From a virus (taxonomy: Duplodnaviria; Caudoviricetes), in the IMG/VR virus record IMGVR_UViG_3300014204_000011, positions 21,751-85,750 of that record: a stretch of DNA of 64,000 nt. One strand, given 5' to 3'. The translations under genes and the position numbers were made by a program. Below the pieces are notes generated by a model. The model was not told the DNA's origin, ran no database searches, and was given only the letters and a program-made list of their open reading frames with translations. Below, one piece after another: positions 1-64,000 of this stretch. Positions within the stretch are counted from its first letter, which is position 1. Each line of letters opens with the position of its first letter.

Positions 1-520
1 GAATTATGAAGAACAAAAAGAAATAGGAATTTTAAACGGAACTACTGTAATACCAACAGTTAAATTAACATGGTTTAGAATAAATAGTTTTAGAATAATA
101 GCTGCTGGTGTAAATAAATTACCAACAGGAAATTTAACCATTCGACATATAAACAATACTCCTGTTTATAGTTATATTACGACAAAATTCACTAGAGCGA
201 GAAATGCTATGTATAATACTGTTCCTTTAGGTAAAAATTTATATGTGACAGATGTTTCTGGTGGTTATGCAATAGCAGGAAGCCCAAACAAAGAATATTG
301 TAGAATTACAACAAAAGCAAATATTGATCCTACAACTAAATTTAAAACAGATGGAATATTTTATCCTTTTACCGATTTATTTGCACAAAATATATCTGTT
401 TCAATAATGTTTACTATGCCTACAAAATTACCTCAGAAGACAGATATAAAAATTTCAGCGATAGGCAGTGCGAGTGGATCAGTAATTTCAACATTAAGAG
501 GTTGGTTGGAATCAAATTAA
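1..520 (+). CDS. Hypothetical phage protein, 5' truncated by the window
   Basis: Frame 2 is open from base 2 (NYEEQKEIGILNGTTVIPTVKLTWFRINSF...) into the listed 209..520 ORF, so the true start lies upstream. Confidence 0.7.
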   Translation, partial: NYEEQKEIGILNGTTVIPTVKLTWFRINSFRIIAAGVNKLPTGNLTIRHINNTPVYSYITTKFTRARNAMYNTVPLGKNLYVTDVSGGYAIAGSPNKEYCRITTKANIDPTTKFKTDGIFYPFTDLFAQNISVSIMFTMPTKLPQKTDIKISAIGSASGSVISTLRGWLESN

Positions 521-558
521 ATTTAAAGTACGTCAGAGGACGAAAAAGGTATGAAGTC

Positions 559-873
559 ATGCAGCAACAACAATTTCAGATTTCAAATGAAATTTTATTA
601 CAGATTATTGTCTGGCTTGGTTCTGTCAGTATTGGTTTGTTATTTACTATCGGGGGTATTATTTTATATGTATTTAGAAAATCTACCAAAGACAATGACA
701 GTGAACACTGTAGAATTGAAACCGATAATAATTCAGAACATATTAGAATTGAAAAAACGATAACAGATAAATGTAGTGAAATATCTTCTAATCTCTGTAT
801 TTTTAGAAAAGAAATTAGAGATGATATAAAAGGAGTCCACGCTAGAATAGATTCACATTTAGAGGTAGAATAA
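559..873 (+). CDS. Single-TM membrane protein, holin/XhlA-like candidate
   Basis: ATG 559 follows an AAGG RBS. Hydrophobic segment ILLQIIVWLGSVSIGLLFTIGGIILYVF followed by a charged helical tail, in lysis-type context. Confidence 0.5.
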   Translation: MQQQQFQISNEILLQIIVWLGSVSIGLLFTIGGIILYVFRKSTKDNDSEHCRIETDNNSEHIRIEKTITDKCSEISSNLCIFRKEIRDDIKGVHARIDSHLEVE

Positions 874-1431
874 ATGAATAAATCACAAGCAAATATTTTA
901 ATTTCAATAATAGAAACTCATTTTCAGTTTCAAAAACAACATCCAGGAAAAAGATCTATTCTTTTTGATGATATTAAGAAAGTTCTGGAATGCTCTCAAG
1001 ATTATGCTGAAAAATTTGCTAGTACACATTGTAATATGGTTAGTTTTTGGGGACTTAATTATTCTCAGAAATTAACTACTATGCAGTATGATGAATTTTT
1101 TGAAAATATGCTTGAAAATAATTTTTGCAATAAAGAAGGTAAGATCAAAGTTGAAAAAGGTGTTGTCTGTGAACAAATCTTTGGATATGATTTTAAAATT
1201 AAATATTTTGAAGACTATGAAGATGTTTTAAACCCTTTGACAAGATTAAATCCTGAAAAAGGATATCAGCTTAAAATGAAAGGCGATACAAGCGGATTTC
1301 ATTTTATTGCATGTTATATAGATGTTGAAACCGGTTTAATGATGGGTGTAGATTCAAGTTATAGAGGTACACCTTTTATATTATCCGAAAAAGTTAATTC
1401 TAAAAATTTTATATGGTTATTAGAGGTTTAA
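874..1431 (+). CDS. Putative papain-like (C39/DUF261-like) peptidase, candidate endolysin
   Basis: Cys in STHCNMVS, His in SGFHFIAC and Asp in GVDSS follow Cys-His-Asp order. Lies between membrane-protein genes. Confidence 0.4.
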   Translation: MNKSQANILISIIETHFQFQKQHPGKRSILFDDIKKVLECSQDYAEKFASTHCNMVSFWGLNYSQKLTTMQYDEFFENMLENNFCNKEGKIKVEKGVVCEQIFGYDFKIKYFEDYEDVLNPLTRLNPEKGYQLKMKGDTSGFHFIACYIDVETGLMMGVDSSYRGTPFILSEKVNSKNFIWLLEV

Positions 1432-1432
1432 A

Positions 1433-1630
1433 ATGACTAAAAAGCATGAAATAGATAATAAATATGAAGCAGGTACAAGCATTTTCAAAGAAACTTTAAA
1501 AAAATGGTGGGCCGTAGCTTTTTTAATAATAATTTCAGGAGCAATATTTTTTATCTTGCAAATTAAAACATTTCAGTGTGGTAATGTAGTTATTGAGAAA
1601 GATCCAATAAAAACACCATTAAAAAAATAA
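1433..1630 (+). CDS. Small single-TM membrane protein
   Basis: KKWWAVAFLIIISGAIFFILQIK helix; translationally coupled to the upstream gene. Confidence 0.6.
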   Translation: MTKKHEIDNKYEAGTSIFKETLKKWWAVAFLIIISGAIFFILQIKTFQCGNVVIEKDPIKTPLKK

Positions 1631-1640
1631 GGAGAATATA

Positions 1641-2405
1641 ATGATTAGAGATTTTCTTATTGTAATATTTATTTTTTGTTTAACTCTTGCGTCTTATGCT
1701 TCAGAATATGAGTCTCCAATGTCAATTTACAAAGATAATTATATAATTGCCGGAGATAAAGACAATCAGGTAAAAATTCAATTATCAGCAAAATTTAATA
1801 TTTTTTATCCTTCAAATACCGGATTTAATTTGGGTTATACGCAATTAAGCAATTGGTATTGTTATGGCGACAGAGATACTTTTTATACTATGTACTGCCC
1901 TGAAGTTTTTTATAGATTTGAAAGTGGTAATAATCTATTTGATAATGCTGTTATACCTTTTATAGATTTTTTACAAGTATCTCCAATAGAACATAATAGT
2001 ACAGGTGTTGAAGGTGAAAATCATAGAAGTATAAATCAATATTATGCACAGGCTCAATTAAGTTATGGAGAGGTTTATAATGTAGGTGCTGGCGGTAAAT
2101 ATTTTAGATACTATTCTATAAGTGATAAAAATGAAGATATAAATAAATACAGAAAAAATTATGAAGCAGATATATTTTTTAAAATACGATCTAAAACTGT
2201 AAATTATTTAGATAAAGAGGAACTACATTTTAAATTTGGCGGTAATCCTTTAGGTAATGGCTGGTATTGTATAGAGGCTCAATTCAGGCTTATATCAAGT
2301 AAATTTCAGCCAAAATTTATGATCCAATACTATAAAGGATATTCGGAATTCATGGTTCAATATAATCGCAAAGATGAAGCGGTAAGGATAGGGTTAGTAT
2401 TTTGA
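1641..2405 (+). CDS. pldA: Outer membrane phospholipase A (OMPLA)
   Basis: Signal peptide MIRDFLIVIFIFCLTLASYA. Motifs KIQLSAKF, YTQLSNWY, YCPEVFY. Catalytic HNSTG...RSIN (1992-2036) parallels E. coli HDSNG...RSWN. Ends in barrel strand RIGLVF. Confidence 0.88.
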   Translation: MIRDFLIVIFIFCLTLASYASEYESPMSIYKDNYIIAGDKDNQVKIQLSAKFNIFYPSNTGFNLGYTQLSNWYCYGDRDTFYTMYCPEVFYRFESGNNLFDNAVIPFIDFLQVSPIEHNSTGVEGENHRSINQYYAQAQLSYGEVYNVGAGGKYFRYYSISDKNEDINKYRKNYEADIFFKIRSKTVNYLDKEELHFKFGGNPLGNGWYCIEAQFRLISSKFQPKFMIQYYKGYSEFMVQYNRKDEAVRIGLVF

Positions 2406-2569
2406 GTAATATAAAAATACCGGCAGAAATATGGTGTAGAACTTGCGGTTATTTTCGACCTATAGCAAATCAAAATAAAGGTAAAGCTGAAGAATTTAGA
2501 GAAAGAGTTAATTTAAAAGTTCCTTCTCATGAAGTTTTATCTTCTCAAGTTAAAAGGAGTATATCATGA
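2402..2569 (+). CDS. 55-aa NrdD C-terminal (glycyl-radical motif)-like peptide, missing from the ORF track
   Basis: TTG start overlaps the pldA stop and its TGA overlaps the next ATG. Translation MSNIKIPAEIWCRTCGYFRPIANQNKGKAEEFRERVNLKV... resembles the R-x-x-G-Y-x-R-P...N-x-G-K-x-x-E motif. Confidence 0.75.
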   Translation: MSNIKIPAEIWCRTCGYFRPIANQNKGKAEEFRERVNLKVPSHEVLSSQVKRSIS

Positions 2570-2898
2570 ATAAAATAAAAATAATAATTATATGTCTTTT
2601 AATTCTTTCCGGTGCTGCTAATATTTTTTTCTTATCTGGTTGTAAAAGCTTTGATCCTGTAATCGTTCCAGGTCAACCGGATGAATGTAATGATTTTTAT
2701 TCAGTTATGAAATATTATTCAGTTGAGGGCAAAGACAGTGCTTTTGTCGGTACAGTTTATAATGAATGTAAAATAGCAAGAACTAGTGTTCGTTTACAAA
2801 TTAGAGAGAAACACTGTAAAGAACTTATATATGGTCAAGTTGAATTAGATAAAGCTGATTATAAGAGATATTCAGAATATCAGGAATGTTTGAAATAG
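2566..2898 (+). CDS. Cys-rich lipoprotein, possibly o-spanin-like
   Basis: Basic N-terminus, hydrophobic core and lipobox LSGC; several additional Cys. Confidence 0.65.
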   Translation: MNKIKIIIICLLILSGAANIFFLSGCKSFDPVIVPGQPDECNDFYSVMKYYSVEGKDSAFVGTVYNECKIARTSVRLQIREKHCKELIYGQVELDKADYKRYSEYQECLK

Positions 2899-2904
2899 AT
2901 ATTT

Positions 2905-4293
2905 ATGCCTGATGATAAAGACCAACAACATGAAGTCAAAGAAGAAAGATATGTTGAAGATTTAATTCTTTATTATCAGACTTATGTAAATGCGGTTATA
3001 AATGAAATATTTGTAGGTATAGGCATAAGTCTTGGTCAGACAGAAAAACAAGCTTATGCAATGGCTAAGACAGATCCTAAAAAACTTGAAAAAGCATTTT
3101 TTAAAGATGTATTTGAAAAGTTTAAAAATGTATTCAAACATAAAATTCCTAAATTCAGATTAAAACAAAATATATTTAACAAAGGCAAGCCATTAACCGA
3201 AAAGCAATGGGATGTTATAAGTAAAGCAATAGCTGAATACTGGAAACAAAATACTTCCAAAGTCACTGAAGATGTAACTGTAAAAGGTTATGTGCTAGGC
3301 ATAAAATCCTCTAAATATCGTAAAACTAAAATTGATAACACTAAGAAAACCTTACCTGAAATAATCAAACATGAAGAAAAGGAAAGCGGAAAAAAATTTG
3401 CAGATAAGTTTGAAGAAGCTTATAAACGCTATGATTTTAAAAATAGTGAAAAAAATGCTATGAACAGGGCTTTTTCAAATATAGCTATGCACGTTTCTGA
3501 TACTGGTGATGGAGTTAAGCAAGCCATAAGAAAAGTTGTTACTGAAGGTATAAATGAAGGTAAAAGTCCGGTTGAAACTGCTTCAGATCTATATTGGAAT
3601 ATTCAGAAAGAAACCGGTAATGAAACTGCTGAAAGTGTAAGAAAAAATTGGAATAGGATTGCTGCAACAGAAATGAATTCAATATTTGAAGCCGGTATTT
3701 TAGCTCCTTATGAAGCACAGGCTATGGAAAGCTTGAAGACCGGTAAGGGTGTTTATTTTGTCAGAGTAAACGGAACGTGCGATTGGTGTAAACCAAGACA
3801 GGGTACTATAGTTAGATTAGTTCCTACAAGCATAGTAGGTGATGTAAATGATGACAGTTTAAAATCTATGGGTATTGATGATCCCTATACCGATATAGCT
3901 ATATGGGTAGGTAAAAACAATGTAGGTAGGAAAAAACAGGACTGGCTTATATGCTGTCCTGCTCACCCATTTAACAGAGCAAGCTTTTCACTTATTGATT
4001 TAGATACACAAGAATATGAACCTAAATTTGGAAGAGTAGTTAATAAAGTTCCTGAAAGTTTAAAACAATATGGAATTAAAAGAGATACATCTTTTGCAAC
4101 TCCGGAATATAAAGAAAGTAAAAAACCGGTTAAAATAGGTGATAATCTTGTAAGATTTTATGATAGTGTTTATGAAGCTGTAGACAAAGAAAATTATAAT
4201 AAGAAATTAGAATTATGGAAAAAAGATCCATCTCAACCTATACCTGTTAGTCGTAGCAGTACAGATTATAAACATATTTTTGGTGATTTATAA
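2905..4293 (+). CDS. MuF-like head morphogenesis protein
   Basis: WNRIAATEM, CDWC and CPAHPFNR motifs typical of MuF/SPP1 gp7. Contains an LEKA site at 3085-3096. Confidence 0.8.
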   Translation: MPDDKDQQHEVKEERYVEDLILYYQTYVNAVINEIFVGIGISLGQTEKQAYAMAKTDPKKLEKAFFKDVFEKFKNVFKHKIPKFRLKQNIFNKGKPLTEKQWDVISKAIAEYWKQNTSKVTEDVTVKGYVLGIKSSKYRKTKIDNTKKTLPEIIKHEEKESGKKFADKFEEAYKRYDFKNSEKNAMNRAFSNIAMHVSDTGDGVKQAIRKVVTEGINEGKSPVETASDLYWNIQKETGNETAESVRKNWNRIAATEMNSIFEAGILAPYEAQAMESLKTGKGVYFVRVNGTCDWCKPRQGTIVRLVPTSIVGDVNDDSLKSMGIDDPYTDIAIWVGKNNVGRKKQDWLICCPAHPFNRASFSLIDLDTQEYEPKFGRVVNKVPESLKQYGIKRDTSFATPEYKESKKPVKIGDNLVRFYDSVYEAVDKENYNKKLELWKKDPSQPIPVSRSSTDYKHIFGDL

Positions 4294-5066
4294 TGATCTT
4301 TGATATTAATCAAGATATTATCATGGACACCATAATGTCAAATATTGAAAATGCAAAAGAAGAATATATTCAAGAAATAATTGAACGTATAGATGATTCA
4401 ATTCCTGGAGTTTTAGAATTACTTTTAAATGATTCCACTGAATATTGGAAAGAAACCGCAATAGGCAAAGGTGGTGGATGGGGAGAAATATATGCCAGTG
4501 CCATTAAAAATAAAGGTACAAGTGATGGTGGCGAAGTTTATATTGATGAAAGTGTAAAAGGTAAAAATAATAAACCTGCAAAAATGTTTTCAGAAATGGT
4601 AGAAAAAGGTGTTAAAAGTTGGTCAATACAAGATGCACTCTTAGCAAGTTCAAAGGCTAAAACAAGTAAAGATGGGATAAAATATATTGTAGTACCTTTT
4701 CCTGTTCGTACACCTTCTAAAAAAGGACAGGGTAAAGTAGGTTCAAGGTTTGGCGGTAGAGAGATGTCCTCTGATGTGTATAAAATTGTAAAAAGTGGTG
4801 GTAAAATATCTAAAGGAACAATGCTTACAACTGCATCAGGAAAAGAAATAGATATTGGAGGTCTTACAAGATTTCAAACACAAAAATTTCATAGTGGTTA
4901 TGGTATATTTAGATGTGTAAGTAAAAATTCTAATGGATGGCAATATCCTGATAAATCTCCAAGACCGGTATTTCCAAGTGTTGTAGATTATGTAAATAAA
5001 AGAGTGGCAGAAATAATTGAAGAACTCTGCCAAGCTATTGTTAAAGAATTTGATATGAGAGATTAA
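4293..5066 (+). CDS. Virion morphogenesis / neck-like protein
   Basis: KYIVVPF and FRCVSKNSNGWQYP motifs resemble Twort-like neck proteins; coupled to MuF. Confidence 0.5.
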   Translation: MIFDINQDIIMDTIMSNIENAKEEYIQEIIERIDDSIPGVLELLLNDSTEYWKETAIGKGGGWGEIYASAIKNKGTSDGGEVYIDESVKGKNNKPAKMFSEMVEKGVKSWSIQDALLASSKAKTSKDGIKYIVVPFPVRTPSKKGQGKVGSRFGGREMSSDVYKIVKSGGKISKGTMLTTASGKEIDIGGLTRFQTQKFHSGYGIFRCVSKNSNGWQYPDKSPRPVFPSVVDYVNKRVAEIIEELCQAIVKEFDMRD

Positions 5067-5854
5067 TCAAAAACCTTAATCTTTATATTCTCACCAATTC
5101 TTGACGGATCTCCTCCATAAATATTAAGTTTATTTTTTATATCATCCTGAAGAGTATAATGAGTATTACCGTTCTTACATACTTTTAATTTAAAATACTC
5201 GTTTTCTGATTCAGGTTTTTTATTAGTTCTTAATTGATCTATAATTGTATGATCTGGTAATTTTTTTCCGTCCAGGATATAACAAAGTTTCTCAAGATCA
5301 TCTGTAATAGTTGGCTTATCTCTATAATAACCAAAAACACGAGAATAATCATATGTGGTTATAATAAAGGTTGTATCTATGCCGTTATTGTTACGTTTCT
5401 TTTTAGTGCTGGAATTGTAATTACTACCTCCAGTATAATAATAACTGTCTGTAATTCGTTCATAAACTGATTTCATCATGGTTTTGATATTATCATAAAT
5501 AATATCTTTTAAACTGGCTATATATCCTTCGGCGTTTTCAATAGTAAATACGGGAAAATCAAATTGATCAATTTGTTTCTGCATTTTTTCATAATCAGTA
5601 CAGAGCATATATTTTTCAAGTTCAAATAATCTGATAAGATATTGCCAGCATGTTCTATCAATGTATTTTTCAGCTCTGTTATCACTATAATTATCAAATC
5701 TATATTCAATTCGATAAGGTCGATAACCTTTAATTTCAGAAAGATCTTTTTCTATTTCATTATCAAGCTTTTCAAGCATTGATAATTGAGTTAAAAGTAT
5801 TTGTTTAAGATTAAATATTTCAGTTATTGATTTGCGCTTTACTGGTAAATTCAT
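5063..5854 (-). CDS. DUF4942-like protein
   Basis: IDRTCWQYLIRL, ITDDLEKLCYILDGK and ENEYFKLKVCKNGNTHYTL match my recollection of the family. Confidence 0.7.
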   Translation of the reverse strand: MNLPVKRKSITEIFNLKQILLTQLSMLEKLDNEIEKDLSEIKGYRPYRIEYRFDNYSDNRAEKYIDRTCWQYLIRLFELEKYMLCTDYEKMQKQIDQFDFPVFTIENAEGYIASLKDIIYDNIKTMMKSVYERITDSYYYTGGSNYNSSTKKKRNNNGIDTTFIITTYDYSRVFGYYRDKPTITDDLEKLCYILDGKKLPDHTIIDQLRTNKKPESENEYFKLKVCKNGNTHYTLQDDIKNKLNIYGGDPSRIGENIKIKVFD

Positions 5855-6057
5855 TTTATCACTTCCAGTTCAATATCTACAAAATTCAATCCACCTTGTT
5901 TATTTTGAATATATTCTAAATTCTCAGGACAATTATCAAGTTTAACAAGAAAACATTTAGATAAAAATCCGGTTTCAGCTTCTTTTGAGATTATAGTTCC
6001 TTCTCCGTAACAAGTTTTAACTCTATCGTTTATTTTCACTTTACCTTCCTCCTGCAC
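5851..6057 (-). CDS. Hypothetical protein (SH3/KOW-like beta fold possible)
   Basis: KINDRVKTCYGEGTII; overlapping operon organisation. Confidence 0.5.
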   Translation of the reverse strand: MQEEGKVKINDRVKTCYGEGTIISKEAETGFLSKCFLVKLDNCPENLEYIQNKQGGLNFVDIELEVIK

Positions 6058-6251
6058 TCTTCTAATAAGCTTTCAAGCTTTTCTATTGTAGGATTACGGT
6101 CAAGAATAATCCGTACATATGTAATACTTCTATCAAGCAATAGGCTTAATTTCTCTGTACTGCCTGCTCTGTGAATATAAAGCCCTATCTCTTTTGCGAG
6201 ATAGAGCTTTAATTCTGTTCGGACTTCTTTATAGTTTTTACTGGTGATCAT
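6036..6251 (-). CDS. Hypothetical protein, possible small DNA-binding protein
   Basis: ATG with GAGG RBS; basic and helical. Confidence 0.5.
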   Translation of the reverse strand: MITSKNYKEVRTELKLYLAKEIGLYIHRAGSTEKLSLLLDRSITYVRIILDRNPTIEKLESLLEECRRKVK

Positions 6252-6382
6252 TTATCCTCTGATTTTTTGAAAGTCTTTTTAGGTCTTTTACTGTCGTGAT
6301 GTTTGACGTATGCCATAACTTCAACGTCTGACATATTCACTTGTAATGCTTTTTTAAACTGCTTAATGCTTTTTTGTGTCAT
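6248..6382 (-). CDS. 44-aa hypothetical protein, missing from the ORF track
   Basis: MTQKSIKQFKKALQVNMSDVEV...; AAGG RBS; TGA overlaps the next ATG. Confidence 0.5.
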   Translation of the reverse strand: MTQKSIKQFKKALQVNMSDVEVMAYVKHHDSKRPKKTFKKSEDK

Positions 6383-6548
6383 TGTCCTTACCTTTTATCC
6401 CTTTTTTTATTTTTAATAAAGCTTTGATTCTTGCCTTGTAGTGTTCGTCACTTTCTTCATAATATTTGAGCTTACCCGTAAAGTCATAGATCGGAATTGT
6501 AAAGTTTTTGTTTTTAAAATTTCTTACCCTTCTTAAAATACAATTCAT
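6363..6548 (-). CDS. Hypothetical protein
   Basis: ATG with AGAGG RBS. Confidence 0.5.
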   Translation of the reverse strand: MNCILRRVRNFKNKNFTIPIYDFTGKLKYYEESDEHYKARIKALLKIKKGIKGKDNDTKKH

Positions 6549-6587
6549 AACTTGCCTCTTTTTTAGATGGAAGATCTGGTTATTTTG

Positions 6588-6755
6588 CTATATACAAAAT
6601 TGTGAAAAATATTTATTCATATCAATTTTTATTATTTTATTATTTTCTAGTTTAAAATAAAGATATTTATGACCAACTTTTACTAATGTTGAATTATTAT
6701 GAAAAGGGTGAGAAAGTTTCCCAAGATTTTCAATGGTGTTGAAATATTTTTTCAT
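6588..6755 (-). CDS. 55-aa hypothetical protein, missing from the ORF track
   Basis: GGAGA RBS then MKKYFNTIENLGKLSHPFHNN...; first gene after the leftward promoter. Confidence 0.55.
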   Translation of the reverse strand: MKKYFNTIENLGKLSHPFHNNSTLVKVGHKYLYFKLENNKIIKIDMNKYFSQFCI

Positions 6756-6789
6756 TTTGTATCTCCTTTAAAATCAATCTCTTATCTAT

Positions 6790-6900
6790 TTATACTATTA
6801 TCAAATCTGATAATGTTTGTCAACAATAAAAGTTAAAATTTTTTACTTTTTTTGATTTTTTTTCGTACTTGACAAAATCTGAATTTATTATGTAAATAAA
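6790..6900. promoter_or_regulatory. Divergent sigma70-like promoters
   Basis: TTGACA at 6823-6818 (minus) and 6869-6874 (plus), separated by A/T tracts. The -10 matches are imperfect. Confidence 0.6.
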
Positions 6901-6923
6901 CCATTATTAACCAGGAGTTATTT

Positions 6924-8936
6924 ATGAATAGAGATCAAATAATTGATTTAATAGATAGACAAATAGACTTTACTGATATGAAAAAAGCTGGTCTTGCACT
7001 GCAAAAACATTATGAAATTAATTCAAGACGCATGGAAGCAATAGATGTTAAAAACTGTCTTGCTAATGGTCATCCAATTGCCATACAGGGAAAATTGATT
7101 ATTGGTTATGATATGCAAAAAGCTTTTGAAAGTAGTGATAGCGAATTTTTTGATATAGAAAGACCGGTTGAAGCTATTGAAATTGTTGAAACTCTTCCAG
7201 AGCGAGAATATTTCGCTATTGTAGGTCGTAACGAATGGGGAGATATTTCAGAATTTAATAATATCATAGGTGATTTAAGACTTGGTGAAATATATCTGCC
7301 TAAACATTCTGCAATATTCAACTTCTTAAATCCTACGGAAAAGACTAAAAAAGAAAAAATTCAAAGTGTTCTTAACGGAGTTCAAGTAATTGTTTATGAA
7401 AGAGAAAACTATGTAGATAACTGCTTCCATGAGATCGGACACCTGTTCTGGAGAACTTGTACAAGATTTGAAGAAAAGATGCAATTTAAAGAATTATTTA
7501 AACATTTACGAACATCTTGTATTTATGAATACGAATGGGAGCGAAGTACGGAAGAAGAGGTTTTTTGTACAATTTATAAATGGTATATGAAGTCTGTGCT
7601 TATAAACAAGAGTTTTTACAACATACTTGAATACGAAGAAAGCTATGGACTTAAATTATTACAAAGTGTTTTTGACCGTATCGCTAAAGAACGGATCATT
7701 GACGATATATGGGAAATGAGCAAAGAAGATGTTATTGAATATTTAAACCCTCCCCTGGATAAAACGACCGGAAAATATATTCGTAAATCAGGTATGTTTG
7801 ATAAGATTAAAGATATAGAACTGCCTGAAAGCATATTGAACCGGATTGAAAGCGTACAGAATGGACAGGCTTTTGTTGGGCTTGGTAAAGCCGTAGTGCC
7901 GGTTAATAATAATCTGATTGATTTTGATAGAATTAAAATGATACCTTTGGAGAAAGCTAATGGTAAACCAACAATATATCTCGATCAAGATGGAATTGTT
8001 ACAAATTTTGCAGAAGCCTACAAGATAGCCTTTAATCGTGATGTATTTAAAGATGACAGTTTTACAGTGACAGAAATGTGTAAAACTGAGCCAAGATTTT
8101 TCTTAACTATACCAGTATTACAGCGTGGTAAAGAATTATATAATCGCTTGGTTAAAAAGTATAATATAATATTTCTCACAACCGCTATGGATGAACTTGA
8201 ATATTGTAGATCTGATAAAGTGACTTGGCTTAAACAGAATATATGTTCAGAGCCTACAATAATATTTTCTGATAATAAAGCTGATTATGCACATTCTGAA
8301 AAAGATATACTCGTGGATGATATGGCTCATAATTTAACCGCATTTTATGAAGCTGGAGGGACTGCAATCAATTTTAATTCTATGTCGAATGATGAGATAA
8401 TGCAAAAGATTGCAGAGACATTAAATCCACAGGAAGAAATAAGACAGATAAAGCAACAAATTAAAGAAATGAAAGTTAATGTAGAGCCGAGTGAAAAACA
8501 AAAAGAGAATGGAAATTACGCTAAAGGAAAAATAATATTTAAACAGATACCAATAACTATAGAAAATCCAAAGGGAAGTATAAGATCAGGCATAGGCGCA
8601 AACGGTGTGAAATGGTTGTCTAAAATGAGTTCACACTACGGATATATTAAAGGTACTGAAGGCAATGATGGAGATGAAATTGATTGCTTTATTGGAGATG
8701 ATTTCAGCACAAACAAAGCCTTTGTTGTAAACCAGGGTTTTAATAATTTATTCGATGAGCATAAAATTCTCCTCGGTTTTAATACAATAGAGGATGCCAG
8801 AACCGCTTTTCTGAAATGTTATTCTAAAGGTTGGGAAAAGAATATCATGAACATAGTACCGACCAATACAAAAGTGTTGAGACAGTGGCTAAAGACCGGC
8901 AATTATAAAGAGCCGTTTAGTGGTGAGTTTAAATAA
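6924..8936 (+). CDS. Polyvalent protein: zincin metallopeptidase + HAD 5'(3')-deoxyribonucleotidase-like + inorganic pyrophosphatase-like domain
   Basis: HEIGH at 7428-7442. TIYLDQDG...LVDDMAHN HAD motifs. ITIENPKGSIRSG...HYGYIKGTEGNDGDEIDCFIG...DEHKILLGF InPase motifs. Confidence 0.85.
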   Translation: MNRDQIIDLIDRQIDFTDMKKAGLALQKHYEINSRRMEAIDVKNCLANGHPIAIQGKLIIGYDMQKAFESSDSEFFDIERPVEAIEIVETLPEREYFAIVGRNEWGDISEFNNIIGDLRLGEIYLPKHSAIFNFLNPTEKTKKEKIQSVLNGVQVIVYERENYVDNCFHEIGHLFWRTCTRFEEKMQFKELFKHLRTSCIYEYEWERSTEEEVFCTIYKWYMKSVLINKSFYNILEYEESYGLKLLQSVFDRIAKERIIDDIWEMSKEDVIEYLNPPLDKTTGKYIRKSGMFDKIKDIELPESILNRIESVQNGQAFVGLGKAVVPVNNNLIDFDRIKMIPLEKANGKPTIYLDQDGIVTNFAEAYKIAFNRDVFKDDSFTVTEMCKTEPRFFLTIPVLQRGKELYNRLVKKYNIIFLTTAMDELEYCRSDKVTWLKQNICSEPTIIFSDNKADYAHSEKDILVDDMAHNLTAFYEAGGTAINFNSMSNDEIMQKIAETLNPQEEIRQIKQQIKEMKVNVEPSEKQKENGNYAKGKIIFKQIPITIENPKGSIRSGIGANGVKWLSKMSSHYGYIKGTEGNDGDEIDCFIGDDFSTNKAFVVNQGFNNLFDEHKILLGFNTIEDARTAFLKCYSKGWEKNIMNIVPTNTKVLRQWLKTGNYKEPFSGEFK

Positions 8937-9706
8937 TGCTTTATTTAAAGGTTGGTGAGAACAAATATATAAAGCTTGAAAGTCTTGAAAAGGCTAGAAG
9001 TCATAAATATGTAAGTAGAAAGCCTGATGGAAAGGGTGGGTGGAAATATTTTTATGCGGATAAAGATAATAAACCTTCGGTAAGAATGGCTAATTACAAT
9101 GACAAATCTTTAAGAATTTATAACAATTTTGAAGGTAATATTTTTAGTGAAAGGCATGGAATAATACAATCAACAAGTAAACAGTCTATCATTAAAAGTA
9201 TTGAAGTTGAAAAAGAAATTGTTAAGAATACAGATTTTGAAACCGGCGCAGCTTTTGACAAAAATGGGAAACTTCTAATAAAGAAAAAAGGTGTTTATGA
9301 TAAAGTTAATTTTGTAGATCCTGAATACAGAATAATAAATGGTTCGGAAATTTTTACACATAATCATCCAGAAGACAAATCTTTTAGTGATGACGATCTT
9401 ATTTTCGCTCTTGTTTTAGGCATTAAAGAAATGCGAATTATATCTCCCTTAAAAACATATTCTTTTAAAATTAGCCATAAAAATAAATCTAAAGATTTAC
9501 AAGAACTTTCTGATAATATAAAATATTATCAGAAAAAAATAATTCAACATCAAAAAATTATTCAATCTGAGAATAGTGATTTAATGAATCAAAATCCTGA
9601 TGAATATTTTTTAAAAAAAGATCATAAAGTGATAGAATCACTAAAGAATGATTCTAATTTTTTAAAACATTTTAACATAAATTACGAGGTAAAAAATAAT
9701 GAATGA
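8936..9706 (+). CDS. Leader-bearing protein with JAB/MPN-like domain
   Basis: 20-aa leader ending LEKA, then RSHKYVSRKPDGKGGWKYFY. ETG...HNHPEDKSFSDDD metal-binding motif. Confidence 0.75.
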   Translation: MLYLKVGENKYIKLESLEKARSHKYVSRKPDGKGGWKYFYADKDNKPSVRMANYNDKSLRIYNNFEGNIFSERHGIIQSTSKQSIIKSIEVEKEIVKNTDFETGAAFDKNGKLLIKKKGVYDKVNFVDPEYRIINGSEIFTHNHPEDKSFSDDDLIFALVLGIKEMRIISPLKTYSFKISHKNKSKDLQELSDNIKYYQKKIIQHQKIIQSENSDLMNQNPDEYFLKKDHKVIESLKNDSNFLKHFNINYEVKNNE

Positions 9707-9869
9707 TAATTTTTTTAATCCCATAAGTAAGGAAACGAAAGAAAAAGGTTTTTTTTCTTTAGGAGGTATGGAAAAAGATATAAAGAGGCAAGAAGAATTA
9801 AAGAATATAAACCTTAAAGATTTGGAAAAAGAAATAGAAGAACTGGAGAAGAGATTGGATCATGAATAA
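9699..9869 (+). CDS. 56-aa hypothetical coiled-coil peptide, missing from the ORF track
   Basis: GAGG RBS; MNDNFFNPISKETKEKGFF...LEKRLDHE; overlaps both neighbours. Confidence 0.55.
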   Translation: MNDNFFNPISKETKEKGFFSLGGMEKDIKRQEELKNINLKDLEKEIEELEKRLDHE

Positions 9870-10050
9870 TATTGAAATAAAAAATCCTGAAGTCCATATT
9901 GACGGATCTTCTAATAAATTATTTTATATTTTTGCAGATAAAGTCTTTAAAACAGGTAATAATCAAACCGAAAAAGAACAGCTAAAAGTTAAAATCAATA
10001 AATCAATACTTAATATCGAAGAAAAAAATATGCTATTAGGTTTTTTATGA
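9862..10050 (+). CDS. Hypothetical protein
   Basis: Overlapping operon organisation. Confidence 0.55.
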   Translation: MNNIEIKNPEVHIDGSSNKLFYIFADKVFKTGNNQTEKEQLKVKINKSILNIEEKNMLLGFL

Positions 10051-10325
10051 CAGATTTAGAGAGTAGAAATTATCGTAAAGTTTTTCATCCAAATGGAATG
10101 AGTATAGATACTATAGATATGAATGAATCTTTTAAATGGGAGAAATCTTGTGAATATAGTTTTTCTGAAAAATCAAAACTTATAACTAAGATATTAACAA
10201 AATATGGTATTGAGGATGAAATAATAGTTCAAAGATTAAAGAAATGTTTACCAAAAGGTAAAAATGAATTTTTATCTTATACAGATAATGAATACGAATC
10301 ATTAATAAAGGAGTTTAACTTATGA
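10047..10325 (+). CDS. Small protein, paralog of 14306..14611 (candidate immunity/partner)
   Basis: Shares SEKSK, R[LI]KKCLP, DNEY and KEFNL with the paralog. Confidence 0.7.
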   Translation: MTDLESRNYRKVFHPNGMSIDTIDMNESFKWEKSCEYSFSEKSKLITKILTKYGIEDEIIVQRLKKCLPKGKNEFLSYTDNEYESLIKEFNL

Positions 10326-13300
10326 AAACAAAAATAGACTTCTCGCTCTATACTCCTCAGATGTTGCGTGATCAGATTCAAGAAGAGCTTTTAAAAGTCG
10401 ATGATGCAAAGCAAGCGTCATACAATGCAATTGTTTTTCTCAATAATTTATATGGAGCAAAGAACATGCAGAAGGCAAAAGAACTTTCCAAACTTATAAA
10501 AAAACAAATTATTGATAAAACTGGTAAATCAACTACAGTTTATGTCAAACCCGAAGGATCTAAAACTGAATGGCTAAATAAATTCATTAGTTTCTTTGGA
10601 TTTAGTAATGCAGGTCAAGCTAATCAGCGTATTGAACAGGATTATAAAAAGCTTGAACTTGATAAAAAAGGCGTGACCTGGTCAGATTGGAAAAGTCATG
10701 TAAGTGAATATTTCAGCAATAAAGATAAATGGGACAGATTTTTTTCAGGTAAATCTTCAGAGAAAAAAGCTACAGAAAAAAAAGAAGATGCAAAAGCAAA
10801 GAAAGCTGAAAAGAAACCGGTTAAGCAGACTTTTAAATTATCTCTCATGAAAGTAGTTGCAGGATTGTACGGTAAAGCTCCGGAGAAGAAGAAAGAAGAA
10901 CCGGTAAAGGCGGTTGAAAAACCCATTGAAAAACCTATCGAAAAGCCAGTCGAAAACAATTTTGATACTATGCCAGAAACCGTTGCAGAACCTGAACCAG
11001 AACCAGTTAAAGAAGAGCCTGTTAAATCAGGTGAAGAAACTCTTCAGGGTAAATTCGATAGATGGAAAACAGGAGATTTAACAGGTGTTGAAGGTCATAA
11101 ATTTAATATGACTAAAACTATGATGGGTAAAGGTGGTCCTAAAACATTTTTTAATGAAATTATTATAGAGAAAATATCAAATGGATTTATGAGTTATGTT
11201 GATGCTGTAGGTGGTAGGGAAAGTTTTTCAGGTGGCATTTCTGAAAAAGGGTTTATTAATGATTTAAAAAATGGTTCGATGATTCCCGTAGGTCTGGAAA
11301 AAACCATTGATACCGGTAACGGATCTAAGATTGAAGCTGTTAAAGCCTACACTCCTGAACAGAGAAAAGAGGTTAATGCCGATGCTAAAGAAGCGGCGAG
11401 AGAGGGTTATTTTAACGAACGACCGGCTGAGATATTAAATGTCGGTAAAGATGTATGGGGTGCAGCTAGACATAATTATGATACTTATCAGCAAATGAAC
11501 GCTGATGTAAATCAAATGGAAAAAGAAGGAACTGCACAAGCATATGTAACAAAGAAGAACCTTTTCGGAGATTATGGACTTGCCAATAAAGATGAAAGAG
11601 TTGGCAAAGGTGAAACCGAATATAAGGTATTAGCAAGTTTTGTAATGAGAGAATATCTTTCTAAAATGCCTCCGAATAATCCTACAGATAGAGCAATGTA
11701 TATGGATTTTTGTCGTGCCATTTCAAGACTTGATCAAAATACAACTGATGCTAAAACATTTTATTTTGGTATGGCTGAGACTTTTGCTCAGATGTTTCCG
11801 ATAGAAGCACAAAAACCAGCCACTCCTGGACAGGGTATAAGCGTACTTGATATGATACCACAGAATAGAAAAGGTAAAAAACCTGAAGACATTATAGGCC
11901 CTGTTCTTACGGCTTTATTCTATTCACTGAATCAGCAGGCTAATCAGAGCCGGAACATATATTACGGTATGGATAAGAAAGAACGTAAGCAGATGGATGT
12001 AATGAGTGCAGCACTTCTAGCTGAAATCGGTAAGACTAATAAGACTTATAATGAACTTGAAGTTATGATTTTTGGAGAAACAAAACTATCCGGCATTAAA
12101 ATGAAAAAAGGTGATGCGGTTGTGTTTGCTGAAAATCTTGCTGATCATGTTTATGCTATAAGAATAGATTATGCTAGTGATGAAGATAAATTAAAGCATG
12201 ATGCTTTAATAAAAGAAATTAATAATATTGGAGCAGATGGTCATTTTCTATATCTTTCAAATAAAGAAAAAGAAAAGAAATTACCTGAACTCAATAAGAA
12301 ATATGGAACTAATTTTACTATGGATAAATCGTGGGAAGTTACGAAATATATAGATGAATTAGTAAGAGAAAAATCAGTTGAAGCTGCTAAATATAGAATA
12401 AGAACTAAAATTTTCCCAGAAGAAAAAGGACAGATTATAAAAGTTGGTAAAAGTGATATAGAGGTTGCATTCAAATTTCCTAATGGAACAATTAAAGGTT
12501 TTAGAATGAAACCAAGTGAATTAAAACCTGAGAATGTAGAATCTATTTCAAAAGACATAAAAAGGAAAGAGACACTAATATTGAATCTTGCCGTTGAAAA
12601 AAAAGTAATTCGTAAAGGTGGTAAAGATTTCTCAGGTCTTTCAATTACTGAACTTCAAAATAAACTTACCGAAGATTTTAAATTCAAAGCTATTCAGTAC
12701 GGAAACAGTGTACCAGATGACGAAAGACAGTATCATACACAATGGACTCTTGAATCAATGTCTGATCTTGAAGATATTACAGGCATACCATTAGAGCAAC
12801 TTACAGCACGGGGTAAACTTGGTATAGCTTTTGGAGCAAGAGGTAAGCCTATCCCTGGAATTGGAGCAGGTGCTTTAGCTCATTATGAACCTACAACTAA
12901 AATGATAAATATTACCCGTGCCAATGGTTACGGCAGTCTTGCTCATGAGTGGGCGCATTTCGCCGATAATATTTTATCACCAGATATGAATGATTATATT
13001 ACTATTCAGCCCAAAGCTATTGTAAAAGAAGTAAACTCTTCTAATATTAAAATAGGTTCGATTTATGAACACGAAACAAGGAAAGGTAAAAAGACAATTA
13101 CAGAAAGATACTATTATGATGGTAAAGATCCAGAATGGCCTTTTGCTAAATTAAATAATGGTCAGAGTGAACCCGATAGTAAATCAATGCACTCTAACTT
13201 TTATAAATTTAAAAACGGGCAATCTCTAAAAGTTTTAGAACCTGATAATTTACCTTTTATGGAGATAGCTTCTAAAATTGCAAGATTATCACAACAGTCT

Positions 13301-13678
13301 TTGCACGATCAAGCCAATAAGATCGATGATGGAATAAACAAAAAGCATATATTAGAAGATCCATATTTAAATGACAGAAAAGAATGTTTCGCCAGAGCTT
13401 TTGAAATATATATTGCAGATAAACTCAAAGAAAAGGGAAGAGTGAATACATATCTTGTAAGTCATAGAAAAACATTTGAACAGGATGGAGCTTCAATTTA
13501 TCCGCAGGGAACATTTAGAACCGAAATAAACAAAATGTTTGATGAGTTTTTTATAGAAATAAACAAAAATCAGGAGATGAAAAAAGCAATAGACAAATTA
13601 TTAAAACAGAATAAAAATGTTTATATAAAGAAACTCAATCCCATAACTCAAAAGCCCGAATACAGGAAGGTAAAGTGA
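10322..13678 (+). CDS. Large polyvalent protein with C-terminal LPD1-like metallopeptidase region
   Basis: AIQYGNSV, GKLGIAFGARG, AHYEP, GSLAHEWAHFAD (HEWAH 12944-12958), ECFARAFE, YPQG. MQKA at 10466-10477 and MKKA at 13577-13588. Confidence 0.85.
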   Translation: MKTKIDFSLYTPQMLRDQIQEELLKVDDAKQASYNAIVFLNNLYGAKNMQKAKELSKLIKKQIIDKTGKSTTVYVKPEGSKTEWLNKFISFFGFSNAGQANQRIEQDYKKLELDKKGVTWSDWKSHVSEYFSNKDKWDRFFSGKSSEKKATEKKEDAKAKKAEKKPVKQTFKLSLMKVVAGLYGKAPEKKKEEPVKAVEKPIEKPIEKPVENNFDTMPETVAEPEPEPVKEEPVKSGEETLQGKFDRWKTGDLTGVEGHKFNMTKTMMGKGGPKTFFNEIIIEKISNGFMSYVDAVGGRESFSGGISEKGFINDLKNGSMIPVGLEKTIDTGNGSKIEAVKAYTPEQRKEVNADAKEAAREGYFNERPAEILNVGKDVWGAARHNYDTYQQMNADVNQMEKEGTAQAYVTKKNLFGDYGLANKDERVGKGETEYKVLASFVMREYLSKMPPNNPTDRAMYMDFCRAISRLDQNTTDAKTFYFGMAETFAQMFPIEAQKPATPGQGISVLDMIPQNRKGKKPEDIIGPVLTALFYSLNQQANQSRNIYYGMDKKERKQMDVMSAALLAEIGKTNKTYNELEVMIFGETKLSGIKMKKGDAVVFAENLADHVYAIRIDYASDEDKLKHDALIKEINNIGADGHFLYLSNKEKEKKLPELNKKYGTNFTMDKSWEVTKYIDELVREKSVEAAKYRIRTKIFPEEKGQIIKVGKSDIEVAFKFPNGTIKGFRMKPSELKPENVESISKDIKRKETLILNLAVEKKVIRKGGKDFSGLSITELQNKLTEDFKFKAIQYGNSVPDDERQYHTQWTLESMSDLEDITGIPLEQLTARGKLGIAFGARGKPIPGIGAGALAHYEPTTKMINITRANGYGSLAHEWAHFADNILSPDMNDYITIQPKAIVKEVNSSNIKIGSIYEHETRKGKKTITERYYYDGKDPEWPFAKLNNGQSEPDSKSMHSNFYKFKNGQSLKVLEPDNLPFMEIASKIARLSQQSLHDQANKIDDGINKKHILEDPYLNDRKECFARAFEIYIADKLKEKGRVNTYLVSHRKTFEQDGASIYPQGTFRTEINKMFDEFFIEINKNQEMKKAIDKLLKQNKNVYIKKLNPITQKPEYRKVK

Positions 13679-14322
13679 CTAACAGACTTATAATTAAACT
13701 GGCTGATGGTCTTTATATAGATTTAAGTAAAGCCCGAAGTCATAAATATATCAGTCGCAAACCTGATGGTAAAGGAGGTTGGATTTATACTTATTATAAA
13801 AAACCTGTTGGAAATAGTTATGCTGTAAATTATAATGATATGAGAGATTTTGATTATGAAAAAGCAGTTCAAATATATAAAGATACAGAATCTATAAGAA
13901 ATATTAAAAATTATGAACATTCAAAAATATATGATAATAAAGGGATAGTGTTACTTTATAAAATATTTCCTAAAACTGGAGGGAGTTTTACTAATGAAGA
14001 ATTAAATAAAATTGAAAATTCAAAATTATTAATACATAATCATCCTTCAGGAGATTCTTTTTCCACAAAAGATATTCAGTTAATTATCGAAAAAAATATA
14101 AATGAAATTAGAGCCATAGGTCAAAAAGAAAAAACAAAAACTATTTTTTCTTTAAAATTGGAAAAACAAATTCCAATTGAATTAAAAAGAGATTTATTGA
14201 ATTACCATTTTAGCTTATGGAATATAAATAAAACAACTGGAGATAAATTTTTTGCTCATAAAACAATGCAAGATTTTATAAAAGTTTATGGAGAATATTT
14301 TAAATATGAAAGAATTAAATAA
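13675..14322 (+). CDS. Leader-bearing protein with JAB/MPN-like domain, paralog of 8936..9706
   Basis: GTG start. 20-aa leader ending LSKA, then RSHKYISRKPDGKGGWIYTY. YEH...HNHPSGDSFSTKD. Confidence 0.75.
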   Translation: MTNRLIIKLADGLYIDLSKARSHKYISRKPDGKGGWIYTYYKKPVGNSYAVNYNDMRDFDYEKAVQIYKDTESIRNIKNYEHSKIYDNKGIVLLYKIFPKTGGSFTNEELNKIENSKLLIHNHPSGDSFSTKDIQLIIEKNINEIRAIGQKEKTKTIFSLKLEKQIPIELKRDLLNYHFSLWNINKTTGDKFFAHKTMQDFIKVYGEYFKYERIK

Positions 14323-14611
14323 AAAAGATTTTAAAAGAAATAAAATTTATCATGAATTGTTTTATCCAAATTCGCCTTTAGGTTTAGATGGAGAAGAAAT
14401 GTCTTCTGAAAAATTTGCGGAAAAAATAAAATCTTCTAAAATATCTGAATCAGAAAAAAGTAAAATAATTAAAATATTGATACAAAATTATGATTTTATA
14501 GATAAAAATATATACAACAGAATAAAAAAATGTCTACCAAATGGATTTAATTCAATGTATTCAATAGAGGATAACGAATATTTTGAATTAAAAAAAGAGT
14601 TTAATTTATAA
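14306..14611 (+). CDS. Small protein, paralog of 10047..10325 (candidate immunity/partner)
   Basis: Overlaps the JAB gene end; GGAG RBS before ATG 14306 (14288 is an alternative start). Confidence 0.7.
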   Translation: MKELNKKDFKRNKIYHELFYPNSPLGLDGEEMSSEKFAEKIKSSKISESEKSKIIKILIQNYDFIDKNIYNRIKKCLPNGFNSMYSIEDNEYFELKKEFNL

Positions 14612-14652
14612 AAAAACATGAATATTATTAATAAAATGGAAGGTTAAATAAC

Positions 14653-17600
14653 ATGGCAAATAAAATATTTTTTAAAACAGTTGAAGGTAAATATGTATCA
14701 CTTGATAAAGCTTCAAATCCCGAAGATAAAGTTCGTAAGGTTATGGGTGAGTTTAAAAGAGGTACTTTACATTCCAGTTCCGGTCAAAAGGTAACTTCAA
14801 AAGACCAGGCTTTGGCAATCGCAATGTCGGAGAGTGGATTATCTAAACAAATGGTTGCTGATATTCTTATTGATTATGATGATATGGAAAAAGCAAGTCA
14901 GATAAAAGAAGGGATTAAAGTAGAAAAAGAACATATTCCTACTATGAAATATATTAAAGATAAGTTTGGAAAATATCATAAAATGGCTAATACTGAAGAT
15001 ATTGCCGAGCACATCGCCGGAGACCATCTTGAAGAGATAAAAGATTATTATACAAGATTACTTGAAATGGAAAAACAGGCTAAAGGCGATAAAAAAAGAC
15101 CTCAAATCGAAATTGATGTAATTAAATTTTTAATTGATAATCCGAATCCTGCGGATAGTAAAGTTCATACTTTTAGTGATAAAATAGGCATAGACACACA
15201 TAAACTTGAAGCGATATTCTATAAACTTGCTACTGAAAGAGCTGAAATGAGTAAAGACATGCAGAAAGCTAAGTCTGCAATAGGTACTACTGCAACTTGG
15301 GCTGACGGTAAACAATATCGTAAAGTAGCTGAAGGTCAATGGGAACAGGTTAAGGGTGACGGTAAAAGCCATAATGCTAAATTAGGTGGCGGAGCACATG
15401 GTTATGGCAAACACGATGTAAGTACAGCACCGAAGCTTCATAAGAGATTTATGGATTATCTACAGAACATGAGCCAGGAACATCGGGACATATTCAGAGG
15501 CGGTAAGTTTGATTTTGAAAAGAAAACATTTACAGCTATAGGCGGTAAAGTAGCTTTGCTTTGGAAAGATGATAAAGTTAATATTGTTAAGACTGATAAA
15601 ATGGATAAAGCCCGTGTGACCAAATATATAAAAAGAGTGCCGAAGCCGTCAGGTAAGGGTTATTATTATTTCTATACAAAGCAGCAGTTTAACCAGTATA
15701 AAGAGACTGGAAAAGTTCCTGAACAAGAAAAAGGCGATTCAGCTTTACAAAAGATATTCAAATTTTTAGGTGTTGATAATTGGATGGACGGTAGTAAAAA
15801 AATAGGTTCAATATACGAATCTAATAAAAGCTCTCTTCTTGAAAATAATGTCGATAAAAAGACTTTTGCTGAATACAGTGTAGAATACTTATCTAATAAG
15901 GAAAAATGGGATTCTCGTTTAAGTGGTGAGAAAAAAGAAAAGTCAGAGTCAAAGCCTAAGTCTGAACAGCCTAAATCTGAGAAAAAAGAGAGTGGTGATA
16001 AAAAAGAAGGTAAATGGAACATGGGTGTAATGCGAGCTATTGCAGGGATTTATGGAAGCGGAGAAATAAAGAAAATTGATACAGAAATGCCTATGCCTAC
16101 TACTCCCAACAAAAAAGATGATAAGAATAAAAAAGATAAGGAAGCCCCTAAAAAAGGTTTTGAAGATGAGCTAAATGAACGGGAAAAAGAAGGTAACAAT
16201 AAAACTTATACTAATAAGATAAAGCAATTACAAAATGAAATAAATAGTTTTTCCAAAACAGCTTCCGGAGGAAGTAAATATTCTCTTGATTCTAAAGGAA
16301 ATGAAGATTCTGGAGAAATGTCTATTCAATTAAAAGATAGTGTATCTGGTAAAATTATTCCTAATACACAAATAACTGGTAAAATTAAAGATTTTTTAAA
16401 TATTAAAAATCAATTGATTGAAAAAATGAAAGAAATAGACAGTAATGACAAATCCCCTGACAACTTCGATACTATGCCGGAGGGGGACGATATAGAAAAA
16501 GGCATAGAGGATTATTATAAAAAAATTACAGAAGAATTTAGTAATGAAAAACCTGATTTAAATAAAATCAAGAAAGTTGCTAAAGAAAAAGCTGATAAAA
16601 TAAATTCAATTATGAATAAAGAAATTTCTTTAGATACAGGCGGAATAGTTAAGTCAAATAAGAAGTTTATACTTGAAAAATATGATCCAAAAGAAGATAA
16701 AATGACTTTTAAAGATAATAACGGAAAAACTCAGGAAATAACTTTTTCTAAATTTGAAAAAGAAAATCCTAAATTTTTTAACAGTCAAAAACCCTCCGCA
16801 ACCGAAGCACTGAAAACTTTTACGATAGTAGATAATAATAATCCTGAAAGAACCGTAAAAGTGCAAGCTAAAGATGAAAATGAAGCTAAAGATAAAGGTG
16901 CTTCAGAACTTAAAACTACAAACATAAGAACTTATGAGTCAAGTAATAAAGTAGAAGCACTGAAAGATGAGTTGGGGAAGAAAAAGAGCGAGAGTAGAGA
17001 AAGAGAAATAACTGTTTTTGGTAAACAGCAAAAAGTTAAAACTAAGCCGATAGAATTAAACTTGGGATATGGTCATCCTTTTGAGATTGCTAAAAGAGAA
17101 TTTGGAAGTGGTCGCTCAGATTGGATTATTCTTGAAAGTAGTACGGGTTTAAAGGTTGGAGATGGCAAAACTCAAAAAGAGGCTATTAGTAACGCTGAAT
17201 CTATGATAAAAAATTATACTCCAACAGAGAATGAATTTAAAAAATTAATTGAAAAAAGTTTATCTTCCGAAAATGTTTTAAAACGTGAAAAAGAAATAGA
17301 AAAAAATAAAGAAATAGATAAAAAAGTTGAAAAAGATTTTGAAGATAAATCTGAAAAAGGCCAGTCCCAAATAAAGAAAAACGAAGAAGATGATAAGCGA
17401 AAACAGGTTCAAAAAGATAAATTAAATTCTTCAGATCCACAGAAAAAATATGATGCAATGAAGGAAGAAATTAGAGATTTTTCAGAAAGAAATAATATAT
17501 CTGAAAAAGAAATAACAAAAGAATGGATAAATGAAGAAAGAAAACGTTTTCAACAGGATATAAAAGATGCTTATAAGTATAAAAAACCGAAAGAAGCTGG

Positions 17601-18111
17601 AGTTTATAAAGTTGGATTAAAAGAACTTGATAATATTGAAAAATATCAAAAAGAAATGATTTCTTTAAAAGAAGAACTACTCGGCCCGAAAATGTTCAAA
17701 GCCCTGTCAAATCTAAGAGAAGAGTTAATGTTTAAAGCCCAAACTACAAAATATATTAAAAGAATACCCGATCCAAAAGGCAAGGGATATATTTACTTTT
17801 ACACACAAGATCAGGTTAAAGCATATCAGAAAGATGGAACTATACCAAATCAGCAGAAAAAGCCTAAGACTAAACCAGAACAAGGTGGTAAAACTAACAT
17901 AGAAAAGCTTAAAGAAACTACAAAAAAAATAGCCACTATTGTTGCTGATGCTTTAAGTGCTAAAGATGCGGTAAATCCTGCTGGACAGGCAGTAGAACAA
18001 GCCGGAGAAGATATAAACGAAAAGAACAAAATGAAAAAAAGACTTGAAGAAAAGCAAGTACCTGATAAAAAGAAACAAGTTAATAAACCGGAGGAAAAAC
18101 CGAAAAAGTGA
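14653..18111 (+). CDS. Large multi-module polyprotein (DUF6496-like, DUF5661-like, repeated KY modules), likely internal virion protein
   Basis: KVMGEFKRGTLHSSSGQKVTSKDQALAIAMSE; GIKVEKEH...DHLEEIKDYYTRL; IGTTATWADGKQYRKVAEGQW; two KYIKR.P.P.GKGY.YFYT modules; five or more [LM]xKA sites. Confidence 0.75.
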   Translation: MANKIFFKTVEGKYVSLDKASNPEDKVRKVMGEFKRGTLHSSSGQKVTSKDQALAIAMSESGLSKQMVADILIDYDDMEKASQIKEGIKVEKEHIPTMKYIKDKFGKYHKMANTEDIAEHIAGDHLEEIKDYYTRLLEMEKQAKGDKKRPQIEIDVIKFLIDNPNPADSKVHTFSDKIGIDTHKLEAIFYKLATERAEMSKDMQKAKSAIGTTATWADGKQYRKVAEGQWEQVKGDGKSHNAKLGGGAHGYGKHDVSTAPKLHKRFMDYLQNMSQEHRDIFRGGKFDFEKKTFTAIGGKVALLWKDDKVNIVKTDKMDKARVTKYIKRVPKPSGKGYYYFYTKQQFNQYKETGKVPEQEKGDSALQKIFKFLGVDNWMDGSKKIGSIYESNKSSLLENNVDKKTFAEYSVEYLSNKEKWDSRLSGEKKEKSESKPKSEQPKSEKKESGDKKEGKWNMGVMRAIAGIYGSGEIKKIDTEMPMPTTPNKKDDKNKKDKEAPKKGFEDELNEREKEGNNKTYTNKIKQLQNEINSFSKTASGGSKYSLDSKGNEDSGEMSIQLKDSVSGKIIPNTQITGKIKDFLNIKNQLIEKMKEIDSNDKSPDNFDTMPEGDDIEKGIEDYYKKITEEFSNEKPDLNKIKKVAKEKADKINSIMNKEISLDTGGIVKSNKKFILEKYDPKEDKMTFKDNNGKTQEITFSKFEKENPKFFNSQKPSATEALKTFTIVDNNNPERTVKVQAKDENEAKDKGASELKTTNIRTYESSNKVEALKDELGKKKSESREREITVFGKQQKVKTKPIELNLGYGHPFEIAKREFGSGRSDWIILESSTGLKVGDGKTQKEAISNAESMIKNYTPTENEFKKLIEKSLSSENVLKREKEIEKNKEIDKKVEKDFEDKSEKGQSQIKKNEEDDKRKQVQKDKLNSSDPQKKYDAMKEEIRDFSERNNISEKEITKEWINEERKRFQQDIKDAYKYKKPKEAGVYKVGLKELDNIEKYQKEMISLKEELLGPKMFKALSNLREELMFKAQTTKYIKRIPDPKGKGYIYFYTQDQVKAYQKDGTIPNQQKKPKTKPEQGGKTNIEKLKETTKKIATIVADALSAKDAVNPAGQAVEQAGEDINEKNKMKKRLEEKQVPDKKKQVNKPEEKPKK

Positions 18112-18302
18112 AAGAAAAGATAATTATAAAAGATGCGGTTAAAAGAAACTGCCCGTTTTGTGGTACTATGTATGCTTACGAAAATAAAGAATTAGGGCAG
18201 GTTGTATATAGAAATGTAGCTTTTATATTTATAGATAAAGCAAAAAGCATTGAAACTATAAAATGTAAACAGTGCGGAAATGTAGTAGCAATCAATACTT
18301 AA
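18108..18302 (+). CDS. Zinc-ribbon protein (possibly Com-like)
   Basis: CPFC...CKQC; GTG start overlaps the previous stop. Confidence 0.65.
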   Translation: MKEKIIIKDAVKRNCPFCGTMYAYENKELGQVVYRNVAFIFIDKAKSIETIKCKQCGNVVAINT

Positions 18303-18311
18303 AATTAAGAC

Positions 18312-18341
18312 TTGACAGATTTTATATTTTTGTTTTAGAAT
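18312..18341 (+). promoter_or_regulatory. Sigma70-like promoter for head genes
   Basis: TTGACA-N18-TAGAAT upstream of the prohead protease. Confidence 0.65.
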
Positions 18342-18410
18342 GTACTCTAAATAATAAACAAATAATCCAGCCGTTACAAGGAAATGTTTATTTCTCTAAA
18401 GAGAGGTAAA

Positions 18411-19295
18411 ATGTTTTTTCAGATTAACGGCTTAACCATCCAAAACCTACAAAAAGCTTCAGACGACAAGCTTGTTAAAGTTGATATTATAGCCAATCAT
18501 CTTACCGAAGATAGTGACGGAGAAGTAATACTCAAAGAAGCATTTTCTCCCGAAGTTATCAATGATTTTCTTTCGACCGGCGTAATTAATTTCTGGCATG
18601 ATAATAAAAATCCTCTCTTATCAAAAGAAGAGCAAATGAACGCTTTACTTGGTAAACCCATAGCTTTTAGATGGGAGAATGGAAAGCCTGTAGTTACTGC
18701 ACAACTTACTAAATCACATCCTATCGTACAAACAATGATGCCTCATCTTGAAGCAGGTAATCCTGTGTATAGCGCAAGCGTAGATGGATCTAAAATGGTT
18801 ATGCTTGTAGAAAATAGTGAAGGTGAGAAAAAGAAAGTCATACCTAAAATCAAATGGAACGGACTTGCCATAGCCCCCTGTAATTCAGTAATCAATCGAG
18901 AACCAGGTGTTAATGTTAAATTGTTAAGTAAGGCAAATGATATAATTGCTGAATTTAACGATATGGATAGCTTTAAAATGATGTCTGGACAGATCTTCTC
19001 CCAAGAAACCGAACTCCGTAAAGCTTTATCTGCCCCTGAAAGTGTAGGTGATATGCAAAACACTTCAGGAGGAGTTATAACAAAACAAGATTTAGAAAAA
19101 AGCGTTACATCTTTAACCTTTTCCGAGGATGAAGCATGTAATCTTATAGATACAATATTAGGTATTAAAAATGGTTCGATACCAATAACAATAAATGAAT
19201 ATAAGAACCATTTTAAAAATAATGAAGAATTTGCTGATAAGTCTTATCGGCTGTTCGATAAATATTTCAAAAAAAACAACAAGGAGCAATCGTAA
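18411..19295 (+). CDS. Prohead maturation protease
   Basis: EDSDGEVI, INFWHD, YSASVDG, WNGLAIAP resemble Twort/SPO1-like proteases; directly upstream of scaffold and capsid. ATG 18411 has a GAGAGG RBS. Confidence 0.8.
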   Translation: MFFQINGLTIQNLQKASDDKLVKVDIIANHLTEDSDGEVILKEAFSPEVINDFLSTGVINFWHDNKNPLLSKEEQMNALLGKPIAFRWENGKPVVTAQLTKSHPIVQTMMPHLEAGNPVYSASVDGSKMVMLVENSEGEKKKVIPKIKWNGLAIAPCNSVINREPGVNVKLLSKANDIIAEFNDMDSFKMMSGQIFSQETELRKALSAPESVGDMQNTSGGVITKQDLEKSVTSLTFSEDEACNLIDTILGIKNGSIPITINEYKNHFKNNEEFADKSYRLFDKYFKKNNKEQS

Positions 19296-19296
19296 C

Positions 19297-20076
19297 ATGA
19301 TAACAAAAGAAGAATTGTTACAGAAAGGAATTGATCCTGCCGAAGCTGATAAGATAATTTCGGCTCTCGAAGGACAAGCTGAAAATTCCTCTCCCCTTGA
19401 AGCTCTAAATAAGGCTCTAAAAGATGATTCAGAAATGGATTCTCTTTTTAAAGCAGCCAAAAAGGGAGAGGGTGATGAGGATGACGAAGAGGATGAAGAG
19501 GAATATGACGAAAAGTTCATGAAAAAGATGAAAAAGTACATGAAGTCAAAAGGCAAAGAAGACAGTGGTGATGACGATGACGACAAAGGCTTTTTCGGAA
19601 AAGAAATGAAAAAAGCTGTTGATGACATTAATCCTGATTCAGATGGACTTGTTATTGAAATGGCTGATTTTAAACCGGTTTTTGAGTCTATGGTATCGAC
19701 AATACAAAAGATGTCAAAAGCTATATCCGGACTTGAAAGAAAGGTTGAAGTTCTTTCAGAGCAAAACTCTGATTCTTACAGTCTTTTGGCTAAAGCTGCT
19801 GCTGTTACTGCCGAAACTGCGGAGATTGTAACTGGAATGGGTAATATTCCGGCTGGAAGAAAAGGTGCTTTAATAGCAGACATGAAAAAAGCTAAACAAG
19901 TCGAAAATGTAGATCCTCAAAAAGTTTGGACAGCTCTCGCTAAGGCTGTAAATGCCGGTGATTTGAAAGCTGGAGAAATTGGATCTAAATTTGAAAGTGC
20001 TGGAAAAAGATTCGGTTTTCTATCTGATCCAGAACAGGCTTATGTTATGGAACTTATGAAAAAGGAGGCTAACTAA
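19297..20076 (+). CDS. Capsid scaffolding protein
   Basis: Acidic and helical with many KA sites, between protease and capsid. AAGGAG RBS favours ATG 19297. Confidence 0.75.
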   Translation: MITKEELLQKGIDPAEADKIISALEGQAENSSPLEALNKALKDDSEMDSLFKAAKKGEGDEDDEEDEEEYDEKFMKKMKKYMKSKGKEDSGDDDDDKGFFGKEMKKAVDDINPDSDGLVIEMADFKPVFESMVSTIQKMSKAISGLERKVEVLSEQNSDSYSLLAKAAAVTAETAEIVTGMGNIPAGRKGALIADMKKAKQVENVDPQKVWTALAKAVNAGDLKAGEIGSKFESAGKRFGFLSDPEQAYVMELMKKEAN

Positions 20077-20077
20077 G

Positions 20078-21592
20078 ATGGATGAACTATATATGTTAGC
20101 AGAAAACGGGATGGGGGACATGGGGCTTGGCTCTCTATCGCAACTTGAAGCATTAAGTAAAGCTCTTTCTGCCCCTGCGAGTTATACAGATCTTTATACA
20201 ACTCCAGGTGGCTCACTTACAATGCAATCATTGGAAATGATGCTTGCAACTCTTACTCTTAAAGCTACTGATTTTACTCTATGGCAGGATATGAACAAGA
20301 TGAAAGCATATTCTACTGTTGAAGAATATGATCAGCAGACTGGTCTTGGTATCTCTGATGGTGGATTTGTTGACCAATTCAGCAATCCTACATTTCAAGA
20401 CGCTGATTTTATCAAACAAATCTCAATTGTTAAGTTCATGAGAGAAGGTTGGAAGGTTGGTGATGTACAGGAAGCAACCAGAACAACTATAGACATAAGA
20501 ACAAAACAACAGCAAGCTGCTATGGCAAGGATGTTGAGAAACCTTGACCGTGCGCTTTATAACGGTAACTCTGCATGGATTCCTGAAAGTATTGATGGTC
20601 TTGCTAAAACCATTGCTGCTTCTTCTTCAGAACAGATTTATGATATGAGAGGCGGTAATGTAACTATGGGTACATTTAACCTTATCGGTCAGCTTATCAC
20701 TGAAGGAAATGGTCAGGTAGAAAATGCGAAAATATATGTTTCTCCGGCTGGAGTTCAAAATCTAAGCACTATTACTGAAGACGGTACTACTGCTGCTAAT
20801 AACAGAAAGATAATGAAATCTGGTGATGCTAATATTACTATCGGTGGTAAAATATCAGGTATTATGACAAATTTCGGTGAGATGAAACCGAGAATGGATA
20901 AAATACTTGGTCTTGAATTTGAAGCACAAGGCGTTCCTAAATACAGGAATAATACTACCGGTCTTTGGGTAGAAGGTGCTACTGCTGATAATGCTCCTTC
21001 AGCTCCGGCGGTTGCTCTTACTGTTAATGCTGTTGGTACAGGCTCTAAGTTTAGCGCAGGTACAACCAGACCTTCAGGCGTTGCATATTCTTATAGAGTA
21101 AGTGCAAGGAATAAATATGGAAGATCAATAGCTTGCGCTGCTGTAACGGCTGGTTCAACTGTAGCTGCCGGTGGATCTATTTCAATTGCTATTACTCCCG
21201 CTGCTGGAGATAGCGGTGCGAAAGTTCCTTCTTGTTTCGTAATTTATGCTAAAAAAACAGAAGATGCGAATAATGATTATAGATACATGGACACAATCGC
21301 TGCGGATGCAACTAATCCTCTTGCTGCCGTAACATATGAAGATAAAAATCTTTATATACCAGGTACAGCGAGAATGTATGTTATAGACCAAACTACACAG
21401 GGAGAAAGCAGAGTTCTTTCTTATGCTCAGTTACTTCCTATTCACAACACAGATCTTGCTAAAGTCGGGCCTTATAGCCAGGGACTTATCAATCTGTATG
21501 GTACTATGAAATATTACAAGCCGAATGTTCTTGTTGAAATCAGAAATATCGGTGTATCTCAGACAAATGCAAATCTTTACAATGTAGTTTAA
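20078..21592 (+). CDS. Major capsid protein (Twort/SPO1-like)
   Basis: Propeptide ending LSKA; SLTMQSLE, AYSTVEEY, SIDGL; FN3-like insertion YSYRVSARNKYGRS; LINLYG. Confidence 0.9.
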   Translation: MDELYMLAENGMGDMGLGSLSQLEALSKALSAPASYTDLYTTPGGSLTMQSLEMMLATLTLKATDFTLWQDMNKMKAYSTVEEYDQQTGLGISDGGFVDQFSNPTFQDADFIKQISIVKFMREGWKVGDVQEATRTTIDIRTKQQQAAMARMLRNLDRALYNGNSAWIPESIDGLAKTIAASSSEQIYDMRGGNVTMGTFNLIGQLITEGNGQVENAKIYVSPAGVQNLSTITEDGTTAANNRKIMKSGDANITIGGKISGIMTNFGEMKPRMDKILGLEFEAQGVPKYRNNTTGLWVEGATADNAPSAPAVALTVNAVGTGSKFSAGTTRPSGVAYSYRVSARNKYGRSIACAAVTAGSTVAAGGSISIAITPAAGDSGAKVPSCFVIYAKKTEDANNDYRYMDTIAADATNPLAAVTYEDKNLYIPGTARMYVIDQTTQGESRVLSYAQLLPIHNTDLAKVGPYSQGLINLYGTMKYYKPNVLVEIRNIGVSQTNANLYNVV

Positions 21593-21606
21593 GGAACGGT
21601 TAAGTC

Positions 21607-21927
21607 ATGGCAAATTACATATATGTACCTTATTCTGATAATCCTGTAGGGCATATTGCCCCACAGGATATGTACAGAAACCAGAGAATTTTATCTGGTA
21701 CAGATCCAGAATTATTAACGGCTGACGGTATATTTTTTCTTGATACTTTAGTCCTTGCAACTGGGGAAACTGTTAATATTAAAGACGGTAACGATAGAGT
21801 TGTTGTTGATAATATGCTTGGTGTTACATTGAACAATAATCATATCAGATGTGATTATGGTATTAAAATTACCGGAGATGTAATAATGGCTAAAGGCTAT
21901 CTTGTTGAGAATGTGTTAAATCCATGA
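21607..21927 (+). CDS. Hypothetical virion (head-associated) protein
   Basis: Position after capsid; beta-rich. Confidence 0.45.
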   Translation: MANYIYVPYSDNPVGHIAPQDMYRNQRILSGTDPELLTADGIFFLDTLVLATGETVNIKDGNDRVVVDNMLGVTLNNNHIRCDYGIKITGDVIMAKGYLVENVLNP

Positions 21928-22181
21928 TTTTAAACGTAAATGAAAGATTGCAGTTTCAATATCTATTACCAGCGCAAGGGAATTTTAAAACTCTTGAACT
22001 GGTAGATAGTATTTTACAAAAATTAAAAATAACAAATTTAGAAGAAACTGAAAAGGAATTTTCCTTTAGTCCGGACGAAAAAAATTTGATTCATGATTCT
22101 TTTCAAGCTCTTGATCAAAGTAGCAAACTTCCCTATCAATCTCTTTCTGTATTAAGAAAAATTAAGGAGGAACTTGTATGA
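21924..22181 (+). CDS. Hypothetical protein
   Basis: Coupled ORF in the head-neck operon. Confidence 0.55.
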   Translation: MILNVNERLQFQYLLPAQGNFKTLELVDSILQKLKITNLEETEKEFSFSPDEKNLIHDSFQALDQSSKLPYQSLSVLRKIKEELV

Positions 22182-22588
22182 CTCAATATATAGGCGATTA
22201 TGACGAAAGCCAGGGCAGTCTAAGTTTTGCAGCTCTACAAAATCTTATAGATAAACTTACACCTACTGTTATTAAATCAATCGAAAGAGTGTGTAAAACA
22301 GTAGTAAGTGGTTCGGCAGGTGTAGAAGCTGACATACCGATGGGTGCGGAAATTATAGATGTAACAAGTATATGTCTAAAATCAAACGGAAGTGGAAGTA
22401 TGACTGTTAAAACCAATGCTGATACTCCGGTTGATATTTCAAACGCTCTTCAAGCTGCTACTGCTGATGAAGTTGCGAGAGCTGCTACAATTGATACTAC
22501 TTATTCGATTGTCGGAGTTGACGGTATTTCAATTTTCGGAAATGGTGCTGCGGATTACGCTGCCGTTTATATCAAATATTTGCTATAA
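22178..22588 (+). CDS. Putative head decoration/structural protein
   Basis: Ala/Gly/Thr-rich, beta-type composition; position. Confidence 0.45.
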   Translation: MTQYIGDYDESQGSLSFAALQNLIDKLTPTVIKSIERVCKTVVSGSAGVEADIPMGAEIIDVTSICLKSNGSGSMTVKTNADTPVDISNALQAATADEVARAATIDTTYSIVGVDGISIFGNGAADYAAVYIKYLL

Positions 22589-22598
22589 AGGATAAAAA

Positions 22599-23531
22599 AT
22601 GACCTGTTCTAATTTAGTAGGTTTTGCTTTTAATAATCCTGATATTACCAATGATTATCACGCCCCCAAATGGGGGCTTTTGGTAAGTCCTCATGAACTT
22701 CGATATGATGAACTTTTCGGAAACCCATTAATAGCCGAAGCTGATTCTTTTACATTTACAGATGAACAATTAATGGATTATGCTAGAACTGCTATAGGAT
22801 TTATGGAAAGAGAATTAAATATTGATATATTACCGAGACTTATAAGATATAGAGATCCGATTGATTCTAATGGAAATGAATTAGCCAGAACTGATATTGA
22901 TGATAGTGCATATCTAACATCTCTAAAAACAGGAAAACAAAAAAATGCTCTTTATATTAGAGAATTAGGATATGGATATAAAATAATTCAGGCAAGGCAC
23001 GAAGCCAGGGTTAAATTGAGGAGAAGACCTGTTCGAGCAGTATTATCGGCTAAATTTTCTACGCCGTATATTGATACTACTGCAATAGATCTTATGCCTT
23101 TTCGTATGTTAAAAAAAGATTTTTCTGGAGTTCTAACCTTTAGACCAAACAGAACACCTTTAAGAAGTTTAGGTTGGGATCAGGTTTGGCAGACATATTT
23201 ACTTGCTCCATATCTTCGAGATTTACAGGATATATTTTTAATAGATTATACAACTGGTTATGAAAATTGTGAAGATGTTCCAGAAGACATAAGGTATATA
23301 ACAAAAAGAATAGCTGCATGTACTCTTATGGCTACATATGGAGATGGAAAAATGTCATCCATAGCAAGCAGATCTGTAAACCTAAACTCAGTAAGTGAGG
23401 CTATTTCAACTACAATGTCTGCAACTTCCGCAGCTTTTGGAGCTAGAATTTTACAATATCAAAAAGAAATAAAAACATGGTTCGCTACTAATCGCCAAAA
23501 ATACAGTAATACAAGTATAGGTGTTTTATGA
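22599..23531 (+). CDS. Head-tail adaptor (neck 1)
   Basis: IGFMERELNIDI, DYTTGY, VPEDI, SRSVNLNSVSE, FGARILQYQKEI resemble myovirus adaptors. Confidence 0.7.
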   Translation: MTCSNLVGFAFNNPDITNDYHAPKWGLLVSPHELRYDELFGNPLIAEADSFTFTDEQLMDYARTAIGFMERELNIDILPRLIRYRDPIDSNGNELARTDIDDSAYLTSLKTGKQKNALYIRELGYGYKIIQARHEARVKLRRRPVRAVLSAKFSTPYIDTTAIDLMPFRMLKKDFSGVLTFRPNRTPLRSLGWDQVWQTYLLAPYLRDLQDIFLIDYTTGYENCEDVPEDIRYITKRIAACTLMATYGDGKMSSIASRSVNLNSVSEAISTTMSATSAAFGARILQYQKEIKTWFATNRQKYSNTSIGVL

Positions 23532-23914
23532 TAACTCAATCTTTTAAAAATGGTAAATCTGAAATAAGATTTGAAAATGCAGAATCTATGGAAGATGCGA
23601 AAAAAAACGGATTTACTGATGGAGTATATACCAGGTTTTTTATAGATAATAAACCGGTTCAAAACTATATGGCTTTAATGCAATATATTGTAGATGAAAC
23701 AAGAAAAACCGGTAAGCGTTTTATACCTCCTACTCATGAAGATTTAAAGAATTTACAAAAAAAAGTTATACAAACTCAAAATAACGAAATGAGAACACAA
23801 ATACAAAACTTGAAAAATCAATATATTCAAATGAACGCTCCAGAGCATGTTTTAAAACAACTTGATGAAGCTATAGATAAAATAGATTTAGTTGGCATGA
23901 GAGTAGTTCAATAA
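23528..23914 (+). CDS. Hypothetical protein
   Basis: Coupled ORF. Confidence 0.55.
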   Translation: MITQSFKNGKSEIRFENAESMEDAKKNGFTDGVYTRFFIDNKPVQNYMALMQYIVDETRKTGKRFIPPTHEDLKNLQKKVIQTQNNEMRTQIQNLKNQYIQMNAPEHVLKQLDEAIDKIDLVGMRVVQ

Positions 23915-25101
23915 TGGGCCAGAATCTAAACATAGGACAGGAAAACAGTCTTGTAGTTTATGGCAATCCCGAAAGCTTTAAAAAGCTGATTAAAAATCAT
24001 GGTCAATTATGTAAAATAAAACAGGCAATCTTATGCCCCTGTGTCACAGCAAATAATGGTAGTGCTGATATGTATTGTACTATTTGCAAAGGCACTGGTT
24101 TTGTATATACTTATCAAAGACGTTTTATGGTCGCAGATGAACAAAGTCAGGTTAATTGTGATGTCACTGAAGTAAATCCTTATTATATACCCGTTCTTGA
24201 AGTTTCAAAAGTTGAAAGAGTAACGAGTGTTGTTCAAGGTGGAATTCAGACTATGCCTGTAACAAGTTTTAATGAAACTACTATTTTTGTAGAAAATAAT
24301 ATAGACGCAAAATATTATGATAAAATGAGAGTTACTTATTTTTTCGATGGATGGACGAAAGTTGAAGGTGATATTTTAACTGTAAATGAAGAGCATGGTT
24401 TAATGTGGCCTACTGAAACTTTTTTTGATGCAGGGTATCAAAGCAGTAATCCTTTACAAGCTGAAGCCGATATTACTCAGATCAATAGAGTTTATAATAT
24501 TGTTACGGGTGTGGAAATTACAGAATATACGAGATTAGGAAATGCAATAAAAACAAAAGAACCTATTGTTTCCGGTCAAATGGCTGCTGATTATTATTAT
24601 GCAGATCTTACTCAGATTATTACCGCAGATTTAAAAATAAAAGATGACAATGAAGTTTGGACTTATGAAATGTCATCCGGAAATTTAAGACTTGCTTTAT
24701 TTCCGTGGTGGAATGTTGCAAAAGGAGATATTGTTGTAATTGCTGCGGATGCTCAATTTAAAACAGAACTTTTTGTTCATAGAGGAGATCTTGATCAACT
24801 TTTTCAAATGGAAGTTGTAGAACTTAATGATGTCTGTATGGATAGTGACGGTAATACTTATTATAGAGATGAAGATTATATTCTTGTAGGTAATAGATAT
24901 GTTTCATGGATTTCTGACAATAAACCAAAAGATGAAAAAACAGTTTCTTTAAGGTACGGATTTAAACCGGCATTTATTTGTTTTGAAGATCAGCCGGAGC
25001 GTAATAATTTAGAGAATAAAAAGTACCCCACAATTATATATGTAAAAGCATGGACTAAAGAAAACAAAGATGATATTACTAAATTGTTAACGGCGGTATA
25101 A
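23914..25101 (+). CDS. Head closure (neck 2) protein with Zn-binding motif
   Basis: CPCV...CTICKGTGF as in Twort-like neck proteins. Confidence 0.7.
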   Translation: MGQNLNIGQENSLVVYGNPESFKKLIKNHGQLCKIKQAILCPCVTANNGSADMYCTICKGTGFVYTYQRRFMVADEQSQVNCDVTEVNPYYIPVLEVSKVERVTSVVQGGIQTMPVTSFNETTIFVENNIDAKYYDKMRVTYFFDGWTKVEGDILTVNEEHGLMWPTETFFDAGYQSSNPLQAEADITQINRVYNIVTGVEITEYTRLGNAIKTKEPIVSGQMAADYYYADLTQIITADLKIKDDNEVWTYEMSSGNLRLALFPWWNVAKGDIVVIAADAQFKTELFVHRGDLDQLFQMEVVELNDVCMDSDGNTYYRDEDYILVGNRYVSWISDNKPKDEKTVSLRYGFKPAFICFEDQPERNNLENKKYPTIIYVKAWTKENKDDITKLLTAV

Positions 25102-25880
25102 TGACAGTTATAGCTAAATATAGCGATTATTCAGTTCAAAGTATTGAATATTTTATAGATGCTATTAAGGATGAATTAGCGTTAAGAGATATTTCAGGAC
25201 TGACTAATAACACTATACAAAAAATAAATGTAACGAAACAACATCCACTTGTAACGCTCATGGATAGTTCAATTAATCCGAATAAAAATCTTGATGATAC
25301 AAGATCAAGTATAATACCTGCAATTTCTGTAACTCCTGGTAATATGGCTGATGAAGCTGCAACTATGGGTAAATCTTATCAAGCTTTTGTTATTGATGAC
25401 GATTGGATTACTGAATTTAAAGAAATTGTAAATAAGACACAAAAAGAAATTTTGGAAGATGGATTGATAACAGTTGATCAGGCTAATGCTATTATGACTG
25501 AATATAGGCGTGGTCAGGGTGTAATGCGTTGTCAAAAACATATGTGGGGATGGAATGAGGAGATAAATATTAGTTTGTGGTCTAACACTCCGGATGTTGA
25601 TGTTGTTATGGCTACACTTCTTGATAGTATTCTTGCTGAAATTGCTATGGGTACGGTAGGTGATAATTCCGCTTTAAAAAACATGAAATATAGACCTACA
25701 AAAGGTCTGACTAATTTCAATTTCGGGCGTGTTCTTTTCGGTACAGAATATAACTTGACATTTTTCAATACTTACCATAATTATACGATATTCACTGAAG
25801 ATCTTATATCAGGACATGATCTTCAAGGTACATTCACAGTTCCAGGGAGCACGGAAACATGGCAAACACCGACCGAATGA
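25101..25880 (+). CDS. Tail completion/terminator protein
   Basis: Position before sheath; IIPAISV, INISLWS. Confidence 0.6.
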   Translation: MTVIAKYSDYSVQSIEYFIDAIKDELALRDISGLTNNTIQKINVTKQHPLVTLMDSSINPNKNLDDTRSSIIPAISVTPGNMADEAATMGKSYQAFVIDDDWITEFKEIVNKTQKEILEDGLITVDQANAIMTEYRRGQGVMRCQKHMWGWNEEINISLWSNTPDVDVVMATLLDSILAEIAMGTVGDNSALKNMKYRPTKGLTNFNFGRVLFGTEYNLTFFNTYHNYTIFTEDLISGHDLQGTFTVPGSTETWQTPTE

Positions 25881-26044
25881 CGCTAGATACTTACCTTGCT
25901 AATTATTCAACAAAACGTAGAATAGATGGAGTTATAAAACAATGGTTTGCGTCTAATTATGGTGCAAAATATTGTGTTAAAACTAAAGAAGAATGGGAAA
26001 AAGATATAAAAGATTTTTTTTCTAAGACTGAAAAGAAAATTTAA
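25877..26044 (+). CDS. Small protein preceding tail sheath
   Basis: ATGA overlap with upstream stop; MTLDTYL...KTKEEWEK. Confidence 0.6.
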   Translation: MTLDTYLANYSTKRRIDGVIKQWFASNYGAKYCVKTKEEWEKDIKDFFSKTEKKI

Positions 26045-26060
26045 TTAAGAGGTAAAAGGT

Positions 26061-27848
26061 ATGGCAGTATATTATGATTTTGCCGGACAGAAGATTATAA
26101 AACCTGGTTCATATACTAAAAGGTCTTTTCCTGCCGAACAAGGGTTGGGAAATCTTACCGGTCGTGTTATTATCATGGGAGAAGCTACAAAAGGCGGTAT
26201 TCCTTTTGATGCTTATACAGATGTCGAAGACGTAATAAATACTGTAAATGGTCAAGCCCAGGCATTGAATGTTTTCGGAGGAGGCCCTTTATATTATAGT
26301 ACAGAATTTTTTCTCACACCTACAAAAGATCCGAGATTTAATACACCTTCAAAAGCTGATTGTATAGTTGTAAATCAAATGACTCAGGCTTCCGGAACTC
26401 TCAATAATAGCGCAACACCTATTATTGATGTTAAGTTTAACAAGTTTGGTACAGACGGAAATCAGGCTGCAATTAAAGATAGTGCCGGATCTTCTACCGG
26501 TAAACTACTTCAATTACTTTATAAGGGCGAAGAGCTTCTAAACAAAGATAATCTTACATTGCCAATGTTTAGTCTTCAATATACTGGAGCTAGTACAGGC
26601 GCATTGTTAAGCATAAGTGCTACAAAAATAACTACTGTATGTTCTGGTGCTACAGGGGATAACCTTGATATTACTCTTTCAGAGTATGATGATTTAGGCA
26701 GTCTTGTAAATTATATAAACAGTAAATCAGTTTATACATGTTTATTGACTGGTAAAAGTGACGAAAAAGTAAATATTTTTGATGTTGTAACTTCTCAGGA
26801 TATTTTAACAGCAGCTTATCCATGTGTAGCTATTGTAGAAGCTCTGATAAGAGCAATTACCGGAAGTGAATCTTTTACAGCGACACTACATACCGGAAGT
26901 ACAAGGCTTGTACCTGATAATCTTAGTGATTATTTGTTTATGGCAGGTGGCACAGTAAGCGCAGCAACTACACAAAACTGGACAGACGCACTTGAAAAAC
27001 TTGAAAAGTATGATGTAAACTGTCTTGTAATTGCAAGCGGAAGCGCAACTATTAAAGCTCTTGTAAGTTCTCATATTACTAAAATGAATGGCTTGACTGT
27101 TAAAAAATATAGACAAGCTATATCCGGAGCAAGTACAGTTGAAAATACAAAATCTTCAAGAATTGCAGAAATGAAATCTTTGAATAATGCTTATTTTGAA
27201 TACTGTGTAAGCCCATTTAAACGATATGATTATGTAAATAAAGAAGTTCCTACAAATGATTTTGAAGCATATTATCTTGGTGCAATGATCGCAGGTCTTA
27301 GATATTCAAATAATGTAGGTATGGATGTAGTTTTTAAATATCTTGATGTACTTTCTACTCCGGAAATAGCTGAAGAAGATCAAAACGATTATGCTGAAGC
27401 CGGTGCAACACTTATTCAAAAAACAAATAATGTTTTTAACGGTACTCAGAATTTTGAAATATTGATAAATAACAGCACTTTCCAGGGGAGTCAGGTAACA
27501 AGAACTAATCCTGCATGTGTTTATGAAATCAATGTTTTGACTAAGTATTATGAAGAATACATCACGGAGCAGTTAAGAGCATTAGATGGCGTTGCAAATT
27601 CTGTAGTTATCGCAACAATACAGAATAAAATAACAACCTATCTTTTCCCTGTTCTTTTCAGGGATTCATACAAATGGATTACTGATTATACAGATCCAGA
27701 TACAGGCGCAGTTCAAGCAGCTTTTTCAAATGTAGTTTTTAGGCAAGAGGGTGAACAGTTTATAACTACGGCAGTTTTTACAATGTCTGTAACACCTAGA
27801 TTTGCTTTCAATTTCTTTACTTTTATAACACCAGGACAGAATGTTTAA
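26061..27848 (+). CDS. Tail sheath protein
   Basis: KPGSY, VIIMGEATKGG, WTDALEKLE, SSHITKM; typical sheath length and position. Confidence 0.9.
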   Translation: MAVYYDFAGQKIIKPGSYTKRSFPAEQGLGNLTGRVIIMGEATKGGIPFDAYTDVEDVINTVNGQAQALNVFGGGPLYYSTEFFLTPTKDPRFNTPSKADCIVVNQMTQASGTLNNSATPIIDVKFNKFGTDGNQAAIKDSAGSSTGKLLQLLYKGEELLNKDNLTLPMFSLQYTGASTGALLSISATKITTVCSGATGDNLDITLSEYDDLGSLVNYINSKSVYTCLLTGKSDEKVNIFDVVTSQDILTAAYPCVAIVEALIRAITGSESFTATLHTGSTRLVPDNLSDYLFMAGGTVSAATTQNWTDALEKLEKYDVNCLVIASGSATIKALVSSHITKMNGLTVKKYRQAISGASTVENTKSSRIAEMKSLNNAYFEYCVSPFKRYDYVNKEVPTNDFEAYYLGAMIAGLRYSNNVGMDVVFKYLDVLSTPEIAEEDQNDYAEAGATLIQKTNNVFNGTQNFEILINNSTFQGSQVTRTNPACVYEINVLTKYYEEYITEQLRALDGVANSVVIATIQNKITTYLFPVLFRDSYKWITDYTDPDTGAVQAAFSNVVFRQEGEQFITTAVFTMSVTPRFAFNFFTFITPGQNV

Positions 27849-27859
27849 GGAGGTTTTAT

Positions 27860-28318
27860 ATGGCTTTTAGATCAGGTGGAGAACCACAAGGGCCTGTTGG
27901 AAGTGGTATAGATTGCTTCCTTATGCAGGATAATACAATTCTCGGTTATTCGACCGAGATGAATGTCAATGAAGACTACATGTTGGACGGCGTTCAGAGT
28001 CTTGGATATTACGGTTACAGAGATTTACTCAGTTTGGGATATAACTGTGATTTTGACTTGGGAACTTTTTTACTTAGAGGTGCAGATGTAACCGGATCTG
28101 TCTCAATGCCAGGTTGGCAGCCAGACGGAAATAACAATATAAACAGTGCCGGTTTATTTACATTTACCGCATTGGATATTCACACTTTAACAGTTCTTTT
28201 TACTTTAATGGGTGCTAAATATGGCGGTGGAAATTTAACTGTTGCTGTAGGTGCGTTAATGAAACGCCAGACAAGATGGCGTTGCAGAATGTTGCTCCCC
28301 GGTTTACAAACTTCTTAA
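27860..28318 (+). CDS. Tail tube protein
   Basis: Directly after sheath; ILGYSTEMNVNEDY. Confidence 0.8.
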   Translation: MAFRSGGEPQGPVGSGIDCFLMQDNTILGYSTEMNVNEDYMLDGVQSLGYYGYRDLLSLGYNCDFDLGTFLLRGADVTGSVSMPGWQPDGNNNINSAGLFTFTALDIHTLTVLFTLMGAKYGGGNLTVAVGALMKRQTRWRCRMLLPGLQTS

Positions 28319-28340
28319 ATACTAAAATACTTTGAATTTT

Positions 28341-28377
28341 AAAAATCGGGATTATCAAATTGATTTTCCCGATTTTT
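28341..28377 (+). terminator. Intrinsic terminator after tail tube
   Basis: AAAAATCGGGA...TCCCGATTTTT inverted repeat. Confidence 0.75.
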
Positions 28378-28402
28378 CTATTTTGTAAATTATTTTTCTT
28401 AC

Positions 28403-28430
28403 TTGACAAAAAATAAATATCAATTACCTT
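28403..28430 (+). promoter_or_regulatory. Sigma70-like promoter
   Basis: TTGACA-N16-TACCTT. Confidence 0.5.
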
Positions 28431-28461
28431 AAAACAAATTAAATAAAAATGGAGAAAAACT

Positions 28462-28836
28462 TTGAATTTATTAAATATGGAAGAAGAGAAATTTAAGGAA
28501 ATAGAAGTTAAGGGTTATAAATTTAAAATCAGGGCTATGTCTCCTAAAGACAGGCGAATTATAACACAAAGAAGAGTATTTTTACAAAATGGTCAACCCG
28601 TATCATCTTTTACAGATGATGATTTTTATTATCTTGAAAGCCTGGCTATGAATGATATTTGCATTGAAAAAATGCCTGATCCGGAAGGAGATAATTTTAA
28701 ACCGAATATGTCTTGCGATAATTGGGATGATGTGGATTTGATAAATCTTGTCGCAAATGAAATAAGAAAACACACCGCTTACATTGAAGAGGAGTTAAAA
28801 AAAAATAGACCTTCTACTGGAATCGTCAAAGGATGA
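28462..28836 (+). CDS. Tail assembly chaperone (G-like)
   Basis: Between tube and tape measure; GGAG RBS and TTG start; A9 tract near the 3' end. Confidence 0.75.
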   Translation: MNLLNMEEEKFKEIEVKGYKFKIRAMSPKDRRIITQRRVFLQNGQPVSSFTDDDFYYLESLAMNDICIEKMPDPEGDNFKPNMSCDNWDDVDLINLVANEIRKHTAYIEEELKKNRPSTGIVKG

Positions 28837-29275
28837 TTATTTTATAGACGGGTTTTTGCTCCGTCATTTTAATATATTCCCTCCTACTTTAGATAAGGAA
28901 AATCTTTATGAAGAACAGAAGATTTTCCTTATCTATTTAATGGCTCAAATACCTGAAATAGACCACTGGAAAAGAAATGTCGAATACAAAACTAAACTTG
29001 CCGAAATTAAACAATTAGATGTAAATAAAATAAAAATAGATAAAACCATAATTGATCTTGCTTCTATAAATGGCAAGGATATGAAAAAATTAAAAAAAGA
29101 ACAACTTTTACTTGAAAAGAAAAAACGTATTACTGAGCTTAATAAAGAATATGGTATTAAAGATCCGGAAAAAGAAGCAGAAAAAACAGTTGATATAAAA
29201 CAAGATATAAATAATAATAATCATAATCCTACAAGATTATGGGATATTTTACATGGTAAGGGACTGGTAAAATAA
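28799..29275 (+). CDS. Tail assembly chaperone extension (T-like), likely expressed by frameshift
   Basis: Frame opens right after TAA 28796-28798 inside the A9 tract (KKIDLLLESSKDDYFIDGFLLRHF...). The listed TTG 28856 has no obvious RBS. Confidence 0.65.
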   Translation, partial: KKIDLLLESSKDDYFIDGFLLRHFNIFPPTLDKENLYEEQKIFLIYLMAQIPEIDHWKRNVEYKTKLAEIKQLDVNKIKIDKTIIDLASINGKDMKKLKKEQLLLEKKKRITELNKEYGIKDPEKEAEKTVDIKQDINNNNHNPTRLWDILHGKGLVK

Positions 29276-30886
29276 ATGGATTATAATATAAATTTTAAAT
29301 ACAAGTCTGGTGGTGGTACGGCAAGTTCTGGTATGTCTGCAATTACAGGGGCTAGACAAAAAGCTATGCAAGCCAATACTAAACAAAATGCAACATTAAG
29401 ACCTGATGAAAATTCTCGAAAACTTATTGATACAAATATAAAACTCAGTACAAATATTCTAAAACTAAATCAATCTATTGCTATGCTTACAGGTGTTATA
29501 AAAAATCGTGGTTTAGGCGGTGGCGGTGGTGGAGGTTCGCCAGCTTTAGGCGGTAATTCTGGTTTAGGGAGTGTAGGTTCTGCTCTAGGATATATTGGTG
29601 TACCAGTAGCATTAGCCGGTTTTGCAATACAAAAGATAAATCAAATAGGTAGTGCATATATAGAAAAAGTTAGTCAACAAAAAGGAACTGTAGGTGTTGG
29701 TGGTTTCCGTAAAGAAAGAGAGGGTGCTTATCTTGGGCCAGAAGTTGGGGCTGCTTATAAAGCTCATAGAATGGCAGTTGGAAAATTCACAGGTGAAGTC
29801 GATCCTATGGCTTTTAAGATGGGGACTATTTTTGGTCAATCGGCTGAAGAAGTTGGTACACAATCAGGTCAAATAGCAAGATATGGAAAATCTTATGGAG
29901 ATATTGCTGCAACTGGAATGGGGGCAGGTATAGAAACAGATTTACCTAAATTTATGCAAGCCATTGCAGGTGAACTTGAAGATGCGGTTAAAAATGGTGT
30001 AAATTCTTCAAATATGAGTAGTGACATAGGTGATGAATTATCGGTTTTAACATCTAAAACAAATACAAAAAGTGTAGAAATGGCTTTAGGTATAGTCAGC
30101 AAAACTAAAGCTTCAAAAGAAAGTGCTTCAATGGGGCAAATAGGGGGTGTAGAATCTTTAATGACATGGAAAGCTGGACAGACTAAGCTTTTAGAAGAAT
30201 TAAATGCTCCTAATGCGAAAAAATCTCAAAAAATAAATAGTCTCATAGGTCAAGGACTTTTAACAGATGCAGAAGGTGTTGAACTTTTAAAAAAAGATAA
30301 AGTTGATGAACAATTTATTAGAAATAAAATTGGTCAAAGTGGATTTTCAACCTTAGTTAGAAATGAAATAGATAGTATGAATAGTGTAGAATCAGCAAGA
30401 TTATCTATGAAAGAAACTCAAAAATCTTTGAAGCTTCCAGAGGGAGTTGAGGGGATGAGAAGATTAAATGCTATACTTCCTCAATATGGAAGTTCATTAA
30501 AAACATCTGAAGTACAAGCTTTATATGCAACAGTTAATGATCCTGAAGCATTTAAGAAAGTCATGGAATCTCAAGATGTAGGTCGTCAAAAATTGCAACA
30601 AAAATTTACTCAAGTTGAAGGTTTTGAACCTATGCTTGGAGTTCAAAAAGCGCAAATGATGGATAATTTATTATATAAACATGGCCCAATGCTTGCAGAA
30701 GCTAGTTTAAAACTCGAAAAAACATTAATTAAAATGGCTGATTCTTTAGCAACTACAGCAAAATCAGTCATTGATACACTTTCAGGTGGTAATATTCTTT
30801 CAGCAGAAGAAAGAGCTGCGGTTCAGCAACGCATGAATAATACACCAATGTCAACATGGGGAGATGATCTTTCTGGTGGTTTGTAA
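29276..30886 (+). CDS. Tape measure protein
   Basis: Helical Ala/Gly/Ser-rich; follows the chaperones. Confidence 0.75.
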   Translation: MDYNINFKYKSGGGTASSGMSAITGARQKAMQANTKQNATLRPDENSRKLIDTNIKLSTNILKLNQSIAMLTGVIKNRGLGGGGGGGSPALGGNSGLGSVGSALGYIGVPVALAGFAIQKINQIGSAYIEKVSQQKGTVGVGGFRKEREGAYLGPEVGAAYKAHRMAVGKFTGEVDPMAFKMGTIFGQSAEEVGTQSGQIARYGKSYGDIAATGMGAGIETDLPKFMQAIAGELEDAVKNGVNSSNMSSDIGDELSVLTSKTNTKSVEMALGIVSKTKASKESASMGQIGGVESLMTWKAGQTKLLEELNAPNAKKSQKINSLIGQGLLTDAEGVELLKKDKVDEQFIRNKIGQSGFSTLVRNEIDSMNSVESARLSMKETQKSLKLPEGVEGMRRLNAILPQYGSSLKTSEVQALYATVNDPEAFKKVMESQDVGRQKLQQKFTQVEGFEPMLGVQKAQMMDNLLYKHGPMLAEASLKLEKTLIKMADSLATTAKSVIDTLSGGNILSAEERAAVQQRMNNTPMSTWGDDLSGGL

Positions 30887-30909
30887 AATGATAATAGGAA
30901 TTAAATTAA

Positions 30910-32703
30910 ATGCCAACAAGTAATATAGTACAATATTCTAAAGATATGATGAATAGTCCAAGCATTAGTGGAAATACTAATGCTCATAAAATTATATTCA
31001 ATGCTGGAATTGAGTCTTCTCTTGAATATGCCGAACCTAAAAAAAATATAGTTCCTAAAATCCAACTTCTATTTTCTCCTTTTGGATTGCCTTTTATACC
31101 TTTGGAAATAGTCGGTTCTGATATGGGTAAAATAATATCTCAATTGGGCTGGACTAAAGATAGAACAAATGCTGGAGGCGTATTATCTATTTCTATTACC
31201 CCTGATTCTAAAAGTATTAAAGATATGGTTAATATTTTAAATAAATATTCAGGTAATTATTATTCTAAAATTTGGGGAGAACTTGGCGTTGATTTAGAAG
31301 ATTTATTCAAACCTATGACATTATGCCAGCTTTGGATTAATGGTTATCATGTTATGACTGGTACTGTTAATTCATGTAGAAGAGGTGCTTCTGTAGGTAA
31401 TAATTCAAAAGAAGTTTATTATAATATAAGCATAAATGAATTAGGTTGTTTATATGATTTTAATATAATAAGCCTTGATACTAATATTTTTGATGGACTT
31501 AAAACTGTTACAAAAGATTCTATAAAATCAGCTTTAGAATTAGTTTCTAATATAAAAGGCCCTTCATTATCTCAAGGGATTCAAGCTTTAGTTACGGCTT
31601 TTTTAACTACATTTTTACAATCCGGTGTCAGCCTTAGTGATGGATTACCTTTATTTCTAAGAATGATCGCAAAAGAAAGTCCTTTGGGCGGTTTATCTAA
31701 TCTTTCATATGCTCAAAATATGATTGTAGATACAGCAATGTTTGAACTTAGCGGAGGTCAATCATTCTGGAGTTTTTTAAAAAATTTCATCCCTAATCCG
31801 TGGATGGAAATTTTTACAGAAAGTGGAGGTAGAACTTTTGTTTCTGATAATTTAGGAACTCCGGCTGTTCTTTTCCCTGGATTTAATTATATAATTTCAA
31901 GATCAGTACCTTATTCAAATCCTTTATTAGGTATAGTAAATCCATCTATGTTAGCACAAACCGTACCTTTTGATTTAAGTGCATTAAATCTTTTATTAGG
32001 TGGAGATTTTATAATTATTACAGATGATGATATTCAAGATAAAGATCTTGGATTTGATTCATCTAATCAAAGCACAATTTTCCATGTCAGATATTCTGCA
32101 AATGGTGGGATGATGCCTTTAGATAATGATGATAAGCCCATTCATTCCATAGGCCCATTAAACCCCCTTGCAAGTGGGGGTATGAAAACTTTTGGATTAA
32201 GGGATATGTTTCAAACTATAAATTGTACTCATTTATTTAATATGGGTACAGCTTCAAATTATGTTGAACGTCTTGCTAAAAACAAACTTGGATTTCCTTT
32301 GGAGATAATGTCTAAACCTGCAATGGCTAATCTTTTGGCGGTTTGGTTTAGAAATCAAAGTAGATTTAGAGAAGGTAGCGTTACGACAAGATGTATCCCT
32401 TATGCAAGAGCAGGTATGTATTGTCTTTATCTTCCAACTATAAGCGGTAAAAAAGTAGAAAATTTAAGAGATATTGGAATTTATTATATTGATAGTTTAA
32501 GTCATAATTATGCAATAATGAATAATTCAGTATCTTTCACTACAAATCTTAATTTAATTAGAGGCGTACCTTTACCTTTAACCGTAGCTCAAACAGCTTT
32601 ATTATTATTTGATTATGAAATATTACCTCCTGAAAGTGGTTTATGGGACGGAGAATATGCGATTTTATCAGCTTTAAGAAAATCTTTAGAATTTGGAATT
32701 TAA
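30910..32703 (+). CDS. Baseplate hub protein
   Basis: Position after TMP; PWMEIFTE, GSVTTR, YYIDSLSHNY. Confidence 0.6.
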   Translation: MPTSNIVQYSKDMMNSPSISGNTNAHKIIFNAGIESSLEYAEPKKNIVPKIQLLFSPFGLPFIPLEIVGSDMGKIISQLGWTKDRTNAGGVLSISITPDSKSIKDMVNILNKYSGNYYSKIWGELGVDLEDLFKPMTLCQLWINGYHVMTGTVNSCRRGASVGNNSKEVYYNISINELGCLYDFNIISLDTNIFDGLKTVTKDSIKSALELVSNIKGPSLSQGIQALVTAFLTTFLQSGVSLSDGLPLFLRMIAKESPLGGLSNLSYAQNMIVDTAMFELSGGQSFWSFLKNFIPNPWMEIFTESGGRTFVSDNLGTPAVLFPGFNYIISRSVPYSNPLLGIVNPSMLAQTVPFDLSALNLLLGGDFIIITDDDIQDKDLGFDSSNQSTIFHVRYSANGGMMPLDNDDKPIHSIGPLNPLASGGMKTFGLRDMFQTINCTHLFNMGTASNYVERLAKNKLGFPLEIMSKPAMANLLAVWFRNQSRFREGSVTTRCIPYARAGMYCLYLPTISGKKVENLRDIGIYYIDSLSHNYAIMNNSVSFTTNLNLIRGVPLPLTVAQTALLLFDYEILPPESGLWDGEYAILSALRKSLEFGI

Positions 32704-32704
32704 A

Positions 32705-33622
32705 ATGCCTATAGGAAAACAAAGACGCTTTGCTAAAAATAATGGAAGAGATACACATGTTAGAAGTGTTGAACGAGATTTATTTAAAGTACAATCTACA
32801 AAAACTTTTGAAATAAAAACAGGTGAAGTTTTTTTAAATCAGGTTGAACCGGCTTTTAAACAAAATGCAGTATCAATAAAATTATCTAAAGGTGGTCGAA
32901 TTGACGGAGTGCCTTTACCTGGTGCTTTCATTGATCCTTTTACCGGAAATTTACATGGAAGTTATGAAGGTGTTATACCTGGTCAAATGATAAGCATAGG
33001 TTTTGTTGATGGTAATAGCGCAGCTCCAATAATTTTAAATAGATATCCTTATCAAGGCAAAGGAAATACTTTAGTTGAAGATCAGTTTCTTACACCTATG
33101 TATAAAGCCGGATATATGGCAACAGATGTTCTTTTGGGACATTTTAGCGGATCTAAAATTGGTTTATACACTGGCGGTGGTCTTAATGGGGCATTGCCTG
33201 GAAGTATAGGTATAGATGCTTTTACAGAATGTAATGTCACGGCTAAAACAAATATATTATTAGATGCTCTTGTCAGTGCTGAAGTTAAATCAGCTATGAT
33301 TAAATTAACAGGTAGCACAAGTATTGAATCTTCTGCTCCATCAATTAAATCCAACGGAAGTACAACGAATGAAATAAGTGCGCCTTTAGTTAAAATAGAT
33401 GGAAGTGCAACTGTAGAAATAAATGGGAATACAAAACAATTTGTAACATGGTTGGAATTAAATACAGCACTTCAATTGCTTATATCTGCAATTACAGTTC
33501 CTTTAGTTGTAACAGGTGCAGTTCCGGCTTCTCCCCCTAATCCTGTAACAGCTTCATGGACTATTCCACCAACAATAGATATAACACTTGCTAAAACAAC
33601 AAAAACATTATGCGGTGCTTAG
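32705..33622 (+). CDS. Baseplate central spike (gpV/gp5-like)
   Basis: OB-like N-terminus (PGQMISIGFVDGN) and beta-helix-like repeats (IKLTGSTSIESSA, VKIDGSATVEING). Confidence 0.65.
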   Translation: MPIGKQRRFAKNNGRDTHVRSVERDLFKVQSTKTFEIKTGEVFLNQVEPAFKQNAVSIKLSKGGRIDGVPLPGAFIDPFTGNLHGSYEGVIPGQMISIGFVDGNSAAPIILNRYPYQGKGNTLVEDQFLTPMYKAGYMATDVLLGHFSGSKIGLYTGGGLNGALPGSIGIDAFTECNVTAKTNILLDALVSAEVKSAMIKLTGSTSIESSAPSIKSNGSTTNEISAPLVKIDGSATVEINGNTKQFVTWLELNTALQLLISAITVPLVVTGAVPASPPNPVTASWTIPPTIDITLAKTTKTLCGA

Positions 33623-34644
33623 AGAAAATTCTTATGTTTTTCTTTTATCATTGATTCAATACTTTTATTTATTCCACTGCCTCTACAGCCAAGAGGACAT
33701 ATATTTGGATTAAAACCTTTGTTCGTTACATGATTAAACATTAACTGTCTTTCATAAAAATAATTTTCATAATCACAAAGATTTGTGATTCTATAATCAT
33801 CTAAATGTATTACATGACAGCATTGATAAATGTCTCCGTCTGCGGTAATAGTAACTATAAATTCACTTGCATGGCATGTACTGAATCCGAAGTCTTTACT
33901 GTTATTAAATATATCCTGCCATTTTTCGCTGATAATGACTTTTTTATCATTTAATAAAAAATCAAATTCTTCTTTTATAATTTTTAAATTCAAACCGGTA
34001 TATATTTTTTCGTTTATTTTTGATTCAATTGGCCTGATATTTATATAATCAATATCAGGAAATATAATTGATAATTCACGAACTATTTCTACTATTATAT
34101 CACAATTAAATTCATTTACAACAATTTGAATACCAACAACAAGTCCGGATTTACTTTCTTTTTTATTAGCTAATAATTTACTTATATTATTTTTAACAAT
34201 TTCAAAACTATGCGTGCCTCTGATATTAAAATAAGTCTCATCATCTGCTGAATCTAAACTGATTCTTACCCATCTGAAATCACGCACATATCTTTTTATC
34301 AACTCGTCAGGCATTACAATTCCGTTTGTAATCATACCCAACTCAATATTTTTCAACTCATCAATAACCATAAGAATATCTCTATTAAGTGTTGATTCCC
34401 CTCCTCCGCTAAAATAACAGGCTTTTACACCGACACTATCTATAAACTTACGCAAGAGCTTTATATTTTCAAGACTCATGTTTTCATTTTTATGATTCTG
34501 CTTCTGTCCACAATAAGTGCAGGCATTATTACATCTATTACTTAAATGTATTTCAGCCGTTACAGGCTTGACGGTTTCATCATTAATCCATGCCTTTAAA
34601 CGATCAGGATGATAGAATATTTTATCCGGTGCAATGTATTTCAT
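33619..34644 (-). CDS. Radical SAM/SPASM-twitch protein
   Basis: CNNACTYC, SGGGE, ITNG, ISLD, DGDIYQCC, CPLGC. Confidence 0.9.
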   Translation of the reverse strand: MKYIAPDKIFYHPDRLKAWINDETVKPVTAEIHLSNRCNNACTYCGQKQNHKNENMSLENIKLLRKFIDSVGVKACYFSGGGESTLNRDILMVIDELKNIELGMITNGIVMPDELIKRYVRDFRWVRISLDSADDETYFNIRGTHSFEIVKNNISKLLANKKESKSGLVVGIQIVVNEFNCDIIVEIVRELSIIFPDIDYINIRPIESKINEKIYTGLNLKIIKEEFDFLLNDKKVIISEKWQDIFNNSKDFGFSTCHASEFIVTITADGDIYQCCHVIHLDDYRITNLCDYENYFYERQLMFNHVTNKGFNPNICPLGCRGSGINKSIESMIKEKHKNFL

Positions 34645-35738
34645 TTAAGCAGTTCTCCTCTAATTATTTTCATACTATCATCTAAAGCATTTTTAACCGT
34701 TACATCCATGTCATTGTATTTATAAGTACCAAGCCGACCTGCGAAATGCACATTTTTTTCTTCTTGTGCCATTTCAAAATATTTCATATAAGTATCAATA
34801 TTTTTATTATTTTCAACAGGATAATAAGGTTCTTCCGGATTATTGCAGGGATATTCTTCAGCATATACAGTATAATCTTTTTCAAATGCTTCGTTGAATG
34901 GATTGAAATGTTTGAATTCTGTAATTCTAGTATAATCATATTTTTTTTCAGGATAGTGTATGACACTTATACCCTGAAAATCTTTAACAGATAATTCTTT
35001 AAATTCAAAACGAAGTGATCTCCAATCTAATTTTCCATGATAATTAAAAAAGTATTCATTTATTGGGCCGGTATAGATTATTTTATCAGCTAAAGATTTT
35101 AAATAAGGCATATCGTTTAATAAAAAATGCGTATTTAATCTGATTTCAATTCCTTCTAATAAATTTTCAAACAAAGCATTATATCCTTTAAAAGGTATGC
35201 CTTGATAATAATCGTTAAAATAGCTATCATCGTAATTATCTCTAACCGGTATTCGTTTAATAATAGATACCGGTAATAATTTAGGATCACAATTCCATTG
35301 TTTTTCAGTATATCCTTTTATAAATTTAGCATATAATATGATTCCAACTTTCGAAATTGCATATTCTTCAAAATTTTGAGGATTATCATTTTCAACTATA
35401 TCCGGAATTTTATTCATCCCCCATACATCAAAAATTGTTTTTTTATTTATTGGAAAATTAAACACTCTTTCTACTGAATCAACCATTATCTTATGAGTAA
35501 ATTGCCTGAATTCTCCGAACCTGTTTATATAATTCCACACCTGTTTATCGCTAGTATGGAAAACATGAGGCCCATATAAATGAACATCAATTCCGTTCAT
35601 ATCAGCACTTGCGCAATTACCGCCTATTCTATCTCTTTTATCAATGACAAGAACCTTATAACCTGCATCAGTTAAACGTCTTGCCATAACAGATCCGTAT
35701 AGCCCTGCGCCTACGATTAAAATTTCGTAATGTTTCAT
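34641..35738 (-). CDS. glf: UDP-galactopyranose mutase
   Basis: GAGLYG FAD site, IGGNC, HLYGPHVFHT, GYTEKQW, YQGIP, GRLGTYKYNDMD. Confidence 0.95.
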   Translation of the reverse strand: MKHYEILIVGAGLYGSVMARRLTDAGYKVLVIDKRDRIGGNCASADMNGIDVHLYGPHVFHTSDKQVWNYINRFGEFRQFTHKIMVDSVERVFNFPINKKTIFDVWGMNKIPDIVENDNPQNFEEYAISKVGIILYAKFIKGYTEKQWNCDPKLLPVSIIKRIPVRDNYDDSYFNDYYQGIPFKGYNALFENLLEGIEIRLNTHFLLNDMPYLKSLADKIIYTGPINEYFFNYHGKLDWRSLRFEFKELSVKDFQGISVIHYPEKKYDYTRITEFKHFNPFNEAFEKDYTVYAEEYPCNNPEEPYYPVENNKNIDTYMKYFEMAQEEKNVHFAGRLGTYKYNDMDVTVKNALDDSMKIIRGELLK

Positions 35739-36589
35739 ATATTAAACATCTCCAGATTAATATCTATTCTGAAAGAATCTGTTTTATTTTTATTTTTTTC
35801 AATCATTAAATCCCAAAGATGTTTTAATTCGGGATCTTCTTCAAGCATTTTTTCAGCAACATGAAAATATTTCGGATATCCTATTTTTATCCAGTTTTCA
35901 ACTTGTAATTTCATTTTGTTTTTAAATTGTAAATTATTTCTATGCGGAAAATGAGCGTAAAAAGCTATATCTGGATTTATTTTATAAATTTCTAGAGGTT
36001 CAATCCCGTCATCGAACCTAATGCAAGAATCTGTTCCTAAATCAGTAAGTTCATTTATATTATTAACTATAGTATGAAATCCCGAACAATAAACCATACC
36101 ATCATTAAATTTACCTATTGATTTATAAAAATCTCTTGGTTCTTTTGCAAAATATTTTAATTCGATAAATGGATTTTCATCTTTAATGTCTTTATCAATT
36201 TTACATTCATACCATGTAAAATTTAAAGATAAATGACTAATATGATCATAATCTATTATTAAATCTTCTATTGTTTTATGTTTTTTTAAAACAAGTAATT
36301 CATCCGCATCACTGCCTATAACCCATTTAAAGCCATCGGTTTTTGCTTGATCTAATAATATTTTACTTTGTTTTTCGTGTCTGTGGTCATCATCATCAGA
36401 ATAGAAAATTTTAAATTTTGAAGAATATAATTTATCAAAAACATCTTTAATTATATTAGTTAATTTATCGTTAGATTTATGCAACATTAAATAAAAATCA
36501 CGAATACCTAAATTATAATAATATATTAATGTATAATATATAATATCACTATCAGCAGGATGAATCACAGATATATAAGCTATTTTCAT
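35735..36589 (-). CDS. GT-A family 2 glycosyltransferase
   Basis: YYYNLGIRDFY, WVIGSDADE DxD motif, YAHFPHR. Confidence 0.8.
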   Translation of the reverse strand: MKIAYISVIHPADSDIIYYTLIYYYNLGIRDFYLMLHKSNDKLTNIIKDVFDKLYSSKFKIFYSDDDDHRHEKQSKILLDQAKTDGFKWVIGSDADELLVLKKHKTIEDLIIDYDHISHLSLNFTWYECKIDKDIKDENPFIELKYFAKEPRDFYKSIGKFNDGMVYCSGFHTIVNNINELTDLGTDSCIRFDDGIEPLEIYKINPDIAFYAHFPHRNNLQFKNKMKLQVENWIKIGYPKYFHVAEKMLEEDPELKHLWDLMIEKNKNKTDSFRIDINLEMFNI

Positions 36590-37422
36590 TTAAACATCTC
36601 CGGATTTATAGGATCTAAAAAATATTCCATTTTATTTTCACTTTTAAGACTTTTATCGTTATTGCAAACCTGCCTTTGACCATTAGTTGTTATCAATCTG
36701 TCAGGCCATATCTGTTTTAAATAATCAGGATTTTCTTCAAGGTCTTTATCAAGATAAAAAAAACCGTATCGCCTTAACCAGTTTTTACGCTGAAGCAAAG
36801 TCTTTTGTTCGTATTGTTTAAAATTACGTTCGGGAAAATGAGCATAAAAAGCTTGTTCGGGACAGACTTCGACAATGTTTTCGCAACCACTGATATCGTG
36901 AAAACCGGTTATAAACTCCATGCCTTGACTGAATTTACCGCTGCTTTTTATCCAGCCCTTATCAGTAATATCCATATATTCTTTACAACGATACCGCATG
37001 TTAGCGAAAGCATTTTCACTAACATCAGTTTCTGCTCTATAATCAATCCATTTAAAATGAAGAACTACTGTTTCAAGAATATTATATTCTTGTAGAAAAT
37101 TTTCAATATTTTTATGTTGTTTTAATACAATCAATTCATCTGCGTCACTGCCAATAATCCAATCCATACCATCTCTTAAAGCTATATCGGTTAAAACTTT
37201 TACATTTTCATCATGATTATGTTCATCTTTATCATTAAAATACCATGAAACTCTTACATCATAATCTCTTTCAAAAACAAAAGAAATATCTCTCAATACT
37301 CTATCTGCTTTATGAAGCATAAGATAATAATTTCGTATGCCAAGATTATAATAATATACAAGCATAAAATCAATTATATCATTATCTTGAGGATGAATTA
37401 CACTTACAAGAGCTATATTCAT
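36586..37422 (-). CDS. GT-A family 2 glycosyltransferase, tandem paralog
   Basis: YYYNLGIRNYY, WIIGSDADE, YAHFPER. Confidence 0.8.
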   Translation of the reverse strand: MNIALVSVIHPQDNDIIDFMLVYYYNLGIRNYYLMLHKADRVLRDISFVFERDYDVRVSWYFNDKDEHNHDENVKVLTDIALRDGMDWIIGSDADELIVLKQHKNIENFLQEYNILETVVLHFKWIDYRAETDVSENAFANMRYRCKEYMDITDKGWIKSSGKFSQGMEFITGFHDISGCENIVEVCPEQAFYAHFPERNFKQYEQKTLLQRKNWLRRYGFFYLDKDLEENPDYLKQIWPDRLITTNGQRQVCNNDKSLKSENKMEYFLDPINPEMFK

Positions 37423-38006
37423 TTCTTCACCCTACAAACTACAGTTGAACCATTTCCTACTTTTGAATCTGTTTCTTCATAATCAATTATCTCCCATCCT
37501 AGATTATGTTCTTTGTTGCAATAATCAATTAAACCAACCATAGATGATAATGTAAATATCCAGATATGACAATGTTCATCTGTTAAAGGTTGTGGATTAT
37601 TATATTGTTTATAAAAATCTGATATTTCAGAGATAGGTCGATTTACATCATTCGGATCTGCATCACGTTTTGGAAATATCATAAAAACTATTCCCTGATC
37701 TTTTAATATCCTATTCCATTCAAAAAAAGCTTTTATCGGATTAGGAACATGCTCAATTACATGAGAACTTATAACATAATCAAGACTGCTATTTTCAAGT
37801 GGAATATTTTCTGCATCACCATACATATCTGGTTTAATAAATTCTCCACATGAATTTATTTCTGATTCTCTCCAAAATTCAACTCTTTCTTTATTGGCAA
37901 GGAATAGACAATCTTTTAAATTAAACGGATTGTGTGCTGCTGCGCCAATTTCCAACCCGTGACCGATACAATATTTGTGAGCAAGTGCGCTTTCGGGGAA
38001 TTTCAT
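37419..38006 (-). CDS. SAM-dependent methyltransferase (type 11-like)
   Basis: GLEIGAA, DYVISSHVIEH. Confidence 0.85.
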   Translation of the reverse strand: MKFPESALAHKYCIGHGLEIGAAAHNPFNLKDCLFLANKERVEFWRESEINSCGEFIKPDMYGDAENIPLENSSLDYVISSHVIEHVPNPIKAFFEWNRILKDQGIVFMIFPKRDADPNDVNRPISEISDFYKQYNNPQPLTDEHCHIWIFTLSSMVGLIDYCNKEHNLGWEIIDYEETDSKVGNGSTVVCRVKK

Positions 38007-38007
38007 A

Positions 38008-39003
38008 TTAAATCATCCATTCAGGATTTTCTAAAGTCCATTTAACGGTTTGCTCTAACGATTCTCTAAAAGTCATAGGTGGAATCCATCCCATTTCTTT
38101 TAATTTTGAACCATCGAGAGCGTAACGCCTATCATGACCACTTCTTGTTTTATGAAAATCTTCAAGTTTATAATATAGTGGCTTTTGTAATATATCAGCA
38201 ATTATTTCAGCAACTTGAAGATTATTTAATTCTATTTCTCCAACTATATTATATCTATCTGGAACAATTATACTATCAATATTATCTTCATACATTTTAA
38301 CAGTAGTTTTTTGTAAGATAAATAGTAAAGCATCGGCTTTATTCCTTGCATGGATATAAAATCGTGATCCAATGTCTCCCTCACTTCCATGAATAATAAC
38401 TTCTTTTCCGGAATTTATATTCTTAATAAGCATTGGTATGAATTTTTCTGAATCCTGACGTGGACTAAAAACATTCATGGTATTTGTTAAAACAACAGGG
38501 ACTTTAAAAGTTCGCCAATAAGAAATAGCTAGAGCTTCTTGTGACGCTTTACTTGCACTATAGGGGTTTGAGGGTAGTATGGTTGACCATTCTTTATGCC
38601 GAGTATTATGTAAAGCAGGGCCGTAAACTTCATCGGTTGAAATTTGAATAAACATTTCTGGTTTAACCTTACGGGCATATTCAAGCATAGTAAGCACAAG
38701 CTTGAAATTATTCTCACAAAAACTTACCGGATCAGTAATAGATCTATCAACATGACTTTCACTTGCCATATTAACAATAAAATCTATGTTACCAATTTTA
38801 TGTATTAATCTATCTGATATAGGAGAAGTTAAATCATGAGTAATTATTTTATATCTTTTAGGATCTTGATAAATACGCAAAGAATCTCCCCTATGTCTAA
38901 AACTATCAATTCCTATAATTTCCCAATCTGTATTTTCAAGTATATGATCAACTAAATGACTTCCTATGAATCCTGCGCTTCCTGTAATTAAAACTCTTTT
39001 CAT
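38008..39003 (-). CDS. rfbB: dTDP-glucose 4,6-dehydratase
   Basis: GSAGFIGSH, ASESHVDRSI, STDEVYG, NPYSASKA, GHDRRYALD. Confidence 0.9.
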   Translation of the reverse strand: MKRVLITGSAGFIGSHLVDHILENTDWEIIGIDSFRHRGDSLRIYQDPKRYKIITHDLTSPISDRLIHKIGNIDFIVNMASESHVDRSITDPVSFCENNFKLVLTMLEYARKVKPEMFIQISTDEVYGPALHNTRHKEWSTILPSNPYSASKASQEALAISYWRTFKVPVVLTNTMNVFSPRQDSEKFIPMLIKNINSGKEVIIHGSEGDIGSRFYIHARNKADALLFILQKTTVKMYEDNIDSIIVPDRYNIVGEIELNNLQVAEIIADILQKPLYYKLEDFHKTRSGHDRRYALDGSKLKEMGWIPPMTFRESLEQTVKWTLENPEWMI

Positions 39004-39977
39004 ATATTCTCCTCAATTATTTGTATTCGTTTTTGATTTATTTTTGAAAGTAAAAGATTTTCCTGAATATAATCTAAGCTTTGCAAATAGTTTTCCTGTC
39101 TGAAAGATTTACTCTTTATAGCTTTTTCAAGTAAATATTGAAAATTATCTTTATAATTTACACATCCTGGTTTATTAAATTCTGGAAGATTTGGTGCAAT
39201 ACAACAAGCTCCAGCATAAGTACCCTCGATCCAACTTATATTTGATTTTGCGGAGTTAAATACGCTATTAATAAGAGGAACTATATGTATTGCTGGTGTA
39301 ATTTCAGATAATAATTTATTATATTTAATAAGTTCAAGTTCACTATTTATTACTGCACTATTTATTATATCTTCCGATATAAACCATACATCTGATCCGA
39401 TAAAAATCCAATCCCAATCAGGATTATTTATAGAAGCATATTCCATTCCATCTTTACAAGATAACAAATCTCGTCTATGTGTAGAACTTCCACGCCAAGA
39501 TATTCTTTTTGAAGTTATATCTTTTTTAATGAGTTTATAATTATAATCATTAAAAGCATTTTCTATGACTATAATATCAGGATTTATATGTTTATAATAA
39601 TTTTTGATTGTTTCTGTACTTACGGTTACAATATCTGAATTTTTAATTGAATATTCTACATTATCAAGAATACGTTTTTGGCTAAAATAAGCATATCCTG
39701 GATTATCTTCTGGAAGCTCAGGAAACAAATCATCAAAATCAGACCAGACTTTAATTCCAAAATCTTTTGCCATATCAAGACTTTCGATATAATTATCTCC
39801 AACAGGGCGTAAGAAATAAAGAATATCACAATCGCTAAGATAATTCCAGTTCATAGAATCTATGAATTCTACATCAATATCTGGTCTTATTTTTCGTAGT
39901 TTAGAAAGAACTCCCCAACCACGATAATAACTACAAGCTCCTTTTGGAGCAACATCACATATTTTTATTTTTATCAT
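39000..39977 (-). CDS. GT-B glycosyltransferase
   Basis: DFDDL, DIVTVST, WRGSSTH, FNSAKSNISWIE. Confidence 0.75.
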   Translation of the reverse strand: MIKIKICDVAPKGACSYYRGWGVLSKLRKIRPDIDVEFIDSMNWNYLSDCDILYFLRPVGDNYIESLDMAKDFGIKVWSDFDDLFPELPEDNPGYAYFSQKRILDNVEYSIKNSDIVTVSTETIKNYYKHINPDIIVIENAFNDYNYKLIKKDITSKRISWRGSSTHRRDLLSCKDGMEYASINNPDWDWIFIGSDVWFISEDIINSAVINSELELIKYNKLLSEITPAIHIVPLINSVFNSAKSNISWIEGTYAGACCIAPNLPEFNKPGCVNYKDNFQYLLEKAIKSKSFRQENYLQSLDYIQENLLLSKINQKRIQIIEENI

Positions 39978-40114
39978 TTGTTTTCCATTTGAATATTTTT
40001 TTTAATTCTTTGTTTAAAATCTTCGTCAGTCTCATCTTTCATTTTTAAAAATGAATCAAGTTTTTTTTAATCCTGAATAACTTTTAATAAAATTGGTTTT
40101 CCCCTGTTTTTCAT
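39974..40114 (-). pseudogene. Small ORF interrupted by an in-frame TAA
   Basis: ATGA overlaps at both ends. MKNRGKPILLKVIQD*KKLDSFLKMKDETDEDFKQRIKKNIQMENK, with TAA at 40067-40069. Confidence 0.45.
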
Positions 40115-40497
40115 TTATTTTTAAACTCCGGATGATCTTTTTTGAGGGCTTGAATGGTTGCAAACATTTGATTAAATAAAAAATATGGAGATTCAGAATC
40201 CTTATATTCTGTTTTCATTTTTTCAGTTTCTTCAACCAATATTTCAAGATCGGATTTTGGAATAACACCGTTTTTTTTAAACAAATCTACGAACTGTTTT
40301 CTAAGTTCGCTACTTATTTCAGATATAGGAAATACTGGAAAAATATTATTAATAATAAAATCATTTGCTTCTTCTTTTGTCATTTGTATTTTTTTTATAG
40401 GTTCATTAGTAACCCATTTAGTACAATACCTCAATCCTATTGTTCTAAATTGTTTATGTTCACATATTATTTGACCGCAAGAATCACAACTTTCCAT
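40111..40497 (-). CDS. Hypothetical protein with N-terminal Cys cluster
   Basis: CDSC...C...C; GGAGAGG RBS. Confidence 0.6.
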   Translation of the reverse strand: MESCDSCGQIICEHKQFRTIGLRYCTKWVTNEPIKKIQMTKEEANDFIINNIFPVFPISEISSELRKQFVDLFKKNGVIPKSDLEILVEETEKMKTEYKDSESPYFLFNQMFATIQALKKDHPEFKNK

Positions 40498-40529
40498 ATT
40501 AAAACACCTCTCCTTTTTTTATTTAAAAA

Positions 40530-40635
40530 AATTTAACTATTTTTAAAAAACCTGTCAAGAACTTTTGTAAAAAATTTTATCATTTTTTTTGTAAATTTTA
40601 ATACTTGACAAGAACTGTATTTAATACAAAATAAA
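40530..40635. promoter_or_regulatory. Divergent sigma70-like promoters
   Basis: Minus: TTGACA 40558-40553, N17, TAAATT. Plus: TTGACA 40605-40610. Confidence 0.6.
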
Positions 40636-40682
40636 GCTATAAACCGACTCTTATAAGGTAACTGGAATGAAAAGGAAAAGTT

Positions 40683-42461
40683 TTGCAAATACCTCTAATC
40701 ATAAAGGCTTTAACCGGAGAGTTTGTTTTAAGTGGCTTGTATTCTTTCGAGTTCGTAGATAAGAATAGAAATACTATCACTGAAATCTTCTTTATGATAC
40801 CTCCTAAAAAAAAGGATATGGCGGAGGTTACAAGATCATCCACAAACCCCACACTTTCGAGCAATTATATAACTGATGCTGGTAACGGCACAAAACAACT
40901 TAATTTATCTGGTGAACTTTTCTTCCCGTATGTCGGTAGTCCCGATAATCCTGTAGCCAGAGATAGTTCACAACTTGAAAATCAAATAGATGGTATGACG
41001 GAATTTTTTAAACTTCAATGGATGCTTATTCGCTATCGTGATTATACCATGACTAAAAATGGTAAAATGGTTATACCTTCTACGGTTATGAATTCCAGTC
41101 CTGAAATTACAGCTTTATATAAAAAAGTCAGTCAATTAGTTAAAAATAAAATTGGTGCTTTATATGATGAGATACAACTTATTGTTCATGATTACGATAT
41201 GGATGATCATTATTATTGTAGAGTCATTTCTTTCAGCGGTTCTCAAAGTGATACAAAATATATTGCAGTAGAATATAATATCAGTTTAGAATTGCACGAA
41301 CGAGATAATATGCAAAGTGCAAAAACTGTAGAAATAAGAAGAAGTTTAAATGAAAGTGTAGATGTTGCAAATACTCAAATGCAAAATACCAATTTCAGTG
41401 TTACATTTGAAGATATTCAGTCTCAAATCAGTTATAACGCCGATTTTTATACTTTTACCCTGGATATTGACGCTTTACTCACCAGTATAGATACAGAAAA
41501 TACTAATATTCAGTCTGGAATTTCTACACCTATGGATTTATTACCTTCTCTTTTAACATCTTTATTATCTACAATTGATATGGTTAAAAGATCGTTTTTA
41601 ACTGTTTTTTTTACGGATGCACAAATAGCTCTTTATGAGACAGGCGATTTAACAATTGATGAAGTTTTAAATATAGATTTATTATCTTTTTATAATAGTA
41701 TTACCAAAATAGGGATATACGCCGAAGGATTACTTGGAGTTATAAATTCAACAGTAAAAAAAGATGAAATAAGATATTATGCAAACGCTGATGATTATAC
41801 CCTGACTACAGAACAATTTGATGAAGATGGAAGTAACAAAGTCTTAAATGATACATCTTTTAAATACTATACAGTTCAAGATGGAGATACCGCCCGTATT
41901 ATTGCACTTAGAGAATTAAATGATTCTGAAAAATTCATATCAATATTAAAAATAAATTCAATAACTGAATCTGATTTCATAGAAGGAACTTTAATTGGTC
42001 AAAAAATAATTATTCCAATAAGCGCAAGCTCGTTAAGCAGATCTGAAGAAAATCTTGTTTATGTTGCTGATGACAGCGATATTAACAATTTTTTACATGG
42101 AGGGGATATAAAACTAGGTATCAATGGAGAAATGCTTGTCAGTGCAACCGGAGATATACTTGGTCAAACCGGAGTTCAAGTTACATATGATTCTCTTTTA
42201 AACAGAATAGAGTCAAGAAAAGGTTCTTTAAATGTTTTCTCTCCCGATTGGGGTGTTACAAGTATCGGAAGTGGAAATGCTCCCTTAATGGTAAGAATAC
42301 AACGATATATTACGGATCTTACAAATCAATTACAAACAGATCCCCGTGTAGAAAGTGTTAAAATAGACATGAAAAGTCTTAGACTTGAAGGTGAAGTTTT
42401 AAGATTAAATGGTACGATAAATTTTATTGGTACTGAAGAATCTAAAGAGGTACAAATATAA
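40683..42461 (+). CDS. Baseplate protein: tube-initiator-like N-terminus + LysM + gp25-like C-terminus
   Basis: YYTVQDGDTARIIALREL...GQKIIIP (LysM); PDWG...DPRVESVKI (gp25/W-like). Confidence 0.7.
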   Translation: MQIPLIIKALTGEFVLSGLYSFEFVDKNRNTITEIFFMIPPKKKDMAEVTRSSTNPTLSSNYITDAGNGTKQLNLSGELFFPYVGSPDNPVARDSSQLENQIDGMTEFFKLQWMLIRYRDYTMTKNGKMVIPSTVMNSSPEITALYKKVSQLVKNKIGALYDEIQLIVHDYDMDDHYYCRVISFSGSQSDTKYIAVEYNISLELHERDNMQSAKTVEIRRSLNESVDVANTQMQNTNFSVTFEDIQSQISYNADFYTFTLDIDALLTSIDTENTNIQSGISTPMDLLPSLLTSLLSTIDMVKRSFLTVFFTDAQIALYETGDLTIDEVLNIDLLSFYNSITKIGIYAEGLLGVINSTVKKDEIRYYANADDYTLTTEQFDEDGSNKVLNDTSFKYYTVQDGDTARIIALRELNDSEKFISILKINSITESDFIEGTLIGQKIIIPISASSLSRSEENLVYVADDSDINNFLHGGDIKLGINGEMLVSATGDILGQTGVQVTYDSLLNRIESRKGSLNVFSPDWGVTSIGSGNAPLMVRIQRYITDLTNQLQTDPRVESVKIDMKSLRLEGEVLRLNGTINFIGTEESKEVQI

Positions 42462-43870
42462 TGTCTGATATTATAAAAGTATATACATCTGATCAGCTTT
42501 ATACAATGGCAAGAGATTTAGTTCTTGCTAAAGCTATAGGGATTACTGATTTTAATGATGGCGGTAAAACGAAAGCATTATTGCAGATGTTTGCAGATAT
42601 TGTAAGCACTGTCATGATGGACGAAAAAGAAGGGATATATAAAGCCATTCCAATTGCATTATATGAAGGTTTTGGATTTAAGAAAAAGGCAGCAACTTCA
42701 GCAACAGGATATATAAGACCTAGAAGAAAACCGGCTATGACTATAAAATATACCGGAGCTGGAACTTCTGCTTTACTTACTATTACAAGTACAAATATAA
42801 CCGCTTCTTGTACTGGTGCGCCAGCGGATGCCTTTACTTATGCTTTTTCCTCTTATCCTAAAACCAGTAATTTAGCAGCGGTTATAAATGCTCTTGCAAA
42901 TTGGGAATGTACGGCTGTTAAAGATGTAGATTGCAATACGTTATATCAATATACTACAGTTGAAATTATTGGGAAAACAAATTATTATGCTGTAACAGGC
43001 ATGGATATAATGCTTGCCATAGACACTGCAATTACTGTTTTAACCGGTTATTCAGTATCTATTGATTCTATGCAGATACTTACGACCGCAGATGCAACAA
43101 TTTTAGCCGGTACTTCGGGAATTCAATGTGCTTCCGAGAATACAACAACAGGAACTACCGGAAATATCGCTGTAAATGCAATTGATACCGCTTCCGGTAA
43201 AGGATATATAAATTCAGTTATAGACGGAATTGAAAATGTAATAAATGACAGTGCTTTTTCCGGTGGAGCAGTTGCGGAAACAGATGAAGAAAGAGCCACT
43301 AGATTTTCTGAAACTGTTAATGCTTTGAATGCAGGAACGAAAGAGGGTATATTAGTTGCAGTTGAAGCTATTGATGGAGTAAAAAGCGCAGGTATGAGGG
43401 TTTCATATCCTTTTAGAGGTTCAAATACTATTATAGTTGATGATGGAAGTGGTAGTATTAGTGCTGCATTATTAGCGGAAATTATAAAAGTTTTAGACGG
43501 TGATCCTAGCGATTTAACAAATTACCCAGGGAAAGGAATTGCCGGTATAGGATATATAGTAGAAGCCCCTGTTATTGTTAATTCAAATATTGGTATAACC
43601 GCTACAAGACTTGCAAGTGTTGGAGTAGATTTACTTGAAATTAAAAACAGTATTCAAACTGCCGTTGAACAATATATAAATACTCTTCAACTTGGAGAGG
43701 ATGTATTATTGTCTGAGGTTGTAAGAGTAGGTAAAAATTCAAATAGTGCGGTATATGATTTAATAGTTGTAAGTCCATCTTCAAATATTGTAGTAAACGA
43801 AAATGAATTTGCCAGGACTGGAGCTGGAACAACGGGGACTGTAACTGTTACGGTTACAATAGCTACTTAA
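42461..43870 (+). CDS. Baseplate J-like wedge protein
   Basis: ITDFNDGG, GGAVAETDEERATRF, YINTLQLGEDV. Confidence 0.85.
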   Translation: MSDIIKVYTSDQLYTMARDLVLAKAIGITDFNDGGKTKALLQMFADIVSTVMMDEKEGIYKAIPIALYEGFGFKKKAATSATGYIRPRRKPAMTIKYTGAGTSALLTITSTNITASCTGAPADAFTYAFSSYPKTSNLAAVINALANWECTAVKDVDCNTLYQYTTVEIIGKTNYYAVTGMDIMLAIDTAITVLTGYSVSIDSMQILTTADATILAGTSGIQCASENTTTGTTGNIAVNAIDTASGKGYINSVIDGIENVINDSAFSGGAVAETDEERATRFSETVNALNAGTKEGILVAVEAIDGVKSAGMRVSYPFRGSNTIIVDDGSGSISAALLAEIIKVLDGDPSDLTNYPGKGIAGIGYIVEAPVIVNSNIGITATRLASVGVDLLEIKNSIQTAVEQYINTLQLGEDVLLSEVVRVGKNSNSAVYDLIVVSPSSNIVVNENEFARTGAGTTGTVTVTVTIAT

Positions 43871-43871
43871 T

Positions 43872-44522
43872 ATGAGCGAAAAAATAACAATAAGAATAAA
43901 TGATGCTCTTAGAGCTATATATGAAGTAGATAATGATCCTATTTACAAAGCCGTAATTTGCGATAATACCGGTGTTCCTGCTTCTACAATTACTAAACCT
44001 ACTGATTTTAATATTGGAGCTATAGCTAATAATATTGAATATCTGAGAAGATTTTCTCAGGATATTGTTAAACAATTATATATAGATCAAGCTAGTGGGG
44101 AATTTTTAAAATATGAACTTGAAACTTTTTTTAAAAGTTTAAGACTTCAGAATGAAACCGAAAGTGAATGGATTGCCAGAACAATAGCTTTAGTTTTTCA
44201 ACCACGAATATCAAAAGCTTCAATTATTTATGCTCTTCGACCATATTCATCTCTTGAACCAGAGATTGTGAACGGTGGTGGAGATAGCATGTTCGCAGAT
44301 GTAAGTTTTGCAGATCGTTATACAAAATATACTACAACTTTTGAGGGTGATATTTTTGTAGTATATCCTGCATATGCTCAAACAGATAGCAGTTCTTATT
44401 ATTCTATAGTAATAGTTCTTTATGATACGTTATCCAGTGATTTATATACTGTTTCGGACATTATAAATAAATATATTGCAGCCGGTATTAGTTTCAAAAT
44501 AGAAATACGAATAACACCATGA
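43872..44522 (+). CDS. Baseplate wedge (gpI-like) protein
   Basis: QASGEFL, NETESEWIAR, YIAAGI. Confidence 0.7.
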   Translation: MSEKITIRINDALRAIYEVDNDPIYKAVICDNTGVPASTITKPTDFNIGAIANNIEYLRRFSQDIVKQLYIDQASGEFLKYELETFFKSLRLQNETESEWIARTIALVFQPRISKASIIYALRPYSSLEPEIVNGGGDSMFADVSFADRYTKYTTTFEGDIFVVYPAYAQTDSSSYYSIVIVLYDTLSSDLYTVSDIINKYIAAGISFKIEIRITP

Positions 44523-44532
44523 GGTAAAATAA

Positions 44533-46344
44533 ATGGCTTCAAGAGATCTTAGAATTGTAAATATGGTTGAAGGGCAGAAAGCTGAATCTGATAAAGTTTT
44601 CAAACGTATTGGAGAAATATCTTATAGAGATATTGGTGTTTTATCTAAAATAGGATTATTTGACAGTGGAAAAGCTTTAATTACTTCCGGATTAAGAGTT
44701 GTTAGTGGTGGAGGTATGACAGTCTCAATACCTATGGGAAATATTTTGCAAAGAATGCCTTCTGGTGATTTATTACCTTGTATAGCTGTTGCCGATCAAA
44801 CTCTGACTATGGACTCTGCTTCGGGGGTATCAAGGGTAGATATTGTAGAATGCCAGGTAAAATCTCTTACAGATAAAGATGATGTTTCACAAGCTGTACT
44901 TGATTCAAGTACGGGTGTTCTAAGTGTTGAAACTATAAAACGAGATATAAAATATTATCTTAGTGTGCAGAAAAAAATGGGAAGTACAACCGCAACCGCA
45001 GCTACAGCAGGAGTTTTAAGTGGTACTGTAGGTATTGCCGGAACTATAGATTTAAGTGCTAATTATTTACTTAATTTAGCAGATGGAGAAGATGGAAGTT
45101 TTCAAGAAATTGATTTAAGAGGCGTAACTCCACAGGCAACCACTCTAGCTGAAATTGTTGCGAATATTAACGCAGCAGTTGGAAGAACAATGGCAAGTGT
45201 TGGTGGTGGAAATGTCGCAATGTTAACCGGATATGGTACAGGTATTTCTTCTTATTTTGAAATTAAACCGCCTGTAACTGATTCTGATGCTGATGTTTTG
45301 CAAGTTGTATTCGGTGTTTCAAGCTCTGGTGCTTATGATTATATCTATAAAGGTGTGAATGATTGGATAAAACTTGCCGAAATTGACATAGGCGCAGCAA
45401 CAACTGTTATTACTTCAGGTTTAATTCGCAATATAGATCAAAAAAGTACATGGGCTAGTGATAGTACGGATATAATAACTGCTCCTCCGGCAATACAACC
45501 TTTAAGTGAAAGAACAGAACAATTGACTATTGCTGATACAGATTTAATTCCTATAGAAACTGCAACAGGTAAAAGTTTATATGCTACTGCTTTAAATTTA
45601 AGACAAGGTAAAGCCAATATAATTGTTCCTACTGAAAAAACAGATGATTACAATATTTTAGATACCGACATTTACACCCATTATATATTAAGAGGCGCAG
45701 GAGCGAATAAAACATTTACATTGCCAACTCTTGCCGATAATATAAATAAAGAATATGTTATTTGGAATAATGATACTACTTACATGCTTACAGTTGATGG
45801 TGAAGGCTCGGAAACAATAGACGGAATGCTAACGATCCAACTACCTAAACAAGGAAACTATATTCGTGTTGTCGGTACAGCATCAGAATGGAAAATACTC
45901 GGGGAAAGTATCTCGGCTCAATTAAGATTAAATACTTTCGCAGGATATGGATCAACCGACAATAAAATTATGCAATTCACAAATTTGGCTGAATATTACG
46001 GGAATATATTTAGCCACAACCATGGGTCGTATGGGGTACATGGGCTAGAAGTAATTATAAATAAAACCGGGAAATATTTCGTAGGAGGTACATCTCTACC
46101 AGAAAGTGCAGGTGATGACGTAGGGATATCGGTAAATTCAAATCAATTGACGACAGCATTTTATTCTATTAATTCATCCAATTTTTTGACGACTGGGCAT
46201 ACTGCTATAGGAGCGACGTTAAATTACGGTGTAGAGACAATATTGGAAAAGAATGATGTATTAAGAGTTCACACAAATAATGCTGCAACTTCGAGCACTT
46301 ACGCGGATAAATGTACGTTTATCTTATCTTATATAGAGACATAG
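44533..46344 (+). CDS. Tail fibre / receptor-binding protein
   Basis: SGLRVVSGGGMTVSIPMG baseplate-attachment region; TFTLPTLADN...TIDG repeat; C-terminal beta-sandwich. Confidence 0.75.
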   Translation: MASRDLRIVNMVEGQKAESDKVFKRIGEISYRDIGVLSKIGLFDSGKALITSGLRVVSGGGMTVSIPMGNILQRMPSGDLLPCIAVADQTLTMDSASGVSRVDIVECQVKSLTDKDDVSQAVLDSSTGVLSVETIKRDIKYYLSVQKKMGSTTATAATAGVLSGTVGIAGTIDLSANYLLNLADGEDGSFQEIDLRGVTPQATTLAEIVANINAAVGRTMASVGGGNVAMLTGYGTGISSYFEIKPPVTDSDADVLQVVFGVSSSGAYDYIYKGVNDWIKLAEIDIGAATTVITSGLIRNIDQKSTWASDSTDIITAPPAIQPLSERTEQLTIADTDLIPIETATGKSLYATALNLRQGKANIIVPTEKTDDYNILDTDIYTHYILRGAGANKTFTLPTLADNINKEYVIWNNDTTYMLTVDGEGSETIDGMLTIQLPKQGNYIRVVGTASEWKILGESISAQLRLNTFAGYGSTDNKIMQFTNLAEYYGNIFSHNHGSYGVHGLEVIINKTGKYFVGGTSLPESAGDDVGISVNSNQLTTAFYSINSSNFLTTGHTAIGATLNYGVETILEKNDVLRVHTNNAATSSTYADKCTFILSYIET

Positions 46345-46353
46345 AACGAGGAG

Positions 46354-46941
46354 ATGAAAATGCACAAAAGATATTGCAAAACAAACACAGAAGATTATAT
46401 TTACGACTTATTTTTTGAACATCAAAAAAATAAATTTGACGGTACTGAAAAATATTTGGACGAAGTAGAAAGCCCTGCGAATGTCTATATAAACGATAAA
46501 ATAATATATGACGAATCTGGAACTCCATTATTTAAATATAATAATGGAGTTCCAATCGAGGCCGTAGATAATATTAAACTTTTAGAATATTATAAAAAAG
46601 AAAAAGTAAAAGAAATAAAAAATGCTTTTGAAAATGAATTTGTAGAAGGACATTTCGCGTCTACTGCATTAGGTATCGAAGTTGATTGTAGAAGAAGCGG
46701 CACGAGAAATGATCTGCAAAATGTGAATGAAATGATAGATAATTATGATTATCTTCCAGAAAAGAAAAAATATTTTAAAGGTCTTTCAGAGACAACTACT
46801 TTTAAATTAACTCTTGATCAATGTAAAGCATTAAAACTGGAAATGTTTCTTTTAGTTGCAAATCGTTATGCAAAAAAAGACGAATTGTTAGAACAAATTG
46901 AAAATGCTACAATCGAAACCATCAAAAATATAAAATGGTGA
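46354..46941 (+). CDS. Tail fibre assembly chaperone (DUF4376-like)
   Basis: Follows the fibre gene; KEKVKEIKNAFE, DLQNV, TLDQCKAL. Confidence 0.65.
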   Translation: MKMHKRYCKTNTEDYIYDLFFEHQKNKFDGTEKYLDEVESPANVYINDKIIYDESGTPLFKYNNGVPIEAVDNIKLLEYYKKEKVKEIKNAFENEFVEGHFASTALGIEVDCRRSGTRNDLQNVNEMIDNYDYLPEKKKYFKGLSETTTFKLTLDQCKALKLEMFLLVANRYAKKDELLEQIENATIETIKNIKW

Positions 46942-46945
46942 TATA

Positions 46946-46973
46946 AAAATCCCCTCCAAGTTGAGGGGATTTT
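46946..46973. terminator. Bidirectional intrinsic terminator
   Basis: AAAATCCCCTC-CAAGTT-GAGGGGATTTT between convergent genes. Confidence 0.85.
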
Positions 46974-47065
46974 GCTTTAAATTATAACATTATTTTATAT
47001 AAATTTTATTTTAACCGTATAGCTTTTCACAGCTACATATCGTGCCTCCAAAAATAATTTATTAT

Positions 47066-48490
47066 TTACCAAAACCTCGCATTCCATGTACCATACATAA
47101 ATCCACCATCGGAAGTGTATGTGTAATCTGTACCACACATTTTTAGACCAGCTTCTCCGTTCTCCACAAAAATAGATCTTCCTCTATGGTAAATTCCTTC
47201 AATATAATCGGCACATATCTTATATCCGTATAGAGTTCCAACATTCCAAGTATTTGATCCATCCGTAAGATTAGGACTCGCATAACTATAAATACCAGAA
47301 TTGAGAGACTGAATAGTAGATGCTGGCTTTTCTGGTAAGTTACTTATTTCAGTCACAACACCACTTTCTTGTTTATAATGTTTGATAATCGTTCCACTAT
47401 CGAAACTTAATGTAAAATAAAGTATTTTGGAGCTACCGCTTAATTGATTGCTAAAAAACTCAAGAATTATATTCGGTTCATCAGTTGTAGTAGTCCCAAG
47501 ATAAGTTTTGCTTACATGAAAATGATTTGTACTATCTAATAATCCAGATTTCATCCAAAGAATCCTTGCGCCAAGTCCGTCCGGAAACTCTCTAATTGTA
47601 GGTGCAGGACTAGTCCATCCCGAAGGAATGACAGGACATCCAATATACCAGTCTACGCCGATATAAGCAATTGGGCTGACAGTAAATATTTTTAAGGTTG
47701 TATCTATTAATGATCTCTGAGTCATAACCTGTGCTTTAACTGTCGCAATATCAGGGCAACTACCATATAGAGAGTTAAGATTTGATGTTATTATGGCAAT
47801 ATCAACAGCAGAAAAACTAGAATCAAGAATAGTTAAATCTATCGTTCCATCTGCTAAATCTGCGGAAAGTGCAGTCAATAAGCTTGACACTTCTGCAACC
47901 GTTCTATTTTTACAAATTGCAGCGGACAAAAATAAAAGATTGGCGTTTGTGGCTACACTCGAAGTATTTGGATCAATTGCAGTCCACCCCAGACCTGAAA
48001 ATAATTCAGTTACAGCCTGTGTTTTTGCAGATTCAAAAGTTGAACCATTCTCGATCAAATACTCCATTCTATCTTTTATAATATGAGTAAGAATGTTGAT
48101 ATTCCATGTACCTTTGTCTGAGTCCACAAATCCATATAATTTTAGAGTAGAAGATGACACTATCGCCGTATTTTCATTATAAAAATATCCCTCTGCTTTA
48201 ACATAAAGGATGTCTTTAATATTTGCAGATTTAAGCGTGTAATTCCCCAGATTATCCGTAGTGGTTGTTATGAAGGATTCACCACCTAATCCCGAAACAG
48301 CATCCCATGAATAGGCGATAACTTCAGCACCTTGTTGGAAAGCTCCCTTTTCAAGTCTTCCCTTATATTCATTAATTGTTGGATTAGAAGGTGAGTCAGG
48401 ATCATTCGATCCACCGCTTCCACCCGATCCACCGCAGGCACTTAATATTATCAGTGCCATAAAATAAATTATAAAAAATAATCGTTTCAT
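47066..48490 (-). CDS. Surface lipoprotein (moron-like)
   Basis: GGAGG RBS and ATG 48490. MKRLFFIIYFMALIILSAC lipobox, GS linker, GRLEKGAF...NINILTH domain. Confidence 0.8.
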   Translation of the reverse strand: MKRLFFIIYFMALIILSACGGSGGSGGSNDPDSPSNPTINEYKGRLEKGAFQQGAEVIAYSWDAVSGLGGESFITTTTDNLGNYTLKSANIKDILYVKAEGYFYNENTAIVSSSTLKLYGFVDSDKGTWNINILTHIIKDRMEYLIENGSTFESAKTQAVTELFSGLGWTAIDPNTSSVATNANLLFLSAAICKNRTVAEVSSLLTALSADLADGTIDLTILDSSFSAVDIAIITSNLNSLYGSCPDIATVKAQVMTQRSLIDTTLKIFTVSPIAYIGVDWYIGCPVIPSGWTSPAPTIREFPDGLGARILWMKSGLLDSTNHFHVSKTYLGTTTTDEPNIILEFFSNQLSGSSKILYFTLSFDSGTIIKHYKQESGVVTEISNLPEKPASTIQSLNSGIYSYASPNLTDGSNTWNVGTLYGYKICADYIEGIYHRGRSIFVENGEAGLKMCGTDYTYTSDGGFMYGTWNARFW

Positions 48491-48521
48491 ATAAAACCTC
48501 CGTAATAGATTTAATAATATT

Positions 48522-48577
48522 ACATTAATAAAACTCTTTAGGAATGTCAAGTAATTTTGTAAAAATTTTTTACTTTT
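48522..48577 (-). promoter_or_regulatory. Promoter of the lipoprotein gene
   Basis: TTGACA 48550-48545, N17, TAATGT; upstream AAAAGTAAAAAATTTT element. Confidence 0.7.
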
Positions 48578-48582
48578 TTTAT

Positions 48583-48909
48583 TCAACTTTTATAAAATTC
48601 TTTAACATTACATTTTTTATTATCACATCCGTAATTACATATTTCTCTATTATATTTTAAATATTGAGTATATTTTGAATCTGAATCTATTTCAGAGATA
48701 ATAATTTCATAATCATATTTACCGCCTCTATCCATTGCTTCTTTTTCACCGGCTCTATATGCTTTTTCCATAGTAGAATGAACGGATAAAAAATAACTAT
48801 GATTTTCCCTGCTTCCCCATCTTGTCATGTTGACTATATAGATTTTCTCTTTAAAATATTTGCGATAAAAATTATACATATGAAATTTATATTTTAATTT
48901 TTTAATCAT
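48583..48909 (-). CDS. Hypothetical protein
   Basis: IYIVNMTRWG...LSVHSTMEKA small phage family pattern. Confidence 0.55.
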   Translation of the reverse strand: MIKKLKYKFHMYNFYRKYFKEKIYIVNMTRWGSRENHSYFLSVHSTMEKAYRAGEKEAMDRGGKYDYEIIISEIDSDSKYTQYLKYNREICNYGCDNKKCNVKEFYKS

Positions 48910-49262
48910 CTCTTATACTCCCAAAGTCTTAATTTGCCTTTTACATTTAATATAGGTTTATCGTATAAAACCGCATCTTTTAATAACCAATGCCAGTGAT
49001 TAGATTGCGCCCATATTGAATCATCATCCATTACACAATCCCAAATATCAACTTCTCCAATTATTGCAGATAATATTCTATTAGATGGAAGCATATTTTC
49101 ATATACATATGGATTAGGTAAATAATACATTATATCTGATTTAGCTGGTACATGAACGTATATTCTGCCCCGATAATTAGTTTTCCATGTCCTATTTTCT
49201 ACATCTTTAATACCAGCACAAATATGATAGCTCCATGGATCTTTTATTGATAGTGCTTTCAT
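48906..49262 (-). CDS. ASCH domain protein
   Basis: MKALSIKDPW, GIKDVENRTW, YRGRIYVH, KGKLRLW. Confidence 0.9.
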   Translation of the reverse strand: MKALSIKDPWSYHICAGIKDVENRTWKTNYRGRIYVHVPAKSDIMYYLPNPYVYENMLPSNRILSAIIGEVDIWDCVMDDDSIWAQSNHWHWLLKDAVLYDKPILNVKGKLRLWEYKR

Positions 49263-49861
49263 TTTTGATATTCTTTTAATAATATTGGCATAATAACAGC
49301 GACATGATTTTCTTCATTATCTTGTATTCGTATTGGATCAGTACCGGAATAATTACCTTCAACAATTTTTATCAATACACTCATAGATGTATCTGACCTA
49401 AAAGCCTGTTTCATAAAATTCATATCAAAACCAAAGCTAATATTTTTATTACCAACTTTTTGATAAAAATTTTGATACAGTCTCGGCAAAGTTCTATCTG
49501 TTAAACCAATAGAAGTTTGAATTATTTCAGTGAGTATTTCATCATTTTTAATTAAAGATTTATAATCAGGGAATTTATCTTCACAATCACTTTGACTTAA
49601 AATGATTTTTTTATTATCACTAACAAGTACATCATAAAGTCCTGGATTTATTTCAAAACTATTATTTATTAAGTGCATACGTTTTGCATCGGTACAAACC
49701 AGTCTTTTTTTATCCGCATATACTTTTGAAAAGATAGGCTTCCAATCAATTCTATCTGGTTGTCGTGCTTTTAACAGCCATTTAATTGATTCAAAGTCTT
49801 CGTTTAATCCGCTTTTAATTTTTGAAATTTCAATAACTGTTTTTTCTTTGATCTTAATCAT
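49259..49861 (-). CDS. Beta sliding clamp-like protein (partial DnaN-like)
   Basis: LVCTDAKRM, KFPDYKSLI, FGFDMNFM, AVIMPI. Confidence 0.6.
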   Translation of the reverse strand: MIKIKEKTVIEISKIKSGLNEDFESIKWLLKARQPDRIDWKPIFSKVYADKKRLVCTDAKRMHLINNSFEINPGLYDVLVSDNKKIILSQSDCEDKFPDYKSLIKNDEILTEIIQTSIGLTDRTLPRLYQNFYQKVGNKNISFGFDMNFMKQAFRSDTSMSVLIKIVEGNYSGTDPIRIQDNEENHVAVIMPILLKEYQK

Positions 49862-49879
49862 TAACTTTTACTCTCCTTT

Positions 49880-50053
49880 TTATTCTATTTTTATACTTAT
49901 TCTTTTTTCCCATATATACAATATCTTACCAATACTTTGATATTCTTCTTTTTGTATTATTTCGTCCGGACACATGTTTCTGAGTATAGACTGTAATGCC
50001 CGAATATTTGCAAGATTTGAAACATCGATATAATCTTTTTCGGTTATAGACAT
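49880..50053 (-). CDS. 57-aa hypothetical protein, missing from the ORF track
   Basis: AGGAGG RBS; MSITEKDYIDVSNLANIRALQSIL. Confidence 0.6.
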   Translation of the reverse strand: MSITEKDYIDVSNLANIRALQSILRNMCPDEIIQKEEYQSIGKILYIWEKRISIKIE

Positions 50054-50233
50054 AAATCCTCCTTTTTAAGGTTTAATTACTTAACACCGCTTTTGTAAGG
50101 TCAGTTTTTTCAAAAGTCTTGTATAAGCCCCATGCTCTGCTCTATTTGCTCTGTATTGAGTCCTGTTTTTGATATAATATCCGGATTTATTAGAATTTTT
50201 AAAATCACCTATAAAAGCTTAGAATTGTTATTT

Positions 50234-50851
50234 TTATTCCAATTCCTCAATTTGCGCTCTTATTTCATCAAGACTTTTCTTTAATTCATCTCTCTGTTCT
50301 TTCATTCTTAAAATATCTTTATTTAGTATTGATTCCATATATGTATTAAATCCATCAGCATCAGCCTCTATAAGTCTGTTTATAAAACCTTTAACTATCT
50401 CAGATTGAGGATAGCCTTTTGTTATATCTGAAAAATACCAATATTGAAAATAACGATCATACGGCTTTAGTCTTTCATAAAATCCATCTTGTGCTATTGC
50501 ATTAAGAATAACTTCCTTGTTTTCTTCATATATTTTTCTGCGAAAAGATTCAGCGGTATATCCAAGACCTGACAACATTTCATTTATTTTTGTTCGATCT
50601 TCTATTGCAACATGACAAGCACTTAAACCAAGTAAATGATTTACAATTGCATCAAAGAAATATCTTTTAGTATTACCAATTCTTTCATATATCCATTTTT
50701 CAATATCAATTGAAATAGTATCAAATATTTCTTTTCTGAATTTATCTACAGCATTAGAAAAATATTCACTTGTTTTAATAAATATTTCTTTTTCAAGTTC
50801 TTCTAATCCTTGCTCTTTAATTTCTTTTGTTAATTCATAATAACTTATCAT
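50234..50851 (-). CDS. Hypothetical protein
   Basis: GGAGG RBS; helical with C-terminal coiled coil. Confidence 0.65.
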   Translation of the reverse strand: MISYYELTKEIKEQGLEELEKEIFIKTSEYFSNAVDKFRKEIFDTISIDIEKWIYERIGNTKRYFFDAIVNHLLGLSACHVAIEDRTKINEMLSGLGYTAESFRRKIYEENKEVILNAIAQDGFYERLKPYDRYFQYWYFSDITKGYPQSEIVKGFINRLIEADADGFNTYMESILNKDILRMKEQRDELKKSLDEIRAQIEELE

Positions 50852-51108
50852 TTTATTACCTCCTCTTTTGTAACTTTAATTTTTTTATTATTCCATCTAA
50901 TCCATAACCCAAAGCATAAAGGCTTAAAACATATGCCTTTATCATTTACATGATATGCAGGTTTTAAATTCCCCCATTTTTCAAATCCGAAAATAAACCA
51001 TATTTTTAAATTCCCCATTATTTTTCTCCTCTCCTTTATTTTAATTTAAAAACCCTCATCCCAGACCTCCGCTGGTTAGCGAAAAGGTCTGTGATGAAAA
51101 TTCTTATA

Positions 51109-51603
51109 CTACTTCTGCCACGGTTGAGCTTTCTTCGGAGCTTCGCTTCCCTGTCCAGCAGGTTTTTGAAAACCTGTCTGAGCCGGTGCAGAAGGAGCTG
51201 AACCGCTTGCAGGGAGGTGCTTTTTGATTTTGTTCTGAGCGTCATAATCTCCCTGTGCTGCTTTTACACCTACATCAAGAAGCATGGGTATGCCGTGAAG
51301 TTGTGCGCTGTCCTGAACAGTTTGAACTCCGCAGGCAAGGCAAATACTGTTAAGGCTTTTTTTTGCAATCTGTGCAGCTTGTGCGTTTTCATTTTCAAGG
51401 TTAAGATTTTCAAAAATCTTTCTGCCTTTAAACTCACCATCTATAATCTCGTAAGTGAGTTTAAGAATCATACCCGTATTTTTTTTATTAGGAACATAAT
51501 CGCTTGCACTGATTACAGCAATATATTCTCCAGCCGGAACTATATCAAAACTTTCCTCTGTTTCGTTTGGATCTGGTACATAATTTCCACCAAGTTGTGC
51601 CAT
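51109..51603 (-). CDS. DUF669-like single-stranded DNA-binding protein
   Basis: VPAGEYIAVI, GEFKGRKIFENLNL, AQNKIK, PWQK tail. Confidence 0.85.
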   Translation of the reverse strand: MAQLGGNYVPDPNETEESFDIVPAGEYIAVISASDYVPNKKNTGMILKLTYEIIDGEFKGRKIFENLNLENENAQAAQIAKKSLNSICLACGVQTVQDSAQLHGIPMLLDVGVKAAQGDYDAQNKIKKHLPASGSAPSAPAQTGFQKPAGQGSEAPKKAQPWQK

Positions 51604-51605
51604 AA

Positions 51606-52418
51606 TTATTTTTCTCCTTTTTTATTAGTTTTAGTTACGGTTTCATCATAAGGGCCGGTAAGAATCCATTCCATAATATCAGTACAAGCTTCAAGTTCAA
51701 CAGTAATATCAGTTAAACCAAAACTATTGCCTGATATCATAGCAGCACTTTCACCGGCAAGTTTTAGAAGTCTATTGTTTGTAGTAACAGCTTTACCCGT
51801 AGTCTTTAAAGCATTACCAGATTTTTGAACAAAAATTTCTTTTGAGTAGAACGCTATAATATCAGCCCACTCTTCAACAACACTTAAAGAATTTTTATCA
51901 ATTTTCATGACGTACTTATCGTATTCGTCACCGTCTGGTGGATTGACTTTTATTGTTTGTGCATGACTTACAAGTATTACATCAATTCCATTATCTCTGA
52001 GAACATCACAATTATGAAGAAAAGATTTCCACGCTGAAACTGCATGATATTTTAAACCTTTGCTGAAAGCAGTTTCCTTATTATGATCATCGGTTATGCT
52101 TTTCCAATTATGCTTTTCACAGAGATGATTCCATATCAGCGGTTCAAGCCAATCAATACTATCAATGATAACTCTTTTGAAAGTATGATTTTCTGTTATA
52201 AGAGAATCAAAAACTTCAATAACTTGTGTATAATTTGTAACAACTGGAGTTTTTGCACAGTCTATATGGCTGACTCTATCTTCGGTAGGTATCATCAGCG
52301 CATTTTTTGTAGCTCCAACTAAAGTTGATTTTCCAAGTTTCGGCATCCCATACAATACAACTTTACGGGCTTTGCGCTGAACGCCTTTTTGCACATCTTT
52401 TGTTAAACTAAATGCCAT
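51606..52418 (-). CDS. AAA_24 / Sak4-like ATPase
   Basis: YGMPKLGKST, VIIDSIDWLE, SHAQ, EEWADII. Confidence 0.85.
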   Translation of the reverse strand: MAFSLTKDVQKGVQRKARKVVLYGMPKLGKSTLVGATKNALMIPTEDRVSHIDCAKTPVVTNYTQVIEVFDSLITENHTFKRVIIDSIDWLEPLIWNHLCEKHNWKSITDDHNKETAFSKGLKYHAVSAWKSFLHNCDVLRDNGIDVILVSHAQTIKVNPPDGDEYDKYVMKIDKNSLSVVEEWADIIAFYSKEIFVQKSGNALKTTGKAVTTNNRLLKLAGESAAMISGNSFGLTDITVELEACTDIMEWILTGPYDETVTKTNKKGEK

Positions 52419-52429
52419 ATCTCCTCCTT

Positions 52430-52828
52430 TTATTTTTTTTCAATTACTACAGATGTTTTACCATCTTTTTCAGTTACACAGTTACTTACTTTTATAAAGT
52501 TTTCTCTATCATTTTCCTTTAACCATTCATACCCTTTTGAGTCTATAGAGAATTTTACCTTTTCCGGTCTTCTATCTTCGGGTATTTGCGGTCTTATTGC
52601 TAGATAAGCATCCTGGTCAAGAGTCTGATTCACAGTCTTTTTAATGGTAATTTTAAAACTGTTCTTACCAATCTTTTCATTGATAGTCTTGCTTTTACCT
52701 TCAATCTGATCTTCGTAAAGCTCTGCAACCTGCTCTTCCAGTTCAATTCTTTTGTCTTTAGCTACGTCTTCTGCTTTTTTAGCTTTTAACAAATCATTAA
52801 ACAACTTCTCCTTTTCTTTTTCATCCAC
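52430..52828 (-). CDS. Hypothetical (Gam-like coiled-coil) protein
   Basis: LKAKKAEDVAKDKRIELEEQV; recombination-module context. Confidence 0.5.
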   Translation of the reverse strand: MDEKEKEKLFNDLLKAKKAEDVAKDKRIELEEQVAELYEDQIEGKSKTINEKIGKNSFKITIKKTVNQTLDQDAYLAIRPQIPEDRRPEKVKFSIDSKGYEWLKENDRENFIKVSNCVTEKDGKTSVVIEKK

Positions 52829-53000
52829 TGATCTTGCCTCCTTTTTTCTTGAATTCGATGAAACCTAATCGTATAATCTCACGGTAGGCATCCTGAAACT
52901 TTTTGATACGCTTTTCAAAGAAAAATTCTTCCATATCGTTCTTTACTTCGGGTTCAACATATACAGCGATTTGAATTTTTTTATCTTCAGCTTCGGACAC
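52821..53000 (-). CDS. 59-aa ribbon-helix-helix-like regulator, missing from the ORF track
   Basis: GGAGG RBS and GTG start. KIQIAVYVEPEVKNDMEEF...AYREIIRLG strand-helix-helix pattern; first gene after the divergent promoter. Confidence 0.6.
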   Translation of the reverse strand: MSEAEDKKIQIAVYVEPEVKNDMEEFFFEKRIKKFQDAYREIIRLGFIEFKKKGGKISG

Positions 53001-53029
53001 TTATTACCTCCTTATGAATTGATAAAAAA

Positions 53030-53130
53030 ATCATTAGTTTTTATGTGATAAAATGTCAATACTTTTTTTTATTAAATAATAAAAAGTTTTTTTCTTGACT
53101 TTTTATATGGAATAATTCAAGAGTATTTTA
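53030..53130. promoter_or_regulatory. Divergent promoter region
   Basis: TTGACA 53059-53054 (minus) and TTGACT 53095-53100 (plus). Confidence 0.55.
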
Positions 53131-53151
53131 AATAAAAAGTAAGGAGAAAAT

Positions 53152-53571
53152 ATGAAAGAATTAAAACTAAACAAAAAAACAAAAGAAATAAATATCATGA
53201 TGGAAATTTTATATGATTATTTTGATGAAGAAGACGTTAGCTATTCAGAGGATATAGAATGTATATCTTTTCCTCTGGGAATGATAGTTTTTATATCCGA
53301 AGAAAAAGTATGGTGTTTTGAAATAGATTTTACATTTACTAATGATAAAAAACTTTCTATAATTTTAATGATGATCCTAAACGATATATCAAAAAATAAA
53401 ATAACATTAGAAATAGGGAATGGATATCAATCCTGTTATGATAAAAATAATATTTGCACAGGATTAGTTTTTCAAGATGATATTTATGATTTAATGAAAG
53501 AAAAAGAAATGTCAGAAAAAGAAGCTGAAAAAATACTTAAAAAAAATCTAAAGGAAAATAAAAATGACTAA
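53152..53571 (+). CDS. Hypothetical acidic protein
   Basis: AAGGAG RBS. Confidence 0.6.
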   Translation: MKELKLNKKTKEINIMMEILYDYFDEEDVSYSEDIECISFPLGMIVFISEEKVWCFEIDFTFTNDKKLSIILMMILNDISKNKITLEIGNGYQSCYDKNNICTGLVFQDDIYDLMKEKEMSEKEAEKILKKNLKENKND

Positions 53572-54712
53572 ACTAGATTATATCGCTGATAATCAAACGC
53601 TTGCCGAGGTTGACAAAGCTCTTGAATTGCAACAGCAACTTGAAAAACCACGCAATTACATGGGGATGTCGATGATCGGACATGAATGCTGGAGAAAAGT
53701 TTTTTATGACTTTAGAAATGTTACTAAAAGAAAAATTTCAGCTTCAGGCATTAGAGCTATAAGTGACGGCTTTAAACAGGAAGATATAATGGTAGAAAGA
53801 TTGAGAATGCTTCCATTTATAGAACTTATTACAACTGATACCGATGATCCAACAAAACAAATTGCGGTAGAGGGCTTGCTCTCCCATTTTCGTGGACATC
53901 TTGACGGTGTTATAAAAGGCTTGAAAGAAGCCCCTGCCACTTACCATGTTTGGGAGAATAAATCAGTAAACCAAAAAAAATTCGATCTTTTAAATAAATT
54001 AAAAGTAGAAAAAGGCGAAAAAAACGCACTCAAAGAATGGGATATTATCTATTATTCACAGGCTCAATGTTACTGTCATTATACTGAACTCGACAGACAT
54101 TACATGACTGTTGAAACTCCAGGTGGAAGAGATTATACTTCTATTCGCACTGATTATAATCGCAAATATGCGGAAATGATTATTGATAAAGCTCAACAGC
54201 TTATATTTAATAATTTTGATTTGCCAGCTCGTATATCGGATAAAAGAGAGTTTTTTCAGTGCGGATGGTGTGAATTTAAAGGCATATGCCATGACGGAGA
54301 TTTTCCGGACGTGCATTGCAAGAGCTGTAGATATCGTGAGCCAGTCGATGGTGGAAAAAGTCTTTGCCTTGCCACAGACACAATAATAGAAGATACATTG
54401 CTAAATGTAGGCTGTCCATCTCATATCTATAATCCTGCCCTGATCCCGAATGTTGTCCTTGTTGAGCATCAGTCGGATGGTTGCTTATATAAGGTAGAAG
54501 GTAAAGACTTTTTCTTTTCAAATACTAATCTTACAGGTTTTCCTGAAGTTAAAGGCAGATGTGATGCTATCTTTACCAGTAAGCAATTAAAAGAAGATAT
54601 AAAGAATATCAATCATATTGATAATAAAATAGTAAAAGAATTTAAAGGTACAGTAATACCTCAAGAACAGGCGAAAAAAGCTTGGGATAAATCTAATAAG
54701 TGGGAGATATGA
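53564..54712 (+). CDS. Cas4-like PD-(D/E)XK exonuclease
   Basis: ECWRK, GHLDG, WENKS, YYSQAQCY, CGWC...C. Confidence 0.85.
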   Translation: MTKLDYIADNQTLAEVDKALELQQQLEKPRNYMGMSMIGHECWRKVFYDFRNVTKRKISASGIRAISDGFKQEDIMVERLRMLPFIELITTDTDDPTKQIAVEGLLSHFRGHLDGVIKGLKEAPATYHVWENKSVNQKKFDLLNKLKVEKGEKNALKEWDIIYYSQAQCYCHYTELDRHYMTVETPGGRDYTSIRTDYNRKYAEMIIDKAQQLIFNNFDLPARISDKREFFQCGWCEFKGICHDGDFPDVHCKSCRYREPVDGGKSLCLATDTIIEDTLLNVGCPSHIYNPALIPNVVLVEHQSDGCLYKVEGKDFFFSNTNLTGFPEVKGRCDAIFTSKQLKEDIKNINHIDNKIVKEFKGTVIPQEQAKKAWDKSNKWEI

Positions 54713-54906
54713 TTATGGAATGTGTATGTGGATATGATGAAATTGATGAGGATGAAGGTACTAGAAGAACATTTATTCCTATTTTAGTTTTAGTAAATAC
54801 TGGAAACTGTACAGGAACTTTTGAAAGAACAGATAAATATTTTCCATATAGACATGTTTCGGCTTTTGCTTGTCCTTTATGTGGAACTTTAAAGGTGGAG
54901 ATATGA
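54709..54906 (+). CDS. Zinc-ribbon hypothetical protein
   Basis: CVCG...CPLCG. Confidence 0.55.
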   Translation: MIMECVCGYDEIDEDEGTRRTFIPILVLVNTGNCTGTFERTDKYFPYRHVSAFACPLCGTLKVEI

Positions 54907-55139
54907 CAGACTTTCAAGCCATACAACAGAAGTATTATGAATTTAGAGAAACGGCTAATAATCATTTCGGCGGTCAGGTTGATGATATTGAAAATTATGT
55001 TAATGCTTTGGAAGGGAGAGAGTTAAAAATGTTAAACATTTTTAAAGAAATTATAACAATATATGACTGCAAATATTTATTACAGCCTATTATTGAAGAA
55101 ATGACAGGTCAAACAATTGAGGAGGTGTTGAAGAAATGA
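54903..55139 (+). CDS. Hypothetical protein
   Basis: GGTGGAG RBS before ATG 54903. Confidence 0.55.
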   Translation: MTDFQAIQQKYYEFRETANNHFGGQVDDIENYVNALEGRELKMLNIFKEIITIYDCKYLLQPIIEEMTGQTIEEVLKK

Positions 55140-55291
55140 AAGTATTTATAGTTAATGAAGAAATCAGTGATCAATACGGAACTGATAAAGTTACATGTGT
55201 TTGTGGTACGAAAGAAATTGCAGATAGAGAGGCAAGAAACATAAAGAAACATAGAACTTTTATACAAGAATTTGAGGTTATAGATATATGA
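55136..55291 (+). CDS. 51-aa hypothetical protein, missing from the ORF track
   Basis: MKVFIVNEEISDQYGTDKVTCVCGTKEIA; ATGA overlaps at both ends. Confidence 0.6.
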   Translation: MKVFIVNEEISDQYGTDKVTCVCGTKEIADREARNIKKHRTFIQEFEVIDI

Positions 55292-56553
55292 CACAGGAAA
55301 AAGCCATAGAGCTGGCATTGAGGGGGTATAATATCTTTTTGACCGGTAGAGCTGGTACTGGAAAAACATTTACCCTGAATAAAATAATAGAAGCACTTGA
55401 AAAAAGTGGTAAAGAAGTTGCAATTACAGCAAGTACAGGTATTGCCGGAACTCATATAGGTGGTAATACCATTCATTCATGGGCTGGAATAGGTATTAAA
55501 GATAAATTAGAAATAGAAGACTTGTGGAAATTAAAAAATAATAAATTCAGTTATGAAAGATTAAGTAAAGCCGAGATATTGATTATTGACGAAATAAGTA
55601 TGCTTCATGATTATAGATTTGATATGGTTGATGAAGTTTTGAGATTTATAAAAAATAACGACAAGCCTTTTGGTGGTATTCAGATAATAACATCAGGAGA
55701 CTACTTCCAGCTCCCACCGGTTGAAAAGAATGGAAAAAACAATTATACCTTTAATGCCGTGACATGGAATTTACTCGATTTTAAAGTCTGTTATTTGGAA
55801 AAAATATACAGACAGGAAGATGACGTAGAATTTATGAATATATTAAATGCTATAAGAGAAAACAGTATCAGTGCCGAACAAAAAGCTGTACTCAGTGCTT
55901 TAAAAGATAATGATAAGCACAAGGCAAAAGCTATAAATCTTTACAGCAAAAATATTGATGTTGAGAAAGAAAATAACTATAAACTCGATTGCATTGAAGG
56001 TGAAAAATACAGCTTTGGCGCAGAAGTAAGCGGAGAACCTTTTCATGTGCAGCGGATATTAAAAAACTGGTTAGGTCGTGAATTTCTTCATCTTAAAATC
56101 GGTGCAAAAGTTATGTTTATTGTAAATGATCATAAGCAAGGTTTTTACAACGGCACTATGGGAGAAGTAATTGATTTCGATGAAGAAAGTGGCTATCCAA
56201 TTGTTAAGATATTTAAAACCAGTAAGAAAATAACTGTTTATAAAAATGAATGGAAAATTGAAGAAAAAGACGAAATTACTGGTATAGAGAAAAAACTTGC
56301 TTCTATACTTCAATTTCCTCTCAGACTTGCATACGCCATTACAATACATAAAAGCCAGGGCTGTACTTTTGATTATGTCAATCTTGATATGAGTGATGTC
56401 TTTGTTCTGAATATGGGATATGTAGCACTGAGTCGGATCACTAGTCTTGAAGGATTATGGCTGAAGGGTTATAATTTTATCAGCTTACATACTGATGCAG
56501 TGGTTATAAATAAAGATAAAGAATTTTTACAAAAAAGCAGGGAGATAGAATAA
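55288..56553 (+). CDS. PIF1-like SF1B helicase
   Basis: GRAGTGKT, IIDEISML, GDYFQLPPV, QFPLRLAYAITIHKSQG, YVALSR. Confidence 0.92.
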   Translation: MTQEKAIELALRGYNIFLTGRAGTGKTFTLNKIIEALEKSGKEVAITASTGIAGTHIGGNTIHSWAGIGIKDKLEIEDLWKLKNNKFSYERLSKAEILIIDEISMLHDYRFDMVDEVLRFIKNNDKPFGGIQIITSGDYFQLPPVEKNGKNNYTFNAVTWNLLDFKVCYLEKIYRQEDDVEFMNILNAIRENSISAEQKAVLSALKDNDKHKAKAINLYSKNIDVEKENNYKLDCIEGEKYSFGAEVSGEPFHVQRILKNWLGREFLHLKIGAKVMFIVNDHKQGFYNGTMGEVIDFDEESGYPIVKIFKTSKKITVYKNEWKIEEKDEITGIEKKLASILQFPLRLAYAITIHKSQGCTFDYVNLDMSDVFVLNMGYVALSRITSLEGLWLKGYNFISLHTDAVVINKDKEFLQKSREIE

Positions 56554-56756
56554 TGATTGATTCAATTAAAAAATCTATTTTAAAATTTAATTCTACTAAA
56601 GAATTACAAGAATTAAAAAAAGCGATTAATATAGAATTAAAGGTAAAAAAAAAGTGTAAGCATAAAGATAAAGTAGAAATAATCAAAGACTATATGGATG
56701 CTTATGTTTTAGAACAATGCAGAGATTGTGGTGAAAAATTTTATTCTGATCTATAA
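56553..56756 (+). CDS. Hypothetical protein with Zn motif
   Basis: CKH...CRDCG. Confidence 0.6.
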   Translation: MIDSIKKSILKFNSTKELQELKKAINIELKVKKKCKHKDKVEIIKDYMDAYVLEQCRDCGEKFYSDL

Positions 56757-56820
56757 ATTTTTCTTGACGTAAATATTTTTAACAATTAAACAATAACAGA
56801 TTAAAGCAAAGCTTGTGCTT

Positions 56821-56935
56821 CCTTGACCGGAATAAGCGTTTCTTTAATAGAGACATTTATAAAAGGCTTATCACTCTCTTTCAGGTCAAGGCAATTTATG
56901 AAAATAAATTGGGAAAGAGAGGGTAAGTCTTTTTT
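56821..56935 (+). promoter_or_regulatory. Structured leader RNA / attenuator upstream of the SF2 helicase
   Basis: Long terminator-like stem enclosing an 8-bp GAAA-capped hairpin, plus CCTTGACC/GGTCAAGG complementarity. Confidence 0.6.
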
Positions 56936-56952
56936 AATTTAAGGAGAGAATA

Positions 56953-58641
56953 GTGTCGGCTATAATTCCAAGATATTACCAATATGATGCTTTTGAAGCG
57001 TTTAAAGAATATACGGCTGAAAAACATCAATCCAATCCCTTGATAGTGCTTCCCACAGGAACTGGTAAGGCATATTTACAAGCTATGATAGTCAAATGGA
57101 TGCTTGAATGGCCTAATACTAAAATATTATTACTTACTCATGATCAGAATCTTATACAGCAGAATTATGATGAATTTACAGCACTTGTAAATGATCAGTT
57201 AATAGATGTCGGCATATACTGTGCTGGACTTAAAAGAAAAGAATATAAGAATAGAATAGTTTTTGCTTCGATACAAAGCGTTCATAAAAAGAGCTGGTCG
57301 GCTATTGGCTTTAGAGATTTAATTTTAATTGATGAAGCTCATCTTGTGCCTCATAAAGAAGAGGGCATGTACCGGACGTTTTTAACCGAGATGAAAAATA
57401 TCAATAAAAACATAGTAATAGGGGGACTTAGTGCGACTCCATATCGTATGAAAGGCGGTATGCTTACAAAAGGTAAAACTAAAATATTTGATGATATTTG
57501 TTATGAAGCTACCATACCAGAACTTATAAATCCTAATCATCCTAAAAACAGAGATAAAAAACAATATCTTTGTAATGTAATAACACCTAAAAAAGCAATG
57601 AAAAGTAAGGTTGATTTATCCGGTGTACATATCAGAGCCGGAGAATATGCACTTGATGAACTTGATATAGCTTTTAATAAAGATGATCTTGTCGAACGCA
57701 GCGTAAAAGAGATTATTGAATATACTCAGGATAGAAAACACGTTCTTACATTTTCTGTGAGTATTGAACACTGTGAAAAGATTGCAGAAGCTTTTAAAAA
57801 ATTCGGACAGGCTTATGATTTTGTACATAGTAAAAGAACTGATATTGAAAACCAACGTGCTTTATCAGATTTTAGAACGGGTAAAATCAAATATCTTATC
57901 AATGTGGATAAATTAACAACCGGTTTTAATCAAAAAAATATTGATTGTATTGCAATTCTAAGAAGTACAAAAAGTACAGGTCTTTATGTTCAAATCGTAG
58001 GAAGAGGTACAAGAATAGATCCGTCAAAAAATGATTGTCTCATTCTTGACTTCGGCAACAACATAACTACTCATGGCCCGATAGATAAGATCGAAATAAA
58101 AGAAGCTAGAGATGGCAGTACAGAAATAGGCACTATGCCCGAAAAAGAATGTCCGGCTTGCCATAGTATGATGTTTTTAGCTGTCATGATCTGCCCCGAT
58201 TGCGGTTATGAATTTGAGAGAAAAGATAAGCATGAAGATCAAGCTAGTGAAGCCGATATAATTAGCAAATGGAAAAAGCCAGAAACATATGATGTGAGCT
58301 ATATTGATTATAGCGTACATCAAAAAATTGGTAGCCCCGATTGTTTAAGAGTTAAATATTATGTTGGAGATCTATTGCATTATGATGAATATGTATGTCC
58401 TTTGCATACTGGATTCGCACAAAAAAAGGCAAAGCGTTGGCTTGATCAGAGATTGCCAGTAGAAAGACTTGACGAACCGCTTTATAGTATAGAAGATATT
58501 GTCAAAAATAAAGATAAAATAATAGAACCAGTTCAAATAATAGTAGATTTAAACGGTAAATTTCCGAATATTTCAGGATTTCTTTTTCAAAAAATAGAAC
58601 AGCAGGAGAATGAAAATGTCAGAACCGAAGCAAGTATTTAA
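56953..58641 (+). CDS. SF2 DEAH helicase (RadD/YejH-like) with Zn finger
   Basis: LPTGTGK, IDEAH, SATPYR, NVDKLTTGF, QIVGRGTR, CPAC...CPDC. Confidence 0.92.
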   Translation: MSAIIPRYYQYDAFEAFKEYTAEKHQSNPLIVLPTGTGKAYLQAMIVKWMLEWPNTKILLLTHDQNLIQQNYDEFTALVNDQLIDVGIYCAGLKRKEYKNRIVFASIQSVHKKSWSAIGFRDLILIDEAHLVPHKEEGMYRTFLTEMKNINKNIVIGGLSATPYRMKGGMLTKGKTKIFDDICYEATIPELINPNHPKNRDKKQYLCNVITPKKAMKSKVDLSGVHIRAGEYALDELDIAFNKDDLVERSVKEIIEYTQDRKHVLTFSVSIEHCEKIAEAFKKFGQAYDFVHSKRTDIENQRALSDFRTGKIKYLINVDKLTTGFNQKNIDCIAILRSTKSTGLYVQIVGRGTRIDPSKNDCLILDFGNNITTHGPIDKIEIKEARDGSTEIGTMPEKECPACHSMMFLAVMICPDCGYEFERKDKHEDQASEADIISKWKKPETYDVSYIDYSVHQKIGSPDCLRVKYYVGDLLHYDEYVCPLHTGFAQKKAKRWLDQRLPVERLDEPLYSIEDIVKNKDKIIEPVQIIVDLNGKFPNISGFLFQKIEQQENENVRTEASI

Positions 58642-58924
58642 TATAACACCGGAATTAATTGAAAAATTAAATACGATTTATAATTATTTTGGTCAAAGAC
58701 CAAATAAATTAGAGAAACTTTTTGAAGAATGTAGTGAATATCGTGATAGATATATACTTAATCGCATGAGCGTCAAACTTGAACCTAAAATAGTTGTTGA
58801 AATATGTGATATTATAAGCGTAGTTTTGCAGTTACTTTTTAATGAAGAAATATTACAGGAAGGTTTGATTATGGTAGTAGATAAAGCGATTAAAAAAATA
58901 GAAGAGGGATATTATGAAAACTGA
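58610..58924 (+). CDS. MazG-like nucleotide pyrophosphohydrolase
   Basis: KLFEECSEY...EICDI. Confidence 0.65.
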   Translation: MKMSEPKQVFNITPELIEKLNTIYNYFGQRPNKLEKLFEECSEYRDRYILNRMSVKLEPKIVVEICDIISVVLQLLFNEEILQEGLIMVVDKAIKKIEEGYYEN

Positions 58925-59060
58925 ACAAGAAATACAAGAAAAAATAGATAAATTAAAAATAACATTCAACCAATTGAAAGAATCCGAAGATCCTGATGAT
59001 GAAATTGATTTAGCAATAACTGAATATGCTATTAGCAATTTAGAATGGGTTTTAAAATGA
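58914..59060 (+). CDS. 48-aa hypothetical protein
   Basis: GAGGG RBS; MKTEQEIQEKI...LEWVLK. Confidence 0.55.
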   Translation: MKTEQEIQEKIDKLKITFNQLKESEDPDDEIDLAITEYAISNLEWVLK

Positions 59061-59179
59061 CCTGTTCTAAATGTAAAAAAGAAATGAAAAGAGATCGAAA
59101 AAGTAATCAAAATACAGAACTTGCAAAATTATGGATTTGTAGTTGTGGTCACAGAGTTTTAGAGGAGACTGATAAATAA
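59057..59179 (+). CDS. 40-aa zinc-ribbon peptide
   Basis: CSKC...CSCG; ATGA overlap. Confidence 0.5.
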   Translation: MTCSKCKKEMKRDRKSNQNTELAKLWICSCGHRVLEETDK

Positions 59180-59191
59180 GCTTCTAGTCGG

Positions 59192-59247
59192 CCTGCGGTC
59201 AATCCTACCAACACACAACCGGCACTTTAGACCGCAGGTTATTTTTT
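59192..59247 (+). terminator. Large-loop hairpin with U tract upstream of primase
   Basis: CCTGCGGTC (59192-59200) / GACCGCAGG (59230-59238) followed by TTATTTTTT. Confidence 0.6.
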
Positions 59248-59330
59248 ATATAAATAAAAAGGTGAGAAATGGAAAAGTTAAAGAGACATAAAAACGCTGA
59301 ATATTCTAATATAATTAAGCATATATATCT

Positions 59331-61481
59331 ATGAAAGAATTAATTGATAAATTTGTAAATCAAGGTTTTAAAATATTTCCTTGTCATGCAGATAAAACAC
59401 CTGCGCTTAGTTCCGGATTTAAAGCAGCACATAATGATTTAAGAAAACTATATACTCAATTTTATAAATCTAATATGCTTATAGGTCTTCCAACTGGAAA
59501 TATTAATGGTATTGTAATTATAGATATAGATATAAAAGACGGTAGAAGTGTTGATGAATTAAAAGAAGAGCTAAACCAATACGGAGAATTACCTCCTACT
59601 TTTGAAGTAGAAACAATGAGTGGTGGTAGGCATTTATATTATAAATGTCAAAGCACGAATTTAAGATCTGCGGTTAGATTTTTTGAAAAGACTTTACCAG
59701 TAGATATAAGAGCCGAGGGAGGATATTGTGTAACTTTTGATTATAAACAATATTTTCCCCTTGATTGTGAAGACGATGAAAATATAAAAGAATTAATGGC
59801 AGAACTTCCTGAATGGGTTGAAAATTATAAAAAGCCTAATGAATATATTGAAAATCTTGTACCCGATGAAACGCTTTTTCCACCTTCAGAAGTAAGAGAA
59901 CTTAGATCAGCTCTTGCTTTTCTTGATGCCGATGACAGAGACTTATGGGTAAGAATAGGTCATGCATGTAAAAGCGTGGGTTCACTACAGGCTAAAGGAC
60001 TTTGGGTTGAATGGAGTATGAAGTCTGATAAGTTTGATCCTGTAGATACTGAAAAGAAATGGATAAGTTTTCAGCCACATGATATAACTATCGCCAGTAT
60101 ATTCGGTCTTGCTAAACAAAAAGGCTGGATAACTACCTATACTGGTGCTGATAATAATAATTTTAGTCTTGCACTTACTCCAGAGCAGATAGAAGCTAAA
60201 GTTGTAATTCCTAAAAGTTATGAAAAAGCTAAATTTCCTGAAGATCTTTTAAATCCTCCTGGATATGTAGGTGAAGTCGTAAAATATATGAATTCTCAAG
60301 CTATTCAGGATCAACCAATTTTACATCTTGCTGCTGCTCTGACTTTTACCGGTACTTTATTAGGTCGTAAAGTCAGGACTGAAAAAAATGCCCGTACTAA
60401 TATTTATTGTGTAGGTCTTGGTGAGAGTGGATGCGGTAAAGATAATGCAAGACAGTGTATAAAAGAAATAGTATATTGCTGTAATGATCCAAAAATGTCA
60501 GGTATCGCAAGTGTTGAAGCTTTAGCCAGTGATGCTGCGGTTTATAATTTTTTACAACTTAATCCATCATCATTATTTTTAATTGATGAAATAGGCAGAT
60601 TTTTACAGACTACAAACTCAGCACAAAACAGTCATTTACATGGTGTTGTAGATGTATTTTTAAAAGCTTATAGTAGTGCAAGGACTATAATGCCTGGTAA
60701 AAATTATGCAGATTTAAAACGAAATATAACTATAAATAATCCAAATCTTTGTATTTATGGTACTGCAACACCAGATCAATTCTATGAAGCTCTGACAAAA
60801 AAGAGTATAGAAGAAGGATTAATTGCGAGAATGCTTATTTTTGAAAGTGAAAATCCTTTTCCTGATACAAATGATGATGTAGAGATAAAAAAGCCTGAGA
60901 GAGATCTTGTTGAAAAAACAAAAATACTTTTTCACAGAACAACCAATTGTAATCCGCAAGGCAATGTAGCTGGTTCAGAATTCGTAGATCCGCTAATTAT
61001 TCCCTATACAAAAGAAGCAAAAGAAATGATTAAAATATTTAATAAAGAAATTCAGATACTTAGAAAAAAACTAGAAGCAGAGAATAAAATTCATAGTATT
61101 TATAATAGATGTGGACTTATATGTGAACAAATAAGTCTTATACTTGCTTGCGGTTGCCAGGTCGAAGTTGAGCAACCTATTATAAAACCTGAACATGTTG
61201 CATATGCTAAAAAACTGACTAAACATATATTCGATAATCTTCATTATGATGCAGAAACCCGTATAAGCTCAAGCCCCCAAGAAAAACATGTTAAGGATGT
61301 ACTAAGAGAAATAAGAAAACATGGTAAAATATTGAATAAAGATCTGATAAAAAAATTTCATCATCTTAAAAGTAATGAAAGAAAAGATGTTTTAGAAACT
61401 CTAATCAATTCAGAGCTTATAGAAGAAGTGCTTGAAATATGTGCAGATGGTAAAAGAAAAAAAGTATTTATAGCGGTGTAA
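59331..61481 (+). CDS. Bifunctional primase-polymerase + PriCT-2 + DUF3987-like helicase
   Basis: IFPC...KTP, GLPTG, DID, SGGRHLYY, DIRAEGGY; RDLWVRIG...WVEWS; GESGCGKD, IDEIG. Confidence 0.88.
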   Translation: MKELIDKFVNQGFKIFPCHADKTPALSSGFKAAHNDLRKLYTQFYKSNMLIGLPTGNINGIVIIDIDIKDGRSVDELKEELNQYGELPPTFEVETMSGGRHLYYKCQSTNLRSAVRFFEKTLPVDIRAEGGYCVTFDYKQYFPLDCEDDENIKELMAELPEWVENYKKPNEYIENLVPDETLFPPSEVRELRSALAFLDADDRDLWVRIGHACKSVGSLQAKGLWVEWSMKSDKFDPVDTEKKWISFQPHDITIASIFGLAKQKGWITTYTGADNNNFSLALTPEQIEAKVVIPKSYEKAKFPEDLLNPPGYVGEVVKYMNSQAIQDQPILHLAAALTFTGTLLGRKVRTEKNARTNIYCVGLGESGCGKDNARQCIKEIVYCCNDPKMSGIASVEALASDAAVYNFLQLNPSSLFLIDEIGRFLQTTNSAQNSHLHGVVDVFLKAYSSARTIMPGKNYADLKRNITINNPNLCIYGTATPDQFYEALTKKSIEEGLIARMLIFESENPFPDTNDDVEIKKPERDLVEKTKILFHRTTNCNPQGNVAGSEFVDPLIIPYTKEAKEMIKIFNKEIQILRKKLEAENKIHSIYNRCGLICEQISLILACGCQVEVEQPIIKPEHVAYAKKLTKHIFDNLHYDAETRISSSPQEKHVKDVLREIRKHGKILNKDLIKKFHHLKSNERKDVLETLINSELIEEVLEICADGKRKKVFIAV

Positions 61482-61518
61482 AAAGTAAAAAATATTTCAT
61501 AAAAAGTAAAAAAATTTA

Positions 61519-61547
61519 TTGACAAAATACAACATAAGACATAAATT
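61519..61547 (+). promoter_or_regulatory. Sigma70-like early promoter
   Basis: TTGACA-N17-TAAATT, preceded by two AAAAGTAAAAAA elements. Confidence 0.7.
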
Positions 61548-61564
61548 TAAAAAAGAGGTTATAA

Positions 61565-61807
61565 ATGATTAAAATTTCAGACTTAGAACACATACAGGAT
61601 AATCTTGAAATACTTGGATATAATGTAGAAAATACAAAAACTTTATTTATTTATATGAAAGAAAATAATAGATTTCATGTTGATATAGAAATGGAAGAAG
61701 TCAGATTTTATATGAAGACAAAAACATGGAATTTACAGAAAACTTTTACATTTTCAGAATTTGTAATTTTAACTCATGACTGGATAAAGAAACATAAATT
61801 AAAATAA
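61565..61807 (+). CDS. Hypothetical protein
   Basis: GAGG RBS. Confidence 0.6.
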   Translation: MIKISDLEHIQDNLEILGYNVENTKTLFIYMKENNRFHVDIEMEEVRFYMKTKTWNLQKTFTFSEFVILTHDWIKKHKLK

Positions 61808-61846
61808 CTATAATATAATCGTAGTTATGTTATTAAAGGAGAGATT

Positions 61847-62050
61847 ATGAAAACGACAATATTAGACGAAAACAAAAAAGATATTATTTGTTCCAACGGA
61901 GTAATATTTATTCATTTAACTCGTAGAGAAGCAATATCTACTATACGATCTTTAGCTGAACAATTAGATAGGAATAATTCTAATGTAAATAGATTAGAAG
62001 ATTATGACGAAAACGGAAATTATTTTTCTATATCTGTAGAGGAAGAGTAA
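61847..62050 (+). CDS. Hypothetical protein
   Basis: AGGAG RBS. Confidence 0.6.
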   Translation: MKTTILDENKKDIICSNGVIFIHLTRREAISTIRSLAEQLDRNNSNVNRLEDYDENGNYFSISVEEE

Positions 62051-62103
62051 TAACGAAATAACAATTATGCCTGAGATAAAATTGAAGATGAGAGGTTGAG
62101 GAA

Positions 62104-62562
62104 ATGAAATTAAATGCAGTTAAATGTAATAAATGTGGACATATACATAGCACGACAGAGGGATGTCCTATAAATAATTTAACAACAGAACAACAACTAA
62201 AAGACGACTGCACACCGGATGATATTAAGTGCATGGTTGAACTTGCGGAAGGGTTTGAGTGGAGCGAATCAATTCATTTCGGTGATATTTCATCAAGCAT
62301 TAAATATTCTAAAAACGGTGAGGCAACAGTTTTAGCTACATCATGGATTTTGTTTCCTCTTCTCATTCATCGGGCAGTTGAAGGATGGAATAAGAAATTT
62401 GAAGATAAAAATATATGGATCGGGCATAAAGGTATTGGATATATACAATATTATAATCCTAAAGATTATGAATTTAAAAACTATCAACCACAATCACTAA
62501 CCCAAGCCGAATGTGCAATGTTACACTGTCTGCTTGATATATTTAAGGAGGAAAGGGAATGA
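62104..62562 (+). CDS. Hypothetical protein with N-terminal Zn motif
   Basis: CNKCGH...C. Confidence 0.6.
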   Translation: MKLNAVKCNKCGHIHSTTEGCPINNLTTEQQLKDDCTPDDIKCMVELAEGFEWSESIHFGDISSSIKYSKNGEATVLATSWILFPLLIHRAVEGWNKKFEDKNIWIGHKGIGYIQYYNPKDYEFKNYQPQSLTQAECAMLHCLLDIFKEERE

Positions 62563-63119
62563 GTAAAGATATGATTTTAGAAAATAAATATTTTGATGAG
62601 TATAAAATAATAGATGGATTAAATCAACATCCAGAAGGATTAACTTATCAGCAATGGTTAGAAAAATATCATCCATTAAATAATAAAACAATATTAAAAG
62701 TTAAAATAAGTAAAACAAGAGATGAATATATAAGTTGGCTCAAAAATACAAAATGGTATCACGATCCAGTTGTTATAAATTATGTTTCTGAATTAAAAAA
62801 TAATATTTCAGAACTTGAACAGGCAAATGATGGTCTATTGTTAGCACTTCAAGAAAGCACTAGAGTTCTAAATATTAAAATTAAAGAACTTGAACAGCAG
62901 AATGCGGAACTTAAAAATAAAAATGTATTACTAACGAAAAAAATAAATTGCCTTATAGATGATTGGTCTAATGTCGTAAATAAAAATAGAGAGATTGAAA
63001 ATCAAAAAATGGAGTTGATAGATTTACTAATTGAAGCTACTGAAGGATATGACGCAATGTCTATAGAATCATACGAAAAAATTTTAAAATATAAATTACA
63101 AAAGGAGGAAAGGAAATGA
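62559..63119 (+). CDS. Coiled-coil hypothetical protein
   Basis: Heptad repeats. Confidence 0.6.
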   Translation: MSKDMILENKYFDEYKIIDGLNQHPEGLTYQQWLEKYHPLNNKTILKVKISKTRDEYISWLKNTKWYHDPVVINYVSELKNNISELEQANDGLLLALQESTRVLNIKIKELEQQNAELKNKNVLLTKKINCLIDDWSNVVNKNREIENQKMELIDLLIEATEGYDAMSIESYEKILKYKLQKEERK

Positions 63120-63361
63120 GTAAGGCAGAGCAAGAATATGAAGATTACCTTCGTAAAATGTTTTTAAAAGATCGTTGTGAACATCCCATAACTGCTACAT
63201 ATATAGATGAATTAAAACAGCAGAAAGCGGAGCTGGTAGAATTTGTAAATAAAGTCGAACAATTTTTAGGTCCTTATACTAACTCCGGAATTAGCAGAGG
63301 CGACCTGTATAATTTGTCTGAGCTTCTTAAAAATAAATATAAATTACAAAAGGGGAATTAA
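63116..63361 (+). CDS. Hypothetical protein related to the upstream gene
   Basis: YIDELKQQKAEL; both genes end with KYKLQK. Confidence 0.6.
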   Translation: MSKAEQEYEDYLRKMFLKDRCEHPITATYIDELKQQKAELVEFVNKVEQFLGPYTNSGISRGDLYNLSELLKNKYKLQKGN

Positions 63362-63367
63362 GTAATT

Positions 63368-63526
63368 ATGAAAGTTGTATGCAATAAAAAAGATAATTGT
63401 GTCCACAACAAGCATTTGATTTATCGGTTTAATGAGCCTTGCGGAGGAAGTATTCCGCATTATCCTGATTAAGAGTATGGAAAATGTCCAGTTGATAAAG
63501 AAGCGAAATGTATTGAAGTAGAATAA
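63368..63526 (+). pseudogene. Small Cys-rich ORF interrupted by an in-frame TAA
   Basis: MKVVCNKKDNC...CGGSIPHYPD*EYGKCPVDKEAKCIEVE, with TAA at 63470-63472. Confidence 0.5.
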
Positions 63527-63549
63527 CTAAACCGGAGGGAGTGTATAGA

Positions 63550-64000
63550 ATGAAGCCTAAAGAAATAATAAAAAAACCAAAAGGACACTGCGAGGGTAAT
63601 TTGGTAATTAAAAATTTAACTGGAATAGGTGAAATTAAAATGTCATCTAAAAATCAGAAAAAAATAATAAAATGTTTGATTAATAAAGCTATAGCTAGGG
63701 GAACTAAAATTGATAACTTTAAGATTGAATTAGAATCTCTTATTAACAAGCACGGTATAGACTCCTTATTTAATTGTCAAGATTTTATACTTACTAACTA
63801 TATAATGAATTGCCTTGAAGCATATGGAGATTTAGAAGATCATAAGAATAAAATGAGGGTGGAAACCAAAGGAGGGCAAGAGATGAAATCGGAAGAACAA
63901 AAACTCAATCTTTGTAAGACCTGTAAATATATTAATTGTTTTATGCGAGGTATGCTCAGTAGAACCATTATATGCCAGAAAGAAATTGATATGGAAAATA
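63550..64000 (+). CDS. Hypothetical protein, 3' truncated by the window
   Basis: Open from ATG 63550 to the window end; contains FKIELESLINKHGIDSLFNCQDFILTNYIMNCL. Confidence 0.55.
   Translation, partial: MKPKEIIKKPKGHCEGNLVIKNLTGIGEIKMSSKNQKKIIKCLINKAIARGTKIDNFKIELESLINKHGIDSLFNCQDFILTNYIMNCLEAYGDLEDHKNKMRVETKGGQEMKSEEQKLNLCKTCKYINCFMRGMLSRTIICQKEIDMEN

Follow-up and report, generated by a model that had tools for sequence, protein, structure and literature searches.

Four enzyme modules encoded by an uncultured phage begin with a short basic and aromatic peptide, the tag, which follows directly on what is very probably a cleavage site of the capsid-maturation protease, and these four tag-headed modules are probably carried inside the phage head. 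Judged by sequence, the same unit of cut site and hairpin stands at the front of cargo modules in hundreds of further phages that share this capsid type, and is apparently a widespread, unnamed cargo tag. The window analysed here is 64,000 nt of a complete 85,750-bp virus record, the whole of which was searched with the tag profile. The features are listed in Table 1.

Table 1. Tags, putative maturation-protease sites, carrier proteins and neighbouring head proteins, in window coordinates.
Feature	Coordinates	Strand	Remarks
670-aa polyvalent protein, NT5C and InPase	6924..8936	+	No tag
256-aa protein: leader, site, tag, RadC/JAB-like domain	8936..9706	+	H-N-H-P...S-x-x-D at 9359
L-E-K-A, putative site before copy 1	8984..8995	+	20-aa leader, 8936-8995
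Tag copy 1, short form (hairpin only)	8996..9055	+	Residues 21-40 of the 256-aa RadC/JAB-like protein
1118-aa polyvalent protein	10322..13678	+	H-E-W-A-H zincin motif at 12944; Pfam LPD1
Putative degenerate tag	10478..10552	+	In the 1118-aa protein, after M-Q-K-A (10466-10477); canonical tag here in homologues
215-aa paralogue: leader, site, tag, RadC/JAB-like domain	13675..14322	+	Foldseek match RadC 2qlc, probability 1.0
L-S-K-A, putative site before copy 2	13723..13734	+	Leader, 13675-13734
Tag copy 2, short form	13735..13794	+	Residues 21-40 of the 215-aa RadC/JAB-like protein
1152-aa polyvalent protein	14653..18111	+	Leader, DUF6496, DUF5661, tags 3 and 4
Putative degenerate or replaced tag	15271..15342	+	In the 1152-aa protein, after M-Q-K-A (15259-15270); canonical tag here in homologues
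M-D-K-A, putative site before copy 3	15601..15612	+	Disordered in model
Tag copy 3, long form (hairpin and helix)	15613..15717	+	Inside the 1152-aa protein; helical 'domain X' next
M-F-K-A, putative site before copy 4	17728..17739	+	
Tag copy 4, long form	17740..17844	+	In the 1152-aa protein, about 120 aa from its C-terminus; conserved basic tail next
Probable prohead protease	18384..19295	+	
Probable scaffold protein	19195..20076	+	Seven hxKA sites
Major capsid protein (phrog_752)	20078..21592	+	L-S-K-A at 20153-20164

Anatomy of the tag

The four copies reported in the first-pass annotation were recovered both by translation and by the profile search, which found exactly four canonical tags in the genome (E 6e-17 to 1.5e-14). 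Each starts directly after a K-A dipeptide, with K-Y three residues further on (KA-RSH-KY in two copies, KA-RVT-KY and KA-QTT-KY in the others). A chance repeat was rejected as their origin, the strict tag pattern having no match when the residues of the six frames were shuffled 300 times. Copies 1 and 2 are separated by seven synonymous and three non-synonymous codon differences, and copies 3 and 4 by nine and six. Because the differences are mostly synonymous, the peptide appears to be conserved by selection, and recent duplication of the DNA was rejected on the same ground.

The tag core spans 17-18 residues, with the consensus K-Y-h-x-[RK]-x-P-x-G-x-G-G-[WYF]-x-Y-x-Y. Its aromatic ladder (Y2, W/Y13, Y15, Y17) is invariant, position 6 is acidic in many cases, and the mean net charge is +3.2 in the short form and +4.8 in the long form. 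In the predicted models the core is a beta-hairpin, as the first-pass annotation had supposed, to which the long form adds a short helix, giving a beta-beta-alpha unit; the site region falls in a flexible stretch. In the AF2 model of copy 2 the strands occupy residues 25-30 and 36-40, and residues 21-23 (R-S-H, the tag start right behind L-S-K-A) have pLDDT values below 50. The hairpin may resemble the first two strands of AP2, a nucleic-acid-binding domain of the AP2/integrase type. It corresponds to no named family in Pfam, NCBIfam or PHROGs, a look-up in the ESM Atlas gave no usable match, and a model of the tag with domain X retrieved nothing above noise from VIA wide or BFVD, in searches that were dominated by the helical domain and barely covered the tag. 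A family of unknown function, phrog_36535, overlaps copy 3.

Carrier proteins and the head operon

The polyvalent genes lie directly upstream of those for the protease, scaffold and capsid protein, and several of their products combine domains or carry enzymatic ones: InPase with NT5C, LPD1 with HExxH, DUF6496 with DUF5661, and the RadC/JAB-like domain. The two short carriers are paralogues with 31% identity overall and 17 of 20 identical residues within the tag. Behind tags 1 and 2 lies a JAB fold, whose top Foldseek matches are RadC 2qlc (probability 1.0) and MPN domains. Its metal motif, H-N-H-P-x5-S-x-x-D, has the H-x-H...S-x-x-D arrangement and is one residue shorter than that of RadC. 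The 20-aa leader of both paralogues recurs at the start of the 1152-aa protein (14653-14712).

The tag is not present throughout. The first-pass annotation had also pointed to similar units at 10478 and 15271; these do not match the tag profile in the whole-genome search, but they occupy the position of the canonical tag in the homologues of related phages, behind the same M-Q-K-A site, and for this reason are best read as degenerate or replaced tags. The 670-aa protein has four hxKA sites (six of the form [MLFIV]-x-K-[AS] in all), and its homologues carry a tag before NT5C. With the tag lost or degraded at three junctions in the window and the 670-aa cargo protein tagless, the tag is not needed at every module.

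A putative capsid-maturation protease site precedes the tag

At the capsid-protein propeptide boundary of 14 tag-bearing phages, residues K28 and A29 do not vary and conservation of L26 is at least 90%, in proteins with no more than 18-29% identity. The arrangement is shared by Bacillus phage SP-10 and Leptospira phage LE1. Head ORFs contain 25 hxKA motifs where 9.1 are expected, and tail ORFs contain two against 4.8 (Fisher p = 3.6e-5). The motif is multiplied in scaffold proteins, and in the protease the L-R-K-A at 19014 precedes a duplicate of the sequence that comes after the site in the capsid protein. Given the invariance at the propeptide boundary and the enrichment in head proteins, L-x-K-A, or more broadly [LMF]-x-K/[ASG] with the cut at the slash, is very probably the maturation-protease site. 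The P1' residue covaries in one phage, with I-L-K-G at the tag site and L-R-K-G at the capsid site. Some tag variants are preceded by h-x-H-[AS]. The literature on SPO1-like phages yielded no experimentally determined N-terminus of a capsid protein. Sites without a hairpin occur in the capsid protein, scaffold and protease and also at several cargo positions, before DUF6496 and DUF5661.

In every case the hairpin is found C-terminal to the site and never on the removed side, where a T4-type targeting sequence would be; cleavage would therefore place it at a new N-terminus. That cleavage exposes a retained N-terminal tag, as the first-pass annotation had proposed, is well supported at the sequence level by the site motif, by the side on which the hairpin lies and by one phage, L031, in which the tag directly follows the start methionine of at least 11 adjacent small proteins without any site. 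Such placement at native N-termini is what a role at the N-terminus would lead one to expect. The L031 record, which is 58% complete, yielded no capsid protein.

Distribution of the site and hairpin unit

A tag profile built without the K-A residues (cut-off E<=1e-3, 1.84 billion proteins) retrieved 442 protein clusters, many with 2-5 tag copies. A site of the form [MLFIVW]-x-K-[ASG] was present within 16 residues upstream in 222 of 250 modules (89%), against a background of 11.7%; the motif thus seldom lacks a site upstream. The proteins that carry it are polyvalent proteins of the head operon, and neither observation refutes the first-pass annotation by its own test. Even very short leaders, of 7-15 residues, have a site ahead of the tag. 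The distance from site to tag ranges from 0 to 11 residues, with peaks at 3 and at 8-9, and because it varies we regard the two as separate elements. Among 49 scanned carriers the domains include Zeta_toxin, ddrB-ParB, RelA_SpoT, LPD1, ART-PolyVal, InPase, Kinase-PolyVal and NUDIX, with 2-4 carriers per family; ParB or ddrB-ParB-type domains are found in the LE1 tag carrier and in four of the 49.

A strong match to the phrog_752 (SPO1/LE1-type) capsid protein was found in nine of ten tag-bearing records and in none of ten tag-less controls, where one match was weak; five complete control genomes contained no tag. When 50,697 records of cultured phages were searched by tblastn with tag peptides, the search identified only Leptospira phage LE1, apart from a weak match in an Erwinia phage (E 0.2), and a contig scan with the tag alignment, a very short query for such a scan, gave 600 pattern matches, none confirmed. 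Tag-bearing coding sequences range from low to high GC.

Proposed role of the tag and alternatives

We infer cleavage, packaging and a binding partner along the following lines. In phages with SPO1/LE1-type capsids, where the tag heads individual enzyme modules of head-operon polyvalent proteins, the precursors would enter the procapsid, and the protease would cut them at [LMF]-x-K/[ASG] sites 0-11 residues upstream of the tag, as it would cut the capsid protein, the scaffold and itself. Each released module would keep its hairpin at the new N-terminus, to be recognised by a conserved component of the capsid lineage (shell interior, scaffold or protease), which would bring the cargo into the head or hold it there until ejection. 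We put at about even chances that the tag is such a cargo tag behind a maturation-protease cut, most likely serving as a protein-protein handle that a conserved component of the head recognises. Its tight linkage to one capsid lineage makes a protein partner in the head at least as likely as DNA. Several observations count against a handle: many proteins have 2-5 tags, although loading would require no more than one per polyprotein; modules in the window do without the tag, as described above; conservation is far higher in the tag than in the capsid protein, as would also suit a universal ligand such as DNA; and the link to capsid lineage could reflect common descent alone.

An alternative that takes up the DNA-binding or ejection tag suggested in the first-pass annotation, and that we consider rather unlikely, is that the hairpin, once exposed by cleavage, binds the packaged DNA or its end, so that the enzymes leave with the genome or stay on it during ejection. 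The positive charge and invariant aromatic ladder would suit this role, as would the extreme conservation of the tag across phages whose capsid proteins are less than 30% identical; the presence of a tag on each released fragment agrees with a need felt only once cleavage has occurred, and the DarA-Hdf proteins of P1 also touch DNA. However, the tag matches no nucleic-acid-binding Pfam family, position 6 is often acidic, and the aromatics of the long form may, as we read the model, pack on the tag's own helix. There is, moreover, no need for a generic DNA binder to be restricted to a single capsid lineage, and the tag is dispensable at some junctions.

It is improbable that the hairpin is instead an exosite that recruits the maturation protease and positions hxK/A, with cargo perhaps entering the procapsid on the protease. 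An exosite would directly explain the adjacency of site and hairpin in 89% of cases, including that behind 7-15-residue leaders, and protease and capsid lineage are inherited together; yet the spacing is not fixed, the capsid, scaffold, protease and several cargo sites do without a hairpin, and the L031 proteins have the tag without a site. We regard as very improbable a role confined to the host after delivery, in which the tag addresses the enzyme to a host structure or nucleic acid, or protects the new N-terminus, and its position after the cut site is incidental: the tag is kept on the mature fragment, unlike the removed T4 targeting peptide, and is borne by very different enzymes, but it is nearly invariant across hosts that appear diverse (judged by GC range only), and the link to capsid type would go unexplained. 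There is least to be said for a mere structural connector between the domains of large uncut proteins, since the same motif is invariant at the capsid propeptide boundary, multiplied in scaffold proteins and set in segments predicted to be disordered, and the tag also stands at native N-termini.

Comparison with known systems

According to Iyer, Burroughs, Anand, de Souza and Aravind (2017; PMC5512222), polyvalent proteins are multi-enzyme phage proteins whose genes lie near those for the head; the prediction is that they are packaged, reach the host together with the DNA and undergo processing by peptidases. The window encodes the hallmark InPase, LPD1 and RadC domains, as do other tag carriers. 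Iyer et al. attribute processing to zincin-like peptidase domains within the proteins, whereas the cut site here matches the capsid's own maturation site; we found neither the hairpin nor hxK/A punctuation described in their main text (PMC5512222). Our literature searches on prohead-protease processing of polyvalent proteins returned only that study, and the literature searched did not describe the hairpin tag.

In T4, the internal proteins and Alt, unrelated head cargo that is later ejected, are marked by a short peptide at the N-terminus that includes a maturation-protease site (PMC9026906). The present unit is likewise a short peptide with such a site on unrelated cargo, but in T4 the peptide precedes the cut and is removed, whereas the K-Y hairpin lies downstream and would be retained (PMC9026906). 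The closer analogue of the T4 targeting peptide is the 20-aa leader of this phage, and T4 differs also in the type of protease and in its site, with cleavage after Glu. In SPN3US and phiKZ, the cuts in ejection proteins fall at one short motif, and we know of no conserved retained hairpin described in those proteins. Both giant phages differ from this one in cleavage motif and capsid lineage; many of their head-internal proteins are reported to be cut by the prohead protease in maturation and later ejected (PMC10052503, PMC7411985).

The Dar anti-restriction cargo of P1 is head-carried, and DarA-Hdf sit on the inside of the capsid, where they touch the DNA with which they later leave (PMC12810830). 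They are a precedent for head cargo on the capsid interior, although P1 uses dedicated adaptor proteins and not a repeated peptide (PMC12810830). The likeness of DarA-Hdf to the tag comes with no shown sequence relation. The cargo-loading peptides of encapsulins, which have no homology to the tag, are comparable in principle, and the tag lies within this comparison only by analogy. Short and conserved, these peptides occur on unrelated enzymes and dock inside an HK97-fold shell; they are usually C-terminal, unstructured and unlinked to proteolysis.

Implications

Polyvalent proteins are regarded as the earliest weapons that a phage delivers. A cut site and retained hairpin tied to one capsid lineage make a concrete, testable rule for recognising cargo proteins and locating their cuts, one that would allow cargo to be predicted from sequence in uncultured phages, and Leptospira phage LE1, the one cultured carrier, makes experiments feasible. 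If the hairpin is a loading or anchoring handle, chosen proteins could be loaded into the capsids of laboratory phages. More tentatively, and with the odds against it, the site and hairpin may form a portable two-part address code of the whole capsid lineage, in which the hairpin docks to a conserved head receptor (a shell pocket, the scaffold or the protease) and the unit is necessary and sufficient to load, free and deliver any protein. Were that so, hundreds of phages would have in common a natural, programmable protein-delivery system.

The head operon and its tag copies

The window covers positions 21751-85750 of a record that IMG/VR lists as complete, at 85,750 bp with direct terminal repeats; GC content is ~30%. 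The head operon comprises the genes from 6924 to 21592, encoding three large and two small proteins followed by a probable prohead protease, a scaffold and the major capsid protein, with tail genes downstream. The two small proteins are paralogues with a RadC/JAB-like domain, for which RadC (2qlc) was the top Foldseek match at a probability of 1.0. The domain bears the motif H-N-H-P-x5-S-x-x-D, in which the His-to-Ser spacing is one residue less than in RadC. From the first paralogue onwards, the operon contains a tandem duplicate of a three-gene cassette, in the order tagged RadC/JAB-like protein, small protein of 92 or 107 aa with a conserved C-terminus, and ~1100-aa polyvalent protein; the two copies have strongly diverged. 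As called by longest ORF, protease and scaffold share 101 nt, and the real scaffold start is probably further downstream than called.

Features of the head operon and adjoining elements (window positions)
Feature	Position	Remarks
Large protein, NT5C and InPase	6924-8936	670 aa; polyvalent-protein hallmark domains
Cassette, first copy	8936-13678	
RadC/JAB-like paralogue	8936-9706	256 aa
Leader	8936-8995	20 aa
Tag copy 1	8996	short form
RadC/JAB-like motif	9359-9400	
Large protein, HExxH motif and LPD1	10322-13678	1118 aa; polyvalent-protein hallmark domains
Domain X	10553-10800	
H-E-W-A-H	12944-12958	zincin-type
Cassette, second copy	13675-18111	
RadC/JAB-like paralogue	13675-14322	215 aa
Leader	13675-13734	20 aa
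Tag copy 2	13735	short form
RadC/JAB-like motif	14035-14076	
Large protein, DUF6496 and DUF5661	14653-18111	1152 aa; polyvalent-protein hallmark domains
Leader	14653-14712	20 aa; no K-Y tag behind
Tag copy 3	15613	long form
Domain X	15718-15990	
Tag copy 4	17740	long form
Basic tail	17845-18111	~90 aa
Probable prohead protease	18384-19295	
Leader-like N-terminus of protease	perhaps 18411-18458	
Capsid-like stretch of protease	19014-19050	L-R-K-A-L-S-A-P
Scaffold protein	19195-20076	longest-ORF call
Protease/scaffold overlap	19195-19295	
Major capsid protein	20078-21592	PHROG family 752, SPO1-like type
Capsid cut-site stretch	20153-20190	L-S-K-A-L-S-A-P

The first-pass annotation had described four copies of a K-Y hairpin module, here called the tag. 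All four were confirmed, each straight after K-A and with the K-Y three residues on. A whole-genome profile search returned these copies and no others, and the pattern was absent from residue shuffles. Because the copies differ mainly in synonymous codons, and because the paralogues are 85% identical in the tag as against ~31% elsewhere, the tag peptide is under purifying selection. Two further units, at 10478 and 15271, had been described as similar; they fail the tag profile but occupy exactly the positions where homologues from related phages bear a canonical tag after the same M-Q-K-A, and are decayed or replaced tags. Likewise, in homologues of the 670-aa protein a canonical tag precedes NT5C, and none is present there in the window. 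Its loss at three of this phage's junctions shows that the tag is dispensable at some modules. In the 1152-aa protein, the final tag precedes a basic tail that is conserved in related phages.

Structure and two forms of the tag

We modeled the 215-aa family with AlphaFold2 on the basis of 20 sequences. Residues 6-10 and 13-16 of the leader pair as a hairpin, and pLDDT is below 50 for the three residues directly behind K-A. A second hairpin, at 25-30 and 36-40 (pLDDT about 60-66), corresponds to the tag and precedes a confident RadC-like domain. In the model of copy 3, built on 7 sequences, the site residues are similarly disordered, and the tag comprises a hairpin (12-15 and 22-25) and a helix (28-37) at a pLDDT of about 80, connected by a disordered linker to a helical domain, which we term domain X.

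Among 207 modules, the tag occurs in two forms. In the short form (n=166), a hairpin of 17 residues leads into an unconserved linker, and K1, Y2, G11, Y15 and Y17 are conserved at 97-100%; the long form (n=41) adds to an 18-residue hairpin both a conserved helix and the motif G-x-L-P. Domain X, conserved and helical, lies behind long-form tags in two proteins of the window and in gp26 of Leptospira phage LE1 (L084). It ends in S-N-K-[DE]-K-W-D, after which a Lys/Glu-rich linker follows, and a fold search with it returned no match.

A putative maturation-protease site upstream of the tag

Whether the tag is always preceded by K[AS], as the first-pass annotation asked, was examined in 250 modules from 148 proteins, with random 16-mers from the same proteins as background. 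The motif [MLFIVW]-x-K-[ASG] occurred within 16 residues upstream of 222 modules (89%, against a background of 11.7%), and K[AS] alone upstream of 78% (background 25%). Six modules lie at a native N-terminus. Several of the exceptions have h-x-H-[AS] in place of the lysine site, which may reflect a different protease specificity; in four such proteins (P0079, P0088, P0098 and P0155), long basic or Ser-rich low-complexity tails follow the tag. The site lies 0-11 residues ahead of K-Y, most often 3 or 8-9, and is therefore a separate element that adjoins the hairpin, outside its fold.

In 14 tag-bearing phages, the capsid proteins have just 20 invariant columns in common, the distant ones being only 18-29% identical to that of the window. 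K28 and A29 are among these and L26 is at least 90% conserved, all 17-50 residues from the N-terminus, where the propeptide boundary is expected. Behind its own L-R-K-A, the window protease carries a second copy of the stretch that follows the site in the capsid protein, a similarity sufficient for phmmer cross-matches between such ORFs in related phages, and the scaffold contains seven hxKA-type sites. In Bacillus phage SP-10, a gene annotated as capsid precursor has L-N-K-A in the equivalent position, the capsid sequence is mimicked at the C-terminal end of the protease, and h-x-K-[SG] recurs eight times in the scaffold, in seven cases as h-x-K-S. In LE1, F-x-K-[SG] is found in the capsid protein, the scaffold, gp25 and upstream of the tag, and in one phage glycine occupies P1' in the capsid and tag sites alike. 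Head ORFs of the window contain 25 copies of hxKA where composition predicts 9.1, and tail ORFs contain 2 where it predicts 4.8. Together, these sequence comparisons strongly suggest that the site upstream of the tag is cut by the maturation protease. An alternative cutter would be the putative peptidase of the 1118-aa protein, whose H-E-W-A-H lies upstream of LPD1, of the kind proposed for self-processing by Iyer et al.

Carriers and capsid lineage

A tag profile of 35 columns, built from 26 modules, starts three residues before K-Y and so excludes K-A. Of 1.84 billion representative proteins searched with it, 442 reached E<=1e-3 and 39 reached E<=1e-10. Two to five copies are common among the matched proteins, and carriers reach 2,900 residues. 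Among 49 carriers scanned, we found Zeta_toxin, ddrB-ParB, RelA_SpoT, LPD1, ART-PolyVal, InPase, Kinase-PolyVal and NUDIX, each in 2-4 carriers. The carriers are polyvalent proteins as defined by Iyer et al. (PMC5512222), in whose main text we did not find the tag described; nor does it match any Pfam, NCBIfam or named PHROG family. Among the cultured phages searched, LE1 alone has the tag, at the start of gp26. This protein, for which the annotation gives a ParB N-terminal domain, opens with a leader, behind which lie F-L-K-G and the tag; in gp25, listed as 'tail protein', an NT5C-like motif is present along with 11 h-x-K-[SGA] sites (L084, record 25878-31187). Both look like head cargo, not tail parts.

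The tag is linked to one capsid lineage. A strong phrog_752 capsid protein was found in nine of ten tag-bearing records searched whole (E 1e-60 to 1e-93), the exception being the 58%-complete L031, and the capsid gene lies in the fetched flank of seven further tag-bearing phages, the window included. Ten control phages without the tag, drawn from the same retrieval, gave no strong phrog_752 match and one weak match, and the tag was also absent from five complete records among them.

Possible roles of the hairpin

The T4 capsid targeting sequence lies upstream of the cut and is removed (PMC9026906), whereas the hairpin would be retained on the predicted mature fragment. A closer T4 analogue is the 20-residue leader, a candidate removed targeting peptide. 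Ending in L-x-K-A and predicted to form a β-hairpin, it opens three cargo proteins, and the N-terminus of the protease resembles it.

For the hairpin, we favor a role as a protein-protein handle that a conserved component of the head would recognize, because the tag is confined to one capsid lineage and because P1 DarA-Hdf, located at the capsid interior (PMC12810830), offers a precedent. DNA binding, as the first-pass annotation proposed, also fits, being consistent with the charge, aromatic ladder and extreme conservation of the tag. An exosite for the protease would account for the adjoining of site and hairpin but fits poorly, as their spacing varies and some tags have no site.

Separate and fused tagged modules

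In L031, a partial 105-kb IMG/VR record, the tag lies only a few residues behind the initiator methionine in the products of at least 11 adjacent small genes beside a sheath-like gene, an arrangement that fits a role of the tag at an N-terminus; all nine of the record's profile matches fall inside ~10 kb. The tagged genes span 500-11800, and one product has a phosphoribosyltransferase-like motif. These genes are the split counterpart of modules that are fused into polyproteins elsewhere. In other phages, a tagged RadC-like domain forms the last part of a fused polyprotein or is placed behind a different leader. The evolutionary cassette is the site, followed by the tag and then the domain.
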